The notes under the pieces were generated by a model. It saw nothing but the letters and a program-made list of their open reading frames with translations, was not told where the DNA came from and made no database searches. A stretch of DNA of 64,000 nt, from NCBI GenBank assembly GCA_003427395.1, contig BFEA01000029.1, positions 5,185,085 through 5,249,084 of the forward strand, in the 5' to 3' direction. A program made the position numbers and the translations under genes. The number at the start of each line of letters is the position of its first letter. Positions within the stretch are counted from its first letter, which is position 1. This document shows, one piece after another, positions 1 to 64,000 of this stretch. The stretch is from Chara braunii. Taxonomy: Eukaryota; Plantae; Charophyceae.

Positions 1-55
<55 letters not shown>

Positions 56-76
56 ACACACACACATACACACACA
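1..76. repeat. (CA)n microsatellite
   Basis: Near-perfect CA dinucleotide run at the window start. Confidence 0.98.
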
Positions 77-77
77 T

Positions 78-431
78 CAACAAAATGTCAATACCAAGCG
101 GCAGCTTCAGACCCGAAATGGTGTCTTCGAGTAAAAGGACCCATGTGTTGACTAACACAACCGATAATAAGGAAAATGGTTCCTACGATGATATAAAAGT
201 CCTCGAATCCAGTAGCAAAAAAGAATGTAGAGCAATATATCCCATCATAAATGATAAAAGGAGCTTCTACATATTTCATTCCTTGAAATGCAGTAAAAAC
301 AAAAACTAGAAGAATAGTGGCTAATATGCCATAAAGGGCTTGTTGTTTTATATAGCATGATGAGCCCAAGTTACAGTTGCTTTAGATGAAAGCAGAATAA
401 GAGTATTTGGAGAGGGAATTCCCCAAGGATC
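78..431 (-). pseudogene. cox3: Nuclear copy of the mitochondrial cox3 3' half (NUMT), degraded
   Basis: Minus-strand translation gives [23 protein letters not shown] then ALYGILATILLVFVFTAFQGMKYVEAPFIIYDGIYCSTFFFATGF...HHFGSEAAAWY*HF, matching the COX3 C-terminal helices. It has a frameshift, a W>stop change and altered conserved residues (GFHGxH lost). Confidence 0.93.
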
Positions 432-1809
432 TAACACACACACCCAATACTATCGTACTCAGTGGCTCGATACATTGCCCTCCTCCCTCGTACCCCCACG
501 CCCATGCTTTCCGCCCCACTCGACTTTTTCAGTCCTCGGTTACCGAGTTCCGTGCCATCTTTTCCAGGCCTTGTGCCCCGAGCTCCGCCCTGACTTTTCC
601 AGGCCTCGTGCATCGCTTTACGTGCCCTGCCACCGCCTTCCCAATGCGCAGACCGTCGGCCCGCCTCGCACCGTTTTGCACACTCACTTCACTCCGTCTT
701 TGTCGCTCCTTGAACGTCAGTCCCTTCATGGGACCGCAACTTTTCGCCTCACCTCACCCGACGTCGGGCTGACGACCTCCTGCGGTTCCACCCGTCCCGC
801 GATTTTTTGTTGGCTCACGATTGCGTGTGACGGCGGGACCGCTATAACTTAAGTGTATAGAAAAGAAGCGGAAGAAATGACTAACTAATCTTGGCCGATT
901 ATCGTACTAGCCTTAACATTGGAACCCCCGAAGAATGAACCTGAACCAGAAGTAGGTTGGATTGCCGATATATTGCACGGTGAGAAAAATCACTTCGTTA
1001 AAGCCACTACCCTGTTGTGTGGAAGTGTGGAGTATGTGATTGTGAAGTTTGAGGTTTACCGTGTTCTGCCCCTGTGATACTGGTTCTAGAGTGGTCGCCC
1101 TATCCATAAAGCTACTTATCAAAATGGGACAGGGGATAGGTGTACTGTCTGTTCCTTAGGCCGAGGACTATGGTACGACTGATGAAGGACTAATTACTAT
1201 GATTAGCTTCCAATGCACTACGACTAGCAAAGTTGGAACGGTACATGCTCGTCGTGATGTGCACATCCTAGATGCTCGCACATATGTGATAAGCTGGGAT
1301 CCGTACTTCACGGCTTCACGTACCCTTCGAAGTAAAATCCGAAGTAAGCCGCGAAGCACAGATCTCAGCTGATAAAAAAACCCGGCATTTTTAGGTTAAT
1401 GACATGCATCTTTCAAAATTGTCCTTGTCCTTGTTCAAATTAGTTCTTCGTGATGATGGTTAGCGATCACACGGAGAAATCCAAAAAACAATTAGGATTT
1501 TTGGTTGACGGCATTTAAATTTTCTTTGTGCTAAAGTGTGTGTGCCCATTTTTAAATTTTTGCATGGAGCGTAAGCTCGGTTCCAGCTTTGCGCGTGTGC
1601 GTCATCATCCCCTCTGGCTAAGCACTTCTCCCTGCATGTCCTTTCGTCTCCCCACGACTCTACACCCGATCCTCTTCTTACCCTTCGGGGCGATTGATTG
1701 GTCGTTAGTTGGGAAGGTCGGATCAATGCCGCGAAAGCGCACTTGCACGCGCAGCTTGGACGACCACCCCAATTGAATGAGGAATGGTGATCGCCCTACG
1801 TCCTTCGAT

Positions 1810-2050
1810 CCTCATGGAACCCCTTGTCTTTGTCCTGCTCATCTACATCCCTTGCTGCCCGCACCGCATGTTGGCACCTCGCCGCCTCCTACACTATAAA
1901 TTCTCGCAGTCCCTTCCTCTCCTATTGTGGAACGTCCTCTCTTCCTCTGTCCTTCTCATGTACATCCCTTGTTGTTTGCACCACAGGCTGGCACCTAGCC
2001 GCCTTCTGCGCTATAAATTCTCGCAGTCCCTTTCTCTCCTCCTCTTTGAT
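1810..2050. repeat. Tandem duplication, ~117-bp unit x2
   Basis: tacatcccttg...ggcacct.gccgcct.ct..ctataaattctcgcagtccctt occurs twice. Confidence 0.8.
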
Positions 2051-3999
2051 CTTGACTGCAACACTGCATGAGCTATGTGCGTAGACCAAAACGTCGAACG
2101 AGCTCGACGTGCCCAAGTGACGGGTGGAGTGATGATGTGGGGTGGGATTGGCGGTAGACTTGACGGTACGTGCAGTCGGAGGGACTGCGTGGTGGTGGAG
2201 ATAGAATGTAGCCAGCGGTAGGGTCTTTTGCCTATGGTTGGTTGGCGTTCTGGTTGGTTGGGGGTTGTGTCTGATTGAGGTCAGTCTTGTGGAATTTTGA
2301 ATAGCAAGGGATTCACTCTTTTTTCCATTGAATGTTGTGTGTACAATAGACTACGTGTGGGTACTCGGTCGCATGCATGACATTGGTTATAAGGGTCTAT
2401 GGATGCTGAGTGATTCGTTGTTCAAGATGCATGAATGTATCGATGTCGAGTGATGTCACGGGTATAAAGAGTCGTGGGCGCGTTCAGGGGGAAAGGTGGG
2501 GGTGTCGATGATCTACCCTCGCCTTTCCTTCCCCTTGTCGATTTTTGGCGTTATCCATGAGCGCAAGGAATCATTGCCCACTCTTCCCTCTCTTCCCTCT
2601 CTTCCCTCTCGCGCACAAGTGCCACGTGTCGGGTTGTCTCGTGTTCCACCCGATTGGTCGTAGTAACCAAAGCCATTGGTCGCGTTGTCGAGCACATCGT
2701 CTCCCGCCTTTTTGCAAAGTGTGGGAGCCCTCCCAGCCTTGTCAGGCAGGAGTTAAAAAAAAAAAAAAAACAGAGACAACTTGGGAACGTCGCAAGATAA
2801 CATCACGAGCTGTCGAGACGTGGTCGCATTGTTCCTTCGTCGCTCTAGCCGGGTGCGCTAGTTGTACTTTCAGCGGTCCCCTACGACATGATAGGTTCCG
2901 CGGGGCATAACTTACCTTCTCTAAGGGGTTGTCACCACCCTTAGGGGTGTATCCCTACCGAGCTACTGACCCACGTGCGAAAGCTTTTAAATGCAGTCGC
3001 AGAGGTAGGTCAGTCGAGGGCGTTTGCTCGTTCGTTGTAGTATAGATGCGCTTGGTTAAACGCCAAGTGGACTCGAACGTCGTTCGTCCATTAGGGCGCT
3101 GATCTCCTAAGTACGAAGCGGACGCCGGTCGATTAGGATGGTCTTAACCAAGTGTGAAACCCTCAACTTGATCCTAGTCCCCTTAGTCACATAGTCAAAA
3201 GGAAGTTATAACAACCACAAATATTTACATCATATGGAATCGAGTGTAGTGATGAGAATGTATATCCAATCAGGCGGTCTCCAACAAACCCCGAGATACT
3301 CCCGCAGACATTGCAAGATGCATTCAGACAATCTTTCCGGATTAATTGACAGACGACTACGACCAAGCAAAGGATGGAGATTATGAATTCGCTGCCATGC
3401 CTCACATTGTTTCTAAGAGTGAAGAAGATTTCGACGGGGCTAAGACCGTTCATGAGCTGACGAGTAGGATACTGCGTTACCCGATCCACCAAAAGACAAT
3501 GAAGACGTTTATAATCACGAAAACTAATGTGTTGCCAAAATGACTCCAACACGTAAGTATGTTAACTATGTGAGAAGCCACTCGTGCAAGTTTCAAGGTT
3601 GTCAGATTCTTTGGAACCCCCTTGAACCTTGTATGACGTAACTACCCCCTTACTGCCTCGCTATCTGGACAAGAAGTCCTTCTGTGATGTCATGGAACTT
3701 CCCCTTCCATTACTACTCACAATAGGGAAAGAGGTGTGCATGCTCCAGCAAGGCGCAGACGCACAAATTTTGAAACCCCCTGAGCGGTTTGACACCTTCC
3801 CATTTGAAATTGGGATCAAAATCGCTGAGAACATGGTGGATCCTCGAAACGCAGAAGATGGAATTACCCCTGAAAAACACGTGGCGATCACAAAATCTGA
3901 CACTCGAATGATTGTCACTCATTCTCATGGTGATCGAACAATTTGAATTCAAAAACGACTTGCGCAAAGCAGGTAGAAGTCGTAATCAACGGCTAACCC

Positions 4000-6500
4000 T
4001 AAGCGTTACATGTGCCAAAGTTTGTGCCAAACGACATTCACCAGATGATTGCGAATATTCTGAGGGAATACCAAGGGGCGATTAGCGTCAACGATGCGGG
4101 TATTAGGTTGTCTTTGGTAATTCAACACGACATACAAACGGGAAATTATTCGCCCATTCACTGCAAATCTTACCGATATTCTCTCGCTGCAAGAAAAATG
4201 GCGTTGGAACAGATAGGAGAGTTTGAAGCGAATGAATGGATGGAGTCTGCTACTAGTCATTGATCCTTTTCGGTTGTATTAGTCTTGAAAAAAAATTGGG
4301 TCGATCCGCATTTGCATTGATTATCGAAAATTGAACGACATCACGATCAAGGATGTGTATCCCCTGTCCATGATTGATGATTTGTTGGATGCGGCTGGAT
4401 GCGCTAGCTATTTCAGCAACTTTGATATTCACCACAAGTTCTTGCATATCTTGACGAAGGAGGGGGATAAGTTGAAAACGTCGTTCATTTTGTTTGAAGG
4501 AATATAGCAATACATCCTTTGCTCTATGGGGATATGCAACGCATCTCCAACCTTTTAGAGTGCAATGAACGTTACTTTCCAGAATTTTGTCAACCTGATT
4601 TGACTAACATTGGGCGTGATCAACTTTTGTGTCATTGTATATGTGGACGACATCTTGGTGTATTCTAATTCATTCCACGGACACGCTCAACACGTTGAGT
4701 GGACGTTGGGAGCCTTGAGAGACGCTGGGTTCAAAATTGCCCTCGAGAAAAACAAGTTATTTCTCTCAGACATCTCATTTCTCAGGTACATTGTGACACG
4801 TGGTGCTCTGACACCGGACCCGTGAAAAGTCGACGTAGTTTGGGATGCGCCCACGCCAACGTCGTTGATACAGGTACGGACCTTTTTGGGGTTGGCCTTG
4901 TACTATTGCTGATTCATCAAGGATTTTGCGGCATCCGCATGACCCTCGACGACTCTCCTACGGAAGGATCATTCGCTGCACTTGGACGCAGGGTGCGAGC
5001 AAGTATTTTCTATATTGAAAAATGCCCTGGCCTTGGCGCTCATTTTAATCCGGCCCGACCTAGGAGGGAAGTTCATACTTATCACCGATTGGCAACCGAA
5101 AACTATGTCCGCTATTTTGGCACAGAAGGGGAAGGACAACAAGGAACACATAATCGAGTATGCGTCCTGAACGGTGTCGGAGGAACGATGCAACGACTCG
5201 GCACCTCAAGGAAAGTGTTATGCAGTGGTATAGGGAATCCAGCACTTCGACACATATTTGTACAGACATAAGTTTTTGTTGGTTACTTATCACGAACCTC
5301 TGCTCGCCCTCAAGAAACTTACGAATTATACGGGCATGATTGGGCGTTGGGCGGTGAGTCTACAAGATCCCTCTTTCCCCCGCTTGCTGCCCGACAAGTT
5401 TTGTTATTTTTGTGAAGGAGTCACACGAGTCTATTCTGTTCTTATGCATCCACCCAGAGAAGGGTAGGTCGATTGGGTAGACTGTGACAGATGTGTCTAG
5501 AGAGCTCATGGATCATGTATCCTACATAGAAACCCTTAGAAGTCGTCGCTTTGTCACTTTGTCGAACCGATAAAATTTCGACGAATGCTCGATTCCTCGA
5601 AGCGATCTCGGAATGACTTGAAAAGACGCGAAGGTTTAGGCGTTGCGAAGTTTGGGCAGATGCCGTTTTAACGATAACAATCATAAGTAAATCTTCTCCA
5701 TGAGTATTTGGGGGAAGATCGTAGACAAACTTATGAGAGGGCACGAGATTATAGATGAAGGAAGGCTAGAAAAATGAAAAATTGACGGGAGCGGTATTTG
5801 GATGGTCGTACCACACCCATTCATGGGATACGACTGGGTTAAGTCTGCACACAAAGAGACAGCCGCTCATCACATAATCAACTATTGACAAAAACGAATG
5901 GTACTGGTCTAATATTTGGGACGGTATTAAATTCATCGTCAATAATTGTCCGGTCTGCTGGGCTGACAAGCGCCGATTCAGTCGTCAAGATTCATCTTGC
6001 CAACTGTAGTCGAATGACCATTTCAAGGGGTTAGCATGGATACGACGGATATTGTTGTTCCCCTAGTCCTAATAACTGTGAATATTAAGTTCTACTTGTA
6101 TTTACATATAATTTTTCTAAATGGATTGAGGCTTACCCATATAAAATGAGACATACGGAGGAACTTGTGCGATACGTTAACCGCTTCCTCTGAATGCATC
6201 AGGATACAGAGGAAATTTTAACGGATAATGGCGCAGAATTTCGAGGGGAAGTTATAAGGAGCCTAGTCAACGTAGTCGCACATGGTGTCTCCATTTGAAA
6301 CACCGCTCCCCATTTGTCTCAATCGAACGGCCTTGTAGAAAATATGAACCGAGTAATCGAGACCGCTCTGCGACGGACTATCGCGGTTGGAGACATGAGG
6401 CCCTGGCCCGATATTGTAGATCACATCCTAACCATTCATCGGGGTACACCCCACGAGTCCACAGATCTATCCCCATTCCAGCCATAGACCAATAGCCTGA
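4000..6500 (+). mobile_element. Decayed Ty3/Gypsy pol (RT-RNaseH-integrase), many stops and frameshifts
   Basis: IQHDIQTGNYSPI; CIDYRKLNDITIKDVYPL; RT catalytic VIVYVDDILVYS; RNaseH KFILITDWQ...AILAQ...IIEYAS; integrase remnants FSKWIEAYP, ILTDNGAEF, QSNGLVE. RT-RH-INT order indicates Gypsy. Confidence 0.92.
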
Positions 6501-8213
6501 CCTGTGTCTCTTTACTGAGCCCAAAGGATGAAACGACATTGGGTCGATGATCTATGAGGGCGATGACTAAGGAGATTTGGTCTCCCTTCGTTGGCCCGGA
6601 AAAGATAGCGAATGATCGAACTGGCCCAAGGTCGACAGGTCCGAAGCTACGAGGCTAGGAACGGAAACGTTAGGCCTTGGCCCCAGTATAAATTAGGGGA
6701 CATCATGCAGTGAGGAAATGTGCCCGTCAACGTAAGTTGGCGCCACAATTCTTCGACAGGTTTTCTGTTATTAAGCTTGGTCCTATCAGGGTGAACACGG
6801 TGTCACTTGCTCCCGAAGTCTCGGGCAGTCGATCGGCACAGCCGATCATCCGCCACATGTCCAATCTTCGTCCCTTGTCTACCTTCCCTCCTATCTCACT
6901 TCCGGAATCGCCCATGTCATCCGAGTGGGATTATGAGGATCCTGAATGTCTTCTTTCTCTATCTCTAAGAACCTCATCCGCTCCTTCCTTGCCATCGCAA
7001 TGAGTTTTGCGTCAAAACAAGTAATCAACCAACACATTTGATGCCACGAGGATTTATCTCTTCTATTCGGCAAGGGCATCATCCATGGCGCAACCCAGAC
7101 CTGCTTCGATTCGCGCAATTCTTTGGTACGACAAGTATACACGCGACGGTTGAGTTCCGATTTGCCCATAACGGGAATAGAGGGAGGATATTGGCCAAGG
7201 CATCGACTTTTTTGCGGCTCTCTCCCCCAGGAGTCGGCCACATCACGGTGATCGTCTCCTTCAACGGGGATCTTCCCACGCTAGACGAAGGTTTCCATAC
7301 GAGCGTGTTCCATCAACTACGGGCCTGGGAGGAAGAATTGGCGGCCACATGGCAATAGAGGCTGGCACGCCTAGGGAATCACATCGTCCAAACGGACAGC
7401 ATCGACATGCATCGGATTCGGGTGCTCCGTATTAAGCCGGCGATAGGTCTTTTGGAGCTTATCCCCTATGCGCGACCCCAATGAACCAACACCGATTCTC
7501 CACGTCCTGTTTGCCTCAGGACTTCCCTCTCTTCTAGCAGTCCCCTGTCCATTCGCATCTATCCTTCCGGATTGAAGCGATACCAGTATCAATTGTGGAG
7601 GACGGAGGGTGGGGGGAGTGGTTGGGAGCATACGTGGCACTCAGTTTCGGTACAGATCGTGTTTCACTGGTTTGAGCAATCGGGCGAGCTCAGCGAGGAG
7701 GAGGTCCCTAACGAAGAGGTTAAGCTGTTGATCGTTCAGGCGTGGAGGACATACATGGAAGGGCAGTTGTTGGGACTCTTGTTCGGATCAGTAGGGTCCG
7801 GCCATTTGGACCAATTACGGGGGAGATGATAGTATTCCTTGCGCAACTCCTCGGCGAGCTCTGGACATCATCTCTCGCAGCGATCAGAGTCCCTCACATG
7901 TCGATCTTGAAAGGACGTTGAAGCCACAACTATTGTGGACGTGTTGCTCCGAATACGACGATCAGAACCGTTATTATCCGTCAACGAGCAAGTACCTGGA
8001 TCCAGAGGAGGTGATCGATCCATATTTATGAGAGTGGCCGAATCATTGGCCATAGTCACCACCGAGAGTTAGGCGGAGAAGAGTATTGAATCGGGATCTA
8101 GTGATCCCGATTATAGCGAGCGCTCGGAGGAGGAATCGGAAGAAGAGACGCACTTACAAAGGTTATATCCTTCCTATGCCAATAAGAATTATGATCCCGA
8201 TGGACCACACAGA

Positions 8214-8420
8214 TATGCAATGTCTGATGAACAAGATATGCGCAAAATGGGAGGATTAGCTTCTTTGTTACCTTTTACTTATGTTATGATGCTAATAGGC
8301 AGCATGTCTTTAATTGGATTTCCTTTTTTAACTGGATTTTATTCGAAGGATGTGATCTTAGAACTTGCTTGTACTAAATATACCATAAGTGGTAATTTGG
8401 CTTTTTGGTTTGGGGTAACC
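8214..8420 (+). pseudogene. nad5: Nuclear copy of a mitochondrial nad5 internal fragment (NUMT)
   Basis: [63 protein letters not shown] is a near-verbatim plant NAD5 segment, in an AT-rich island. Confidence 0.95.
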
Positions 8421-8515
8421 TCAGCGTACGATCGCGCGCTATCTATTGTCTGGGGGGTTGAGCAATTCTGAAAGATGATGTGCCGTGGCGGAAGAAGAAG
8501 CCGAAGAACAAGCCT

Positions 8516-8702
8516 AATTCACCGCCTACGTGCCCTTTACGCCTAGTCATTCCGAATAACACTTGCCCCCCCCGTCTTACCGCGGCTGCTGGCACGGAGT
8601 TAGTCGGGGCTTCTTCTTTGGTTTTTATCATAATCTCACTACCGATGAAATAACTTTACAAGATAAATCCCCTTCTTCACTCACGCGATATTGCTGGATC
8701 GG
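8516..8702 (-). rRNA. rrn18: Fragment of mitochondrial small-subunit rRNA (NUMT, non-functional)
   Basis: Reverse complement contains gtgccagcagccgcggtaagacggggggggcaagtgttattcggaatgactaggcgtaaagggcacgtaggcggtgaa. This is the universal 515 region with the plant-mitochondrial AAGACGGGGGGGGCAAG variant. Only ~190 bp. Confidence 0.93.
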
Positions 8703-9597
8703 AAGAACATGAAAAGGGAAGCAGCCTATCGATTAGTCGGCGGGACCATTACAACCACGGATACCTGACGACCCCACGAGGATCCTGAGTCACCCGTAGA
8801 AGTGGAAGGACACGATGGCGGTGCCGGAGGGGCAGAATCCAGCCGAAGAAGAGCCTGAAGCCCCTCTCCCTCTCCCGCGACCCGCTCCGCAATTCGCATA
8901 TTTCGAGATGTTGCCGATCAGGCAACGTCCCCGGTCATTATCCCACCGTCCTGTTGACTACCTTTCCTTCCACCAGGTTCAGGACCGCCCACCATTCCCC
9001 GCTACTTTGCACCCTTTCTCTCCTTCCTTGTTGTGCCAGTTCTAAGTTACCCGTCTCATTTGTACCATTTTTCCTCACTCAACCACTCACTCCCTCGTCT
9101 CCTCTTTCTGCCTCAATATCCTCCTTTTCAGCGTGGCATGGCGAGACTTCAATAACGTTGAAGTCTATTGCATGATTACAGGGACGATCCCCCCATGTGA
9201 CAATTACGAACAGTTTCGCGCTGCCATCCTACGTACCCTTTGCACCCTTTACCCAGACTACCTCACCACCCTCCCCAACCTCAATCATCGCTTCCCCAGC
9301 GCCCATCGATTGGTGCGCTATGCTAACATTTCCACTGGGGTGCGATGGCTAGCATGGTTCCTCCCTTCACTCCCCCAATCTCATACTCCACCCCCACCCT
9401 CCTTCCTAAGAGTGCTGTATCCATCGGGCCAGCGACAACAACAACGATGATCGCAGCAAAGCGGAGTCGAAGAGTCTTTTTCTTTTCCGTCTCCTTCTTC
9501 TTCTTCTTCTTCTTCTTCTTCTTCTTCCCCATAACGATAAGCTTGATGCAGGCAAGCAGGAGCTTGCATAAGATCGGAACCCCCTGGGTGTCCCATA

Positions 9598-9923
9598 TGT
9601 GAGAATCTATCTTCTTATAAGCGTGACTTTTTGCGTAATTGAACCTTATGGTGGTCAAATGGGCCTAAGGGTCAATTGCATACATGCCCTCATTCCTTTT
9701 CTTCCTCCGTTTTGCGAAATCTTGGTCCCATAGTTGTTGGTGGTTAGGACGCGACTTAGCAGGCGCAGGAATAACGACTGACGTACCTTTCTGGGCAAGG
9801 AGCTTTAGAGAGATTATCGCGCGAGGGAATCTTTTTGAATTTGTGAACTCTTTGGAAAGCATGTGGTAGACCGCATGGGTATTCGGAATTAGGACTGTAA
9901 TTAGATTAGAATTTTGGGGACAT
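9598..9923 (+). mobile_element. 5' part of a family-2 LTR, split by the poly(A) element; continues at 36080
   Basis: Starts tgtgagaatctatctt and aligns by eye with 55346-55705 (tgtgacaatctatctt...). Homology resumes at ~36095. Confidence 0.75.
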
Positions 9924-10999
9924 TGTGGACAATTGGCTGACTAGACGATGGGGCGCAGCGCTACCGGGAGCGCTGCGCCCCGACAGCATCAATCATCAAT
10001 CAAGGTTACCGCCACGGAGAGGAGCCGCGCGCGTTGGAAAACTGCACGCAGCAAGGAAAATAGTGCACGCGCGCTCGACGATTGCGCGCGATTGGGCGTG
10101 CGCCCTGAGCTGAAAATTGGACCACCTGTGGTCTATGTCGAGGAGCTGAGGTGGTCCAAATTTCAGATCAAATGGTCCAGTGGAGCATGAGATATCAAAG
10201 ATTTAGGGCGCGCCATGAAATTCGAGTGTGTCAGGCGATGAGGACGACGGGGGCAGGGGACTGCGCCTAGCACACGCGCCGTGAGCCTAGGTCCTGGTCT
10301 TCGCCACGTCACTGGTTGACGTGTCCAGGGGACCGCCCCGCTTCACGGGGTCCACGCAAGATTCCCGCGCAGCCACGTAGCAAGGTGAAGTGGCAACAAG
10401 GGGCTTGAGGGAGATCGCAGCGGAGATAGTCCAAGGTAACATGGAAGTGTGTAATTCATAGTCTGAAGTATGCCAAGCTTGCAGATCGGAGTTATCACAA
10501 CATGGAGCGCGGTCCGTCATCAAGCTCGAGTTCGTCAACACTATCAGCAAGTTGTCATCAAGATTACTAGTCATCATCACTTGCGGCAAGTCGTCATCAA
10601 GATTACTAGTCATCATCATTTGCGGCAAGGCGATCGTTATCAACATAATGAGTAATTAGTTGACATCCTCATCATCATTACATCTCTATGGGTGTTTAGT
10701 CATTACTAAAGTGATTTTCACCATCTGTAGTATCGCGATCATCAACACTATTATCCTCATAGCTATCATATGTTGTATCACGATCATCAACACTATCATC
10801 CTCACAGCTATCATCTGTAGGCGAAGTTGATCGCCACCACTATCTTTAGGCTACTGTTTCACTCAAATAGTCATCTATAACATTTCCATCATCGTCATTA
10901 CCATCATCAATATTAATATCATCTGAAAACCTTTTAGTCTCAGAGTACCGTTTTCGGCTACCCAATTATCCAATAGTCATTAATATTTGCATCCTCATT

Positions 11000-11110
11000 A
11001 GCTATATCTTGATTACCTACATCTAGATTACCTATATCTTGATTACCTATATCCCGATTACCTACTTCTTGATTACTTACTTCTTGATTACTTACTTTTT
11101 GATTACTACT
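11000..11110. repeat. Short minisatellite (~15-bp unit, ttgatta(c)cta…)
   Basis: About 7 degenerate copies of gattacctatatctt / gattacttacttctt. Confidence 0.7.
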
Positions 11111-13436
11111 ATTTGTAGTAGTAATTTCAGACATAACGTTTTCATGTTGGGATTGTTTAGTAATTTCACCACTAGGTTTTGCCCTGCCTGTTCCCCCTGA
11201 TTGGGGTAAGGTGAATTTTCTTTATCTCGTTTTTTCACGAGTTGTTTTTTCCTAATTGGGGATTTTGAACATTGAATTTTGCAGACGCTTTAGTGGGGAT
11301 AGGACTTCGGAGGTTATGGCTGGAACTTTGGTAGGCTGGGGGGTTTTGAGACTCCAGGGTAAAGACATACGGTAGTTACCTACAGCAGGTCTGAGATCCG
11401 TCTGGCCTAAGTTAGGGGACAAGCCAGGGGAAGGATGGTAGGACTGTGAGCCTGGGCTCCGCCTGGCCTTGGGTAAGCTAGGGGAAGGAGAGATAGGGCT
11501 GGCCAGTTGTGGGTATAGACTACTAGTTAGCTGTCCCCGAACCCAGGGGTCTGTTATAGGGGAAGGTTATTCTACAGGGGTGTTGCATGGTGGGAGGCAG
11601 TAGCCCTATTGGGAGTAGGGCAGATTGGGGATTGTCTGAGTCTGGGGCCGGGGTTGGAGAGTTGGTCGCCTTCAACCCCAGCAGGGGCAGACAGGGACAA
11701 GGGGTGAGCAAAGGCAGCCTCTAGGATGGGATTGGTTGCCTTCGCGGATGAGGTGGAGGGAGGGGAGGGGATCTGTTCTATGTTGGGGCCGAGGGATTTT
11801 CCTCGGTGGAGGCAGCATGAAATATGGTACAGTGGGTATGGATTGGTTTGAGCTATGACCAATGGAAGCGTATCCTTTTCATGATCTAATAAACTCAATG
11901 TGTCAAAAAAGATCTGATAATTTCGATACAGTTCAACACTTCAAAACCAGCCATCCGCTGCTTTACAATCTTGGCAGCACCTGGTCTTCTTCTTTATTTA
12001 GGATATAGGAATTCAGGGATTGTCAAACCTGGACTAATAATTGTTGAAGTTGCTTTGTTATGTACTCCTGGATTGCCAATGCCAGAACAACGCTGGTCGG
12101 AGTTGGGGCATAGCCCTGTAACCTGCAATTGGCAGGGGTGGGAGGCCTTGTAGAGAGATCTGGGGTTTGTTGAGGGAGGAAAGCAAGCCAATGGTGAACC
12201 AGGGGGGGCTACCCTGACAACTTATGGGGTGGGGTTAGTCTGGGTAGTGACAAGAGATCAGCTACGACAGTGGGGGGATAGGTTTGTCTTGTTCGTGAGT
12301 TGCAATATCCTGGTAAGGGAGAGCTTGGAGTTTTTCAGGATTAGGAGTCCAGTGTGGCTGACTCAGCATAAGTAGATATATTCTTTTCTCATCATCACTG
12401 GTATCATTAGTATCATCAGCATTAGAATTTTCGAAGGTTTCTGATTTCGTAAGTGCTTGAAGCACTCTATTCTCAGGTTTTTCTCATCCGAAGCCGGGTA
12501 ATGGCCGCAATGTTGTAAACTGATGTATGTTCATATGGGACGCTCGGCCCGGTGTCGAGCGGCTGCCCAGCAGCCGAGGGTATTTCCTGAAAAAAAAAAA
12601 AAAAAGAACTCGGTCTTTGTTGCCTAATTTTGCATGGTTTGGACGCATGATTGCCTGAGACTGATGGGTTTCAAGGGACTTCGGGGGTCTAGAGGCCTTG
12701 TGCTAACGATTGGGAAAGGGCGAGAGAGGGGGGCAATGTAGGCCGTGAGAGGGAGCGGGCGGACTGCAAGAATCCGAGTGTTTGGGGGTTTGGTCCGAAG
12801 TCCGACAAGAAGGAGACAAATTCTGTGCGGTGGCTTGAAGAACTGAAGGGCTGAGGGATAAAGTGAAGGACTTAAGAAGTGACTAAGGATGGCGATGTGA
12901 ATACCGCACGGTATCTATGTGACCCGGCGCCTACCCAAGGGTGGAACTAGGAGATCCGGGCGGCCTACATTGAAAGGCCAAGAACCCCCAGCAGGAGGAA
13001 TGAAATCAGGTCACCCCGGGGAGATGACGAACTTGACTCTGGGCGCACCCGGCTTGGTACGGACTAAGGGCGATGGAGGCGACCAATTTCAGAAGAGCTC
13101 GGGCCGAAGCGGTGATGGGGACGAGTCACACTTACGTGAGCGGGAGTTTCGAATGGCAGGCTACTTCAACAAAGAAAGGAATGACGGTAGGGGTTTATAA
13201 TTGGAATTTGTTAAAGCTACGGAGGAGGGCAGGTGAAGGAAGCTGGGGGGTTGGACCCCGATAAAGAGGGGGAGATATGTCAAGCAAGTGAGGGTCTGGG
13301 GTATGGCGGAAGAAAAGGGAAATGAGAAAGCGGGGGGGTTCTATTCATAGCCACAACNGATCGGAGGTGCCAAGAGAAAGGGTGTTCATAGATAGGTAAC
13401 CAACTTGGCGGTGGCTGCAACCGATGTCTGCATCAG

Positions 13437-13957
13437 TGGGAATGAACTTGGGCCTGGTATGCAGGCCGATACTTTCACGAATTATTTGGCCTGAGAGGCT
13501 GGCCTGCGCGCACGTTTTTTGATAACTGTCCGGAAGTATGATCTCATGGCACTCTCGACAGTTGGGATGAACCAGGGCCTGGTATGCAGACCGATACTTT
13601 CACGGATTATATGGCCTGAGGAGCAGGCCTGCTCACACGTTTCTTGATAACTGTCTGGAGGTACGATCTGATTCCACTCTCGACAGTTTGGATGAACCTG
13701 GGCCTGGTATGCAGGCCGATACTTTCATGAATCATTTGGCCTGAGAGGCTGGCCTGCACGCACGTTTCTTGATAACTATCCGGAAGTACGATCTGATGGC
13801 ACTCTCGATAGTTGGGATGAACCTGGGCCTGGTATGCGGGCCGAGACTTTCGCAAATTGTTTGACCTGAGAGGCAGGGCTGAGCATACGTTTCTTGATAA
13901 GTGTCTGGAGGTGCTGTCTGATGGCACTCTCGACCGTTAAAATGAACTTAGGCCTGA
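13437..13957. repeat. ~125-bp tandem array (~4 units) in the LTR U3 (copy at ~31912-32432)
   Basis: gatgaacc.gggcctggtatgc recurs at ~13440, 13565, 13690, 13815, and partially at 13940. Confidence 0.9.
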
Positions 13958-14187
13958 CGCTCAAGCAGAGGTCTCCGAGGATTTTTTCGAAATTGTCGAA
14001 GGTTATGTGATGCGGCTCATATCAGTTATCATGTACCTGAGCCTGGTGTACAGGCCGATGCATCCAATAATTTTGTTGTTATTATCTGTCTGAGGTCGCA
14101 CTCACGAAAGCTTGGGTAAGGAGGCTATTGGTTGGTGGAGAAGGAGGAACTGGGGATTGATCACGGGGAAGGATGGGAGGAAAAAGG

Positions 14188-14194
14188 TATAAAA
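14188..14194 (+). promoter_or_regulatory. Putative LTR TATA box (copy at 32666-32672)
   Basis: TATAAAA conserved in both LTRs, followed ~150 bp later by a (GA)n tract. Confidence 0.5.
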
Positions 14195-14337
14195 GAGAGG
14201 AAGTGGGATAGATTTAGAGAGGAGGCGCACAGGAGAAGGGGCAGGCACGAAGCGCACGCACAGACTAGTGTTCCGCGCTCGTAGCGAACTGCGTAGCGCT
14301 GCACCCGATCTCTAGAGGGAGAGAGGGAGAGAGAGCC

Positions 14338-14339
<2 letters not shown>

Positions 14340-14398
<59 letters not shown>

Positions 14399-14505
14399 AG
14401 AAGTACGGCCATAGCCAGAGAGAGGGAGAGAAAGAGAGGGAGAGACAGAGAGATAGGACGTACGGCCATAGCCAGAGAGAGAGCGGAGAGAGAGACAGAG
14501 AGAGT
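14340..14505. repeat. (GA)n microsatellite in the LTR (copy at ~32790-32905)
   Basis: Long AG dinucleotide run. Confidence 0.95.
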
Positions 14506-14524
14506 GAAGTGCTGCCCTCTGTTC

Positions 14525-15380
14525 CCCGTGAGTGCTTCGCGCCCCCTTAACCGAGCACCACAGATATGACCAAGTGATATTGTCGGTTCTCCGTGGAGCG
14601 CTTCACGCTCTCTGTACATGTGCAATACGTGCTACCAAGTGCAGATGTTGATGACCGAGGGATATTGTCTGCTCTCTGTGGAGCGCTTCAAGCTCTCCGT
14701 ACCTGCGCCATCCGCGCGACCAAGAGCTGATGCTGATATCCGCCCGTCGTGAGCGCTTCATGCTCTCCCTACCAAGCTCCATACTTGCGACCAGGTGATA
14801 TTGGTTGTTCTCCGTGGAGCGCTTCACGCTCCCTGTACCTGCGCCATACGCGCGACCAAGAGCTAATGCTGATTTCTGTTCGTTGTGAGCGCTTCACGCT
14901 CTCTGTACCTGTGCCATACGTGCGACCAAGTGTTGATGCTGATTTCCGTTTGTTGGGAGCGCTTTACGCTCTCCTGATCGAGCTCCACACGTGCGACCTG
15001 GTGATATTGTCTGTTCTCCGTGGAGCGCTTCACGCTCTCTGTACCTGCGTCGCACGTGCGACCACGAGCTGATACTGATTTTCGTTCGTGGTGAGCGCTT
15101 CACGCTCTCCTTGTCAAGCATCATACGAGCGACCACGGGATGTTCTCTGTCCTCCGTGAGCGCTTCACGCTCTCGGTACCTGCGTCATATGCACGACCAG
15201 GAGCCGATCGTCATGCGAACGACCGAGTGCTGATTTCGGTTTAGTGTGAGCGCCCTTCGCTCTTTGAACCTGTGCCATACGCACGGTCAAGTATTGTTCA
15301 CTGTCCCTGAGAGCGTTCGCGCTTTCTGCACATGTACGAGCAAGAGTCGTCCGCGCTCCTCACTGAGCTCCCTTCGAGTG
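14525..15380 (+). repeat. Minisatellite of ~12 units (65-90 bp), each with palindromic core GAGCG-CTTCA-CGCTC (copy at 33476-34075)
   Basis: Core seen near 14530, 14596, 14681, 14751, 14817, 14887, 14958, 15023, 15093, 15158, 15248 and 15312. Confidence 0.9.
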
Positions 15381-16049
15381 ACCGAGGGTTGTTCGCCTTT
15401 CAGAAGACGACTTCTCTCTTCCTGTACCATACTCAGGACCAGAAAGGGTCTTCGCAGCTTCGGGAGGTTTTTACCGGCGCTGGACCATTCTATCGTCCTT
15501 TTTTTGTTCTGTTTTAATCAGCTCCCCATTCGAATCTGTTTGGTGGCGTTCGACTGTGACTAGGCTATTCTGCATTTTCTTTCAGCTCACTATCCAAGTC
15601 TTTTTGCCACGGCTCGACCGCGGCTGGTTTATTCGCTTGCTTTTCTCAGAAGTCTGTTCGGTTCGCAGAAAAGACCTCGGGATTCGCTCTGTTGAGACCA
15701 AGCTCTTCAGTTTTTTCTTTCATCCTCAAAGACCGTTGTCTTCTCCTGATCACCAGCGTGAGGCTGTCAGCCATTCCATCGGCGCTCCCTCCTAGGGGGC
15801 GGTAGGTCGACAGGTGGACGGAAGCAAATGCGAACTAGAGAAAGGGATGAGTGAGAGAGAGAGAGAGAGAGTAAAGAAAGGTGAGAGAAGAAGAGAGGGG
15901 GGGAAGAGAGCTGCCGCTTGCGAACGTCTGTGGTTTCTCAGGAGAAGTAGAAAGAGAGAAGCTCTCAGAGGGAGAGGGAACGCAAGTTGAGGAGGCTACT
16001 TCGACGGGACCCCTCCATGAGCGTGCTGGGATGAGCTGGTCGCCATCTA

Positions 16050-16470
16050 TAGCTCGTACTTTGGTAACTTCAGTCCCCTCATTGCTCTTTGGCTTTACAG
16101 CTTGCCGAATATATAGTTGCTCTTTGGTTCCGAACTTGTCAAGGCTCTTTGCTTGTTGATCTTGTTGTCGTCTCCAGCTCGTTGTTATCTGTGTACTTTG
16201 GTAACTTTGTTTCCCCATTGCTCTTTGGCTCTACAGGTTGCTGAACATGTAGTTGCTCTTTGGTTCCGAACTTGTCGAGGCTCTTTGCTTGCTAAGCTTG
16301 TCGCCGTCTCAAGCTCGTTGTTATTTGTGTACTTTGGTGACTTTGTTTCCCCCTTGCTCTTTGGCTCTACAACTTGCTGAACATGTAGTTGCTCTTTGGT
16401 TCCGAACTTGTAGAGGCTCTTGGTCCCACAACTTGCTGAGCTCGTGGTCGCCTCGAGCTCGTCACTGTAC
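16050..16470. repeat. 136-bp tandem array in the LTR U5 (copy at ~34735-35290 has one extra unit)
   Basis: ttgctctttggttccgaacttg recurs every 136 bp (16117, 16253, 16389 in the 5' LTR; 34802, 34938, 35074, 35210 in the 3' LTR). Confidence 0.9.
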
Positions 16471-17199
16471 GTGTCCCCTGATCTCAATTAAGTCAATTCC
16501 TTGATTTCACGTGGCTCTTTGGACTTGCCGCCGTCGCAAGCTCGTTTGTTATCCTTGTTCCCTACCCTCAGTTAAGCAAGTTCTTTGTGTTTACGTTGCT
16601 CTTTGAGCACAGATCACATACCGCGAGCTCAACAAGCTCAGCAAGTCCTTCGACTTTGCGATTGCTGGCTGGCCGTCCTTTCTAACACGTTGACTCCACT
16701 AACACTGTTGACAACTCTCGAGCTTGTCGACCAAGCTCGTTGATTTTACCAGCAATATTCACAGCTCGCCGAGGTTGTCATTACTCCTTAGGTGTTACGG
16801 GCGAGGGTTACAGCTCGCTGAGCCGGGCGGTCGGTAAAAGGGCGATTTCCCAGCTCGTCGCATCTTGAGTTAGCTGGTTCTCAGTTGATATTCCCGGGGC
16901 GAGGAACGGTTCGGTGCCTGTGACCCGGTACCCCCCCCCCCGTTCTCGGGGGCGGAACGAACTCGACACCGGTAAGCCGCGGAAAGGAAAGCTTAGCCGT
17001 CGGACAAAAGCTAATGGGAAATACGTAAGACGCCGGGTCATTCAAAAGCTCTTATCTGCGCCCCCGGTAGAGGCCACAAAGCCACTAACTTGCTCCCTCG
17101 CCTGGGATAGAGCGTGGCCATCGAGTAGAAGGAGAAAGGGGGGGTCCTGAGAAGGCGAGACGGGAAGGCTGACTGGTCAGAGGGACAACCCTGACAAAG

Positions 17200-17216
17200 T
17201 GGCGCCGTTGCCGGGG
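17200..17216 (+). promoter_or_regulatory. Primer-binding site complementary to the tRNA-Asp 3' end
   Basis: tggcgccgttgccgggg 3 nt after the LTR end; this PBS type is also used by plant Athila elements. Confidence 0.92.
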
Positions 17217-17717
17217 TTGAGCATTTCTCCCGCGGCCTCGGCCGGCTCAGCAGCTACGGGGTAAGGGAGGACCAGCGTGACAGGCAGCGGTAGGGTGAGT
17301 TTGAAGTGTTCTGCAAATTTTCGGCATCAAGTCCTTCGGCACGAGTCTTCAAGGTAGTCCCCAACGGATTCTCCACGGTGATCACGGTTCTTCTCGAGCG
17401 GCATCGCCGAGGGGTTTATTGGGGAGGGTTTGTTTGTCGGGTGCGAGGAGTTTTGGGTGTTGGGTTCGTCTCCTTGGCTTTTGTAGGTCTGCTCCGGCCC
17501 GCTTGCCATCTCGGCTCCCACTTCTGTCCTTCGAGGAGTAAAGCAGGTCATTTCCGTTTTTTGTGTGCTTGGTTTTTTGCGCATGTTTATTTCTGAAAAT
17601 TTAAAAATTAAGGGGGAGCACAGTTTGCTTGAGGGGTCTGAATTAGGGTGAAGAACAACGCAAGGGTGGGAAGAAGAACAGTCCGAGAAAACAGTGTAAG
17701 GGGGTCTGCTCGAGGGG

Positions 17718-17771
<54 letters not shown>

Positions 17772-18808
17772 GGGTCCGAGGGGGTCCGGTAGCGCTGTCT
17801 ATTTGGGACCCAAGGGGGTCGCCGAGTATTCTTGACCCGCACGGGTTGTGGAGGGCACCTACCCGGGGGCAAAGTCCCGCACGAGAGAGTGTGTCTAGAG
17901 AGGGGTTAGGGGCTTCGGTTCTCGACCCGCAAGGGCTGACGATGGTTCCAACTACCGCAAGGGAGCGGGACTCTCAAACGGGACCGGTTCGGGACTTGGG
18001 GGAGAGGAGAGTGGTGTTACGGGTACCGGGGCGAGGGGGAGAGAGAGACACACCTACCCGTCTTAGCAAGGGCATTAGAGAGGAAGGGGGTACTTGGGGG
18101 ACCTTGGACGAGGGATCGGAGGCCGAATCCTGGGTGGACCGGTGACTAGCCGATTTCTCGGACTCGGACCTGGGGGACTATTGGGATTATGATAATGAGT
18201 ATTGAAGACACGAGGTACGTATGCTTGTCAACCCAACCTGAGAGCCTCTTCCTAAAACTCCGCTTTACCCACCCCATTTTTTTCTGATTTCCCGATATTC
18301 CCGTGATTCCAAGAGAGAAAAGAGGCAGCGGGAGGCGGAAAAGGACGAAGGGAACAAAGTGCGAAGAGTTCACGATGAGGAGAATGGGGGGGGAGTAGAT
18401 AGACTAGTGATTTCTGATAAATAGGTGGATCTTGTCCTGGGACCCGGGTAATTCCACGCTTGAGGTGGGCCGAGTAGAGGCGTGGTACCGGATAGGCTAA
18501 CTTAGGATTAGAGGTCGGTTCAGTGGGGGACATAGGAGCCGGGTGTGTGACTTCGGTCCGACTCCGGGGAGGGGGTTGTCACCCTTCCTTGGGGATAACC
18601 TGTGTCCGCGGCTAGTCTCTAGGCTGGGAGTGGGGGGAAGTCTCTCAGCGGGGGAGGACAAGAAGGTAGCCGAGTGAGACGGCGTTCCTTCTCTGGTCCA
18701 TTTGCTCCTTCTGAGCTCACAGGCTTCTTCTCCTTGCGGGATAGAGGTGGTCTCTCGAGTAGCTAAAAAAAAATAGGGACTTAGGGAATCTTCCTTTTAT
18801 TATATTGC

Positions 18809-19169
18809 ATGAGTTTGGAAGCCGTTCCGGAGTGGATTAACGTGTGTACGTACGGAAGTGTTGACGTGTGGTGTTTACTTCTTCCGGCTATGGATGGGTG
18901 ACTTTGATGTGGGTGACTATGTAGAGGAGGAACAAGATCAAGGAGAGGACTTCCTTCGTGGGTGGGAAGAGGCGATAGGCCACTCTCGTGGTTCGCGGGA
19001 GGAATTGAGGGGTTATGGATGCAAGTATTTTTACTCCCTTGGATACCGAACCTACCCCAGAGGTGGTCGCCCGGCGCTGGTAATTCCGGACGCTTATCTC
19101 GATGGATCAGATGAATGGAAAGTGTTAGTGGGGATTGTGGAGAGAGTGGTGAAGGCGATGAATCCATGA
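18809..19169 (+). pseudogene. Accessory ORF A (~119 aa, family I), one 1-nt frameshift
   Basis: ATG 18809 MSLEAVPEWINV…VDVWC; an extra T near 18875 shifts into YFFRLWMGDFDV…AMNP*. Aligns end-to-end with ORF B. Confidence 0.75.
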
Positions 19170-19531
19170 GCTTGAGGCCTTTGGAGTTTCAACCTGCAGG
19201 AATTAGTGTAGGAGATCGAGGCGGAGTAGAGGTGTGGTGCTATACCTTGTACTGGTGGACCGGCCACTTCGACATAGCCTTGTACGTAGAAGAGGGTGTT
19301 GATAGAGAGGCATGATACTTGGATAGCTGGGAGGAAGCGGTCGGTCATGCACAACTCGAGAGACAACTGCTGGGGGCTTACGAGATTAACTACTTCTACT
19401 CGTTGGGGTGTAGGACGTATTCACGAGGGGGCAGGCCTGTTCCTACTATATCGGAAACCTTCTTAGACGGATCGGACGGGTGGAGAGCACTAGTTCAAAT
19501 CATAGAGGAGATAATCCAAGGGGATGGTTAG
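19166..19531 (+). pseudogene. Accessory ORF B (~121 aa, family I), one internal stop
   Basis: ATG overlaps the ORF A stop (ATGA). The frame continues through TGA 19313-19315 to …EIIQGDG*. Confidence 0.8.
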
Positions 19532-20258
19532 GATTATCGAGGGTACTGAAGAAGAAGGGGCTCTAATAGAGAAAGCAGATTTAAGCAAAGTCAGGGAGTG
19601 CTTTAGCGTCCCTTTAGATCACCGCACCGAGAGGTATTTAGCCGGCCGGGAGAGGGGATTGGAGCTAGAACGAGGGGTTTTCCTTTGGGCTCGTTTCGCA
19701 GTAGGGACTTGGGAAGGGGACAGGTGGTCCCGGAACAGGCCCCATAACGGGAAGAGACCCAGGCGAACGGTGATCCGTGCGGAAGGAACTGTCTACTTAA
19801 GTAAGGAGGTCTGGGTCGATTACGTCACTCACTTGGTCCTGGGTTGATACCGTGCGGATCATTGGGAGGCACGAGCGGGTCCGATTTTGAGGCAGATCTT
19901 TGAGGCGGAGCCCCTTAGACACTGCCCACCAGTTGAGGTAAGGGTGACCTGCGCGCAAGACGAAGAGTACCCCCGCGCCGCAGGGTGCATCAGAGTCATA
20001 TTCCTGTCATTCGTTTTTCAAAGAGTGAGCGGAAAGGAGGAGCGATACGAGAGGGTTGTGCGGTCCATAGTGCGAGAAAGGGGGTGGCAGCTCTCTGTTA
20101 GGTCGCTCCATTGGTACTACACCTATTGTGTGGATAACCCGGTACCATACGGGATCAAGGCATGTAGGATTCATGCGGGGATCTTCAGGGAGTCTACCCG
20201 GGACCGCGAGGGAGGAAGGGACTACGGATACCAAAGAGTCTTCGGGGTACCACAGTGA
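19524..20258 (+). pseudogene. Accessory ORF C (~244 aa, family II), one internal stop
   Basis: Track ORFs 19524-19847 and 19887-20258 are in the same frame across TGA 19845-19847; colinear with ORF F. Confidence 0.78.
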
Positions 20259-20271
20259 ATGTTCTAAATGA

Positions 20272-20924
20272 ATGGTGTTCCATGATAGAGAGCAGGGATG
20301 CTTCTTAGAGTCCTCTTTAGAGGACCGTGAGGCCCTTAGGCTGGTCCCTAGCAACGGGGAAGTCCCTGATTGGGAAAGGATAGAAGGGGGGAGGTCCACG
20401 GTTGGTGGGGGATTCGTGTGGGTAGAATCCAAAGAAATAGAAGGCCAAGGTCTTGGGCGAAGTCTTGAAGTAACCGCGGTTATTTTCATAGCACCGGAGG
20501 CTTGGACAAAGCTTGTAGTACCCCTAATTCTGGGACAAGGGGGTGGGCTGGAAAAATTGTTGCGAGAGGCGAGAGAGGTAGAGGGGAATGGATGAGTAGG
20601 GTTAGAGAGCGATTTGCATTCGTGTCCGTGGAAAGGGAGAGGTTCACGAGGGAAAGAGAGCTTTCGAGGTCAAGTTACCCATTAACTGTGAGGGTGCCGT
20701 CTTACGTATTCCCTAGAGCAAACGAGGGAAAGATAGTGTGTCCTTCAGGGACCTGTGGATACTGTATACGCACTGCATCGATCAGGGTATTCCGCCGCAA
20801 AAAACTCTGGGGTGTTTTCAGGAGATTAGGATCTCTTGAAAAACCCTTCACTCTCTCTCCTGAAAAATATCGCAGGTGGGTCTTTAGAACGACGATAGCA
20901 GATGGTGAAGTTTATGCTCAGTGA
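20272..20924 (+). CDS. Accessory ORF D/E (family II): two ATGA-coupled ORFs (20272-20595, 20592-20924) or one frameshifted ORF
   Basis: The D part has GFVWV…EVTAVIFIAPEAWTKLVVPLILGQ; the E part has VPSYVFPR resembling the C-terminal half of ORF C. Confidence 0.65.
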
Positions 20925-21630
20925 AAACGGGGTGGTGGAATCGATAGAGGCCAGTGACACCGAGAAGGTTTTAGTCCCGGGGGACCCTCAAGTGATTCCT
21001 TATTGGATGAGCGTTGAGAAAGGGGGATTGCTCAGAGAAGGGGCCTACGTGTGGGTTCGAGCTCGAAGGCTCACTTGGAAGGAAGGTGTGGAAAGAGGAG
21101 GTCCCCCCGACCTCGGTCGCTTCCTGGAGATTCGGGCTACCATTTTTTTCAACGAAGAGGTGTGGACCGAAGTCTGGAGAGGATTGGTGACCGGGCAACT
21201 TACGCATTTTGAATACCGAGAATCCGCGAGGCTGTTGGCAAACAATCTAGTGTTAGCTGACTACGAGGAAGGAACTTTCGAGTCGTGGTCACTAGTGTCC
21301 TTCGCCGAGCCAGGAGAGGTCCCTCGCGCGTCCGGGGTCCTCCACCCTAACCTACCCCAGTTCGTGGTCAGTTCGTTCCTAAGAGATTCAGAGGAGAAAG
21401 TAGTAGCAGTGCTTAGAGCGGCTTAAGAATCCGGGGTGCGGGCTAGGGGTTTGTTCTGGCTTTATACTCGGTGCGTGGACGCGGGAGTTCCCCCAAGAAG
21501 TGAGTTGTCCGCCATATTCGGGAGGTTGAGAGAGTTTGAGGGGCTCCGATCCCTCGTCGCGGACGTTCCGTACGCCCGCCTCTTCGGAGAAGAGCAGGTG
21601 TCTAACCGACGGGGTTTCGAGGGTCGATGA
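20902..21630 (+). pseudogene. Accessory ORF F (~242 aa, family II), one internal stop
   Basis: 20902-21426 and 21436-21630 are in frame across TAA 21424-21426; motifs GAYVWV, ATIFFNEEVW, LFWLYTRCVD, YARLFG. Confidence 0.78.
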
Positions 21631-22385
21631 TAAGGGGGATACCGAGAACTCTCTAGGCATCCATAAAACCCGTGGAGGATACCGGGGAGGTTGTCAGTGT
21701 CACTCTGCCTAGTGTCAGATTGACTGAGCCGACTAGGACTCTCTTGCGAGAAGAAGGGGAGATCCGGCGCGGTAAGGCTTTCATACGATTTGCAGTGAGT
21801 CGCGAAGGGAAGGTAGTAGTTGGAGAAGCCCGAATCTTCCTTTCGAAGAAGGGCCTTGTTGAGATAGCGCATAGCTTACGGATTGGGCAGGACCCTCTCT
21901 GGGACGCTCGAGCCGTGAGAGGCCGGCTAGGAGAGTTAGTAGAGGAATTGAGGCCTCACGAAGGGTGCGACGAGGAATGTCTAGTGACCTACGAGGGTTG
22001 GGAAGAAATACCGCGGTTCCTTTCCAGTGAGCCGGTAGAGGTCCCCCGTTTCATTTTTGAACGGGTTTACCCCTCCGAGGCTGTTAAGAGGGCGGTAGAA
22101 AGAACGGTTTCCATCCTAAGTCAGTTCAGGTTCACGGGATCGGATCTCCACATCTTGTTAACTTGGTGTTTTCGAGATCCTTATAAAGACGATTGATAGA
22201 CTCTAGAGGACCTGGGTTACGCCTTCGAAGGTTAGGGTCGATATGCGAGGGAGTCTAAGATATCGTGGAGATACTTAGGTAAGATCTGCGAGGGAGAGCT
22301 AGCGAGGTTGGACCCCTCAGACTTGATTCGGATAGCAATTGCGTGTCGTCGACGGAAGTTAGGGGATGATCGAGCCGGACCTTGA
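21627..22385 (+). pseudogene. Accessory ORF G (family II), several internal stops
   Basis: ATG 21627 overlaps the F stop (ATGA) and is in frame with track ORF 21672-22196. The read-through tail LGKICEGELARLDPSDLIRIAIA resembles the ORF I tail. Confidence 0.7.
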
Positions 22386-22554
22386 GGAGCTTGTGGGGCT
22401 GGATAGAGTAAGGGAAGAAGTTCACCGGATCCTTGCTCTGTGCTGGGAGGAAGAAAGGAGGGCTAGGCCGGGGTCCTTAGCCAGGATCAAGCTACTTGAG
22501 ACAACTGCAATCGATATCCTAGACGAGGTAACGATAGATCTTCTCACGCAGTGA
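22366..22554 (+). CDS. Small accessory ORF (62 aa), or frameshifted tail of ORF G
   Basis: ATG start, same composition as neighbours, and fills the gap between G and H exactly. Confidence 0.45.
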   Translation: MIEPDLEELVGLDRVREEVHRILALCWEEERRARPGSLARIKLLETTAIDILDEVTIDLLTQ

Positions 22555-22558
22555 GGGG

Positions 22559-23035
22559 ATGAGAGCTTCGTTTGTGTCCAATAGGATCCGTTGGGGATTA
22601 GAGACCTACGAGGACGGTAGCGAAGTTAGGGTTGAAGGGAGTGCAGAGCTTAACCCGGAATTGGGAGAGGACCGGGTAGTCCGCGCCGAGACAAAATTTC
22701 TAGTGGAGGTCCGACGACTGGCCTTATGGAAAAAAAGAAGCTGGACCACGCTAGCTACCTTTTCAGTCCACATTAGAGACGCGAGTGGCGTGAGGTTCTC
22801 GAGGACTTGGAGGGAGCCTTTGTTGGAAGTAGAAAGAAAATTCGAGGAGGACTCTAGGTATCTAGGAACGCCACTGACATCTAGGGCACACCTTGTGGAG
22901 ACCCGATTTTGGTATAGGTCGGGAGATTACGAAGAGGCTTTGCGCCGAACACTGGAAGAGGACGAAGAGACTGGACACGCCAGGTGCGAGGACTCGCTGG
23001 CAGCGGCCGCCGCAAGGTTGACCGACGTAAGGTGA
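22559..23035 (+). CDS. Accessory ORF H (158 aa, intact, unknown function)
   Basis: ATG 4 nt after the previous stop; uninterrupted; no visible similarity to families I or II. Confidence 0.65.
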   Translation: MRASFVSNRIRWGLETYEDGSEVRVEGSAELNPELGEDRVVRAETKFLVEVRRLALWKKRSWTTLATFSVHIRDASGVRFSRTWREPLLEVERKFEEDSRYLGTPLTSRAHLVETRFWYRSGDYEEALRRTLEEDEETGHARCEDSLAAAAARLTDVR

Positions 23036-23043
23036 AGACCCGG

Positions 23044-23939
23044 ATGATTCGATACGAGAAGGGGGCCCCGTTGGTACCATAGAGAGGGCTTGGACGTGGG
23101 GAGGAAGATATGGAGTAAATCTCCCGAGAGTTAGAGGGGATTGATGTGACTACCGAGTTCTTCGAAATTTACGAGCAGGAGACAGTGGTCAGGTTTTCAG
23201 TGGCGTCCGAGGGGAACAGTTGCACGAGAAAGGCGGAAATTTTTTTGTCCCCTGACGCCCGGCTAATCTTCGCAACTGAATTGGCGGAAGGGAAAGATCC
23301 TCTAGGCATCGCCAATAGGGCCCTAGAACGAGTAAGGAGATTGAGAGGGGGTGGCACGGAGAGCCCCGTGATTGACAAGGTAGAGTACCGAGGGAGGACA
23401 GAAGTTCCAAGGGCAGCCCATGGGAGAACTTGGGATATCCCTACCTGGGCCTATCGACTGCTCTATGCTGACAACGAGACCGTGAGGAGAGTTTTGTTGA
23501 GGGGTCAGGTGATAGAAAAATTCCCGTTGGGTGAAGAAGGGGGACACGAGTTATTCACCTAGTGTTGGGAGTCGAGAGAAGACACCGACTTCGAGTGGTG
23601 GGCGCGCGTTGGGGAGTTCATCAAGCCCCTGTTCTCCGGACAAGCTGGTGATGTGGAGTCGTGGACAGGGATTTGATTAGGAGGTGTGCGCAAGAAGGGA
23701 TTAGGGGCATCTCGAACCTGGAGATCGCGAATCTTGCATTGGCTGCTAGCGAGGAGAAGAAACTGAGGGATTCTTGGTGGACGGTGACCAGCGAGGAGTC
23801 GGAGGGAGAGGGTGCTGACGAGGATTCTAGTGAGGAGAAGGGGGGATTGGAGGAAGAAGAGAATTCAGAAGATACCGCAGACAGTAGTGAGAGGGACGAG
23901 CCGGAAGGTAACGCGGACGATAGTGAGGGAGGCGACTAG
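23044..23939 (+). pseudogene. Accessory ORF I (family II) with acidic C-terminal tail; stops and frameshifts
   Basis: Starts MIR like ORF G. VRFSVASEG…KAEIFLSPDARLIFATELAEGKDPL aligns to G IRFAVSREG…EARIFLSKKGLVEIAHSLRIGQDPL, and ELFT*CW to LLTWCF. Ends in a D/E/S-rich tail. Confidence 0.72.
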
Positions 23940-23958
23940 AAATTGCCAATAAGGGTGC

Positions 23959-26388
23959 ATGGAGAGTGAAGTAGAAGCTGGTCTCTCTAGTCCGCCGGAA
24001 ACCACTGAAAGAAGGGGGATAGTGAAGAGTCCCGAGTTGGGGGCCAGTCTAAGTAGGGTAGTGGAAGAAATGACAGAGGGAGCAGAGACGCTAGATAGGG
24101 CCGAGGGGGGTCCGGAAATGGCTTCGGGAGAGAGAGAGGCCTCGGAGCGGCAAAGAGCTGGCACGGAAGTGCGAGTGCACAGGGATGTGGGGCCGCAGGT
24201 GCCGGTAAACGAAGGGGTCACTGAAGCTGCAAGAGGCATTCCGGTGGAATCCCGGTGGGCGGACCTAATGGATGCGGAAGCAAGGTTAGAGGAAGCATGG
24301 GAATTTCCTAGAGATAGACAGGGGTATCGACCACTTAGGAGGGAGGAAGAGGAGTGTCAGGACAGGAGAGACTTAAGAGAAGGGAGGTCAACAGAAGCCG
24401 GCGGTAGGCCGCGGAGATGGGTCGAAAGGGTCCCGGAGGCCGTCACCGGTGAGAGGCAGGCTTTGGTGGGGCCAAGAACTGGCGCGGAAATGCGAATGTC
24501 TGTGCGAGAAGGGGGGATCGAGAGCTCGAGGGGCCTTCCTATAGAGTCTCGGTAGGCGGATTTACCGGACGCAAGAATGGGAGAAACTCTAGAATTTCCA
24601 AGAGATAGAGTAGGGTACCGGCCACCCAGGAGAGAAGAGGAAGGGGGACCGAGTAGAAGGGACCTTAGAGACGAGGGGCCGACGGAGGCAGGTAGTAGGC
24701 CACGAAGATGGGCCGTAAGAGAAACGGATGCTCCCTGGGTTCCCGGCGAGATAACATGCGTAAATCACGGGGTGGAGGCTTGGAGGAGCTTTAGGGGGCA
24801 GGGCCACGCTCGGTGGGAGACGGATTGGCCGGATGAGCGGGGCCGCTACGGGGAAGACCCCTGGGAACCGCCTAGACCCCGGGGCCGGGTGGAGGAGACG
24901 GATCCCTCGTGGTACAAGCCGTACGATCCGGCAATCGATGGGCCAATGGAAGGTCCCTATTTTCGCCGATACGACGACCGACGAGTCCCCTATTACGACG
25001 TCAACCCATTTTTCTTCGACGGACGGGATGTGACTGGGTTCGTGGAGAAATGGGAGAGTTATGCTTACCGTAAAAAATTCTTCGAAAGAGAGTGGATAAA
25101 CTATTTTATCCAGCACTCGGACCCCGAGTTAGACCCCGCGATTCGGGCTATCTACCCCTCAGACGGACGATGGAGGACCTTCAGGGTGACCCTATTGCAG
25201 ATTTTCGCCTGTGATGACCTGATCCCGACCGTGGAGGGCTTGCGACGAATTACAAAAGGGGAACGAGAGAGCTTGGTAGCCTTCACCCGTAGGTTCAAGC
25301 GCCTGTCCCAAGCCCTAGTGGATAGGGGTATGCTGTCTGAAGTAGATAGGTGCGTGATGTTCATGCTGCACCTACCCGAGGAAAAGAGGAAAGAGGTTCT
25401 TGAGACGGCCTCGAGGGATTCTGCCAATTTCGAGAAAGTCGCGGAGGTGGTTTTCACGGGGGGAGGAGTAGATGTGAGGGAACACATGAAAGAGACCTTG
25501 GACATGGCACTCTGCAACATGCGAGGCACGCGGAACGATGGTCCCAGGGGAAACGATAGACTGCCCCCGGGTCCACCTGGTCCCCGGTGGGGAGAACGGC
25601 CAACCGGATGGAGGAACGAATCGAGTGGCCAAGGAAGTTGGAGGAACGACAGGGAGATGAGGGGGAATCGTGGTTCTGATTGGGGGGGTTCCCATTGGAA
25701 GGATGCTAGGGATGGAAGGTGGGGAGACGCCCCTCAAGCAAGGGCTTCTGGGCCGCGATCGGAGGTTAGGGCGCCACCACCGCCAGCACCTCCACCACCG
25801 GCTCCGCCGGCGCCTATAGCGGCAGCCACGCAAGGGGGTCCACGTCCCAACAACCCACAAGCCCGAAGCGGGTGTGTCTACTGCAATGAAGAAAATCACA
25901 TTAAAAGGGACTGCCCTTATCTCACGGAGGCCTTAAGGTTGGGAGTGGTCAAGCTGAATAAGAACAAGTGGGTTGTGTGGGGGGACAACGGAGAGGCGGT
26001 CTCCTTTTACCCATCAATGAAGGTGAACGTGGACAAGAGGGTGGCCCTCCAGGAGGCTAGGCTGGGGAAGAAACCGAAAATCGGGAGCTCCTCCAACATA
26101 GCTCATATCCAAATGACGGAGTCACCAGGGGGGGTGTCCATTAGGGAACCCTAGGTGTCAAGCATTAAGTTCATATAAACCCAGCCCGAGGAAGAGAGGT
26201 CTTGCCTAAGGGTGAGAACGCACGTTGGGACTGAGACGTCCGAGAGCCAAGCGAGCGTGACGGAAGGCACGGAAGTAAGGAGCGGCGACAATGACCAACC
26301 GATGACCGATGCAAAAGCGGTGGAGGAAAAGAAGGAAAAACCCACCTCACCCAAATCGCCTAAAAAGAGGGGATAAAAAAAAATTGAA
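23959..26388 (+). pseudogene. gag: gag (with long N-terminal extension and CCHC zinc knuckle), internal stops
   Basis: 23959, 24577 and 26389 share one frame. Capsid-like FDGRDVTGFVEKWE…KGERESLVAFTRRF; knuckle CVYCNEENHIKRDC. Confidence 0.9.
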
Positions 26389-29300
26389 ATGAAGTGCACT
26401 CTGGATGAGATAGACACGGTAGCACCTCTTAGGAGGACCCTGATGCAGCCTATGCAGTGCACACTTTTGGAATATCTAGCCGCCAGCAAAAGCGTCAGGG
26501 AAGAACTCCTAAGCATCACGAGGAAGGTAAGAGTCCCGCTCGCAGGGGGGCCCAAGGTGCCGGTGGAAGGTCCCGCCAAGGAAGAAGTACAGGCCTCCCG
26601 CATTACCATGAAGGAGCTACCTGCCAACTTCTTCTCGGGAGAAGAGGCCGAGAAATTCTATGTGTTAGGTAGTGGCCAGCTCCAGGCAGTGGTAAGTGGG
26701 AAGAAAATGAGGGCTCTAGTGGACAATGGGTCCGAGTCTACGGTGTGTAGGGAATAGATCGAGGGGTATCGATGTCGATGGTAGTGGCGGATAACAAGCT
26801 GCAACCGGCAGAAGGGGTGTGTCATAACCCCGTGATTGAGGTCGCTGGTATAGAGGCCATGGTCCCGATCTTTTCGGTAAAAGAGTGCTCCTCCGAATTG
26901 ATCCTCGGAAGGACCTGGCTGAGCGCAGTACACACGACCACGGTTGATTTGTCGGATGGAAGTCAGACCCCCTCGATCCAAAGTCCTGATGGAATCCGAG
27001 TGGTCCTAAAGACCGTAGACGCGCAAGATGAACGTAACCGGACCAGCATCGCTAGATGCAAGGGGAGTCCGTCGAGGGTGTGCCGAGTCTGTCTGAAGGA
27101 GGTGCCCTTGACGGATATGGGACCCAAGGGAGACCAATTGGAGGTCGAGGACGTGGGGGATAGGATTGTAATTAACGGTATGGGTTACGAGAAGGAGGAT
27201 GAGGAGGAGGAGTTCGGTGGATGCGTGAGTATGTCTTTTTTGGAGGTATCCCCCTAGCCGGCGGAATAAAGAAGCACAAAATCGTGGCGGAGAAAGTAAA
27301 ACCCGCCGAGGTCAGCCGAGATAGAACGGGGTTAGCTACAATATCGGAGGAGGAGATAGTTGATATCATCCGGAAAAGGAAAGAGACAGAAGGGCAAAGG
27401 ATAACGGCCGATAGATTGGCCAAAATGGATATAGGAGATGGGAACCTCACGGAGGAAGAGAAGGGATTCATAGCAATGACCCTCAGGGGGTGCGATAAGG
27501 CCATCGCCCTTAATGACTCCGAGAGGGGGAGGATCGACCCAAGGTACGCTAAGCCGGCCCGGATCCACACGGTCCCGCACGTGCCTTGGAAGGATAGGCC
27601 CCAATGGAAGTACGCTCAAAAGGAGAAGGAGGAGATAGTGACTTTTATCAAGGAAAAAATTAGAACGTTCGTTGCGGAACCTTGCGAGAGTGCCTACTCC
27701 AATAAGTGGTTCTTTCTAAGAAAGGGGGGTAGCAACAAACTGTGATGGATTCAAAACCTCCAGAGGACCAATGCGGTCACCATAAGGGACGTGGGATCTA
27801 TACCCGAGGCCGACTTGCTAGCGGAAGGGTCGGAAGGTCGCTCGATATACTCGATCTGCGATCTCTTCTCTGGGTATGACGAAATCCCCCTAGACTATCG
27901 TGATAGGCATATGACCGCCATGCACACGCCGCTAGGGTTGGTCCAAATGATGGTGGTACCAATGGGCTGGACGAATGGGGTAGCGGTGTTCCAACGGGCC
28001 ATGATTGCAGTCCTCAAGGAATTCATACCGGATAAGGTAGAGGTCTTCCTAGATGACCTCCCGATAAAAGGACCGGTCGAGCGAGACGAGACGGAAGTTT
28101 TTCCCGGAGTGAGGAAGTTCGTGGTGGACCACATGAGCGACGTCAGGGACGTCCTTGTGAAACTGGACGATGCAAATCTCACGGTAAGCGGGACTAAGAG
28201 TCGCTGGGGCATGTCCTCCATCAAGATATTAGGGTTCATTTATTGTAAGGATGGGCGGAGGTCCGACCCCGAGAAATTGTTAAAATTAATGACCTGGCCG
28301 TCACCACTCAAATCCATAACAGAGGTCCGACAATTTCTAGGGGTTGTGGGCTACTGGAGAATCTTCATAAAGGCCTATGATGAGAAGGTGGAGCCCCTTA
28401 GAAGACTCCTTCGGAAATTGGAAGGATGGGTTTGGGGGGAAGCACAGGAAGCGGCCATGGAAGCTTTGAAGGTGGAGTTCCGCAAAGGTGGAGAGGTCCT
28501 AGGAGTTTCGTTCTTCGAAGACGAGGAGAGTCGCCCTTTCATAGTGTCCACGGACGCTGGACCTCATTCGGTGAGAGTCCTCCTGTCACAAAAGGACGGA
28601 GAGGGGAAAGAGAGACCGTTGCGATTTGAAAGCCGGACCTTGAACCACGCCGCTTGAACCACGCCGAGAGAAATTATAGCCAATTCAAAAAGGAGGTGTT
28701 AGGGGTATTGCATTGCCTAAAGGCCTTCCGTCATTATCTATACTGACGACGATTTCTCCTAAGGGTGGACCCGACGGCAGTGGCCGCGGTCCTCCAAAAA
28801 GATTTCTCGCTGACCGATCCTACCATCGCACGCTGGATGATTCATATTAGGCTTTACGACTATAGGGTCGAGAGGATATCAGGGACCAAGAGCCAGGTCG
28901 TGGACGGATTGTCCCGGCTTCCTATTCGTGAGGAGGACCTACCTAGGCTTAAGGAGGAAGAAGTGACAATGGCCAAGGAGGAGATAATGAAAGTCGCCGC
29001 TAATAGGGCACGAATAGCGGGGAGCAGCCGAGGGGAAGAAGGGGGCCCAATGACTTTTCTCACAAATCTCTAGGACGGGAAGTACCGGGACATAGGACCG
29101 TACCTGGCCGGTAGGGAAACATGGACTGAAAGAATCCAGCGAGAGGCGCTGGGGTATTGCTTGCGGGAAGGCCATCTCTTCAAAAGGCCCACCAAGTTTG
29201 CGATACCCATGAGGGTACTGTGCGATCCAGAGGAGAGAAGGGCGGTCATAGAGGAGTTACACGATGGGGTCGTTGGAGGTCATAGGGGGGTGAAGGGTAC

Positions 29301-30647
29301 TTTCGATAAAGTCCGTAGGCTTTATTGGTGGGACGGGCGATACACGAAAGTGGAAAAGTACTGTTCAACATGTGAGGCTTGCCAGAAGAGGGCTACGGTT
29401 CGATACAAGGAACCCTTGGTTCCGTCGCTTCCCACGGTTCCGGGAGAGAAGGTCCATGTTGACTTAGTAACCATGCCAAAGGGGATCGGCGGACTTCGGT
29501 ATATAATTAACACGCGGGATGACCTCACGGGATTCGTAGAGCCAAAGGCCGTTAAGAAGAAGACGGCAGAGGAGGTAAGTGAATTTCTCCTTGAATATAT
29601 CGCGCGGTACGGATGTGTTGGGAGAATAGTCATGGATAGGGGCGCAGAGTTCTTGAGCCAAAAGATCAAGGCATTATTGGAAAAGGCAGGGATCGGGGTG
29701 ACCTATACGATCGCTTATCACCCCCAGAGCAATGCACCGATAGAAATGGGTCACCAGACGCGCTTGTGGACGCTCTGGCGAAATGGTGCAAAGGTCGCGC
29801 GGAACAGTGGCTGAGATATTTGCGGTACGCGGTTTGGGCCGATAATATCACAGTCAAGTCCAGTACGGGATACCCTCCTTACACCCTTTGGTTCGGTAGG
29901 CATTGTCCCCTTCCCATCGAATTCCACATCGACACTCGGACGAGTGTCTCATGGAAAATCAACATGACCCGGAATGAACTGTTGGAGGCACGGATCCAAC
30001 AAATAGCTGAGAATTTGGATACCGGTGTAACCAAAGCGGGAGAGAACATCGAGAGAGAGAAGGTGAAAGGAAAAGATAGGTGGGACAAAAATCTGCGGGT
30101 CTGAAAGGCGCCGATAGGGGTTGACGACCTAGTGCTGATGCATGATTCGTCACTAGAAAATACCTGGAGCAGGAAATTGGCAAACCGATGGATGGGGCCG
30201 TATAAGGTCCTAAAGAGATTGGATGGGGGGGCTTACATGCTCGCGGAATTAGATGGGAGTAGGCTACGGGATCCTGTCGCAGGCGCTCGTCTCAAAATCT
30301 TTCGATCACGAGAGACCCTTGAGGAAGAGTCGAGACAGAAAGGAAAAGAAGCTATTGACACACAGGTGAGCATAACCGACGAAAAAGGGGAGACCTCCAA
30401 ACAAGAAGACTCTTCTCGACCCCCAAGGAAAGTGTATAAGGTTCGGAAAACTGCCCTACCAAAGACCCCTAGGAAGAACAAACGACTGAGGGAGGATGAC
30501 GGAGATACTGACCGATTAAGGAAACGCAGGTTGAACGAAATGAGGAATGCGTCAAGAAAGGCCCTGAGACTCAAACGTGAGAGAGAGGAGAGAAAACGGA
30601 AGAGAGAGAGGCGCGAGAAGAGGATGAGGAGACGGAGACGGGCGTAA
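26389..30647 (+). pseudogene. pol: pol: protease, RT, RNase H, integrase (stops and frameshifts)
   Basis: PR ALVDNGSE…LILGRTWL; RT DLFSGYD…PMGWTN…VFLDDLPIKG; RH FIVSTDAG…ERNYSQFKKE; INT H-x6-H…CSTC, VHVDLV, MDRGAEF, YHPQSNAPIE, GPY motif. A 14-bp duplication at 28639-28666 frameshifts RH. Confidence 0.96.
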
Positions 30648-31006
30648 AAAGGGGAAGGGAATGGTGTACCATAGTTAGGAAAACGTGTTCCGGGAAAGAG
30701 GTTATATTGAAGGGAAAGTTGTACCATAATATACCATAGTTAGAGAAACGGGTGTCGTAAGGGGCAATGAGTCGTAGTCCTGATAGGATATTGTACCATA
30801 GACTGATGTCATAGGGTAGCGATGTGTCGTGGGTCATGGATGGCGTCGTGATGAAACAGTAGGGTCAAGTCCGGCAAAAAGAAAAGGACAATGTGATCTA
30901 ACCGGGGAGATGGGTTGGAACGGGAGAAACTTTTCATGGGTAAACATTGGGCGAGGGGAAACGGTTAAAAATAAAGAGGTCACGAAAAAGACTCGCCGGG
31001 GACGAC

Positions 31007-31028
31007 GAGAATTGGGGTGTGGGCTGGC
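31007..31028 (+). promoter_or_regulatory. PPT-like G-rich tract before the 3' LTR
   Basis: gagaattggggtgtgggctggc abuts the LTR start; it is not purely purine. Confidence 0.5.
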
Positions 31029-32814
31029 TGTCGGGCAGCTGCCTAGCAGCCGAGGGTATTTCCTGGAAAAAAAAAAAAAAGAACTCGGTCGTTGTTGCCT
31101 AATTTTGCATGGTTTGGACGCATGATTGTCTGAGACTGATGGGTTTCAAGGGACTTGGGGTGTCTAGAGGCCCCGTGCTAACGATTGGGAAAGGGCAAGA
31201 GAGGGGGGCAATGTAGGTCGTGAGAGGAAGCGGGCGGGCCGCAAGAATCCGAGTGTTTGGGGGCTTGGTCCGAAGTCCGACAGGAAGGAGACAGATTCTG
31301 TGCGGTGGCTTGAAGAACCGAAGGGCAGAGGGATAAAGTGAAGGACTTAAGAAGTGACTAAGGATGGCGATGTGAATACCGCACGGTATCTATGTGACCC
31401 GGCGTCTACCCAAGGGTGGAACTAGGAGATCCGGGCGGCCTACATTGAAAGGCCAAGAACCCCTAGCAGGAGGCACGGAATCAGGTCACCCCGGGGAGAT
31501 GACGAACTTGACTCTGGGCGCACCCGGCTTGGTACGGACTAAGGGCGATGGAGGCGACCAATTTCGGAAGAGCTCGGGCCGAAGCGGTGATGGGGACGAG
31601 TCACACTTACGGGAGCGGGAGTTTCGAATGGCAGGCTGCTTCAACAAAGAAAGGAATGACGGTAGGGGTTTATAATTGGAATCTGTTAAAGCTACGGAGG
31701 AGGGCAGGCGAAGGAAGCTGGGGGGTTGGACCCCGATAAAGAGGGGGAGATATGTCAAGCAAGTGAGGGTCTGGGGTATGGCGGAAGAAAAGGGAAATGA
31801 GAAAGCGGGGGGGTTCTATTCATAGCCACAACNGATCGGAGGTGCCAAGAGAAAGGGTGTTCATAGATAGGTAACCAACTTGGCGGTGGCTGCAACCGAT
31901 GTCTGCATCAGTGGGAATGAACTTGGGCCTGGTATGCAGGCCGATACTTTCACGAATTATTTGGCCTGAGAGGCTGGCCTGCGCGCACGTTTTTTGATAA
32001 CTGTCCGGAAGTACGATCTGATGGCACTCTCGACAGTTGGGATGAACCAGGGCCTGGTATGCAGACCGATACTTTCACGAATTATTTGGCTTGAGGAGCA
32101 GACCTGCTCACACATTTCTTGATAACTGTCTGGAGGTACGATCTGATGCCACTCTCGACAGTTTGGATGAACCGGGGCCTGGTATGCAGGCCGATACTTT
32201 CACGGATCATTTCGCCTGAGAGGCTGGCCTGCGCGCACGTTTCTTGATAACTGTCCGGAAGTACGATCTGATGGCACTCTAGATAGTTGAGATGAACCTG
32301 GGCCTGGTATGCGTGTCGAGACTTTCGCAGATTGTTTGACCTGAGAGGCAGGGCCAAGCATACGTTTCTTGATAATTGTCTGGAGGTGCTGTCTAATGGC
32401 ACTCTCGACCGTTAAAATGAACTTAGGCCTGACGCTAAGGCAGAGGCGTCCAAGGATTTTTTCGAAATTGTCGAAGGTTGTTATCTGATGCGGCTCATAT
32501 CAGTCATCATGTACCTGAGCCTGGTGCACAGGCCAATGCATCCAATAATTTTGTTGTTATTATCTGTCCGAGGTCGCACTCACGAAAGCTTGGGTCAAGA
32601 GGCTATTGATTGGTGGAGAAGGAGGAATTGGGGATCGATCACGGGGAAGGATGGGAGGAAAAAGGTATAAAAGAGAGGAAGTGGGACATATTTAGAGAGG
32701 AGGCGCACGGGAGAAGGGGCACGCACGAAGCGCACGCACAGACTAGTGTTCCGCGCTCGTAGCGAACTGCGTAGCGCTGCGCCCGATCTTCAGAGAGAGA
32801 GAGGGAGAGGGAGC

Positions 32815-32905
<91 letters not shown>

Positions 32906-35900
32906 NNNNNNNNNNNNNNNNNNNNNNNNNNNNNNNNNNNNNNNNNNNNNNNNNNNNNNNNNNNNNNNNNNNNNNNNNNNNNNNNNNNNNNNNNNNNNNN
33001 NNNNNNNNNNNNNNNNNNNNNNNNNNNNNNNNNNNNNNNNNNNNNNNNNNNNNNNNNNNNNNNNNNNNNNNNNNNNNNNNNNNNNNNNNNNNNNNNNNNN
33101 NNNNNNNNNNNNNNNNNNNNNNNNNNNNNNNNNNNNNNNNNNNNNNNNNNNNNNNNNNNNNNNNNNNNNNNNNNNNNNNNNNNNNNNNNNNNNNNNNNNN
33201 NNNNNNNNNNNNNNNNNNNNNNNNNNNNNNNNNNNNNNNNNNNNNNNNNNNNNNNNNNNNNNNNNNNNNNNNNNNNNNNNNNNNNNNNNNNNNNNNNNNN
33301 NNNNNNNNNNNNNNNNNNNNNNNNNNNNNNNNNNNNNNNNNNNNNNNNNNNNNNNNNNNNNNNNNNNNNNNNNNNNNNNNNNNNNNNNNNNNNNNNNNNN
33401 NNNNNNNNNNNNNNNNNNNNNNNNNNNNNNNNNNNNNNNNNNNNNNNNNNNNNNNNNNNNNNNNNNNNNNNNNNNATACTTGCGACCAGGTGATATTGGC
33501 TGTTCTCCGTGGAGCGCTTCACGCTCCCTGTACATGCGCCATACGCGCGACCAAGAGCTGATGCTGATTTTTGTTCGTTGTGAGCGCTTCATGCTCTCTG
33601 TACCTATGTCATGTGTGCGACCAAGTGCTGATGCCGATTTCCGTTTGTTGGGAGCGCTTCACGCTCTCCTGACCGAGCTCCACACGTGCGACCTGGTGAT
33701 ATTGTCTGTTCTCCGTGGAGCGCTTCACGCTCTCTGTACCTGCGCCGCACGTGCGACCAAGAGCTGATACTGATTTCCGTTCGTGGTGAGCGCTTTACGC
33801 TCTCCTTGTCAAGCATCATACGAGCGACCACGGGATGTTCTCTTTCCTCCGTGAGCGCTTCACGCTCTCGGTACCTGCGTCATACGCGCGACCAAGAGTC
33901 GATCGTCATGTGAACGACCGAGTGCTGATTTCGGTTTAGTGTGAGCGCCCTTCGGTCTTTGAACTTGTGCCATACGTACGGTCAAGTACTGTTCGCTGTC
34001 CCTGAGAGCGCTTCACGCTCTCTGCACATGTACGAGCAAGAGTCGTCCGCGCTCCGCACCGAGCTCCCTTCGAGTGACCGAGGGTTGTTCGCCGTTTGGA
34101 AGAGGACTTCTCTCTTCCTGTACCATACTCAGGACCAGACAGGGTCTTCGCAGCTTCGGGCGGTTTTTACCGGTGCTGGACCATTCTATCGTCCTTTTTT
34201 TGTTTTGTTTTAATCAGCTCCCTGTTCTAATCTGTTTGATGGCGTTCGACCCCTCTGCGTTTTCTTTCAACTCACGATCCAAGTCTTTTTGCCACGGCTC
34301 GACCGAGGCTGGTTTATTCGCTTGCTTTTCTCAAAAGTCTGTTCGGTTCGCAGAAAAGACCTTGGGATTCGCTCTGTTGAGACCAAGCTCTTCAGTTTTT
34401 TCTTTCATCCTCAAAGACCGTTATCCTCTCCTGATCACTAGCGTGAGGCTGTCAGCCATTCCATCGGCGCTCCCTCCTAGGGGGCGGTAGGTCGACAGCT
34501 GGACGGAAGCAAATGCGAACTAGAGAAAGGGACGAATGAGAGAGAGAGAGAGAGAGCAAAAAAAGGTGAGAGAAGAAGAGAGGGGGGGAAGAGAGCTACC
34601 GCTTGCGAACGTCTGTGGTTTCTCGGTAGAAGCAGAAAGAGAGAAGCTCTCAGAGGGAGAGGGAACGCGAGTTGAGGAGGCTGCTTCGACGGGACCCCTC
34701 CATGAGCGTGCTGGGATGAGCTGGTCGTCGTCTAAAGCTCGTACTTTGGTAACTTCGGTCCCCCCATTGCTCTTTGGCTCTACATCTTGCCGAATATATA
34801 ATTGCTCTTTGGTTCCGAACTTGTCGAGGCTCTTTGCTTGCCGATCTTGTCGTCGTCTCCAGCTCGTTGTTATCTGTGTACTTTGGTAACTTTGTTTCCC
34901 CATTGCTCTTTGGCTCTACAGCTTGCTGAACATGTAGTTGCTCTTTGGTTCCGAACTTATCAAGGCTCTTTGCTTGCCGATCTTGTCGTCGTCTCCAGCT
35001 CGTTGTTATCTGTGTACTTTGGTAACTTTGTTTCCCCATTGCTCTTTGGCTCTACAGCTTGCTGAACATGTAGTTGCTCTTTGGTTCCGAACTTATCAAG
35101 GCTCTTTGCTTGCTAAGCTTGTCGTCGTCTCAAGCTCGTTGTTATCTGTGTACTTTGGTGACTTTGTTTCCCCTTTGCTCTTTGGCTCTACAGCTTGCTG
35201 AACATGTAGTTGCTCTTTGGTTCCGAACTTGTAGAGGCTCTTGGTCCCACAGCTTGCTGAGCTCGTGGTCGCCTCAAGATCGTCGTTGTACGTGTCCCCT
35301 GATCTCAATTAAGTCAATTCCTTGATTTCACGAAGCTCTTTGGACTTGCCGCCGTCGCAAGCTCGTTTGTTATTCTTGTTCCCTACCCTCAGTTAAGCAA
35401 GTTCTTTGTGTTTACGTTGCTCTTTGAGCACAGGTCACAGACCGGGAGCTCAGCAAGTCCTTCGACTTTGCGATCGTTGGCTGGCCGTCCTTTCTAACAC
35501 GTTGATTCCACGAACACTTTTGACAGCTCTCGAGCTTGTCGACCAAGCTTGTTGATTTTACCAGCAATATTCACAGCTCGCCGAGGTTGTCATTACTCTT
35601 TAGGTGTTACGGGCGAGGGTTACAGCTCGCTGAGCCAGGCGGTTGGCAGAAGGGCGATTTCCCAGCTCGTCGCCTCTTGAGTTAGCTGGTTCTCAGTTTA
35701 TATTCCCGGGGCGAGGAACGGTCCGGTGCCTGTGACCCGGTACCCCCCCCCGTTCTCGGGGGCGGAACGAACTCGACACCGGTAAGCCGCGTAAAGGAAA
35801 GCTTAGTCGTCGGACAAAAGCTAAGGGGAAATACGTAAGACGCCGGGTCATTCGAAAGCTCTTATCTGCGCCCCCGGTAGAGGCTACAAAGCCACTAACT

Positions 35901-36006
35901 TGCTCCCTCGCCTGGGATAGAGTGTGGCCATCGAGTAGAAGGAGAAGGGGGGGGGGCTGAGAAGGCGAGACAGGAAGGCTGACTGGTCAGAGGGACAACC
36001 CCGACA
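31029..36006 (+). repeat. 3' LTR (includes an N gap)
   Basis: Begins tgtcgggcagctgcctagcagccgaggg, ends gggacaaccccgaca, followed by the CCGG TSD. Confidence 0.96.
32906..33475. other. Assembly gap (N run)
   Basis: Ns following the (GA)n tract. Confidence 0.99.
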
Positions 36007-36045
36007 CCGGTCTCCAGCACGTGCTGCTCCCCACGAAGACTGGAG

Positions 36046-36079
<34 letters not shown>

Positions 36080-36080
<1 letters not shown>

Positions 36081-37780
36081 TTTTGGGGAGATCGTACTTT
36101 TTTTTGTAACTTCACGATGCTCCTTATTCGCGCACACTTTGTTGCGCTTTGTCCTGCACTTTATTCCCCTTGCGCATTGATTCCAATCTCAATTGTAAAT
36201 TCCTCTTCTTCCTTTTTGGCGAGTTCGGGTGTATCTTCTCCCTCTTGGCTTTTCTTGGCGCCGAAACATGCGGTCCCTTCCCCTTCGTCTCATGGGCCAG
36301 AGCGGTACATGACTGGATCGATGTGTGGAGAGTGGTTATGTCCCTCGCGCCACGCCACGCCGCGGCCTAGGCATGTCGACCATATGCACCTCGTTCCTTT
36401 CTCGCTCCCCCTGCCTAGCGTAAACCCGACTAGCTTGCGCAAATGCTAATTGCTATAAATTTCGCAAGTGTGACTAAATCGCTCTCTAATGTAAACTTGG
36501 GGGAGTTAGCATGGTCGAGAGGATCGGCTAACAAGTGTGAGCATCCAAAGAGGCGAGTTCGCAGTTGGGGGATCCGATGAGCTGGTGGCCTCGACGGACC
36601 GTGGAGCACGGGCGAACCCGGTGTGAGTACTCGGGCTAAGCGGAATGACAACTATGGGTTGTTGGCAGGTGCGAGGCGACGGACTGCTTGCATCGGAGTA
36701 AGGAGGAGGATGGTGAAGCAGTGAGAGCGCGCGGGGCGCTGGGGTATGTGGGGACTTCTCTCCTTGCCTTCTATAAATTTTGGTTTCGGCTTTCACCATT
36801 TTTGCCTTTGTAATTTCGGACTTTTGTACGATTGTGTGGATCCCTCCTTTCTTCCGAGTTTCTCTCATATTTCTTTCCTTTTATGGATGATGTCATGTGT
36901 GATGATTGCTGCTTGATGGTCTCAATTTTGTATGTATAATTCCTGTTTATGTTGGAGGATTGAATGATTGGGAAACGTGGATGCATGCATAACCGTAGTC
37001 CGATGGAATTGAAGGGAAATAGAGAAGTTGGTCGCCTTGAGTTCCTTTGTGAACGGATCCCATGCCACGTGTATACGTTACTGTCGGCCAGTAAAACGGT
37101 CCGTCATGTACACGCTCGCTTGCGTAAGTCGCCCACATCCGGGTTGTAGTACTGGTATATTTCTGCATGGATAGAAACAACAACATTAATGTGAATTCGT
37201 AGCATGGAATTCGGTGTCCCGTTTCAATTGACGGATTGTGAGTACTCTATCAAACGTTGCGCTTCGTCTCGCGGACTTGTACCGAGGTTGAGCATCGAAA
37301 ACACAACCTTCGACTGAGACCGTCCACGTCAGACTCTGATCTCTTTGAATCCTGTAGACACCATGTGTTGAGCAGCGAGATACCAATTGTGTTTTTTCCA
37401 TACACCACATACGGACCAGTCCTAGGCGTCAAAATCGTGAGTACCCGGCCGTGAAGGCCGTTGTCGAAGGGCGTGGTGTCCCGACCCTTCGTGGCGTACT
37501 AGGCTCCCTGCTCACAAACCTCCACGGTATACTAGGCACACCTTGCACGTGCACCTGTCATAATCATCACTTTGCTACAGAATTGGTCCAGTTAGCAGTC
37601 CCATGATAAAAAGGTGTGGGTGCACCGTTGGACTTTCCTTTGGTCCACACACTCTCGGCGCTCTACTGTACAACTGAGCACTATGCCTTGTGGTCGTGGT
37701 AGCCGTCGTGCTCGTCCAGGGATGTGAAGGTAGAAGGATCAACGCGGTTTTTTCTATTGCGCGCCGAGTCCTCTCTAGTC
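36080..37780 (+). mobile_element. Continuation of the family-2 LTR (TATAAAT 36454-36460) with decayed embedded ORF; right end unresolved
   Basis: 36095-36415 matches 55710-55948, and 36415-36770 matches 58382-58766. Confidence 0.7.
37130..37454 (+). pseudogene. LTR-embedded ORF, copy 1 (frameshifted)
   Basis: SRTCTEVEHRKHNLRLRPSTSDSDLFESCR aligns to YRTRGEDEHKERVTRLRPFTSDSELCNECR of 58965-59447. Confidence 0.6.
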
Positions 37781-40569
37781 AAGTTATGGAACAAGTCTGA
37801 CAGTCACGATCAAAGTAAAAGAAAAAGGAAAAGAAAAGAGAGAAATAAAAGGGGGGGGGAAAAGGAAATATAATTTGGAAGCGTCATTTTTCAGATTGCG
37901 GCTTTGCTTAATCGGAACGTCTGGGGTGATTGCGGCATTACGTATTTCTGTTTTCCTTGTTGTTGTTGTTGTTTTCAACCTTAGTTCCCCTTTTAGTTAT
38001 TTCTTAAGGGAACGGACGGTTCAATTTCAAATTTGTGATTACGCATTGGCGGCCTAGACTGCCCGACCCCATGCGTTTCAGTTGTCGTGAATGTGACCTA
38101 CTAAGCCTCACGATGTAGGAATCTCAAACGGGAGAACCCATGGCCCCTTCAGTAGGAGGCTTATCACTCCCCGTGGAAGGTCATAAGCCCCCTCCTTGCC
38201 ATCGGACATGGGTATCCATTAGGAGTAACCCGATGGTCTCCTTTGAAGGGAAGAAAAGACAGATCAGTATCCTGTTATGGGACCACTGCGTGCCTGCCTG
38301 TAGCCTTTTCATATTAACGTGCGTAGAATGTGGGTGTTGCTAACAGACGAACATTGATTAGTGTATACAAGGGAGTGAGTAGTTATTATTGGGACTAAGT
38401 GTGAACTATTATAGCGAGCGGCTATGGCCTGTCGAAACGGGCTGCTCGGCTATAAGCCGGACTGTTGGAGGTTTTTAACTCGATGGTCTCTGGAGGTCGG
38501 TGAAAGCTCTTGGATATTATTCAAGTTATCCTGAATTACGATGGCAATGATGCAGAGTTGAAAATTAATGTAGAAGGGGCTAGAGAGGAGGAGATGAGGA
38601 TGGACCAGAAGCTGCAGGCAGTCGTGACCTCAATCAGAACTACCACACGTGAGCAGCAACGCCTATACCGCGATTTAGAGGTTGAGAGCGAGGTCAGCGG
38701 CGCGGAGACTCAATCTTGGCACAGTCTGGAGCAATGGAAGCAGGACACCTACCAACCGAGTCTATGGAAGAGGGCCCAAGGGCGAATTCACGTCGAGAGA
38801 GGCGCTAAGCGGTGAGCAGGCAGTTACAGGGCCAAGACGGGAAAGTGAGGTATATGGGGGTTACGAGCAACGTTAAGGGAGGCAAAGGGAAAAGGGACTT
38901 TTGTGAGAGTGCAGAGCGATCTGTGCCGACTCGTTGATTTCATCCTCGTCTGGTTATTGAGCTACGAGCAGAGTCGGTGAAGTTTGCAAGGGGCTACAAA
39001 CTGTGAGATGGCAACTTGGACCCAGGGGTATTGTGGTGCGCTCAAGCTATAGAAGTCAGACTTTCACGAGATATACGAGTGAGGAGCTAACGTGTTTTTC
39101 TCACTGACGCCATCACCCTATATTGTTGATTTTGTCTCAATCATGCGAAGATGGAAACAAGTGAGTGAACGAGGTACCAATAATGTGAGTGAGGGTTACG
39201 GCGTACGGGTCATGCAAGATCTTGAGGGGATATGAGATCGTAACCGGTATGAGTATACTGTGAGTATACGGATGATGGCATTCGAACTATTTTCTCCAGC
39301 TCCTACATACCAATCGGGAGCAGACACGCTGCAGTGAGGAGTCTACCTGATTGGAGCGAGAAACGAAAGTCTGGTACGGTAAACGAACTGAAAGGGGGTA
39401 TCACCTGAATCAAACATGTGGGGACCTCTCTCATTCCATGACTGCCACAATAACTTTAGAGTAGATGTTTGGGAAGCCGGTGGATGAATTGAGAACTTAG
39501 TTTAGCAGAGTGAGAGCTCTGGCAAGAAAGCCCTCACATGAGCTAGTAGTTGACGTCACTTTCTTTTATCACCCGTTCGCTCGGTTTCGCCATCGCATGA
39601 CTATCCATTTTCGCTATCGCTTTGATTTACGCATGATTATTAGTGCAGTGCAAGATGGTAGGTGCGCGAGAGAACACTTGAGATCAGTGCCTAGCAATGA
39701 AACTGGGGCCGAGACAAGTTACACAATGGTTACAGGCAGTGAGTGATAGTAGAGGGGGTTGTTAGAAGGGAGAACGGACGCACTAGGCAACACACGAAAG
39801 AGAGTGTGCTAATATGAAGTTGAACGAGGACCTCAATTTTGTAGGAAATAGTGAGCATGTACATTGTCATTGATGTTGCATGTTACCGACTATGGCTTGC
39901 ATTAATCTTCATCTCTGGAGTAGAAAATTGATTACAAATGCGTTGAACAATGTATTTGCAGTAGGTATAAGCAGGGTAAGTAAAGGTTTTCACCACTTTT
40001 TTTCGTGAGGAATAAGCATGTTCATAATGTAATTTGGTTTTGACTGAGTTATCCCTATGCTTCTTTAGTCATCACGTACATCCTTGAGAGTGCTTTATTG
40101 GCTATGAGGTAAGAGCATCAATGATCCATGAGATGCGAGTTACGTACTATTCTGAGTATTTACTGTGAGTGAAAGCATTTGACTTCGATGATTCACCGTC
40201 GAGAGTTGCACGAAGAGTGACAACTTGAGCAGCTCATCACCGATGTCTTCTAAAAGTTGAACTGCTCATTTACCAATGGTCAAGCTATAATTATTGTCGT
40301 GTGATTTCCATTGTTGGTTTGTCAAGTCCATTCGAGCATGATCCTGCACCACTATGAACGAGCTAAAGATGAAGCAAACCCGAGAAATTTAGTTGTTGAG
40401 GTCAACAATTTTTTTTTTGTGAGTAACCGGCCATCAATGTTGGCTCTAGTTACCAGTGTCATCATCACTACCATAGAGGGGAACTTTTCGTGCTTGCAAC
40501 GCCCTGTGAGAAGCAATTACAAGCAACGAGTTGCTTGTCAGAACCAGGCAAAGGTTGTCAAGGTCACAC

Positions 40570-41070
40570 CAGGTAGCAAATCTGGATACCCGACAGACCA
40601 AGTTTATCCGGAATTTTCAATCCGGATGAAACTTCTGAATTAATTATGAATATGGAAAATCCGGCCTTGCGCAAAATATATTTTTTTTAACTGAAAACAA
40701 AAAGTATGAAAAAAAGAATGTTGTTCATATAAATTATATGAACAACGTTTGGCTTGAGGACATCTTTGATATATCAACAGATATAAAGATAAAACATAAA
40801 ACATAAAAATATATATATATATATATATATAAAATAAATTAAGCATCCCCCTCTAAACCCTTTTATTTCCTGTCTTACCCTCTTTGGACCCTTTCATGCC
40901 CTATCAAGCTTTTCATAAAATAGGAACGTAGTTCTATTGTATTTTCCATGCGCAATATCACTTTTTTATCTTTTTTTTTTAATCATCCGGATTTCCGGAT
41001 GATCCTACCCCCCAATAATCCGGCAAGATAATCTGCCCAGATTATCCAGCCAGATAACATGTGCTCCGTA
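40570..41070. mobile_element. Possible MITE with atccgga subterminal motifs and AT-rich core
   Basis: atccggaat…atccggatga on the left is inverted relative to tcatccggatttccggat on the right; no TSD found. Confidence 0.4.
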
Positions 41071-44000
41071 GCATAATTAGAGCTTACAGACGATTGAATC
41101 TCTTGAGTGATAGATTTGAGGGGGAAAGAGAGATTCGGATTGATAAACCTTGCTGAGCAGAATTCGGGAAGATCACCAGTTAACAGTGTTTTTGTCAAGG
41201 AAGGCGAGAAACTAGATAACAAATAAGGTTTCTGATTGCTCTTCAAAGGCATTTTACACTTTCCATTTTTCACTACTTTTACTAATTTTCTCTTTGCGAA
41301 TCTTTCTCACAACCGTGTGATCATGAAATGGTTACCAAGTCAGCTCAACTAAATTTAATGTGCCTTCAGATTGTTGGTACTCTTATAAAATTATAACATT
41401 CTAAGTTCTATATTGATAAAGTGATGTTGTATCCTTTGAGCCAACTCTGAGTCAAAAGGCAACATGATCCTGTTTTTTCACCGTGACCCACGTGTAATGG
41501 GCAAAAGGAAGTCTGTTTTTAGGGAAATCGCTTATCTTCTACCCAAACATATGTTTGATGGTGATTAGAGTTAGAGAAAGTTTTTGTATACAAAGTTCAA
41601 TTGAAGGATCAATCGCGCAGACAATGTTCAAAACTGAACCGTTTATAAGTTATTAACTATAACCCCTTTATCTCCTTTAATGAGTACTAAATAGCATTTT
41701 GTGCATTACCCGCTCAAGGTTACCGTGATTAAAAACCTGTGTATTATTCAAGCGGACGTCATTGTTTATCATATTTTTGCGCACTATGTGAATCATGGTA
41801 ACCACTGATGAGTCCCACACTCAAAGAGTATTATACCAAGTATGAACGAACGGATTATGAAAGGCTCGTTAATGTATACAGACGTCATTCTAAAAAGGGA
41901 TTTCATACTACATGTGGATAATTAATTACCCTTGATGGTTAGCATTGCGCATAACTCTATACTTGGTCAAACTCATTTGCGAAACTTGCTATGTAAGTCG
42001 GAACCAACTGAACCCCATAGTGTAAGTCAGGCTCGGCAGGACCATACGGTGTGCTCGTGAGAATACTTAATAAGACTTTGTAGGAAAGCACAACGGTAAT
42101 CATCTGTAGAATGTAGTCTGACCCTCATCCGTCAGATCAATAAGTAGCGAGGATCCACCTGACTAGTAAAAAGGTCAAGATTTTCCATTAAGTTTAGTAA
42201 ACTGTCAGGATCTGCCAGATTAGTGTGCAGCCAGGAGCCACACCTGGCATAGGGCAATGGATCAGCAATCAGTCGACTCGTAGCCAAGCAGTTCATGTGC
42301 CGAAAGTAACACATGACTCTCTTTGATTCCTTCTCAAAAGTGATCATGTGCCTTTTGCATTCTTAATGAAAAACAATCTCAGATGAAAGTGAAGCTCAAG
42401 GCCGGTTTGACCACAAGCATGAATAATACATGGGTTGAGTTTGCCCCTCACTTTGCCCTACATAAAGTGCACGAATAAAGAACACACCCAACCAAGTTCT
42501 GTACAGTACGTGAATGAGAATAGAATCCGGTTACCTCCCATGTTATATCTGAACTAAGACTTCGCTCAGTTGCATTCCCGCTTTGCGAGAGAATTAAGTT
42601 ATTTTTACTGTGCAGTTTAATACTGTTTCCACTAGTAAAATAATCAGTAAAAATGTTATTAGTGACTTTATCTTTCCATAACCAGCTATGTGTAGGGAGT
42701 TTTAGTGTCTGGTTGCCTACTCTAATTCCTAGTGAAAGACAAGTTGTCAAGAACCGAACGCAACGACTCTTCAACAATTTTTCACTTACTATGCCCTAGC
42801 CAGTGCTTAATCAAAGGTAAGACCTATCAACGGTAGTCTGTTATGGACAAATCAGTTGTAACTCAACTTTCACGACATGACAGACAAAAATATTATCGCC
42901 ATGCCCAACGCTCTGTATATTGGCAAAGTAGATGAATGAAAGGTTAAAGTGTTTGAGAAGACGGAAAAGTATAAAAGGATAATGAGGGATATTGCAGTTG
43001 GGAGAGCAAGAAACCGACTCGAGTTTATAGAGTATGTATCTCACATTCATGGATTATATGAGAAAAATGTATGGTATGACTTCATCTTTTGAGACAGTTC
43101 GAAGAGCAAGAAAGAAAATTAATGTCCAGTGGACGTAGATCAGAGCAACACCCACCTTTGAATCCTCTTTAATGATCCATTAAGTACTCAACTTCAACAA
43201 GGAAATATCTTTACTTTCAGCAACATCACCAACAATAGATAACAATCAACCTTCCTGCATTTTATATCAGACAGATAACTACTGACGGAATTTGAAGAGA
43301 CTGAAGATATTCTGACACGACCCTAGTCAGGTTCCTCTTGATGGTTTTCAGAATGAACTAATTCGTACATCTGCAACAGGACGCAATAATCAAAATTAAT
43401 TGTCACACAAAATCTATCAGTTTGTTTCCTGATCAACATTAGTCAGTCAATACTCACTCTAAAGACACTCAGATCACTTTTAGTATTCGTCTTCGCATAC
43501 GAGTACAGTTCAATCATTTCTGATCAGTAGATCAACTTTGACCAACTTCAACAAGATTGTTTTTAAGGATGTTTTTTTGTAATGATATGTTAATGCAATC
43601 GACTTCAGACAGAAAAATATGTCAATCTTCGTGGTCCTCATTGAGTTTGCAGAAGGTATTATTCACGAGTTAAGGATCTACGAGAAGAAAGGCAAGGAAA
43701 CACATGAGCACTTTAATTCAGTTTGGGTCTCAGCACTCAAATATCTTGAGGAGAGAGAGCGAGAGTTTGCCGAGAATGGTACAAAGTTGATCCTAGCTTT
43801 GGATCCAAGCTCAACACTGATTATCCAGGTCTCCGATTCCTTTTCTCCTCACAGATGACTCTCACTTGCGTGACCCGATTGAATTTGCCAAAAGGTACAT
43901 CTCCCATGCAAAGATTGATTATGAGGTAGTGACTGAACCATCAGAGTTTCGACATCCCAGACGAGGGATCTTCTCCAAGCCATACCTTCCTACTTTGTAC

Positions 44001-44734
44001 GACGAGTTCTGTGCTATGTTTGATTTATGAATCCTTGGTTTTAGATGAACCTATTCTGAAATTGTTGGTTTTAGGTGGCTCTACATCTCTAAGCCACAAT
44101 CTCAGGAGGCGCATAGGCATGGTCCAAAGCGCACGAGACGCACAATCAAATGAGAGATTGAGGATAAGACCTGAGAGGGAAGAGTGAGGACTCTTGATGA
44201 GTGTTGACCATGTTTATGCATCTGTGTTTTCTGATATTATTATGAGTTTTCACCTTTCCTCATTCACTTTGTCTTTGGTTTGTATCAATTACTCTTTACT
44301 AGTTTGCATTGACATTGTCTGAGATTATGCTCTTGCTGATCTTGTCACAGTTCTCAAACCTCTGAATTGGCAACCATGATATACACATAGTATATTCAAG
44401 TTCAATAATTTATTATCTGCATAATCATTGCTATTCCGAATCATAATTGAAGATTCAAAAAACCGGGTACCGACGTAGACCGTAATTGAAGGGTCTCACT
44501 CGAAGCCGGACGCACACAATACGAAGGGATCTGCATTAACTATTTCAATTCTTTATTGCAAAAATCATCAAGAACCCTGCGTGACAGACTGTTGGCTTTC
44601 CGATCGCCAAAAGTGGCCTTGCTGGGAAAAAGTGCGACACTGCGAATTGAAAAAGTCTCATATCGTAAAAAAGAAGAAGAAGAAAAGAAAAAAACCCTTC
44701 CGTTCGAAACCCTTTGCATGTCTGTCCTTGGAAC

Positions 44735-44875
44735 CTTAACACAAGAGATGTCAGTTCCGACCTGGGACTCCACCCCACTTTCCAAAATTTTTTGGCATAC
44801 CCTCTTTTTGCAACTTCTGGGCCCGCTCCCACTCCGATCAGGAAGTCGCACTGGGCGTGAGGTTAAGGCGTCACA
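44735..44875 (+). mobile_element. 3' terminus of a family-2 LTR (…ggcgtgaggttaaggcgtcaca)
   Basis: Inverted homologue of 55949-56085. Confidence 0.75.
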
Positions 44876-46336
44876 TGGCGGTGTACCTCCCCATGTTATA
44901 AGCAAAGATTCATTTTCATTTTGCATATTTGGAATACAAAACATATGGCGTTGTACCTGCTCATATTCTAGGGGAAGATTCATTTTCATTTTGCATACTT
45001 GGTAAGTGGTGGAAGTCAGGTCCAAACCGTATCACATTCTATACAAACACAACATCATCAATTTCAGCAGTCTTTGAGTCTCGCCACACCACTCCCAAAA
45101 TGGGTGTTTCTGGGAGTGCATATGGGCATTTCCAGGCGTGCAGCATCGCCACACCAGCTCCCCGATGCAATGTGTCACAAACACAACATCACCACTTTCA
45201 GCCTCGCCACAACATTTCCGGGAGTGCAGTGTCGCCACACCAGCTCCCAGATGCAATGTGTCAGATTGTTTTCGGGACCTGTCAACATGTAGGACCCAAG
45301 AGCACTCCGGGAGCCTCCCGCACTACCTCCGAAGGATTGGAGCTAGATAGGACAATAAACTTGTGTCAGAATACACCACAATGAACTTAACAGCATGTCA
45401 AATTGAATTCGGGAGCTGTCAGCATGTAGGACCCAAGAGCACTCAGGGAGCCTCCCGCCCTACCTTCGAAGGAGTAGAGCTCGATACGACAATAAACTTG
45501 TGTCGGAATACAACACACTGAACTTGGCCACAAGCCGCCGAGGGGCAACTGTTAGTTCACAATTTCGGATTCGAGAGCACCCCGTTCCGGAGTGCAGTGT
45601 GGCGAAGGGCACTCCTGACTGGGATTTTTTCCTCCGAGAACACTCCTTGAAATTTTCCAGAATCCGAGAGTGGTGAGGCGAGGCCCTTTACCAAGGCCCC
45701 TCTTCCCAATCCAACAAAATGCCGAAAACATTAGAGAAACGATAACCAAAATAAGAAGAAAAAGAAAGGAAAATCGAAAGGGAAGATAGGAGGTGCCTAA
45801 CAGAGATCTTTGTTTATTCCTGTTTCTTTTTCAAAAAGCCTAACAGCGTTTGCAATTAACTTTGCTTAAAAAAAAATAAAAAAAGGGGAAAAAAATAAAC
45901 AAATAAAAAAAGATTTTTTTTCCTTCTTCAAAAAGTTATCTTCTCCTCATCAGGGAGAAGGCATATATTTTTCTCTCACCTCACATATTTTTAACTGGCT
46001 TTCTGTCATATCCTGTATCTTTCTTTCACTACCTACCTACCACTGCTCCTAAGGCTGTACAGGGGACCCCTGCAAGCATAGCTTTCCACCTCTCTTCGGT
46101 GAAGGGAGGTCACTGAGAGACGTAACGCCGTGTTTGCCCCTTCGCCTTTAACCTTCTACACAATACCAAGCAAGGAAAAAAAACAAAAGAAAAGTGTTTT
46201 TTTTTCCCCTTTTTTCAAGTTTTTTGAAAAAAGCAAGGAGTTTCATTAAACGACCAAGATGATGTTAGAACAACTCTAACATTGGACTACCAGAAAAGAG
46301 TTTTCATGATAATGAATTCCTTGCATTTGTTCAAGT

Positions 46337-47740
46337 CTGGGTAACACCACGTACGCGTATGCGGTGCGTAACCGTAGATGTCTGAAAACCTGCATACGTA
46401 TACATGGTTATTTTTTTTAAAATATATATAAGGTATATATAATATATATAGTCCGTATTAGTCAGTACAATATATATAGTCAGAATATACTCGGTATTAG
46501 TCAAGGAGGAGGAGGAGGGGGAGGAGGAGGAGGAAGATGGCGATGAGGAGGAGGAGGAAGACGACGATGAGGAGGAGGAGGAGAAGGAGGATGGTGATGG
46601 GGAGGAGAAGGAGGATGACGATGGGGAGAGGAGGAAGATGATGCTGGCGAGTGTCGTCTTCCTCCTCTTGCCCATCGCCAGTTTCCTCCTCCCTATCGCA
46701 ATCTTCTTCGGTGATGAGGAGGAGGAGGAGGAGAAGGAGGATGGTGATGGGGAGGAGAAGGAGGATGACGATGGGGAGAGGAGGAGGAAGATGATGCTGG
46801 CGAGTGTCGTCTTCCTCCTCTCGCCCATCGCCAGTTTCCTCCTCCCCATCGCAATCTTCTTCCTCCTCCTCCTCCTCCTCCTCCTCCTCCTCATCGCCAT
46901 CTTCCTCCTCCTCATCATCGCCATCTTCCTCGTACTCCTCCCCATCGCCATCTTCTTTCTCCTCGTCCGCCTCCTCTGCGTCACGACTCTTCCTCCTCCT
47001 CGATATCTTCTTCCTCCTCTGAATCGTGATCTTCTTCCTGTTTCTCCTCCTCCTCCTCCTTCTGCGATCGCGATGGGGGGAGGAGGAGGGAGGAGAAAGA
47101 AGATCGCGATGGGAGGAGGAGGAGGGAGAAAAAAGATCGCAATGGAATAGTAGTAGTAGGAGAAAGATGGCGATGGAGTAATAGTAGTAGGAGGAGGAGA
47201 AAGATCGGTTGTGGGAGCAGGTGGAGGAAGAAGATCGACTGGAGGCGGCGGAGGAGGAGGAAGAGGAGGACCCATTAGGTGTTTAAAACTTACCTTCACG
47301 ACGAGGTCGATGACAATCAATAGCGACGGCTACTGCGCACGTGACGCGATGGGCAATGGCGACGGGCGATGGCGACAGCCGATGGCAATAGGCAATGGCA
47401 ATAGGCGATGGCGATAATCAATGGCGACTCCTCAGGCACTCCCCCAACGAGACCCCCGACCGGACCTTTTCCCCGCGTTCTGCCAAACCCTGAACTCCGA
47501 AATCGTGGGCGGACGACGCACACCCTGACCGGACCCCCTCCTCCCGTCACTCCCCTGACCTCCCCCAGTGTCGACAAATCCCCCCCTGGCCAAAAACTGG
47601 CCTAGATATGACCTGCGACGACCACGTATGCGGGCCCCATTTTTGTGTACGTGCACACACGTCCGCGGTACGTATGCTCATATGTGCATACACGTTTGCA
47701 CGTCCGCGGACCCCACATACGCGTATGTCGTGCAACCTAG
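46337..47740. mobile_element. Non-autonomous hAT-like element
   Basis: Imperfect TIRs (ctgggtaacaccacgtacgcgtatg vs reverse complement ctaggttgcacgacatacgcgtatg) and 8-bp TSD gttcaag(t/c) at 46329-46336 and 47741-47748. Interior is GGA/TCC low-complexity sequence. Confidence 0.75.
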
Positions 47741-49999
47741 GTTCAAGCTTCAATTTCCGTTGTTAAATGTTGAAACCTTGGGGTATTGACTACGGTTGTG
47801 AATCTTGCATCAGTGCTTGTTTTGGTAATTGTGAATTGATTGTCAATCGATTTCCCCCCCAAAAAAGAAACAAAAAAAAGGAAAGAAAAAAGAAAACAAA
47901 CGGAACAGCGCAGCTCTGCTGGCTGCTCAAGATGGATATCTCCGGACTGCCGCTGGGGACCACCTTTTTCATCTTGTACAAAAGAATAAAAACTAAATTT
48001 GGTTTAGTGAATGAAAAGCCCCACTTACCTACCGCTACTCCTAAGGCTATACAGGCAAACCTGCAAGCATAGTATTCTACCTCTCCTCTGTGAAGGGAGG
48101 TTACATTGCTCGGGGGAGAGAGGTAAGGGCTTGTGTTCCATGGCCGAACGCCTGTTAAAAAATATGAGAGGTGAGAGAAAAATATGACTGTCCCCCAATG
48201 AAGAGAAGGCAGCTTTTTACAAAAAAAAGAGTAGTCCCACTTACCCTAATCCTTCATTTCTGACCGTAGATTGAAGACATCGAAGTCAGAATTGAAGAAT
48301 TTCTGCTAGTGGGACCTGGCTCCACGACTGTGGTACACATGGCCTTCAAAACCTGTTGTGTTCGTTTGACGGAAAGGTCGACAAAGAAAAATAGAAGCCA
48401 GACGATTAGAGGAATTCTTCTTCATTTCTGATCGTTGATTATGAAGATCCACGGCTGTCGGTAGGGATCCGGCCATGAGAAGACGAGAGTGTGCAAATGC
48501 TGCTTGGCAGCTACTTTTTTTTCTTTTTTTTTTTAAAGTGAGCTACATTCTTCTCTCAAATTTCACCGGAACCCATAGCAGCCGGAACTGTGTTCAGGAG
48601 AGAACATGCGGGGCCTGCTCCCACCCAGGGGACAGCCGGTAGCATCAGCGACCATGCCAACAAGACAATCCCTCTGCCTCCCGTAAGGTCCCCTCCATCA
48701 GACTCTGCTCAATGCCAATCAGGGGATCCAGTGGTCATCTCTAGGTGGTGGGCACCAAGCATGCCCAGGAAGGTACATGAGGCCAATGGAGATTGAACCC
48801 ACGACCTCATGAATGCCACTTGCAAGCCTTTCCTTTTTTTTAAATAATCTGGACCATTTTTCGATTTCAAGTTATTTATACGTGTCATCCTCGCGCAGGG
48901 GCATTGCTAATCTGCTAACCTTCTCTACCAACTCCCACCATGATGGTGCTTTGCAAGCCAGCGGATGCACACTACCACCCCCCCGGCAGGGGCCAAAGAC
49001 CCCGCAAACCCTCTCTCAACCTCGCGATTTAGGGTGCTCCACTTCCCCAATCAGCATCAGCTTCACCGCCCTCCATGATGAAGTCCCAGCAGAGGTGCGC
49101 TGAACCATCAATCCCTTAAAAACGGACGAAAACAATCCCCAAAACGAAGTGCAAAAAGACGCCACAACAACATGTACAACCAAACCAACACAAACACCCT
49201 ACCTCCCGCACAGCAGGGACCACGACTCTACAAGCCCTCCGACCTCCTCGCGACACAGGGCGAACTGCTCCACAATCCGCTGCTTCTCCCTAAGAAACCC
49301 CACGGCCCACCATGACGGGGTTTCTGCAGAAAGAAGCTCCCCCATTCATCTCCCTGCTAAAACTATGCAACAACACAACAAAGGGAACAGAAGGACCAAA
49401 TAGAATGCCTAAAATGGAACAAAAGCTATTACCAAACGAAAGCACAATGGACTGCCTAAAATGGAACAAACGCTATTACCAAACGAAAACACGATCAAAA
49501 TGATAGTCGCAAACACAAGTAGGTCTACTCACCCAAAACACCTCTCTCCCACAACAGAGGTAGACCCCAATACTAACGACACTCCATCAACAAGACGTCA
49601 AAAAAAAACTCCCAGCCAAACATGGAGAGAGATTAAAACCACGGCGCCCAGCCAATCGTCATGCCTAAAACGGCAATCACAAAACGGATGTCCCGAAGGA
49701 CAATGATGATATCTCAAGGCCGTTACCCTCTTTTAAAAAAAGAGATGAAAAAAAAAAGAAAAAGACGGAACGAGTCTTTTTGGGCGGCCCTCTTCCCCGC
49801 TGTGTCTGTCGTACTGCAAATTAACTACACAGCACCGTCCCCTTACCACCGAGGCGAGCACAAAACTCGGCCATTGGCTCTGACGTTCCAGTCGCAATAT
49901 ATATATAAATAGAAAAGGCTAATTCTTTAAGCCTGACCAATTCAATTGCCTGTCGAATCTGGACAGGATGGCCTTTCAGGCCTTTTTTATTGTCATTAT

Positions 50000-50796
50000 C
50001 AGGGTTGCCAGGCCGAGCGTACGGAGGCCCCTAAGCTGACCCCCGAACGTTCGGGTGTTCGGGTCCCCGTACGGGGCCCGAACCTGCAGGGGTTCGGACC
50101 CTGCAAAAAAATATTTTGGCACCTACATATTATTTTGTTTTTTCTGAATTGTTTTCTGTGAGTTCTTTGTGATGTAAGGTATCTCCCTCTTAATTTTGAA
50201 GCCATTCTGTTGAGCCAAAAAAAAAACGAAAAATCGACAAAGATGGTGGTGTCAAAACTTACTTGCCCACTCACTAATTTCTTTTCTCTCTTTTCACTTT
50301 TTGTTTTTCCTCTATTTCGGGGCATCGAAAAAAATATTATTTTTTCAAACTTTATTTGTAGATTCTATATTATGTAAGATACACACATATAAATTTTCAT
50401 TGCTTTTGAAAAAAAAAGAAAAATCGCCAAAGATGGCGGTGTCAAAAACGTGCTCGCCCACTTAATAATTTCATTCTCGTTTTATTTTTTCCAATTTTCA
50501 TTATTATTATTTATTTTTAGTATTTTGGTTTTTATTTCGAATTTGGTAAAGAATTTGGATGTAACGTTGAGGCAAATGTTGTTCAGTTTACTCTTCTGCA
50601 TAACATTTTTGTTTTTCAGATTTTTTGGAATTCGTTTTCCTTTTTTTTTTTTTTTTTTTTTTTTTTTNTTTTTTTTTTTTTTTTTTTTTTTGTGGATCTG
50701 CGTTCGGCCGAATGGCCGAACGCGTCGAGAGGGGGTGCCAAACGTTCCGGCGTTCGGGTTCGGGCGTTCGGCCCATCCCGAACGCCGGCAACCGTG
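50000..50796. mobile_element. hAT-like MITE
   Basis: Termini cagggttgcc / ggcaaccgtg, clustered ccgaac/gttcgg subterminal motifs and an AT-rich core; TSD not evident. Confidence 0.6.
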
Positions 50797-51329
50797 GGGC
50801 CTGGGGCCTCGACCCACTAGCATCGTTTAAAACGGTGTGTGGCATTTAAAATCGCATAAACAATGCTATTTTTCATTAAGGCAGTAGCAAAGAAAAGGAC
50901 CCAAAAAACAAAAAATTAGGGGAGCTGGCATTGACATCATGACAGTTCACCCTATGCATCCACACTTCCACCAACCCGGTACATCTGCATGCGAGCTTCC
51001 CGCCGGCCTGGTCGCAGTTTTCCACGGAAATCTCAATATTCTCAATTTCTGCAAAAAAAAAAATAGCAAGGCGCGAAGCTTCAAAAACACCCCCCCCCCC
51101 TAAAAAACCATAGTATTGAAGCTTCACGCCAACGCAAAGTGGCCAACTAAATGGCCAACACATGATTTAAAAAAAATTCTCCTGGCCCATGGGCAGCTGC
51201 CTCCACGAAAACAAAGGCAATCGACACTAGCAGTCGATATGCTACTGGATCAACTACTGACGGATGTCACGGATGGCCGCACGTGATCGAAAACGGAGGA
51301 GCACAAGCCTAAATCGGACGTAGTGGGAC

Positions 51330-52007
51330 GAGGCCCCTGGACCCACTAGCAAGGTATTCTACCACGCCGTTCAGGATTTCGATCACGTGTGGCCTCGAGT
51401 GCCTCGGCACGGCCGTCGAATACATCAGCTCTATACGTCCAGGCGGGGACTGTAAAGATGCCCACCTCCGTCCAATGACATGCGTCCAAAACAAAGAAAA
51501 ACAAAATTGGACATGATAGCTGGTGGCTTTGCATGGGTGGGAAGTCTGGATTTAATTTGCTGGAAAGGGGGGGGGTTGATTTCCAGACTTCTTTTTTTTT
51601 TTCTTTGGCTCTGAGAAATAGAAGTTGAAATGTGGGATTCGAATATTGTGGTGGATCTGACAGGAACTCTTCCGCGTCTGTCGGATGGCCTGCTAGAGGC
51701 ATCATGAGATACATGGCAGAGAATGTATCCCAGTTCCCGTTACTTGTTCATCCTTGTGAATGTGTTCGTGGACACATTCGTGGACACATTTTATTGCCAC
51801 CGTACATCACTATGAAGACTTACGTGAAGGAGATCGTACCAACCCATGAATTCGGGTGCGCAGCTGTTCTTCTTTGTTTTATGTGCCATTTCAATTCATT
51901 AAATCAGAAAACCATCCATTCATGCAAAAAAAAAAAAAAAAAAAAAAAAAAAACCCATAAAACTGCGTCACACGTGGTAGAATACTTCGCTAGTGGGTCC
52001 AGGCCCC
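51330..52007. mobile_element. MITE with ~30-bp inverted repeats
   Basis: ctggacccactagcaaggtattctaccacg vs inverted cgtggtagaatacttcgctagtgggtccag; related half-sites near 48305 and 50810. Confidence 0.6.
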
Positions 52008-52677
52008 TGGAGCATGGTCCCATTAGCAGTCGGATAGGAGTCCAGGCCGCTAGAGCATGGTCCCATTAGCAGTCGGATAGGAGTGTGGCCGATCCAGTGT
52101 GACACTCAGTGGCAGCAGCCTTACAGGTTGAGAAAACAGGAGAAAGGCAAAAAAAAAAAAAGAAACAGAGACGCAGAGTGCTTCCCAGCCATCAGATCAC
52201 AAATGATCTGATGGTGGTGGTTGCAACAACAGTGAACACAGTAACTGCCACATTTTCTCGAATACACTGGACTTCTGTCCACAGTGATCATGACACCCTC
52301 CACATACTCCGTGATCGAAGGGGGGCTCCAACCAATGAGATAATTGCACAACAGCAAACAAAATACTGAAAATCTTCTATCCAGTGGGCCTATGGCCGAC
52401 CCCACTCTCTTTTGGGGTTGGCCATACCCCCAAGGGATTGAAAAGATTTTGGCGGGAAGCAAATTTTCAATTTTGGCGGGAAGCTTCCTTTGCACCGGCA
52501 TGCCCAGTGTTAAGGAGAGGAGGAGGGGAACCAAGATCTCCTTACTTTTTTGGGTAATACTGTATACATGTAAAATACTGACCCTGGGATCACGAGTACT
52601 ACACCGCAGGATTTGGGTCACCCAACTGCCACACAAACTCTTTTTTATCCTATCCGGTTGGTAGTGGAACCATGCTC

Positions 52678-52708
<31 letters not shown>

Positions 52709-53634
52709 CCAATGCTCGGGGAGTTAGAAACACGAGGGGAAAAAAAACCTTTGGAAAAGAGAAAAAGGGAGACTGATCACCATTGCCACCGGTAGCGTTG
52801 TTGATTTGGCCTCGCCTCCCTACCCTAGAGGAGCCACTGGAGGCGGAGTACATGACTGGCTGGCAATCAAGAGAGAGGTATTTCGTGGGTATCGAGCGAA
52901 GTCCATCACCATTACCTTCCGATTGCGTCACGCACTCGCTGCAGACTACGACTGTTCTTGATTGCAACTGCCACCTGTCATGTGGCCCATTTCCGCCAAT
53001 TGCCACCTGGCTAATATACTATAGGGGTACCGGCAAGTGCCACCTGGCTAATATACTATAGGGGTAACTACCGGTCGGGAGCAGTCATGATTTCCGTTTA
53101 AAATGTAGTTCAGGCATCCCTCGAATACAACACATCCGCACCCGACCCCGAAGCTAGGTTGCATACATCCACTATTTTCCTCTGTTTGGCACCACATTCG
53201 CGAAATGTGACCGAAGCGCATTTTTCAAACTGAAACCGTTACAGCGCCCTCAGCGCGCTACCGTAGTTTTTTTCTTTTTTCTTTTTTTAAAAGGCTAATT
53301 CTACCTACCGTAGTTTTCCCTATACTATTTAACCTGAAATTGCCACCTACCATGTGGATCACTCTATGAACTTCAGCCTAATATTACAAGCGAGGGCAGA
53401 GGACATTTGGCCACCTGGCATGTAGCCTATCCATTTATTCCTTGAGCTTATGTCGGAAATCACGGTAGAAGCACATTAATTTTGGTCTTCGATTTCAATT
53501 TAAGACGCCAACTGTAAGGTATTGCATTGTTTTGGGTCCATGGTCCGATCTCAATAATCGAACACGTGACCTCCCTCATGGGGGTTGCACGCTCAACCAA
53601 CTGTCATGAAGATGGTTTTCTTCAGACTAACCAT

Positions 53635-53818
53635 GTTTCACTAATCACGGCAGAGGACGACTGGTCTTGATTGCAATCGCCACCTGTGATGTCGCCTCGT
53701 TGGTTGCATACCGCTTGTAAATCTGGATTAGCTTGTCTTCCATCCTGAAGCGTCGCTTTCACACTTGGATGGTCGACAATCGCCGATCACCACGTGCGAA
53801 GTCGTCCGAAGTCCGATG
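53635..53818 (-). pseudogene. Tandem duplicate of the last ~57 codons and stop of the GST gene
   Basis: Direct copy of ~53817-54000 with substitutions and a 1-nt insertion. Confidence 0.9.
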
Positions 53819-53827
53819 TCTCACTAA

Positions 53828-54634
53828 TCACGGCAGAGGGCGGTTGGTCTTGATTGCAACTGCCACCTGCGATGTCGCCTCGTTGGTTGCATACCGCTTG
53901 TAAATCTGGATTAGCTTGTCTTCATCCTGAAGCGTCGCTTTCACACTTGGATGGTTGAGAACCGCCGATCGCCATCTGCGAAGTCGTTCGAAGTCCGATG
54001 ACGGCGGGATAGACAAGTTTCGGTAATGCTCTACAATGATGCTACGAGCTGCTACCCATGGCGCCAGTGCTATGTCTACGATTCCCAGCTGCTCACCTCC
54101 CATGAAGAAGGAGCTAGTTGGCGATAATTCCACCATCGCCATGGAAAGCTCCTTGAGGGCGCGTAGGTAGTCGGCTTTAGCTTCGTCTTGTTCCTTGGGA
54201 TCTTGCGTCTGAAGGACGCGGTAGAACGTGGGGACCACCTTCTTTCCAATATGGTCAATCCAAATGCGGGCGAGGGCACGATCGTAAGGCTCCAGTGGCA
54301 TAAGAGAGCCACGAGGGCGATCGTCGATACCCAAGCTGCCACGTGGAAAAGCCTCGTCCACATATTCTACGACCACCATGGACTCGAACAAACCCTTTCC
54401 CTTGTGAACAATGGCAGGCACAAGGCCGCGCGGATTAGCAGCCATCAGTTCCGCGGGTTTCGCATAAGGATCGACTTCAACACATCGGAACTTCACCTTT
54501 TTCTCCTCTAGAGCGATCCATGCCCTCTGCGCAAAAGGGCAAAACCACGCCGAAAATAGCGTCACCTCTTCCGTTGCAAGTTTCACCGACATCCCCTCCA
54601 TGCCTTCGCCACCACCTACCGTTGACGTCTCCAT
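53828..54634 (-). CDS. Glutathione transferase, cysteine-type (omega/lambda-like), single exon, 268 aa
   Basis: TLFSAWFCPFAQRAWIALEEK…NPRGLVPAI…LFESMVVVEYVDEAF (GST N domain with cis-Pro and ES motifs), RALARIWID, LGIVDIALAPW. First ATG is at 54634; the track starts at an upstream GTG. Confidence 0.93.
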   Translation of the reverse strand: METSTVGGGEGMEGMSVKLATEEVTLFSAWFCPFAQRAWIALEEKKVKFRCVEVDPYAKPAELMAANPRGLVPAIVHKGKGLFESMVVVEYVDEAFPRGSLGIDDRPRGSLMPLEPYDRALARIWIDHIGKKVVPTFYRVLQTQDPKEQDEAKADYLRALKELSMAMVELSPTSSFFMGGEQLGIVDIALAPWVAARSIIVEHYRNLSIPPSSDFERLRRWRSAVLNHPSVKATLQDEDKLIQIYKRYATNEATSQVAVAIKTNRPLP

Positions 54635-55948
54635 CTCTCTCTCTCTCTCTCCTCGCCCCCCTCCTCGCCCCCTACGCGGCTCTCGGTTGGTCTTCACGCA
54701 CTAACAAACGCCGACACCACGCCTACTCTCTCTCACCGGCCACCTTTTCTTGTCGCTATACTCCAATTGAATTGTAAGTGCAGTCCGTCTTCACACAGCC
54801 AAACACGGAGGGCCTCCCCACACCACTCTCAGAATCCCAGAATTTGGTAGTCGACTCGCCTTCAGGAAATCCGACCCAAAACCTCACCATAAGCCTGGCC
54901 CCGTCTCACCACTCGCCAAAAACGCCCAGCATCCGTGTTGGGTGATGGGTGAGTGTGGTGGAGCGGCCTGCACACGGGGATCAACCTCACCCGTTCTATG
55001 GACTAGTTCTCGTGGGCGTGAGAAAAGGCGTGCACTGGAACGGCCCGGAACGTGGGTCTCGGCACGTTGACGACCACCCACTTGTGGCGTCCCCACAGCA
55101 CTCTCGAAACGGGCTTTTTCAGAGAGGTGGGCCTCGCCACATGGTCTCTCAAAATTCTGGCCCAGAAAATTTGTGGAGTGTTGTCAGGAAAACCGTTGAG
55201 AGTTAGGGTCAAGCTGCACTACTGTCCACTCCTCGAATTTGGAGAGTGTTTTATAGTTGCACTAACTATCCGATCCCCCCCGGAAAAGCCTTCAGATAGC
55301 CGTCAGAAGCTGCCTTGGAAAAGCGCTGGTGGAGAGTGCCCAGCCTGTGACAATCTATCTTGTGATGGGCGCGACTTTATGCACGGCCGAACCTCGGGCG
55401 GTCGGATGGGCCTAAGGGCTAATTGCATGAATGCCCCCATTCCTTTTTTCCTCGGTTTTGCGAGAACTTGGTTCCCCAGCTGATTGTGGTCAGGACGAGC
55501 CTTAGCGGGCGCAGGAATATCGGTTGACGCGGCCTTTTCTTTTTCTTTTAGGAAATTCGGGCAGGCAATTTCGGCGCGATCATTGCGCGGGCGAACCTTT
55601 TGAATTTTTGAACTCTTTGGAGAGCGTGCGGGGAACCGTGCATGTATTCGGATTTTCTTTTTTTTTTTGCAATTAGAACTCTAATTAGACTAGGATTTTG
55701 GGAACACCGCTTTTGGTTGTAACTGCACATGCTCCTTACTCGCATGCGCCTTGCTGCGCTGTGTCTTGCACTCTGTTCCCGCCGCGCCTCTTGACTTCTC
55801 TTCGCGCTGAAACATCCGGTCCCTTTCCTTTCGTCTCATTGGCCAGAACGGTGCATGACTGGATCGATGCCTGGACAGTGGCTACGCCCCCCTCGCCGCG
55901 GCCCAGGCATGCCGACCGTAGGCACCTTCTTCCTTCCTCTCCCCCTGC

Positions 55949-58377
55949 TGTGACGCCCAACCTCACGCCCGGCGCGACTTCCTGATCGGAGTGGGATGTG
56001 GGCCTGGAAGTGCGAAAAGGGGTGTGCCAAGGATTTTTGGGAAAGTGGGGGTGGAGTCCCAGGTCGGACCTGAGATCTCTTGTGGCAAAAGCTTCAGGGG
56101 CATGGATGCAATAGGGTTAAGGGGGCGAGTTACTTCCGGTCTGATGGCGTTCGGTGTCGTGCAGCATAAGGCAGATGGCCTGCGCGGTGCATTCAAGGCT
56201 GTCCGATTCGCCTGTTTTGGTGGCGGCGGTTCGGGGAGAGGCCCGCCCGGGATAGTTGTGTTCCCGATGAGTCGGACCTTTGGGTGCAAACACGTGCCGT
56301 CCGTCGTTGCGCGTTTTGGTTAGGTCCTCTAGTGTCAGGGGCTCGTCGGTTGCCGCGTGGCCGGCAATTTCCGCAAGGCGTGCGAGGCCAGTACGGGGCG
56401 ATGGAATTCAACGGAACCACCGTGAGTTGGTGATACAGGAGGAGGAGACGGAAGAGAGGGAAATTGGTAGTGATAACAACGAAGCCGGGGGATATGAAGT
56501 ATTGCGTGTTATCGGGGCACCTCGGATCGCTGGTTACGGCACAGTGAAACTCCCTGGAGCACAATCGATTCTCGGTTAGGCAGGGGAATTCCGGGTATCT
56601 TTGCCTAATGCATTCTCTCACCCAAGGGTCGAAGTACTCCGAGTCCCAGGAGCTCGGCATCTTATCATTGCGGTGTGATGGAGTTCTTCCGCACGCGTCT
56701 AACCGGCAAGGGGATTTTCCGATGTGATATTCGGAACTCCTATCCGTTTAGGTGCGTGGGGGAAGGAAAATTCTCACCTACCCGATATCGAAGGTGTCAA
56801 ACTCGTCAATGGTCGCGAATCGGCGTGCGTGGATACGTGTAGGCTGTGCAGATCAGATCGCGCTTACACGCATCCCCGCGAGGTATTCGCTTGTTTCTGG
56901 ACAAACAACTACCCCATTCATCTAATTACTCTGTGATCTCATACGCAATCGTTCCTGAGCATGCAAGGTGCTATTACACATCAGGCATCGCAGCAACAAC
57001 AGTGGCTCAAAGAGGATAAACAACAATGGAAGTAGTAATGACGACTACGCAGAAGTTTCTACTATGCTCATGAGTGTATCAAAATGACAAGCAAAGGCAA
57101 GGACCAGACAAAAGAAAAGCAACAGACATGACATTCATTCATCCATTCATTCGAAAATACACACAACAAACGAGATCGAGATCAATCGCAGAACGAGTGT
57201 GGGTCGAAACTGAGACAAGAATTTCGAAAGCAAAAGAAAACGGGTGAGTCGCCCTGAGCCGAGATCAAAATTTATATACAAAAGCAAAGAGGGAGGAAAG
57301 ACAAAGAAAACTGCAAATCCACGTTCATCAACCTCAGCTCCCTCTTCCTCTCTCTCTCTCTCCCCGATGCGGACAGTCCGTCGCCACACACCAACCCACG
57401 AAGTCGTCACCCTGCTTAGTCCTCCTGCACCCGTCAGGTTCGCCCGCGCGCTGTAGTAACCCCACGCGTCAACCCCGCACATTCGGCACCAGCTCGTCGG
57501 GTCGCCCGACTCCCTCTTCAACTCACCTCTTACTTCGCTCGTGAGCCGACCCTCACTGATCGCGCTACCCCGAGCTTCCAACAACAAGTTAAGAGAGCTA
57601 TCTAATCGCGCAGCCATAATTTATAGCGTGCATGCATGCGCGAAGAACACGAAATTGCAAAGACATAGAAAGGAGATTAAGAGAGGGAGCGCCTACGTTC
57701 TGCATGGCCAGATCGCGGCGTGGTGGACGTAGCCACTCTCCACTCATCGATCCGAGCATGCAGGCCGCGGGCTAACTAGGCACATCAAAAGGGAAAGGGA
57801 GAGCGGGAAAGACGAAGCTCAAGAAGAAAGATACAGTTATAATGGCGCCTGCCCAAAAATTACAGTTATGTGCAAAATTAAGGGCGCCGACTAATCAGAG
57901 CTCCATTGCAACGGCAAAGAAACGCGCAAGAAAAGACAATGCACGGCAAAAGAAATCCCGAATTCCTAAATTTCTAGCTAATGCAAAAAGAAACACAAAT
58001 TTCGAAAAGAAAATCCGAAGTTTCGAGAGTCGTCAAGGGCTCGATAAAATTCGAAAAAGAAATTAAAAAAGAACGAAGCAAAATTTTCGCGCGATCTCCA
58101 CGCTTAAAACCCGACAACAGAACAAGAAAAAAGCGATGTTAAACATTATTATTCGCGCCTTTGCCTGCGCGACAGCCACTCAATCGGCCCTCTCGAGACT
58201 TGCCCGGCCCTGAACCCAGCCATCCGAAAAAAAATGTCGCAAAGAGACGAAGAAGTGAGGCACTGATGCAATTTCCCTTCGATCCCAATCTCTTGTAATT
58301 GGCCCAACCTTCCTATCTTAGGACCCCTCATTGTCATCACGCAGAAAATCGCGCGGAACAGAAATTGGTTTGTCACA
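55949..58377 (-). mobile_element. Solo LTR, 2,429 bp
   Basis: TGTGAC…GTCACA termini and 4-bp TSD ctgc (55945-55948, 58378-58381). The empty site is visible at ~36405-36425. Minus-strand TATAAAT at 57619-57625. Confidence 0.88.
56193..56660 (-). CDS. LTR-embedded ORF, copy 2 (155 aa, Cys-containing, unknown)
   Basis: TNFPLFRLLLLYHQLTVVPLNSIAPYWPRTPCGNC aligns to THFSPYSLLLSFNELIVVPWTTVEPHWPNNLCSDC of copy 3. Confidence 0.6.
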   Translation of the reverse strand: MPSSWDSEYFDPWVRECIRQRYPEFPCLTENRLCSREFHCAVTSDPRCPDNTQYFISPGFVVITTNFPLFRLLLLYHQLTVVPLNSIAPYWPRTPCGNCRPRGNRRAPDTRGPNQNAQRRTARVCTQRSDSSGTQLSRAGLSPNRRHQNRRIGQP

Positions 58378-58766
58378 CTGCCTTAGCGTAATCCCAGCTA
58401 TTTCACGCAAATGCTAACTGATATAAATTTCAGAAGCGCAAAAAAAAACCTCTCTAATCTAAACTTGTGGAGTTAGCGAGGTCGGGAGGATCAGCTAACG
58501 AGTGTGGGCATGAATGAAGGTGAATTCGGGGTTGGGCGATCTGACGAGCTCATGATGAGTGTGCGGGGTTGACGTGTGGCCGCGACAGACTGCAGGGCAC
58601 GAGCGAACCCGACGCACGTACTCGGGCAAAGCGGGATGACAACTCTGGGTTCAAGTTGTTGGCAGGTGCGAGGCGACGAACTGCCTGCATCGGAGTGAGG
58701 AGGGTGGTGAAAGTGGTGAGAGCGCGTGGGGCGTTGAGGTGTATGTTGTCTTCTCTCCGTGCTTTC

Positions 58767-61090
58767 TAAGACGCTCAACCTCACGCCATGCGCTGCTTCC
58801 CGGTCGGAGTGTTTTGGTTTGCGGAAGGGCCCCGGGAGGTCAGCAAAGATGGGTCCGGGGTGTGCCAAGGATTTTTGAAAAAGTTGAGTGAGGGACACAG
58901 ACAAAACTGAAATCCCCCGTGTTGGTTCGATTTTAGCAAGAAGGAAGTCCGTTGCCGCACAGGTTTAAGGGAGAAAAAGGCGCGCGCAGGACTCGCGGCT
59001 ATGAAAAATTAAATCCAAAAAGTATCGTTGAACTTCCCAGCGAGCCATCGTTCTTCGTTTCGTGTGAAAGAGGGCGGGTACACACGTGGTATCCCGTGTA
59101 CGGGTGAGGTCTCGTCGACACTCGTTACACAACTCCGAATCCGACGTGAAGGGCCTCAATCGAGTAACCCTCTCCTTATGCTCGTCCTCGCCACGTGTGC
59201 GGTAGTGCAAACCCTTGGCTTGGTAACACTCAAAGCGGGGACAATCACTGCACAGATTGTTAGGCCAATGAGGCTCTACTGTCGTCCATGGGACGACGAT
59301 CAACTCGTTAAATGACAACAACAACGAATAGGGCGAAAAATGTGTACAATAATAACACAACCCGTACCGGCGAATCCAGAACACCGAGTTTGGGGAGGAA
59401 AGTAGTAGTGCCCTCCGATCTTGGTGACAACTTCTTGTACGTCCCACTCACATACACGTATCCTTTCCTCGTTGTACGGGAAGGGACGTGGCGGGGGCAC
59501 GGGAAGTTGGCGGCCGGTCGGGTTGAGGCCGTTAGTCCACATGGCAACAAAAGCAAGTACAAAATAATTTTTTCCTTAATCATACATTATTCGTTGACAA
59601 TCCAGGCAGCCAGATCATCCATTCGATCAGCTAGCCAATCATCCTCCCAATCATGGTACAACAAGCTCTTTCATACGACCCACGACATGAATATATAAAA
59701 GTGAGAGAAACAAAGTCACCATAACTCATTCATTATAACAAAACATGACAGAAGGAGATGAAGAGGGAGAATAGACGCAGATCAAAGGGGAGGAATGATT
59801 AGAAAGCAATTATCGAGTGTCCTGTGATCTTGTCTAGGGAAATTCCGGCTTAAAAGCCGAGGGATCATAACTCACACTCGAAAATACAAATTTTGGGACA
59901 AAAAAAGACACTTCCATCATAAAATTCCACCATGGCCCCAGGCCATGCGCTCACTCACTTCCAATTCGAACTTCTCACAAGCAATGCCGATCCCGGTCGT
60001 CACGTGCTAATCGACCATAGCGATCGTCACCCCGCTAGCTTAGTCTCTGCACGGTCCTGCCCGGATCCCACAACCCGTTGGGCGATCCAGCGCGTCGCCG
60101 CCAAGACTACAGTCAGCTCGTCGGGACTTTTCGTCTCGCACCTTCCTTCATACTACCTAGCCACTGCTTCCCGAAAGTTGGCTGATGAGTCGAGAGAGAG
60201 ATTTTCGGGAGCGCTTGCGGAATTTATAGCTGTGGAAAAGGAGATAGACGCTATGAAGGGTTAGGACTGAGGGAGGGAGGGGTAGGGGAAGGTTCAGGGA
60301 TACTCGCTTGACAAAAGTCTTGTCGATCCTTTGATCCCAGTTGTAGCCAATCAGAATCGTCGTGTATTAGGAATTTCCTTCTTACACGGCGCGTCTCCTT
60401 GGCTAGAGGGAAGGAGGAGGGAGTCGACATAGTATTTCGACGTGAGGATTAAAGCGGGAAGAAGAAGAGCGCGAAGGATAGCGTGAAACGGAACCAAGAT
60501 TCAAATGATCAAGAAAAAAAAAAGGTGCGCGAGGCGAGTGAGAGATGGAAAACGGTTACAGAGAGAGAAGGAGTGTGAGCGCGAAGAAGAGAGTGTTGAA
60601 GGTAGCGAGGGAAGCGGGGAGGGGAGGTTCGCATGCATGGTCGCACCGATGCGGAGGCAAAAAGGGCACCGTAACAGTTACAGCTAATTCAAAAGTTGAA
60701 AAAGTATCACATCCGCATGTAGAGCGAGTGCGGAAAAAAGTCCTATACGTATTTAGATTCCTACGAAAATTCCCAAAGTTTTCCAAGACGATGTCGATAA
60801 CATTCATGCACAAGAAATGATACGTCAGGTTCCACTCATTTCGGAATTCATAATCGTCGACCCAAATTCCTAGCGCGCTCGCTAAAGTGCGTGTAATTCC
60901 TATGTATTTCAAGTTCCCGAATTGCAAAAGATAAAATTTCAAAAACCGATAAAAAAATGACGAAGGTCTTGAAAAGGACGGTGTAGGGTCGTACCCTGTT
61001 AGACTTTCGAGCCTGAGTCGACCCCACTGTGGGTCCCAATTGGCTCTGCTCCGCCCACACTCATGCTCAGGGCGCGGAGCGTTCGTCACA
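58767..61090 (-). mobile_element. Probable 3' LTR of a minus-strand element whose interior extends rightwards
   Basis: Left end gacgctcaacctcacgcc matches the family terminus. Right end gtcaca is followed by ggggcacccccacctag (minus-strand G-rich PPT-like tract). Minus-strand TATAAAT at 60222-60228. Confidence 0.65.
58965..59447 (-). CDS. LTR-embedded ORF, copy 3 (160 aa; true start may lie upstream of a frameshift)
   Basis: Protein similarity to copies 1 and 2; two CxxC motifs (CSDC, CNEC). Confidence 0.6.
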   Translation of the reverse strand: MGRTRSCHQDRRALLLSSPNSVFWIRRYGLCYYCTHFSPYSLLLSFNELIVVPWTTVEPHWPNNLCSDCPRFECYQAKGLHYRTRGEDEHKERVTRLRPFTSDSELCNECRRDLTRTRDTTCVPALFHTKRRTMARWEVQRYFLDLIFHSRESCARLFLP

Positions 61091-62292
61091 GGGGCACCCC
61101 CACCTAGTGTTTTGAGATGGATGTGGATGGGTCATTTTGCGAGAGAGCTTTGACATTGGGGATGTAGCTCCGCCCTCTCGTCGGATGGTAGTCTCGCCAA
61201 CCTTTTCGTCAAGTGCAGTTTTCTTGATGCTTTGAGATGTTGTCACACAATAGTTCCTTCCAATACTCAAGCAGTCCAGAGAGTTTATTAAGAAGTTTTC
61301 TTCTTATATGAGTAGGCCAAGCATCATCTTTCGGTCACGCATCCATTCAGTAAGCGGAGACTCCCTAAAGCCTTGTCGAGGCGGCGGCCGCCATTCGACT
61401 CAGGCCCGCAGACCATGTCTTGCAGTCCTCCCAACGCCTCCCTAGGGTTTTACCTGCTTCTCTTTTTGGTCATCCTACTCGTGACTTTCGTTGTCGTATA
61501 CATCATGCATGTCTTTCTTTTGTCCAACCTGGGCATTTGTCTTATACATCCCTTAGTCTTTTCGGGCCCCCATCCTGCATACACACCCAAATTTTTCATT
61601 TCAATCTAGGCGGCCTTCTCGGCCACCTTGTGCCTTTGCAATTTACTTTAGCCGACTTTGCTTTGCACAAACACGCTCAAGAACTTATTCAAGGGCGAGG
61701 GTTAAGTCCACAACCCGTTTAACCTTAGTCCCACCTTCTCTTTGCCGTCCGGCATACCCGGGACCCAGTCCCGCTCAATGTCTCTCTAGGCCACTTACCT
61801 GCACATTTAACACAATTTATGCAAAGCATCCCCCGCATGGGGTCAACACATAATCCCTCCCATAAGCCTAAGTTCATTTTTCCTTAGCACTTTGTGCTTT
61901 CCTTTTCTTTCCTTAGTCCAAGCCAATCTCTTCCCTTAGTCATACAGTCGGGGTAATGGTTGAGTCAACTGACCTTGCTTTAAGTACCAACTTTCTCTAG
62001 TCCTCTTCCGGACTTGCCTACTTCCAATTTCTCAAATGCCCCTTTTCCCTTCCTTCTTGGAGGCACAAGGGACCGACAGCCCCTCCCTTGCCCACTTTCT
62101 GCTCCAAGTGAGGACAGGTTCCTTTCACCGTCCGTTCCCTGGCAATGTCACAAGTGAGTGGGGAAGGGTTAGTTATATGCCAAGAGGGGAGAAGGGGAGA
62201 AGGTAACTTGAAGGTCAAGGCTTTAGAGTATGGAAGGAGGATGATGTCGGGAAGAGGGAGGAGGCGGTGAAGGAAGAAGAAGAGGAGGACAA

Positions 62293-62295
<3 letters not shown>

Positions 62296-62372
<77 letters not shown>
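62296..62372. repeat. (GA)n microsatellite
   Basis: Perfect AG run. Confidence 0.97.
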
Positions 62373-62375
<3 letters not shown>

Positions 62376-62499
62376 CCTATTCCTAATCAACTTAACCTCT
62401 ACCTGTCTCATCGTCCTACCTAAGGTTCTCTTTCTACACCTTGTTTCGTTATGCCCCCTTTGGTCATGACCTTTGGTTGGTGAATGAGATCGAGGGAAA

Positions 62500-63050
62500 A
62501 AAAGGGTGTGAGGCGGTTGGATATGGGGGATGGGTAAAAAAAATGGAGGAGGGAGATGGTGTGAGGTGGTTGGCTATGGCGAATGGGTGAAGGAGATGGC
62601 GGAGGAAGATGGCGTGAGGTGGTTGACCATGGTGGATGAGAGAAGAAGATGGAGGAGGAAGATGGTGCGAGGTGGTTGGTTATGGTGGATGGGTGAAGAA
62701 GATGGAGGAGAAAGATGGTGTGAGGTGGTTGACTATGGTGGATGGGTGAAGGAGATGGAGGAGGAAGATGGTGTGAGGTGGTTGGCTATGGTGGATGGGT
62801 GAAGGAGGTGGAGGAGGAAGATGGTGTGAGGTGGTTNGCTATGGAGGATGGGTGAAGAAGATGAAGGAGGAAGATGGTGTGAGGTGTTTGACTATAGTGG
62901 ATGGTTGAAGAAAATAGAAGAGGAAGATGGTGTGAGGTGGTTGTTCATGGTGGATGGATGAAGAAGATAGAGGAGGGACATGATGGGAGGTGGTTGAGCA
63001 TGGTGGATGGAAGAAGAAGATGGAGGAGGAAGATGGTGCGAGGTGTTCGA
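62500..63050. repeat. Purine-rich minisatellite, ~52-bp unit, ~10 copies
   Basis: gaggaagatggtgtgaggtggttg.ctatggtggatgggtgaag repeated. Confidence 0.9.
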
Positions 63051-64000
63051 TACTTCGTCCTACTCTAAGCGTCCGGCTTCGTCCCCCTAAGTTTTCCCTA
63101 GTTCCGGACTTCAAAAAAGTTCAGACTTGTAGCACTAGTCCTATAGCAGATATGCAGAAGACACATACTTGCATAAAACACAAATTTGCGAAAAACACAG
63201 ATTTCAGAGAACGCAGCCTTCGCAGATTTACAGATCTGCAGATTTTGCAGATTTTTGTAGATTTTGTTGTTTTTGTCTAAGGAGGAAGAACCGAAAGACA
63301 CAGGCTTGCATTTTCGAACCCAAATGATGTCAGAATCAATCCTAATTTGGTGGGCTCTTTGCTTGTATCGTGTGGAATACCCCCATAAAATTTGGAGTGA
63401 TTCCGTCGCCGTTTGCCCTTACTTGCCTGTTTCGGGTACCGCTCGAGGCTCTAGGCGAACAATTCGGTAAAATCCATTTTCCGTTTTTGCAGGAAAATCG
63501 ACTCAGATGGCCTGAAGTTTTTGCAGACCATCTATCTATGCCTATGATATGGGGTTTTTGAAGTCACAACCCCCGTATCCTTATTTTGATGGTATTGGTT
63601 GTCGGTGGCCCCTGACCGTACTGGTGACTCGACCTTTTTCGGACCATTCTTCGCTCCGAGGGGCCAACTAATGTTCTCAGCAGCAGCAACAACATGGTCT
63701 GGCCAGGCCTCAGTAGGACGGCAGCAGACCCTTTCTTACTAGCAGCACCAGTAGTCGGTAGCAGCATCATCAGTAGTATCAGTCCCCTACCAGGGCCTAC
63801 CTACCTTTCCTTATCACGTTTGATTAGTGCACAGGGGTCTCGCTAAGCCACATATATGTCAAGTTGATTAACTAGGGAAAAATCAGACTATCACCAAGTG
63901 CAAGGAATGAACAAAGCATGAGTGTGACAAGAGAAAACACATGCATTTTACAAGTTGAACAACTAGGGAAAAATTTAACTATCACCAAGTGCAAGGATTG

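What the first reader, a model, noticed from the sequence alone, without database searches (positions are those of the whole stretch)
18809..23939. Virus-like polycistronic cassette of ~8-9 unknown ORFs between PBS and gag
Seen: 5.1 kb almost entirely tiled by same-strand ORFs (A, B, C, D/E, F, G, 62-aa, H, I), ending 19 nt before the gag ATG. They are broken by the same kinds of lesion as gag-pol. Where a paralogue shows the ancestral codon it is TGG>TAG (23560; likewise 24553 in gag), so the ORFs were probably intact in the active parent. Established: Ogre/Tat and some other plant elements carry one or two extra ORFs; I know of no LTR retrotransposon with an operon-like array this large. Inference: an accessory module, for example for anti-silencing, movement or host manipulation. 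This is the best candidate for an undescribed system in the window.
Basis: partly seen in the sequence, partly recalled or inferred. Interest (0 to 1): 0.92.

Follow-up and report, generated by a model that had tools for sequence, protein, structure and literature searches.

The report
Algal retrotransposon with nine-gene accessory operon
A jumping gene of a stonewort alga carries, ahead of its normal capsid gene, nine tightly packed extra genes, seven of them copies of two unknown proteins, in a stretch stripped of stray start codons, so that one RNA likely makes ten proteins in a row the way some plant viruses do.

Summary
The cassette is real, but it is not nine unrelated genes. It lies in a 23.5-kb Ty3/gypsy element; every named relative is from Chara braunii. 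A and B are paralogues; C, D, E, F and I+J are five paralogues of one ~200-250 aa domain; a 62-aa ORF and G are singletons. The ORFs evolved under purifying selection (dN/dS 0.17 for E and 0.14 for the first part of D against one sister locus; A/B third positions saturated). Stops checked against sisters are private decay. A second gypsy family (RT 47% identical) carries at least four paralogues of the same domain. New here: from B to gag (4.8 kb), ATG is the most depleted trinucleotide, on the sense strand only, in and out of frame; all nine junctions lie within -23 to +19 nt. That fits scanning/reinitiation translation of one RNA, as in caulimovirids (inferred; no ribosome data). The domain folds with fair confidence (pLDDT 75) but matches no known family or fold; anti-silencing is a guess. 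The scan earlier noted ATG-poor pre-gag cassettes of three membrane ORFs in animal gypsies; I found no paper describing this one.

The parts
12549..12552 (.). Left copy of the 4-bp target-site duplication (CCGG); right copy at 36007-36010
12553..17196 (+). 5' LTR (4.6 kb), TATA-like box at 14188, tandem-repeat arrays of 125, 70/136 and 136 nt
   Evidence: 92.9-95.5% identical to the 3' LTR in three blocks
17200..17216 (+). Primer-binding site, 3 nt after the LTR; tRNA-Asp type (tRNA identity recalled, not from a call)
17217..18808 (+). Leader: 7 ATGs, none between 18385 and 18808; donor-like sites near 17259 and 17293 and an acceptor-like site at 17486 (splicing not shown)
18809..19169 (+). 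ORF A, paralogue of B; frameshift near 18900 in this copy; not ATG-depleted (12 seen, 9 expected)
19166..19531 (+). ORF B, 121 codons, start overlaps the A stop (ATGA); one in-frame stop at 19313
19524..20258 (+). ORF C, paralogue 1 of the repeated domain, 244 codons; stop at 19845; the only start in strong context
20272..20924 (+). ORF D, paralogue 2; frameshifts near 20579, 20741 and 20795 in this copy; one open frame in L001
20902..21630 (+). ORF E, paralogue 3, 242 codons; stop at 21424; dN/dS 0.17 against L001
21627..22385 (+). ORF F, paralogue 4, 252 codons; start overlaps the E stop (ATGA); stops at 21654, 22194, 22197, 22233
   Evidence: extent beyond 22196 rests on one sister model, P0013
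22366..22554 (+). 62-aa acidic ORF, open, singleton; weakest-supported member (no sister protein found)
22559..23035 (+). ORF G, 158 aa, open; 76% identical to part of sister model P0005; not a significant member of the C family
23044..23939 (+). ORF I+J, paralogue 5 with a long acidic tail; frameshifts near 23060, 23140 and 23653 and a stop at 23560 in this copy
23959..30647 (+). gag (CCHC knuckle), protease, RT, RNase H, integrase; broken by 8 stops and several frameshifts; normal ATG density
31029..36006 (+). 3' LTR (contains an assembly gap)

Best explanation
This is a nine-gene accessory array inside a multi-copy Ty3/gypsy retrotransposon of a stonewort alga, built mostly by tandem duplication of two element-borne genes, and it is likely translated together with gag from one long RNA by ribosomes that reinitiate and keep scanning. 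Shown: the paralogy, purifying selection on D, E and A/B, presence in sister copies, junctions within -23 to +19 nt, and sense-strand ATG depletion from B to gag. Inferred mechanism: ribosomes start at A (first ATG after an ATG-free 424 nt), translate it, reinitiate at the overlapping B start or resume scanning, and are shared out among the later starts, nine of ten of which are in weak or moderate context; clearing stray ATGs lets some reach gag. Because A is full of ATGs and C has a strong start, leaky scanning alone cannot do it; reinitiation after long ORFs is required, possibly helped by a cassette product (untested). Function of the proteins, guessed at about 30%: soluble, non-enzymatic nucleic-acid- or host-protein-binding factors that blunt host silencing and diversify by duplication in an arms race.
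For: Paralogy: A-B E 1e-23; C-E, D-E, C-F and F-I each 0 of 300 shuffles. Selection; 8 of 11 listed cassette differences in RNA reads are synonymous against 31% expected (only 40 of 731 rows were shown). Family feature: 11,780-14,219 contigs per run, mostly 80-95% alike, cover 30 of 30 bins (one sample); model P0005 strings D, G, J, gag and protease in cassette order. ATG: 27 seen against 54 expected in 19170-23939, rank 1 of 64 trinucleotides; minus strand 37 against 30; gag-pol 115 against 105; in-frame Met 4 of 1491 against 53 of 2123 codons (p 1e-8); out-of-frame 13 against 29.8+-4.5 (0 of 1000 synonymous resamplings; gag-pol 57 against 59.7); sister proteins 6 Met in 2758 aa; L001 6 ATG in 1261 nt. 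Starts of D, E, F and I+J are matched by sister models. The same two features mark polycistronic translation in caulimovirids (PMC5902531, PMC3542737, passages). Repeated expansion: the two families' paralogues fall on opposite sides of one branch (99/97). No membrane segment; the best-conserved columns inspected are L, G, V, P, F, S, not catalytic types.
Against: No ribosome or protein data. ORF A is not ATG-depleted, C has a strong start, and 20 non-start ATGs remain in B to I+J, 2 in strong context; some may be decay, not checked one by one. The second family's paralogues have 2-5% Met, so the depletion is not universal for the domain. No UGGGA within 100 nt before any of 8 stops. 4.8 kb is five times the ~900 nt shown for rice tungro bacilliform virus. 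L001 has no ATG at the E start. RNA: 603 reads of 16.7 million in X6, 6 in X5, 0 in X7; the flat depth (~4) fits a full-length RNA but also DNA carry-over, and library strandedness is unknown. dN/dS rests on one 1.26-kb sister locus; C, F, G, the 62-aa ORF and I+J have no dN/dS. The tree has long branches and could be biased by composition. The function has no direct evidence.
Confidence: 0.55

Rival explanations
1. The nine genes are real, but each is expressed from its own spliced or internally started message, as retroviral accessory genes are; low ATG content only keeps each message's leader clear.
For: Donor- and acceptor-like sites exist in the LTR and leader; gene model P0003 joins a leader exon to I+J (a prediction only); ORF A's 12 ATGs and C's strong start hinder plain scanning; family 2 is not Met-poor.
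Against: Only one acceptor-like site in the cassette (21360), none near an ORF start; no joints in 603 RNA reads, at low depth and with the lay starting at 17800; depletion runs through ORF interiors and includes in-frame Met; stop/start overlaps are not needed under this model.
Confidence: 0.2
2. The repeated domain is structural: paralogues build a shell, ring or tubule that moves the element through plasmodesmata between the alga's giant cells or coats its particle.
For: Five diverged copies made from one RNA would suit a heteromeric assembly (inference). Weak fold rows include three chimallin entries (Z 5.2, rmsd 4.4, 113 aligned; Z 4.6; Z 4.4) and ring-building FliF and needle-complex chains (Z 4.5, 4.3).
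Against: All these Z values are below the tool's stated background of 7-8; Foldseek against viral models gave nothing at E<=0.001; no Pfam movement or capsid family in 31 members; no membrane segment.
Confidence: 0.15
3. The block is a cassette captured whole from a virus or another mobile element, or a nested insertion in this copy.
For: Its ATG usage differs sharply from gag-pol; its layout is virus-like.
Against: It is present across sister copies; a distant gypsy family has the same domain before gag; 10 of 12 profile hits in 1.84 billion proteins are element relatives and 2 are unrelated repeat proteins; no relative of F or G in viral contigs; no convincing PHROG match. A, B and the 62-aa ORF were not searched in the large collections.
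Confidence: 0.05
4. The ORFs are pieces of one decayed polyprotein, or chance open frames in purine-rich DNA.
For: The minus strand is also largely open; database gene models fuse pieces to each other and to gag or pol.
Against: ORFs change frame at junctions; D's stop is shared with L001; sister models begin at the D, E and I+J starts; dN/dS is low only in the proposed frame (0.17 against 2.23 and 1.16 in the other two); several family-2 models are stand-alone 226-317 aa proteins.
Confidence: 0.03

Closest known systems
Caulimoviridae pregenomic RNA: rice tungro bacilliform virus and badnaviruses (leaky scanning); cauliflower mosaic virus (TAV-driven reinitiation)
   Same: Consecutive ORFs joined by short overlaps or gaps; accessory ORFs upstream of the capsid/RT ORF cleared of internal AUGs (PMC5902531, PMC3542737, passages).
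   Different: This is an LTR retrotransposon with integrase; nine upstream ORFs and 4.8 kb against two ORFs and ~900 nt; the first ORF is not cleared; no TAV or movement-protein match.
Drosophila MDG1 group (412, mdg1) with sORF1 and sORF2 upstream of gag
   Same: Sense ORFs between 5' LTR and gag on an unspliced full-length RNA, under purifying selection (10.1101/2025.03.14.642691, passages).
   Different: Two ORFs of ~110 and ~70 aa, one a membrane fusogen; here nine ORFs of 62 to ~290 aa, no membrane segment, and paralogue arrays.
Ogre, TatII and Tekay plant gypsies with a 5' extra ORF
   Same: Large element, ~5-kb LTRs with tandem repeats, extra sense ORF before gag (PMC6317226 passages and Additional file 5; PMC6431247 passages).
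   Different: One or two extra ORFs in Ogre; Tat elements carry a second RNase H, not found here; no Pfam domain of those ORFs is matched.
Phygy clade (Physcomitrella non-chromovirus gypsies)
   Same: 4-bp NCGN target-site duplication (here CCGG; PMC6317226 Additional file 5).
   Different: Phygy are 7.7-10 kb, mostly tRNA-Trp-primed and have no extra ORFs; RT phylogeny not tested.
VANC anti-silencing proteins of Arabidopsis VANDAL DNA transposons
   Same: Analogy only: element-borne accessory proteins in an arms race with host silencing (PMC5735166, PMC10398659; listing and start of abstract only).
   Different: DNA transposons; no sequence or fold link was found or directly tested.
Burro giant gypsies of planarians; KnitGypsy-Dnmt3 of Klebsormidium
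   Same: Gypsy elements with large extra coding capacity; the second is also in a charophyte (PMC6431247, PMC5890265, passages).
   Different: Their extras are recognisable host-like domains, mostly fused in a polyprotein; here they are separate unknown ORFs.

Membership tests
Ty3/gypsy (Metaviridae) | Paired LTRs, TSD, PBS | tested here: met
Ty3/gypsy (Metaviridae) | Order gag, protease, RT, RNase H, integrase | tested here: met
Phygy | 4-bp NCGN TSD | tested here: met
   CCGG; definition
Phygy | Length 7.7-10 kb, no extra ORFs | tested here: not met
   23.5 kb, nine extra ORFs
Phygy / Athila / Tat (REXdb lineages) | Placement in the RT-RH-INT tree | not tested
   No reference sequences on hand in the script machine
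Athila | tRNA-Asp PBS | tested here: inconclusive
   PBS read; its tRNA identity is recalled
Athila | 5-bp TSD | tested here: not met
   4 bp
Tat / Ogre | Additional archaeal-type RNase H | tested here: not met
   No second RNase H family in the 10 gag-pol stretches scanned; short gaps between stretches were not scanned
MDG1 sORF2 / FAST-like fusogens | Small protein with a transmembrane helix | tested here: not met
   Highest 19-residue hydropathy 1.76 (D), others <=1.32, in 10 cassette pieces
Caulimovirid-type polycistronic translation | Consecutive ORFs with short overlaps or gaps | tested here: met
   -4, -8, +13, -23, -4, -20, +4, +8, +19 nt
Caulimovirid-type polycistronic translation | Upstream ORFs cleared of internal AUG | tested here: inconclusive
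   Strongly depleted in B to I+J, but 20 non-start ATGs remain and A is not depleted
Caulimovirid-type polycistronic translation | Upstream starts in suboptimal context | tested here: inconclusive
   9 of 10 starts weak or moderate by the general Kozak rule; C strong; host-specific context not measured
Caulimovirid-type polycistronic translation | Downstream ORFs translated from one RNA | not testable with these tools
   Needs Ribo-seq or reporters
Calicivirus TURBS reinitiation | UGGGA motif 40-90 nt before the stop | tested here: not met
   0 of 8 stops
KH type II / OsmC-like alpha-beta fold | Structural match of the core | tested here: inconclusive
   3gku Z 3.9, rmsd 3.2, 73 aligned; OsmC, Era and uS3 rows at E 0.03-0.9; all within background
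KH domains | GxxG loop between two helices | tested here: not met
   First Gly in 27 of 31 rows; the fourth position is mostly Pro (23 of 31)
PC4 / Whirly / Pur-alpha fold (recalled lead) | Structural match | tested here: inconclusive
   Not among the listed rows
VANC-like anti-silencing proteins | Sequence-specific binding to the element and loss of methylation | not testable with these tools
   Bench test needed

The most novel reading that the evidence does not exclude
An LTR retrotransposon has independently evolved a ten-cistron, caulimovirus-style messenger: ribosomes are passed along nearly 5 kb through nine accessory genes to gag, with a cassette product acting as the reinitiation helper, and the repeated protein is a new fold that two element families have each expanded into an array of counter-silencing factors.
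Probability: 0.25. Interest if true: 0.9.

Novelty: new variant of a known kind. Interest (0 to 1): 0.74.

Why it matters
Eukaryotic messages with many long cistrons are rare, and plant LTR elements are described with one or two extra ORFs. A selected nine-gene array with a clear sequence signature of scanning would be a natural test case for how far ribosomes can be handed along one RNA, and for whether reinitiation after long ORFs exists outside Caulimoviridae (PMC5902531 says no TAV-like activator is known elsewhere). It also defines a new, foldable protein family that two gypsy families of one alga each amplified, which points to an unknown host-element conflict in a close relative of land plants. 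Practically, about 45 'hypothetical proteins' of the Chara braunii annotation found here are pieces of these elements.

Tried and rejected
Word-index search with E at near length: 0 of 874 candidates. Pfam (15 cassette pieces), PHROGs (15 pieces; three rows at E 0.016-0.045 treated as noise) and NCBIfam (9 proteins): no credible family; Pfam on 31 aligned members hit only gag-pol domains of chimeric models plus one row at E 0.03. PDB sequence searches with A2, A3, B and G: nothing better than E 0.87. ESM Atlas: no usable hit for F; seven other tries were unanswered, so P0024 and G were not searched. First fold (E, 5 rows) pLDDT 47, best Z 4.4: uninformative. Second fold (P0024, 31 rows) pLDDT 75: no Foldseek match at E<=0.001 in PDB or viral models, best Z 5.3; this does not show the fold is new. 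Recalled PC4/Whirly and KH leads were not supported. G, B and the 62-aa ORF as distant members of the C family: G 32 of 484 shuffles as high, B not scored, 62-aa ORF 1 of 441 but only 2.7 bits; rejected. P0010 and P0011 dropped as repeat artefacts. L002 and L003 rejected: L002's match centres on the 8-residue search word in an unrelated ORF; L003 matches the same stretch and was not inspected further. Viral contigs: no relative of F or G. No RNA holder was listed by the run index. Oligomer prediction gave no result. Literature: nine searches listed no paper on this element or domain; the Chara braunii genome paper did not appear in the listings and was not read, so a mention there or in its supplements is not excluded.
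Full report
Setting. The finding lies in one complete LTR element: LTRs at 12553-17196 and 31029-36006, 92.9-95.5% identical, a 4-bp target-site duplication CCGG, and a primer-binding site at 17200. Pfam finds a zinc knuckle, protease, RT, RNase H and integrase in gypsy order downstream of 23959. All named database relatives are Chara braunii gene models, so the host is that alga or a close relative (inference).

Observation. The ORFs exist at the stated place and end 19 nt before gag. Open stretches cover 93% of the + strand against 45% in simulations (0 of 300), but the - strand is also 89% open, so tiling is not enough. Selection is the real evidence. A and B align without gaps over 84 codons, 50% identical in protein, with 60/68/24% identity at codon positions 1/2/3. 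Against sister locus L001 (1261 nt, 83.5% identical), E gives dN/dS 0.17 (0.11-0.29) in its own frame and 2.23 and 1.16 in the other two; the first part of D gives 0.14 (0.05-0.32); two short later pieces of D give 0.43 and 0.49 with wide intervals. Of 11 listed cassette differences in RNA reads 8 are synonymous, against 31% expected and 7 of 14 in gag-pol; of 13 listed in DNA contigs 7 are (each table showed only its 40 best-supported rows). This copy's stop at 21424 is open in L001, and L001 has its own stop in E, so these lesions are private. The cassette has 8 in-frame stops, gag-pol 8.

Anatomy. All-against-all comparison shows two families: A with B (E 1e-23), and C, D, E, F, I (C-E, D-E, C-F, F-I each 0 of 300 shuffles). 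Sister gene models correct the map: I and J are one ORF in 7 models; F extends to 22385 in P0013; D is one frame in L001 ending at the stop that matches 20922. The result is nine ORFs: A, B, C, D, E, F, a 62-aa ORF, G, I+J. G and the 62-aa ORF are not significant members of either family.

A family trait. DNA contigs of one sample (11,780-14,219 laid per run, mostly 80-95% alike) cover 30 of 30 bins of 17800-31000 (depth is not a copy number). Model P0005 strings D, G, J, gag and protease in cassette order; P0013 runs E, F, gag. A profile of the five paralogues found 12 proteins in 1.84 billion: 8 Chara braunii models, 2 unnamed close relatives, 2 repeat artefacts. One hit, P0012, has three copies of the domain ahead of a gag-pol whose RT is 47% identical to this one. 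Searching with it gave 33 proteins, 32 labelled Chara braunii; 26 of 33 match an HMM built only from this element's family (domain E <= 0.05 for 100 targets), and they define at least four paralogues, one ending in an acidic tail like I+J. Their position before gag is read from gene models; I saw no DNA of that family. In a 22-row tree the two families' paralogues separate (99/97), which suggests separate expansions; branches are long.

Translation signature. Junctions measure -4, -8, +13, -23, -4, -20, +4, +8 and +19 nt; A/B and E/F overlap as ATGA. From 19170 to 23939 ATG is the most depleted of 64 trinucleotides (27 against 54), not on the minus strand (37 against 30) and not in gag-pol (115 against 105). 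In-frame Met is 4 of 1491 codons against 53 of 2123; out-of-frame ATG is 13 against 29.8+-4.5 (0 of 1000 resamplings), which protein composition cannot explain; 13 sister protein stretches hold 6 Met in 2758 residues. Nine of ten starts are in weak or moderate context. Short junctions and AUG-cleared upstream ORFs are the marks of polycistronic translation in Caulimoviridae, shown over ~900 nt in rice tungro bacilliform virus (PMC5902531, PMC3542737; passages). Against a simple version: A has 12 ATGs (9 expected), C's start is strong, 20 non-start ATGs remain, no TURBS motif precedes any of 8 stops, and family 2 has 2-5% Met. I therefore favour initiation at A followed by reinitiation and renewed scanning. 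This is inference. Separate spliced messages are the main rival: no acceptor-like site lies near an ORF start and 603 RNA reads showed no joint, at depth about 4.

Expression. Run X6 gave 603 reads of 16.7 million over 30 of 30 bins, mostly from diverged copies, about 72% with the first mate on the minus strand in the 12 cassette bins (my sum of the table); X5 gave 6, X7 none, X9 17 contigs. This fits low, sample-specific full-length transcription, but DNA carry-over is not excluded.

The protein. A family-2 member folded on 31 rows gives pLDDT 75, pTM 0.67: an N-terminal sheet with two helices, a further strand pair and a helical C-terminal part. Foldseek finds nothing at E<=0.001 in PDB or viral models; the wide search peaks at Z 5.3, under its background. 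Weak rows recur among KH-II/OsmC-like, chimallin and ring-building folds; none is accepted. There is no membrane segment, and the conserved columns inspected are structural residues. A, B, G and the 62-aa ORF were not folded, and A, B and the 62-aa ORF were not searched in the large collections. The function is therefore a guess: repeated duplication and deep divergence under constraint resemble arms-race factors such as VANC (PMC5735166, PMC10398659; listing and abstract start only), and the LTRs carry tandem-repeat arrays, but nothing ties the two together.

Comparison. Extra ORFs before gag are known: Ogre has 1-2 (PMC6431247, passages); 21-33% of Ogre, TatII and Tekay elements have a 5' sense ORF (PMC6317226 Additional file 5); MDG1 elements have two, one a fusogen (10.1101/2025.03.14.642691, passages); a review notes most plant extra ORFs lie after pol (PMC7264820, part 1 of 3; PMC12786077, passages). 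A charophyte gypsy with a captured methyltransferase is described (PMC5890265, passages). The TSD fits Phygy; size and extra ORFs do not; lineage was not placed. Nine searches listed no description of this array; the host genome paper was not read. Two earlier scan notes report ATG-poor pre-gag cassettes of three membrane ORFs in animal gypsies (seen after my, unchecked).

Verdict. A real, selected nine-ORF accessory array (about 95%), likely read from one RNA by reinitiation and scanning (about 55-60%), with a new protein family of unknown function. New variant of a known kind; interest 0.74.

Noticed in passing
window 24112-24720: The gag N-terminus contains a tandem duplication of about 100 codons (gag piece 1-55 matches 24259-24429 at 65%).
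   Followed up: no
window 13434-13956, 14681-15208, 16056-16421 and the 3' LTR: Each LTR holds three tandem-repeat arrays (125 nt x4.2; 70/136 nt; 136 nt x2.7), with differing copy number between the LTRs.
   Followed up: no
window 17259-17546: Donor-like sites near 17259 and 17293 and an acceptor-like site at 17486 suggest a leader intron; gene model P0003 uses an exon starting there. The RNA lay began at 17800 and could not test it.
   Followed up: partly
window 30105-30647: Integrase ends in an SH3-like stretch and a very basic tail (56 K+R in 180 aa), a possible nuclear-localisation or chromatin-binding region.
   Followed up: no
window 31005-31028: The sequence before the 3' LTR is G/T-rich and not a clean polypurine tract.
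   Followed up: no
window 4325-5179: A second, distant reverse-transcriptase stretch (25% identical to this RT) from another element.
   Followed up: no
window 62442-63130: Array of 53-nt tandem repeats next to a GA microsatellite.
   Followed up: no
database proteins P0001-P0050: Many Chara braunii 'hypothetical proteins' are chimeric gene models stitched from pieces of these elements and unrelated exons.
   Followed up: partly
L001:575-577: The sister locus has no ATG at the position of the E start and has its own stop inside E: decay, or a non-AUG start.
   Followed up: no

Follow-up and report, generated by a model that had tools for sequence, protein, structure and literature searches.

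AUG depletion across tightly packed accessory ORFs upstream of gag suggests polycistronic translation by scanning in a Ty3/gypsy retrotransposon of Chara braunii

How could a eukaryotic ribosome reach gag when nine further ORFs, abutting or overlapping one another, precede it? The question is raised by a decayed copy of a 23.5-kb Ty3/gypsy LTR retrotransposon of Chara braunii, located in a window of 64,000 nucleotides (assembly GCA_003427395.1, contig BFEA01000029.1, positions 5,185,085 to 5,249,084), from whose first letter all features are numbered (Table 1). Its LTRs form a direct pair with TG...CA ends and 4-nt CCGG flanks (target-site duplication), and a PBS is present. Pfam recovered a gag CCHC motif followed by the order PR-RT-RH-IN, with CCHC and protease below the curated cut-off; in the Chara gene models P0013 and P0016 gag continues into pol in a single frame. 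The accessory ORFs tile 18809-23939 upstream of gag, cover 5115 of 5150 nt and consist of two paralogue families (A, orf1-2; B, orf3-6 and orf9) and two singletons (orf7 and orf8). The original prediction held that the expression of these ORFs and gag needs reinitiation, splicing or internal promoters. Our analysis agrees that an unusual route is required, but this list omits the one favoured by the sequence, i.e., scanning through ORFs that have been cleared of AUG.

Table 1. Features of the Chara braunii element, in window coordinates
Feature	Position	Strand	Remarks
5' LTR	12553..17196	+	4.6 kb, TG...CA; blastn vs 3' LTR 94-95.5%
TATAAA	14188		inside 5' LTR; motif list
PBS, tRNA-Asp/Asn type	17200..17216	+	sequence
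Internal leader	17217..18808	+	7 ATGs; contig depth at 18600-18790 3-4x that of next bin
GTGAGT donor-like site	17295		leader; 95 nt past PBS start
(GA)n	about 17717-17770		leader
Polypyrimidine+AG acceptor-like sites	18722 and 18744		leader
orf1	18809..19169	+	about 120 codons, family A; 50% identical to orf2 over 86 aa
orf2	19166..19531	+	121 codons, family A; AUGA-overlap start; one in-frame stop in studied copy
orf3	19524..20267	+	about 245 codons, family B; paralogue of orf5 (E 1.6e-15) and orf6
orf4	20272..20924	+	family B; tblastn of orf5; P0006, P0007, P0008
orf5	20902..21630	+	242 codons, family B; P0013 83% over 239 aa, same start
orf6	21627..22385	+	252 codons, family B; AUGA-overlap start; four in-frame stops in studied copy
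orf7	22366..22554	+	62 codons, no family
orf8	22559..23035	+	158 codons, no clear family
orf9	23044..23939	+	about 290 codons, family B, acidic tail; frameshifted in studied copy
gag (CCHC) + pol (PR-RT-RH-IN)	23959..30647	+	Pfam; decayed
3' LTR	31029..36006	+	N gap within; blastn match to 5' LTR

All ten junctions listed in the original prediction are present in the studied copy: 4-nt ATGA overlaps at 19166, 20592 and 21627, overlaps of 8, 23 and 20 nt at 19524, 20902 and 22366, and gaps of 13, 4, 8 and 19 nt before 20272, 22559, 23044 and 23959, respectively. Comparison with other copies, for which we used reads, protein models and the short loci L001 and L002, shows five of them to be kept elsewhere, whereas 20592 is not a junction of the family and the 13-nt gap is copy-specific. 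A frameshift accounts for the ATGA at 20592, an artefact that three other copies read through: in P0006 and P0007 a single frame joins the ORF starting at 20272 to the one at 20592 and has a residue other than Met where the second was supposed to start, and P0008 passes the point of the frame change before being spliced away. A one-base length difference just upstream of 20592 is found in 22-29% of contig depth in all four runs; the remaining depth lacks it, and some other copies may resemble the studied one at this point. The stop that creates the 13-nt gap differs in 886/907 (run X1) and 918/918 (X4) of contig depth, and the following in-frame stop would leave 4 nt before 20272. At five of the nine remaining junctions both stop and start are kept in another copy, namely at 19166 (loose-end consensus of runs X1 and X3), at 22366, 22559 and 23044 (L002) and at 23959 (L001). 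The start alone is confirmed at three, 20272 (P0007/P0008), 20902 (P0013) and 21627 (P0012), and the junction at 19524 was not found in another copy among the reads, protein models and two loci. All nine lie between -23 and +19 nt; with a chance of 24% for an ATG in the 46-nt window of a given stop, based on the density of non-start ATGs, this arrangement has a P of about 2e-6. That the junctions are copy-specific frameshifts of one long ORF is true of 20592 and not of the others. A single long ORF split by frameshifts was rejected as a candidate, except for orf4 and orf9. The observation of the junctions is confirmed in part, and the interpretation given with it is partly supported: the accessory ORFs are indeed separate conserved cistrons in need of an unusual translation route.

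The decay of the studied copy is evident in several ORFs, some of which exist only if its in-frame stops are read through. Orf1 is frameshifted near 18875, where indels and loose ends occur; the orf3 stop at 20256 and its internal stop are copy-specific; orf4, a single gene in other copies, carries a frameshift near 20580, which produces the false ATGA at 20592, and two further indels near 20740 and 20800. Almost none of the contig depth of other copies carries the in-frame stops at 19845, 21424 and 22194. In orf2, six of six listed RNA differences fall at codon position 3. The 3' part of orf6 is open in L002 (dN/dS 0.19) and its start Met is kept in P0012, orf7 preserves its start, length and stop position in L002 (dN/dS 0.14), and orf8 is preserved there as well (dN/dS 0.09; 76.5% in P0007). 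Orf9 is one ORF in other copies (P0001, P0003-5, P0014-16), with dN/dS of 0.11-0.30 in L001/L002. At the level of sequence comparison, these ratios (0.09-0.30) show orf6-9 to be under purifying selection. In addition, the paralogues have similar beginnings.

The selective loss of AUG affects every frame from orf2 up to the start of gag and spares orf1 and gag-pol. ATG is the lowest of the 64 triplets in 18809-23958 (39 vs 63.8 expected; from orf2 onward, 28 vs 55.5), its rank being 59/64 in gag and 32/64 in pol, and CAT on the same strand shows no depletion in the accessory array. Internal Met occupies 4/1662 accessory codons vs 53/2088 in gag-pol (P 9e-10); other copies give 5/2130 vs 41/1641 and 3/1465 vs 58/2553, counts that are not independent because the copies share ancestry. 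Out-of-frame ATGs number 25 vs 45.4 in codon shuffles, none of 2000 being equally low, compared to 56 vs 59.6 in gag-pol. The loss extends to codon choice: in orf2-9 the NAT:NAC ratio is 11:42 before G vs 50:58 before other bases (P 0.002), while the corresponding values in gag-pol are 40:47 and 76:85 (P 0.89). P0011, a distant Chara model in which the same domain is repeated, contains 24 Met in 619 residues, and the fold therefore tolerates Met. In orf1, 354 nt contain 10 internal ATGs, a density of 28 per kb compared to 4.2 per kb across orf2-9 (P 2e-5), and ATG density is normal again from gag, with a change point near 24053. L002 and the studied copy share no ATGs in the 1.1 kb upstream of the orf9 start other than the starts of orf7 and orf8. 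Twenty non-start ATGs persist in orf2-9 of the studied copy; those shared between copies are three out-of-frame ATGs in orf9, heading uORFs of 1-9 codons, and the single internal Met of orf5, common to P0002 and P0013. Overall, uORFs after non-start ATGs are not significantly short (median 8.5 vs 12, P 0.30). Such clearance shows scanning across the ORFs, and is compatible with subunits supplied from the cap as well as by termination.

We propose that the nine accessory ORFs and gag-pol are probably translated from one polycistronic RNA by scanning through the AUG-cleared ORFs (leaky scanning), with the orf1/orf2 stop-start as the probable point of entry. Each start would capture some of the 40S subunits scanning along the RNA and leave the others to continue; a capture of 10, 20 or 30% per start would leave 43, 17 or 6%, respectively, past eight starts to gag. 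Most starts seem weak: a purine at -3 together with G at +4 occurs at one of ten, and a pyrimidine at -3 at seven of ten (P 0.07, marginal). The shared GGGGATG/GGATG context of the original prediction is retained in part, as GGGG directly precedes ATG at three of ten starts (AGGGG; post-hoc P about 2e-5), whereas the GGATG at 20592 belongs to the artefact. L002 preserves the GGGG at 22366 and 22559 and lacks the GGATG context at 23044. Since orf1 holds 10 internal ATGs, plain scanning from a cap upstream of it fails, and another 26 ATGs separate the LTR TATA box from orf1. The AUG-richness of orf1 and the onset of depletion right at the orf1/orf2 AUGA make reinitiation likely there. Ribosomes would probably enter the cleared path by termination at the orf1 AUGA and resumed scanning, by short-uORF reinitiation, or from a nearby 5' end or splice, and the tight junctions would hold re-scanning ribosomes beside a start. 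A more tentative, though quite conceivable, extension is a ten-cistron operon, in which a single RNA would yield nine accessory proteins, five of them from one family expanded in tandem, and Gag-Pol, dosed by reinitiation after orf1 and then by leaking down 4.8 kb.

We consider it unlikely that translation is instead a serial termination-reinitiation relay, perhaps with an element-encoded factor as in CaMV, in which the clearance would serve ribosomes missing the adjacent start. The spacing of all nine junctions, the two true AUGA overlaps (19166 and 21627) and the onset of clearance exactly at the orf1/orf2 AUGA are in line with such a relay, and precedents are given by SART1, caliciviruses and CaMV in the available text of PMC5902531 and PMC10275272. 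Yet at three junctions the start precedes the end of the upstream stop by 8-23 nt, a relay alone does not predict the near-total loss of internal Met, and Pfam and PHROGs returned no TAV-like match among the accessory ORFs. The TURBS core of caliciviruses is UGGGA. This motif was found 30-90 nt upstream of none of the nine junctions (background 14%) and none of four in L001/L002, and RNA structure near the junction starts gave no z below -2.

A second, improbable alternative is that the ORFs, small groups of them and gag each have their own RNAs through alternative splicing or internal promoters, the junctions merely reflecting compact tandem duplication. The AUG-rich leader and orf1 need a bypass, and Gag is normally required in quantity. 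The leader also offers the donor-like GTGAGT, which is present as originally predicted, and acceptor-like sites. In contrast, RNA run X6 has reads in 30/30 bins with mean depths of 3.9 over the array vs 3.7 over gag, from 408 short reads at low depth and mostly from other copies. At this low power, it shows no splice joints and no start or end peaks across 17800-26300, a stretch beyond which the 17295 donor lies, and no step up in depth after 18744. Raw RNA runs X5 and X7 gave 4 and 0 reads, which is not evidence of silence. Moreover, AUG clearance within eight ORFs is unneeded on monocistronic RNAs, least of all at synonymous sites.

Very improbable, and already largely refuted, is the view that the array makes no separate proteins and stems from the decay of a single long ORF or from the capture of a prokaryotic operon that retained its overlaps. 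In its favour, the copy is decayed, 20592 is an artefact and ATGA overlaps are typical of bacterial operons. Against it, copies of 83.5-84.8% identity preserve stops and starts, one of them through another stop codon at the identical position, the purifying selection and the like beginnings of paralogues argue for separate proteins, GGAGG stands 4-20 nt upstream of none of nine starts (AGGAG, 1/9) and no relative was found in PHROGs (8 proteins) or viral contigs (orf9 and the open part of orf1).

The preferred reading, scanning through cleared ORFs, has its counterpart in RTBV and badnaviruses, whose ORFs I-II are AUG-cleared for leaky scanning over 900 nt (available text of PMC5902531). Similar to the Chara element, these are reverse-transcribing and carry accessory ORFs before a capsid-pol ORF, with tight junctions, weak starts (which the Chara starts seem to be as well) and ORFs without internal AUG (strongly but not completely cleared in orf2-9 of Chara), as described in the accessible parts of PMC5902531 and PMC4926197. 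There, two upstream ORFs span about 900 nt, compared to eight cleared ORFs over about 4.8 kb in the Chara element, which is moreover an integrating LTR element, has an uncleared first ORF and gave no evidence of a shunt structure (hairpin 18600-18830, z -1.48). The same depletion signature is carried by green-algal bicistrons, with ATG depletion before the downstream ORF, weak first starts and some stop-start overlaps; according to the available part of PMC11291117 these are bicistronic chlorophyte host genes with short 5' UTRs, whereas the Chara case comprises ten cistrons in a charophyte mobile element. CaMV TAV, calicivirus TURBS and SART1 UAAUG coupling likewise involve closely abutting or overlapping stops and starts, yet are described without systematic AUG clearance in the accessible text of PMC5902531; neither a TURBS core nor a TAV-like protein was found in the Chara element, and its array has the clearance.

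With Ogre/Tat elements it shares a large Ty3/gypsy organization, multi-kb LTRs and sense extra ORFs before gag. Ogre has one or two extra ORFs and Tat lineages have PMD/Tr28 domains (PMC6431247, PMC4408406, PMC7264820, as far as their available text goes), whereas the Chara element has nine ORFs in two paralogue families and two singletons, without significant Pfam match to PMD or Tr28 in ten accessory segments. No archaeal-type second RNase H was found, Pfam giving only RT_RNaseH families here, in a decayed copy, and in P0014. The tRNA-Asp/Asn PBS is a feature of Athila, and the Athila/FIDEL PBS has the same 13-17 nt (available parts of 10.64898/2026.03.20.713144 and PMC2844528). An Athila env-like ORF, which not every Athila has, was not found, no plus-strand frame of at least 70 codons lying between 30647 and the 3' LTR. 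The Drosophila MDG1 group (412, Mdg1) also has translated accessory ORFs before gag and an unspliced LTR-to-LTR RNA, translation and such an RNA being predicted in Chara; the accessible text of PMC11952523 describes two small ORFs, of about 110 and 70 aa, one of whose products is membrane-bound, vs nine of 62-290 aa in Chara, and no similarity between the two sets was found.

Searches for the function of the accessory proteins returned blanks, which does not show a new fold. Pfam gave no significant match in the ten accessory segments, and PHROGs (8 proteins) and PDB sequences gave none for the proteins. For orf5, the best Atlas score of a part was 0.80 (chance level), AlphaFold reached pLDDT of 35.7 and 56.1, the latter model had no Foldseek match at E<=0.001 in the viral and PDB sets, and the best VIA hit (chimallin, Z 5.1, rmsd 3.6, 89 aligned) was within noise. 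Viral contigs held no relative of orf9 or of the open part of orf1, and orf7 matched none of 1301 candidates among longer proteins. Relatives were detected only in Chara-type records. The five-paralogue expansion suggests an arms race with host silencing.

To our knowledge, most documented cases of scanning-based polycistronic translation in eukaryotes involve two or three ORFs. The mainly open-access literature surveyed contained no paper on a many-cistron LTR element or on this Chara family. If true, the ten-cistron case would extend the distance and number of starts that a 40S subunit can pass, with a scanned distance about five times that described for tungro- and badnaviruses. LTR retrotransposons would gain a retrovirus-like accessory arsenal upstream of gag, and the array would provide a natural model for expressing several genes together in plants and algae. 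The AUG-depletion test can be used as a screen of other large elements for hidden polycistrons. Existing Chara gene models splice these cistrons together into chimeric genes. As to compactness, leaky scanning does not demand tight spacing at all nine junctions in an element with 4.6-kb LTRs.

The junction array resides in an LTR retrotransposon of 23.5 kb, the parts of which are collected in the table below. Its target-site duplication comprises 4 nt instead of the 5 nt that plant gypsy elements usually show. The element belongs to a multi-copy family, with 4221-5382 contigs per run matching 18600-24300 at an identity of at least 80%, as counted in four runs of one sample that is possibly the source of the window itself; the copy in the window is decayed. 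All relatives of the accessory proteins that bear a name are Chara braunii gene models (8/10, 10/10 and 1/2 matches). The LTR carries repeat arrays of 125-nt and 136-nt units (13309-13983, 14575-15296, 15941-16512) and, downstream of its TATA box, a (GA)n tract; the N-terminal region of gag (~24200-24750) contains a tandem repeat, roughly 85-90 residues in size, that is also present in the gene models P0007 and P0008.

Features of the retrotransposon hosting the junction array
Feature	Position	Strand	Remark
Target-site duplication CCGG, 4 nt	12549-12552 and 36007-36010		Flanking sequence
5' LTR	12553-17196	+	94-95.5% identical to 3' LTR
PBS, tRNA-Asp/Asn type	from 17200
gag	start 23959	+
PR-RT-RH-IN	to ~30647	+
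3' LTR	31029-36006	+	94-95.5% identical to 5' LTR

The ten tight stop/start junctions of the original prediction are all present in the window, but two of them are corrected by other copies. At 20592, the ATGA is artefactual: among predicted gene models, P0006 and P0007 cross this position in one frame without a methionine, and P0008 crosses the frame change. In alignment with orf5, the ORF starting at 20272 covers the first half and the region of 20592 the second; a one-base length difference near 20592 occurs in 22-29% of contig depth, most depth being free of it, so that some other copies may be split here too. The 13-nt gap before 20272 is not a family feature either, since the stop creating it differs in nearly all contig depth. 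The ORF at 23044 and the frame ending at 23939 form a single gene (orf9) in other copies. After these corrections, nine accessory ORFs cover 5115 of 5150 nt, with junction spacings from -23 to +19 (chance P ~2e-6 for nine out of nine). Conservation across copies is partial: both codons are retained at five junctions and the start alone at three, and the junction at 19524 is not seen elsewhere. Identical spacing alone is no proof of selection on spacing, because indels are rare between the compared copies. AGGGG immediately precedes the ATG at three starts (19519-19526, 22361-22368, 22554-22561), two of which are kept in locus L002; a Shine-Dalgarno site would be spaced differently.

The decisive clue to the mode of expression is the clearance of AUGs. 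Within the array, ATG is the most depleted of the 64 triplets (39 observed versus 63.8 expected), a rank that it holds neither in gag or pol nor in the flanks or the entire LTR, and its density recovers at ~24053, slightly past the gag start. Internal methionines number 4 in 1662 accessory codons versus 53 in 2088 of gag-pol; other copies, related by shared ancestry and hence not independent, give 5/2130 versus 41/1641 and 3/1465 versus 58/2553. Protein composition is not the cause, since out-of-frame ATGs are lost as well (25 versus 45 in codon shuffles), synonymous choice is biased and a distant Chara model with three matches to the domain of orf3, 4, 5, 6 and 9, P0011 (CBR_g13079), is Met-rich (24/619). 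The bias concerns Asp, Tyr, His and Asn codons of orf2-9, with a T-ending to C-ending ratio of 11:42 before G versus 50:58 otherwise (P 0.002), and does not occur in gag-pol (P 0.89). CpG decay adds ATGs rather than removing them, in agreement with the absence from loci L001 and L002 of five of the eight non-start window ATGs checked (21937-23652). We infer that internal AUGs matter only to ribosomes scanning across the accessory ORFs. P0011 represents a distant gypsy family (RT region 47% identical) with its three domain matches ahead of gag-pol, and this Met-rich family may express its array differently.

We propose, as the probable arrangement, that a single RNA would carry the accessory ORFs and gag-pol and that leaky scanning would divide the ribosomes over orf2-9 and gag-pol, with likely entry at the orf1/orf2 stop-start. 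The original view that reinitiation, splicing or internal promoters are needed is thereby only partly supported, leaky scanning being likelier. A serial termination-reinitiation relay along the junctions, which would explain their tightness well, is rather unlikely, as the calicivirus-type UGGGA core is found at 0/9 junctions and a transactivator is not recognisable. Separate RNAs for the ORFs are more doubtful still, because they leave the AUG clearance unexplained.

The accessory ORFs are genes, and a non-functional or prokaryotic relic is very improbable. dN/dS amounts to 0.09-0.30 for orf6-9 and 0.19 for gag (against L001 and L002, with 84.8 and 83.5% DNA identity; orf1 and orf3 are without estimate). 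Fourteen of the 40 listed RNA-read differences (452 others) fall in accessory ORFs, 12 of them at codon position 3. Orf1 and orf2 are 50% identical, and orf3, 4, 5, 6 and 9 form a second paralogue family (23-32% identity). Sequence searches for a function were blank, as were fold searches on a low-confidence model.

With leaky scanning, the array would work like the pregenomic RNA of RTBV and badnaviruses, where two upstream ORFs are AUG-cleared over ~900 nt (PMC5902531, PMC4926197), and like green-algal bicistrons (PMC11291117), without being a member of either group. In the accessible portions of the literature, extra ORFs in LTR elements are mostly placed 3' of pol (review, PMC7264820), with upstream cases in Ogre (one or two; PMC6431247), Tat lineage IV (PMC4408406) and MDG1 elements of Drosophila (two, carried by an unspliced RNA; PMC11952523). 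A literature search, with most subscription papers outside its reach, returned no account of a nine-ORF array or of the Chara family.

Orf1 itself is AUG-rich (10 in 354 nt versus 20 in 4769 nt for orf2-9; of three checked, two are missing in some other copies and one is kept), and the stretch from the LTR TATA box to orf1 contains 26 ATGs. Scanning consequently seems to set out from the orf1/orf2 AUGA, where ribosomes might enter by reinitiating downstream of orf1 or of a short uORF, or via a nearby 5' end or splice. The working 5' leader may begin late in the LTR, as hinted by the last 800 nt of the latter (16386-17196), which hold one ATG, at 17014, missing from the 3' LTR. Just before orf1, over 18600-18790, contig depth reaches 3-4 times the value in the following bin, with position 18705 at ~6 times the array average (run X1). 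This segment is probably common to more copies or families; it holds polypyrimidine+AG sites (18722, 18744) and might serve as a splice acceptor or packaging signal. By the usual rule, most start contexts are weak, 1/10 having a purine at -3 and G at +4 (marginal, P 0.06-0.07). In orf9, three out-of-frame ATGs common to copies each head a uORF of 1-9 codons; in RTBV, according to the accessible text, a short uORF contained in ORF II did not block ORF III (PMC5902531).

The RNA sample comprised three raw oligo-dT runs (X5, X6, X7) and a contig run (X9). X6 yielded 408 reads of 16.7 million covering 30/30 bins, with mean depths of 3.9 (array) and 3.7 (gag), the depths summed per mate orientation being 42 and 81; X5 gave four reads, X7 none, and X9 contigs in 12/30 bins. 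As 384 of the 408 X6 reads are less than 95% identical, these derive from other copies. At this low depth, and over the mapped stretch 17800-26300, which starts downstream of the donor-like GTGAGT at 17295, X6 showed no splice joints and no start or end peaks. The reads fit a continuous low-level transcript, without being proof of one. Beyond the element, a purine-rich tract of GAG repeats precedes its pyrimidine-rich complement at 46490-47280, so that the two form many imperfect inverted repeats, and a tandem array with a period of 53 nt occupies 62442-63130.

Follow-up and report, generated by a model that had tools for sequence, protein, structure and literature searches.

A Ty3/gypsy LTR retrotransposon of 23.5 kb in Chara braunii (12553-36006 of the window, the whole 64,000-nucleotide stretch that was analysed) encloses an accessory cassette of nine extra ORFs, all on the sense strand and tightly packed from the primer site to gag, and five of these nine (C, D, F, G and I) belong to a single unclassified protein family, having arisen by ancient duplication (Table 1). 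Both LTRs have TG...CA ends and are bordered by a target site duplication, and the domain order, gag followed by protease, RT, RNase H and integrase, is as for Ty3/gypsy; in the Pfam scan RT, RNase H and integrase scored above the cut-off, and protease and the zinc knuckle below it. The tandem-repeat arrays of the 5' LTR have periods of 125, 70/136/206 and 136, and frame J reads on into gag in gene models P0011 and P0014.

Table 1. Positions in the window of the element's features and accessory ORFs
Feature	Position	Strand	Remarks
Target site duplication CCGG, 4 bp, left copy	12549..12552	.	same 4 bases at 36007-36010
5' LTR (TG...CA), 4.6 kb	12553..17196	+	three tandem-repeat arrays
Primer binding site	17200..17216	+	starts TGGCGCC; 3 nt past LTR; presumably tRNA-Asp type
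ORF A, two-member family with B	18809..19169	+	frame change near start; start by eye
ORF B	19166..19531	+	one stop; own ATG overlaps stop of A (ATGA)
Paralogue C, 244 codons	19524..20258	+	one in-frame stop
Paralogue D	20272..20924	+	three frame changes in window copy; natural counterparts P0011, P0013, P0014
Paralogue F, 242 codons	20902..21630	+	one stop; natural counterpart P0004
Paralogue G, 252 codons	21627..22385	+	four stops; own ATG overlaps stop of F (ATGA)
ORF G2, separate, 62 codons	22366..22554	+	overlaps end of G
ORF H, 158 aa, intact	22559..23035	+	unrelated to C/D/F/G/I family
Paralogue I, ~297 codons, acidic tail	23046..23939	+	stops and frame changes in window copy
gag with long N-terminal extension and zinc knuckle	23959..26154	+	Pfam scan
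pol, fragmented: protease, RT, RNase H, integrase, SH3-like	26389..30647	+	Pfam scan
3' LTR	31029..36006	+	contains 570-N assembly gap

Mutual identity among C, D, F, G and I is 17-28%, and four pairs gave local alignments whose real score was reached by none of 1000 shuffles (z 21.0 for C-F, 15.1 for G-I, 15.0 for D-F and 11.7 for C-G). The family is united by single linkage, because the other six of the ten pairs were not significant in pairwise local alignment (z 0.1-1.9). Pairings of a family member, or of A or B, with ORFs outside the family (A, B, H, J; A-B excepted) numbered 25 and all stayed at z ≤1.2; A and B form a separate two-member family (z 38.8). Profile comparison with natural homologues strongly linked D-F (98.7%, E 5e-16), C-F (97.2%, E 4e-11) and G-I (96.5%, E 1e-9), placed C-D at 76% (E 2e-5) and C-G at 73% (E 3e-5), and was not significant for F-G, F-I and C-I (E 0.13-0.28). 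At the DNA level no repeat was found among the paralogues (best off-diagonal blastn match 18 nt, E 0.7). The preliminary description of this region had proposed five deeply diverged paralogues lacking an obvious DNA-level repeat, and both claims agree with these results; its quoted core motifs were all located in the ORFs named (5/5). The sizes it gave, 220-290 aa, correspond to spans that are present but are read-through, as all five ORFs are interrupted and G measures 252 codons without G2. It had named C/F and G/I as the closer pairs, but the tree joins D to F (94) and leaves C outside. The W.YT.CVD-type motif that it had reserved for C and F extends further, since D has W/L.YT.C.D too (in another frame in the window copy, plainly in P0013) and T.C is common to all five, and the recurring E.PR motif is seen in relatives of D (ELPR in P0011 and P0013) but is degenerate, ELSR, in D of the window copy.

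Gene models from other copies cover D, F, G and I without a break over a large part or the whole of their length, among them P0004 (residues 1-239 unbroken and 83% identical to F) and the counterparts of I (P0001 and P0005-P0010); no second protein copy of C was found among the homologues searched. ORF G2 is taken as separate from G because an independent copy shares the frame change without an indel. The order of the paralogues is identical in other copies and their number also looks stable. Summed DNA contig depth, a rough measure, was ~830-1640 for the cassette and 630-2730 for gag-pol, against ~11 for a single-copy GST gene, which suggests that the cassette is kept family-wide. Sense-biased family RNA was present in one of three stranded runs: two had almost no element reads (6 and 0), and the third had 603, of which only 5 were ≥99% alike to the window copy. 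A second gypsy family, with RT 47-58% and gag 24-28% identical to the window family, carries at least four paralogue types of the same domain, again upstream of gag. Its domain matches that of the window family in HHalign (96.6%, E 5e-10), 23 of 24 second-family domains scored above the best of 1000 shuffles with the window-family HMM, and each family has one acidic-tailed paralogue (I and R1, respectively). Judged from these sequences, the domain has apparently been multiplied separately in the two gypsy families. The proposal that the genes arose by ancient serial duplication within a transposable element is thus supported, given the low identity, the lack of DNA likeness, the enclosing LTR element, the constant order and the sister family's own set.

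In a comparison that covered G and I among the paralogues and drew on probably a single independent copy (L001 and L002 overlap and agree in this region), whole-ORF dN/dS was 0.27 (0.15-0.49) for G and 0.17 (0.09-0.29) for I, the latter being the value of its core, with 0.89 in the tail of I, and reached 0.24 for G2 and 0.17 for H; changes were in excess at third positions, and shifted-frame controls gave 1.2-4.0. G and I are under purifying selection, without an arms-race signal at the level of the whole ORF. A protein-level conservativeness test put 17/17 family pairs above the neutral mean, but it is a weak test, flagging 10/17 family pairs against only 1/9 gag/pol control pairs. Arms-race effectors, each binding a different host defence protein with a surface under positive selection, had been the preliminary description's explanation, and would account for the deep divergence, for the separate multiplication in two families and for a somewhat quicker divergence of accessory parts than of pol when both are taken from the same models (I 75-79% vs RT 88-91%). 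We consider this unlikely, as it is at odds with the low dN/dS of G and I, the conservative lean of the substitutions and the stable order and number between copies. Low dN/dS and stable order are explained no less well by fixed genes that have subfunctionalised than by an arms race, and by analogy a counter-defence role of the paralogues is possible. The low dN/dS also counts against a running arms race within a counter-silencing reading.

All five paralogues are interrupted in the window copy, as might be expected if the cassette were passenger cargo, be it an envelope-like set of genes or a captured gene that was duplicated and kept with no function. The gag-pol of this copy is equally broken, however, and the LTRs are 4-6% apart (K2P 0.043-0.058), and we therefore place the decay of the accessory ORFs after insertion. 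Moreover, dN/dS is well below 1, and the homologues found number 46, of which 44 are gene models of Chara braunii and many of the 46 are fused to gag/pol. Env-like ORFs are recognised by a transmembrane helix and a place after pol; the paralogues lie upstream of gag and no membrane helix was found in them (best 19-residue hydropathy 1.76 in D, in a helix that is soluble in the model, and ≤1.32 in the others). The passenger reading is thus largely refuted and very improbable.

The domain is predicted to consist of a beta-meander with two helices and, after these, a helical domain, an alpha/beta plus helical layout which the F-type model has in common with the second-family AlphaFold model (pLDDT 82), and searches of Pfam, PDB and viral folds gave no fold or family match. 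The columns common to the nine subfamilies are P, L and G only, with no invariant D, E, H, C, S, K or R, and because no potentially catalytic residue is invariant, the paralogues are likely to be non-enzymatic; an improbable alternative is a divergent, perhaps GNAT-like, enzyme that would modify chromatin or host proteins. The four-strand plus helix repeat may resemble the PUR/PC4/Whirly nucleic-acid-binding fold. Such a likeness would suit subunits of a hetero-oligomer that binds, packages, exports or moves the element's RNA or particle, whether as a CERV-like export factor, an RNA chaperone or a movement protein in the giant cells of Chara. The constant order, a head-to-tail layout suited to stoichiometry, purifying selection and conservation confined to structural residues are all in keeping with a hetero-oligomer, for which CERV of Cer1 offers a precedent in the portion of the source cited (PMC10309623). 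The PUR alignment itself has the strand-helix motif in the expected register but is weak and not significant (score 13.6 against 13.2 for the best of 60 shuffles; HHalign probability 0.3-1.9%, E 0.03-0.4, against 16 bacterial DUF3276 proteins), PUR, PC4 and Whirly are absent from the best 50 VIA matches listed, and apparent separate multiplication in two families is unexpected for an ancient obligate complex, which leaves the hetero-oligomer a possible but somewhat unlikely explanation.

We favour, with a probability of roughly 40%, a role of the paralogues as non-enzymatic binding proteins that would keep the element expressed, either via counter-silencing or via LTR activation, a proposal built on exclusion and analogy. 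The cassette ORFs may be translated from one sense RNA via stop/start overlaps, or from subgenomic RNAs, and each paralogue would have its own target, which could be element DNA or RNA, tandem repeats of the LTR for instance, or, on the host side, chromatin and silencing factors. The LTR tandem arrays parallel the repeat targets of VANC as given in the cited section of PMC5735166, and Pfam and fold searches yielded no sequence or fold link between the paralogues and VANC or any DNA-binding family.

Elements of this kind are already known to carry extra ORFs, and the novelty, as far as the literature searched extends, is the multi-paralogue cassette, which was not found there. According to the sections cited, Ogre/OTA elements reach ~24 kb with LTRs up to ~5 kb, tandem repeats and extra ORFs of unknown function, and a 5'-forward extra-ORF class is recognised in OTA elements (PMC6317226, PMC6431247, PMC7264820). 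The window element resembles them in the features compared, large size, LTRs of several kb and extra ORFs (PMC6317226, in part), but the same sections give Ogre one or two extra ORFs, against nine here with five of one family (PMC6317226, PMC6431247, PMC7264820). The Ogre/Athila extra-ORF domains, namely the plant mobile domain PF10536, Transposase_28 PF04195 and Athila ORF-1 PF03078, had no Pfam match in any family member, the 4-bp target site duplication counts as a further difference from Ogre/OTA, and no additional archaeal-type RNase H (a Tat trait) was seen in the Pfam scan of part of the fragmented pol. Phygy elements share a 4-bp target site, NCGN, with the CCGG of this single insertion, but are described in the cited excerpt as short with a polyprotein filling the interior, whereas the window element has 23.5 kb and ~5 kb of extra ORFs (PMC6317226). 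Like VANC in the extracts cited, the paralogues are transposon-encoded, lineage-restricted and diversified accessory proteins accompanied by non-coding tandem repeats, but VANC belongs to the DNA transposon VANDAL and varies between transposon families rather than occurring five per element (PMC5735166, PMC13547354). VANC proteins are anti-silencing proteins, and no homology of the paralogues to them was detected by Pfam or fold. CERV of C. elegans Cer1 is likewise a novel LTR-retrotransposon protein other than gag, pol or env that serves the element's own expression, but in the part cited it is a single protein from a spliced mRNA, in contrast to the multi-ORF, unspliced-looking array here (PMC10309623). 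Giant Burro elements and bdelloid ORF3s are comparable in that the gypsy-like elements concerned are large and have many accessory functions, although in the passages cited what they carry in addition are captured domains that can be recognised, in the polyprotein or after pol (PMC6431247, PMC5408684), and not a series of paralogues of a single orphan fold upstream of gag as in the window element.

For plant LTR retrotransposons, the function of the extra ORFs is posed as an open question in the cited part of PMC7264820. Here, about a third of the element interior is given over to a single orphan domain in five selected versions, and investment in this domain by two distant families indicates a strong and repeated benefit. 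With many unbroken natural proteins, about a hundred copies and a confident model for which no matching fold was found, the family is a tractable set, and dozens of 'hypothetical' Chara braunii gene models are explained as transposon accessory genes. A further, separate question is how a stop-start array of nine ORFs is translated in a eukaryotic retroelement. A tentative, bolder reading is that a Chara Ty3/gypsy lineage may have evolved a virus-like multigene cassette, in which each of two families independently multiplied a new fold four- to five-fold and expresses it as a stop-start polycistron, with each paralogue acting against a different silencing layer or LTR repeat. If true, this would be a retrotransposon counterpart of VANC, and would help to explain the 20-kb elements that fill the Chara genome.

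The preliminary description had presented the accessory ORFs C, D, F, G and I as one family of diverged paralogues; all of its core motifs were found, and the paralogy is real. All five ORFs are connected via C-F, G-I, D-F and C-G, the four of ten pairs scoring above 1000/1000 shuffles, while the other six pairs are not significant and ORFs A, B, H and J (the frame continuing into gag) do not join the family in the same shuffle-tested alignments. Comparison of profiles built with natural homologues of the paralogues supported D-F (98.7%), C-F (97.2%), G-I (96.5%), C-D (76%) and C-G (73%), but not F-G, F-I or C-I, which were not significant, and the bridge between C/D/F and G/I (E about 3e-5) is thus the weakest link. 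Pairwise identities are 17-28%, and no DNA-level repeat was found among the paralogue ORFs, as had been stated. Since no paralogue is intact in the window copy, the lengths of 220-290 aa given previously describe read-through spans.

The paralogues lie in an element which is a member of the Ty3/gypsy group, with zinc knuckle, protease, RT, RNase H and integrase in the corresponding order, albeit fragmented (Pfam, 24577-30647). Its RT shares 88-91% identity with gene models of Chara braunii, which is therefore the probable host. Its two LTRs differ by a K2P distance of 0.043-0.058, its size resembles that of OTA elements, and its target site is Phygy-like: CCGG agrees with the NCGN target preference described for Phygy, meaning insertion at a CpG. 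The interval between primer site and gag holds nine ORFs in sense orientation (A, B, C, D, F, G, G2, H and I), and a near-identical ORF set spans 98.5% of 18858-24555. A/B and F/G overlap by ATGA, B/C, D/F and G/G2 overlap by 8, 23 and 20 nt, respectively, and the remaining junctions have gaps of 4-19 nt; in an independent copy the G/G2, G2/H, H/I and I/gag junctions are arranged as in the window. From these junctions, translation could proceed by stop-start re-initiation. The A/B pair is unrelated to C-I, and neither ORF has a Pfam match. One DNA-run contig links the end of ORF I (23819) back to just before ORF A (18653), and may mark a copy with a duplicated or rearranged cassette.

Features of the window, by position
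Feature	Position	Strand	Remarks
Reverse transcriptase remnant	4376-5179		second, distant; 25% identical to the element's RT
Target duplication	12549-12552 / 36007-36010		4 bp, CCGG
LTR retrotransposon	12553-36006		TG...CA ends; LTRs 4.6 and about 5.0 kb
LTR tandem arrays	13434-16421 and 31909-35242		three per LTR (125; 70/136/206; 136 nt); last (136-nt) array 2.7 copies in one LTR, 3.7 in the other
Primer site			first bases TGGCGCC
ORFs A + B	18809-19531		second pair of paralogues, with about 48% identity (z 38.8)
G2	22366-22554		orphan ORF, 62 aa
H	22559-23035		orphan ORF, 158 aa
gag N-terminal extension	23959-24732		internal duplication, about 53% identity over 110 aa
G-rich stretch	30995-31028		just 5' of 3' LTR; not a clean polypurine tract
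Glutathione S-transferase (GST) gene	53828-54697	-	single-exon; expressed in all three RNA runs; strand control
Tandem array	62442-63130		53-nt unit, about nine copies

Unbroken counterparts occur in gene models at other loci: F has P0004, I has P0001 and P0005-P0010, and P0003, P0011, P0013 and P0014 hold much of D and G. No protein copy of C was found. The counterparts stand in the same order as in the window, ahead of gag; as the models splice ORFs together, this shows order and not contiguity. The paralogues are real, selected genes. Pairwise counting with bootstrap over codons, using two short contigs with 83-84% identity to the window (probably one copy) and covering G, G2, H and I, gave dN/dS values of 0.17 (0.09-0.29) for the core of I, 0.27 (0.15-0.49) for G, 0.24 for G2 and 0.17 for H, the latter two thus also being under purifying selection. 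The acidic tail of I reached 0.89, and shifted-frame controls gave 1.2-4.0. At the protein level 17/17 pairs were more conservative in their substitutions than neutral simulation, ten of these with at most 2/150 simulations as high, although this test is weak since just 1/9 gag/pol control pairs passed. That the paralogues form a positively selected arms-race set, as suggested by their diversification, is unlikely next to these values. Accessory TE proteins are reported to be typically under relaxed rather than positive selection (PMC13547354). Summed contig depth in the DNA run, which is no copy number, was about 830-1640 for the cassette, 630-2730 for gag-pol and about 11 for the single-copy GST gene, consistent with a family of roughly a hundred copies of which the cassette is a regular part; that the paralogues are mere cargo is very improbable.

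A search of 1.84 billion representative sequences gave 10 matches. In one of these, the gene model P0016, the domain occurs as three repeats that precede a divergent gag-pol. The first 625 residues of P0016 retrieved 30 further Chara models, including 13 stand-alone proteins of 175-317 aa, and the domains of this second gypsy family (RT 47-58% and gag 24-28% identical to the window element) sort into four types, R1-R4. Both the C/D/F and G/I groups are matched by its profile. An alignment of the two sets over 170 columns reached 96.6% (E 5e-10), 23/24 R domains score above the best of 1000 shuffles with the window-family HMM, and 16/21 window-family domains do so with the R HMM. Chara braunii is the named source of 44/46 homologues. 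A tree of 36/45 domains over 170 columns (9 short rows dropped) separates (C,(D,F)),(G,I) from (R1,(R3,(R2,R4))), and on this sequence comparison the domain has likely multiplied separately in the two families, which is not firm because the near-root support labels (92, 96, one blank) were displaced by re-rooting.

Structures were predicted for the F-type (15 sequences, pLDDT 60.5) and R1 (31 sequences, pLDDT 82.5, pTM 0.75) subfamilies. Both models have a beta-meander, two helices, a further strand pair and a helical C-terminal domain, with secondary structure agreeing at 172/222 aligned positions and no helix/strand clash, although they are not independent as their alignments overlap. Neither fold matched structure or domain libraries (Pfam, PDB, viral folds), the in-register alignment with the PUR/PC4 repeat was not significant, and the paralogues have no membrane helix. 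Only P, L and G residues are common to all nine subfamilies, and the E.PR and T.C motifs are confined to the window's family or most pronounced there. An enzymatic domain is quite improbable; the paralogues would rather be non-enzymatic binding proteins with one target each.

Three oligo-dT runs compared with 13 kb of the element interior gave 6, 603 and 0 reads, and 5, 12 and 46 for the neighbouring GST gene, where first mates lie opposite the coding strand and the libraries are thus stranded. The 603 reads are evenly distributed, with a sense share of about 65%, rising to about 73% within the cassette (sum of depth bins), and derive from other copies, since 572 are <95% alike to the window copy. 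This suggests sample-specific transcription of the family, with read-through or some DNA carry-over possible.

Together, these data show an orphan domain that is conserved and soluble, has multiplied, and sits in a fixed cassette. By analogy, its proteins may counter silencing or trans-activate (probability about 0.4): the targets of VANC, the anti-silencing proteins of VANDAL DNA transposons, form tandem repeats (PMC5735166), and the LTRs of the window element each hold three tandem arrays. An RNA- or particle-handling oligomer, for which the Cer1 protein CERV offers a comparison (PMC10309623), is a more doubtful reading. The cassette is real, and any role in countering silencing or in trans-activation is inferred.

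Non-chromovirus Ty3/gypsy elements are known to reach 24 kb, to have LTRs of 5 kb and to carry extra ORFs (PMC6317226), extra ORFs mostly follow pol (PMC7264820), and Ogre has 1-2 of them (PMC6431247), compared with nine in the window element. In the literature listings searched, which did not cover the Chara genome paper, neither a cassette of several paralogues nor these Chara elements were found described.
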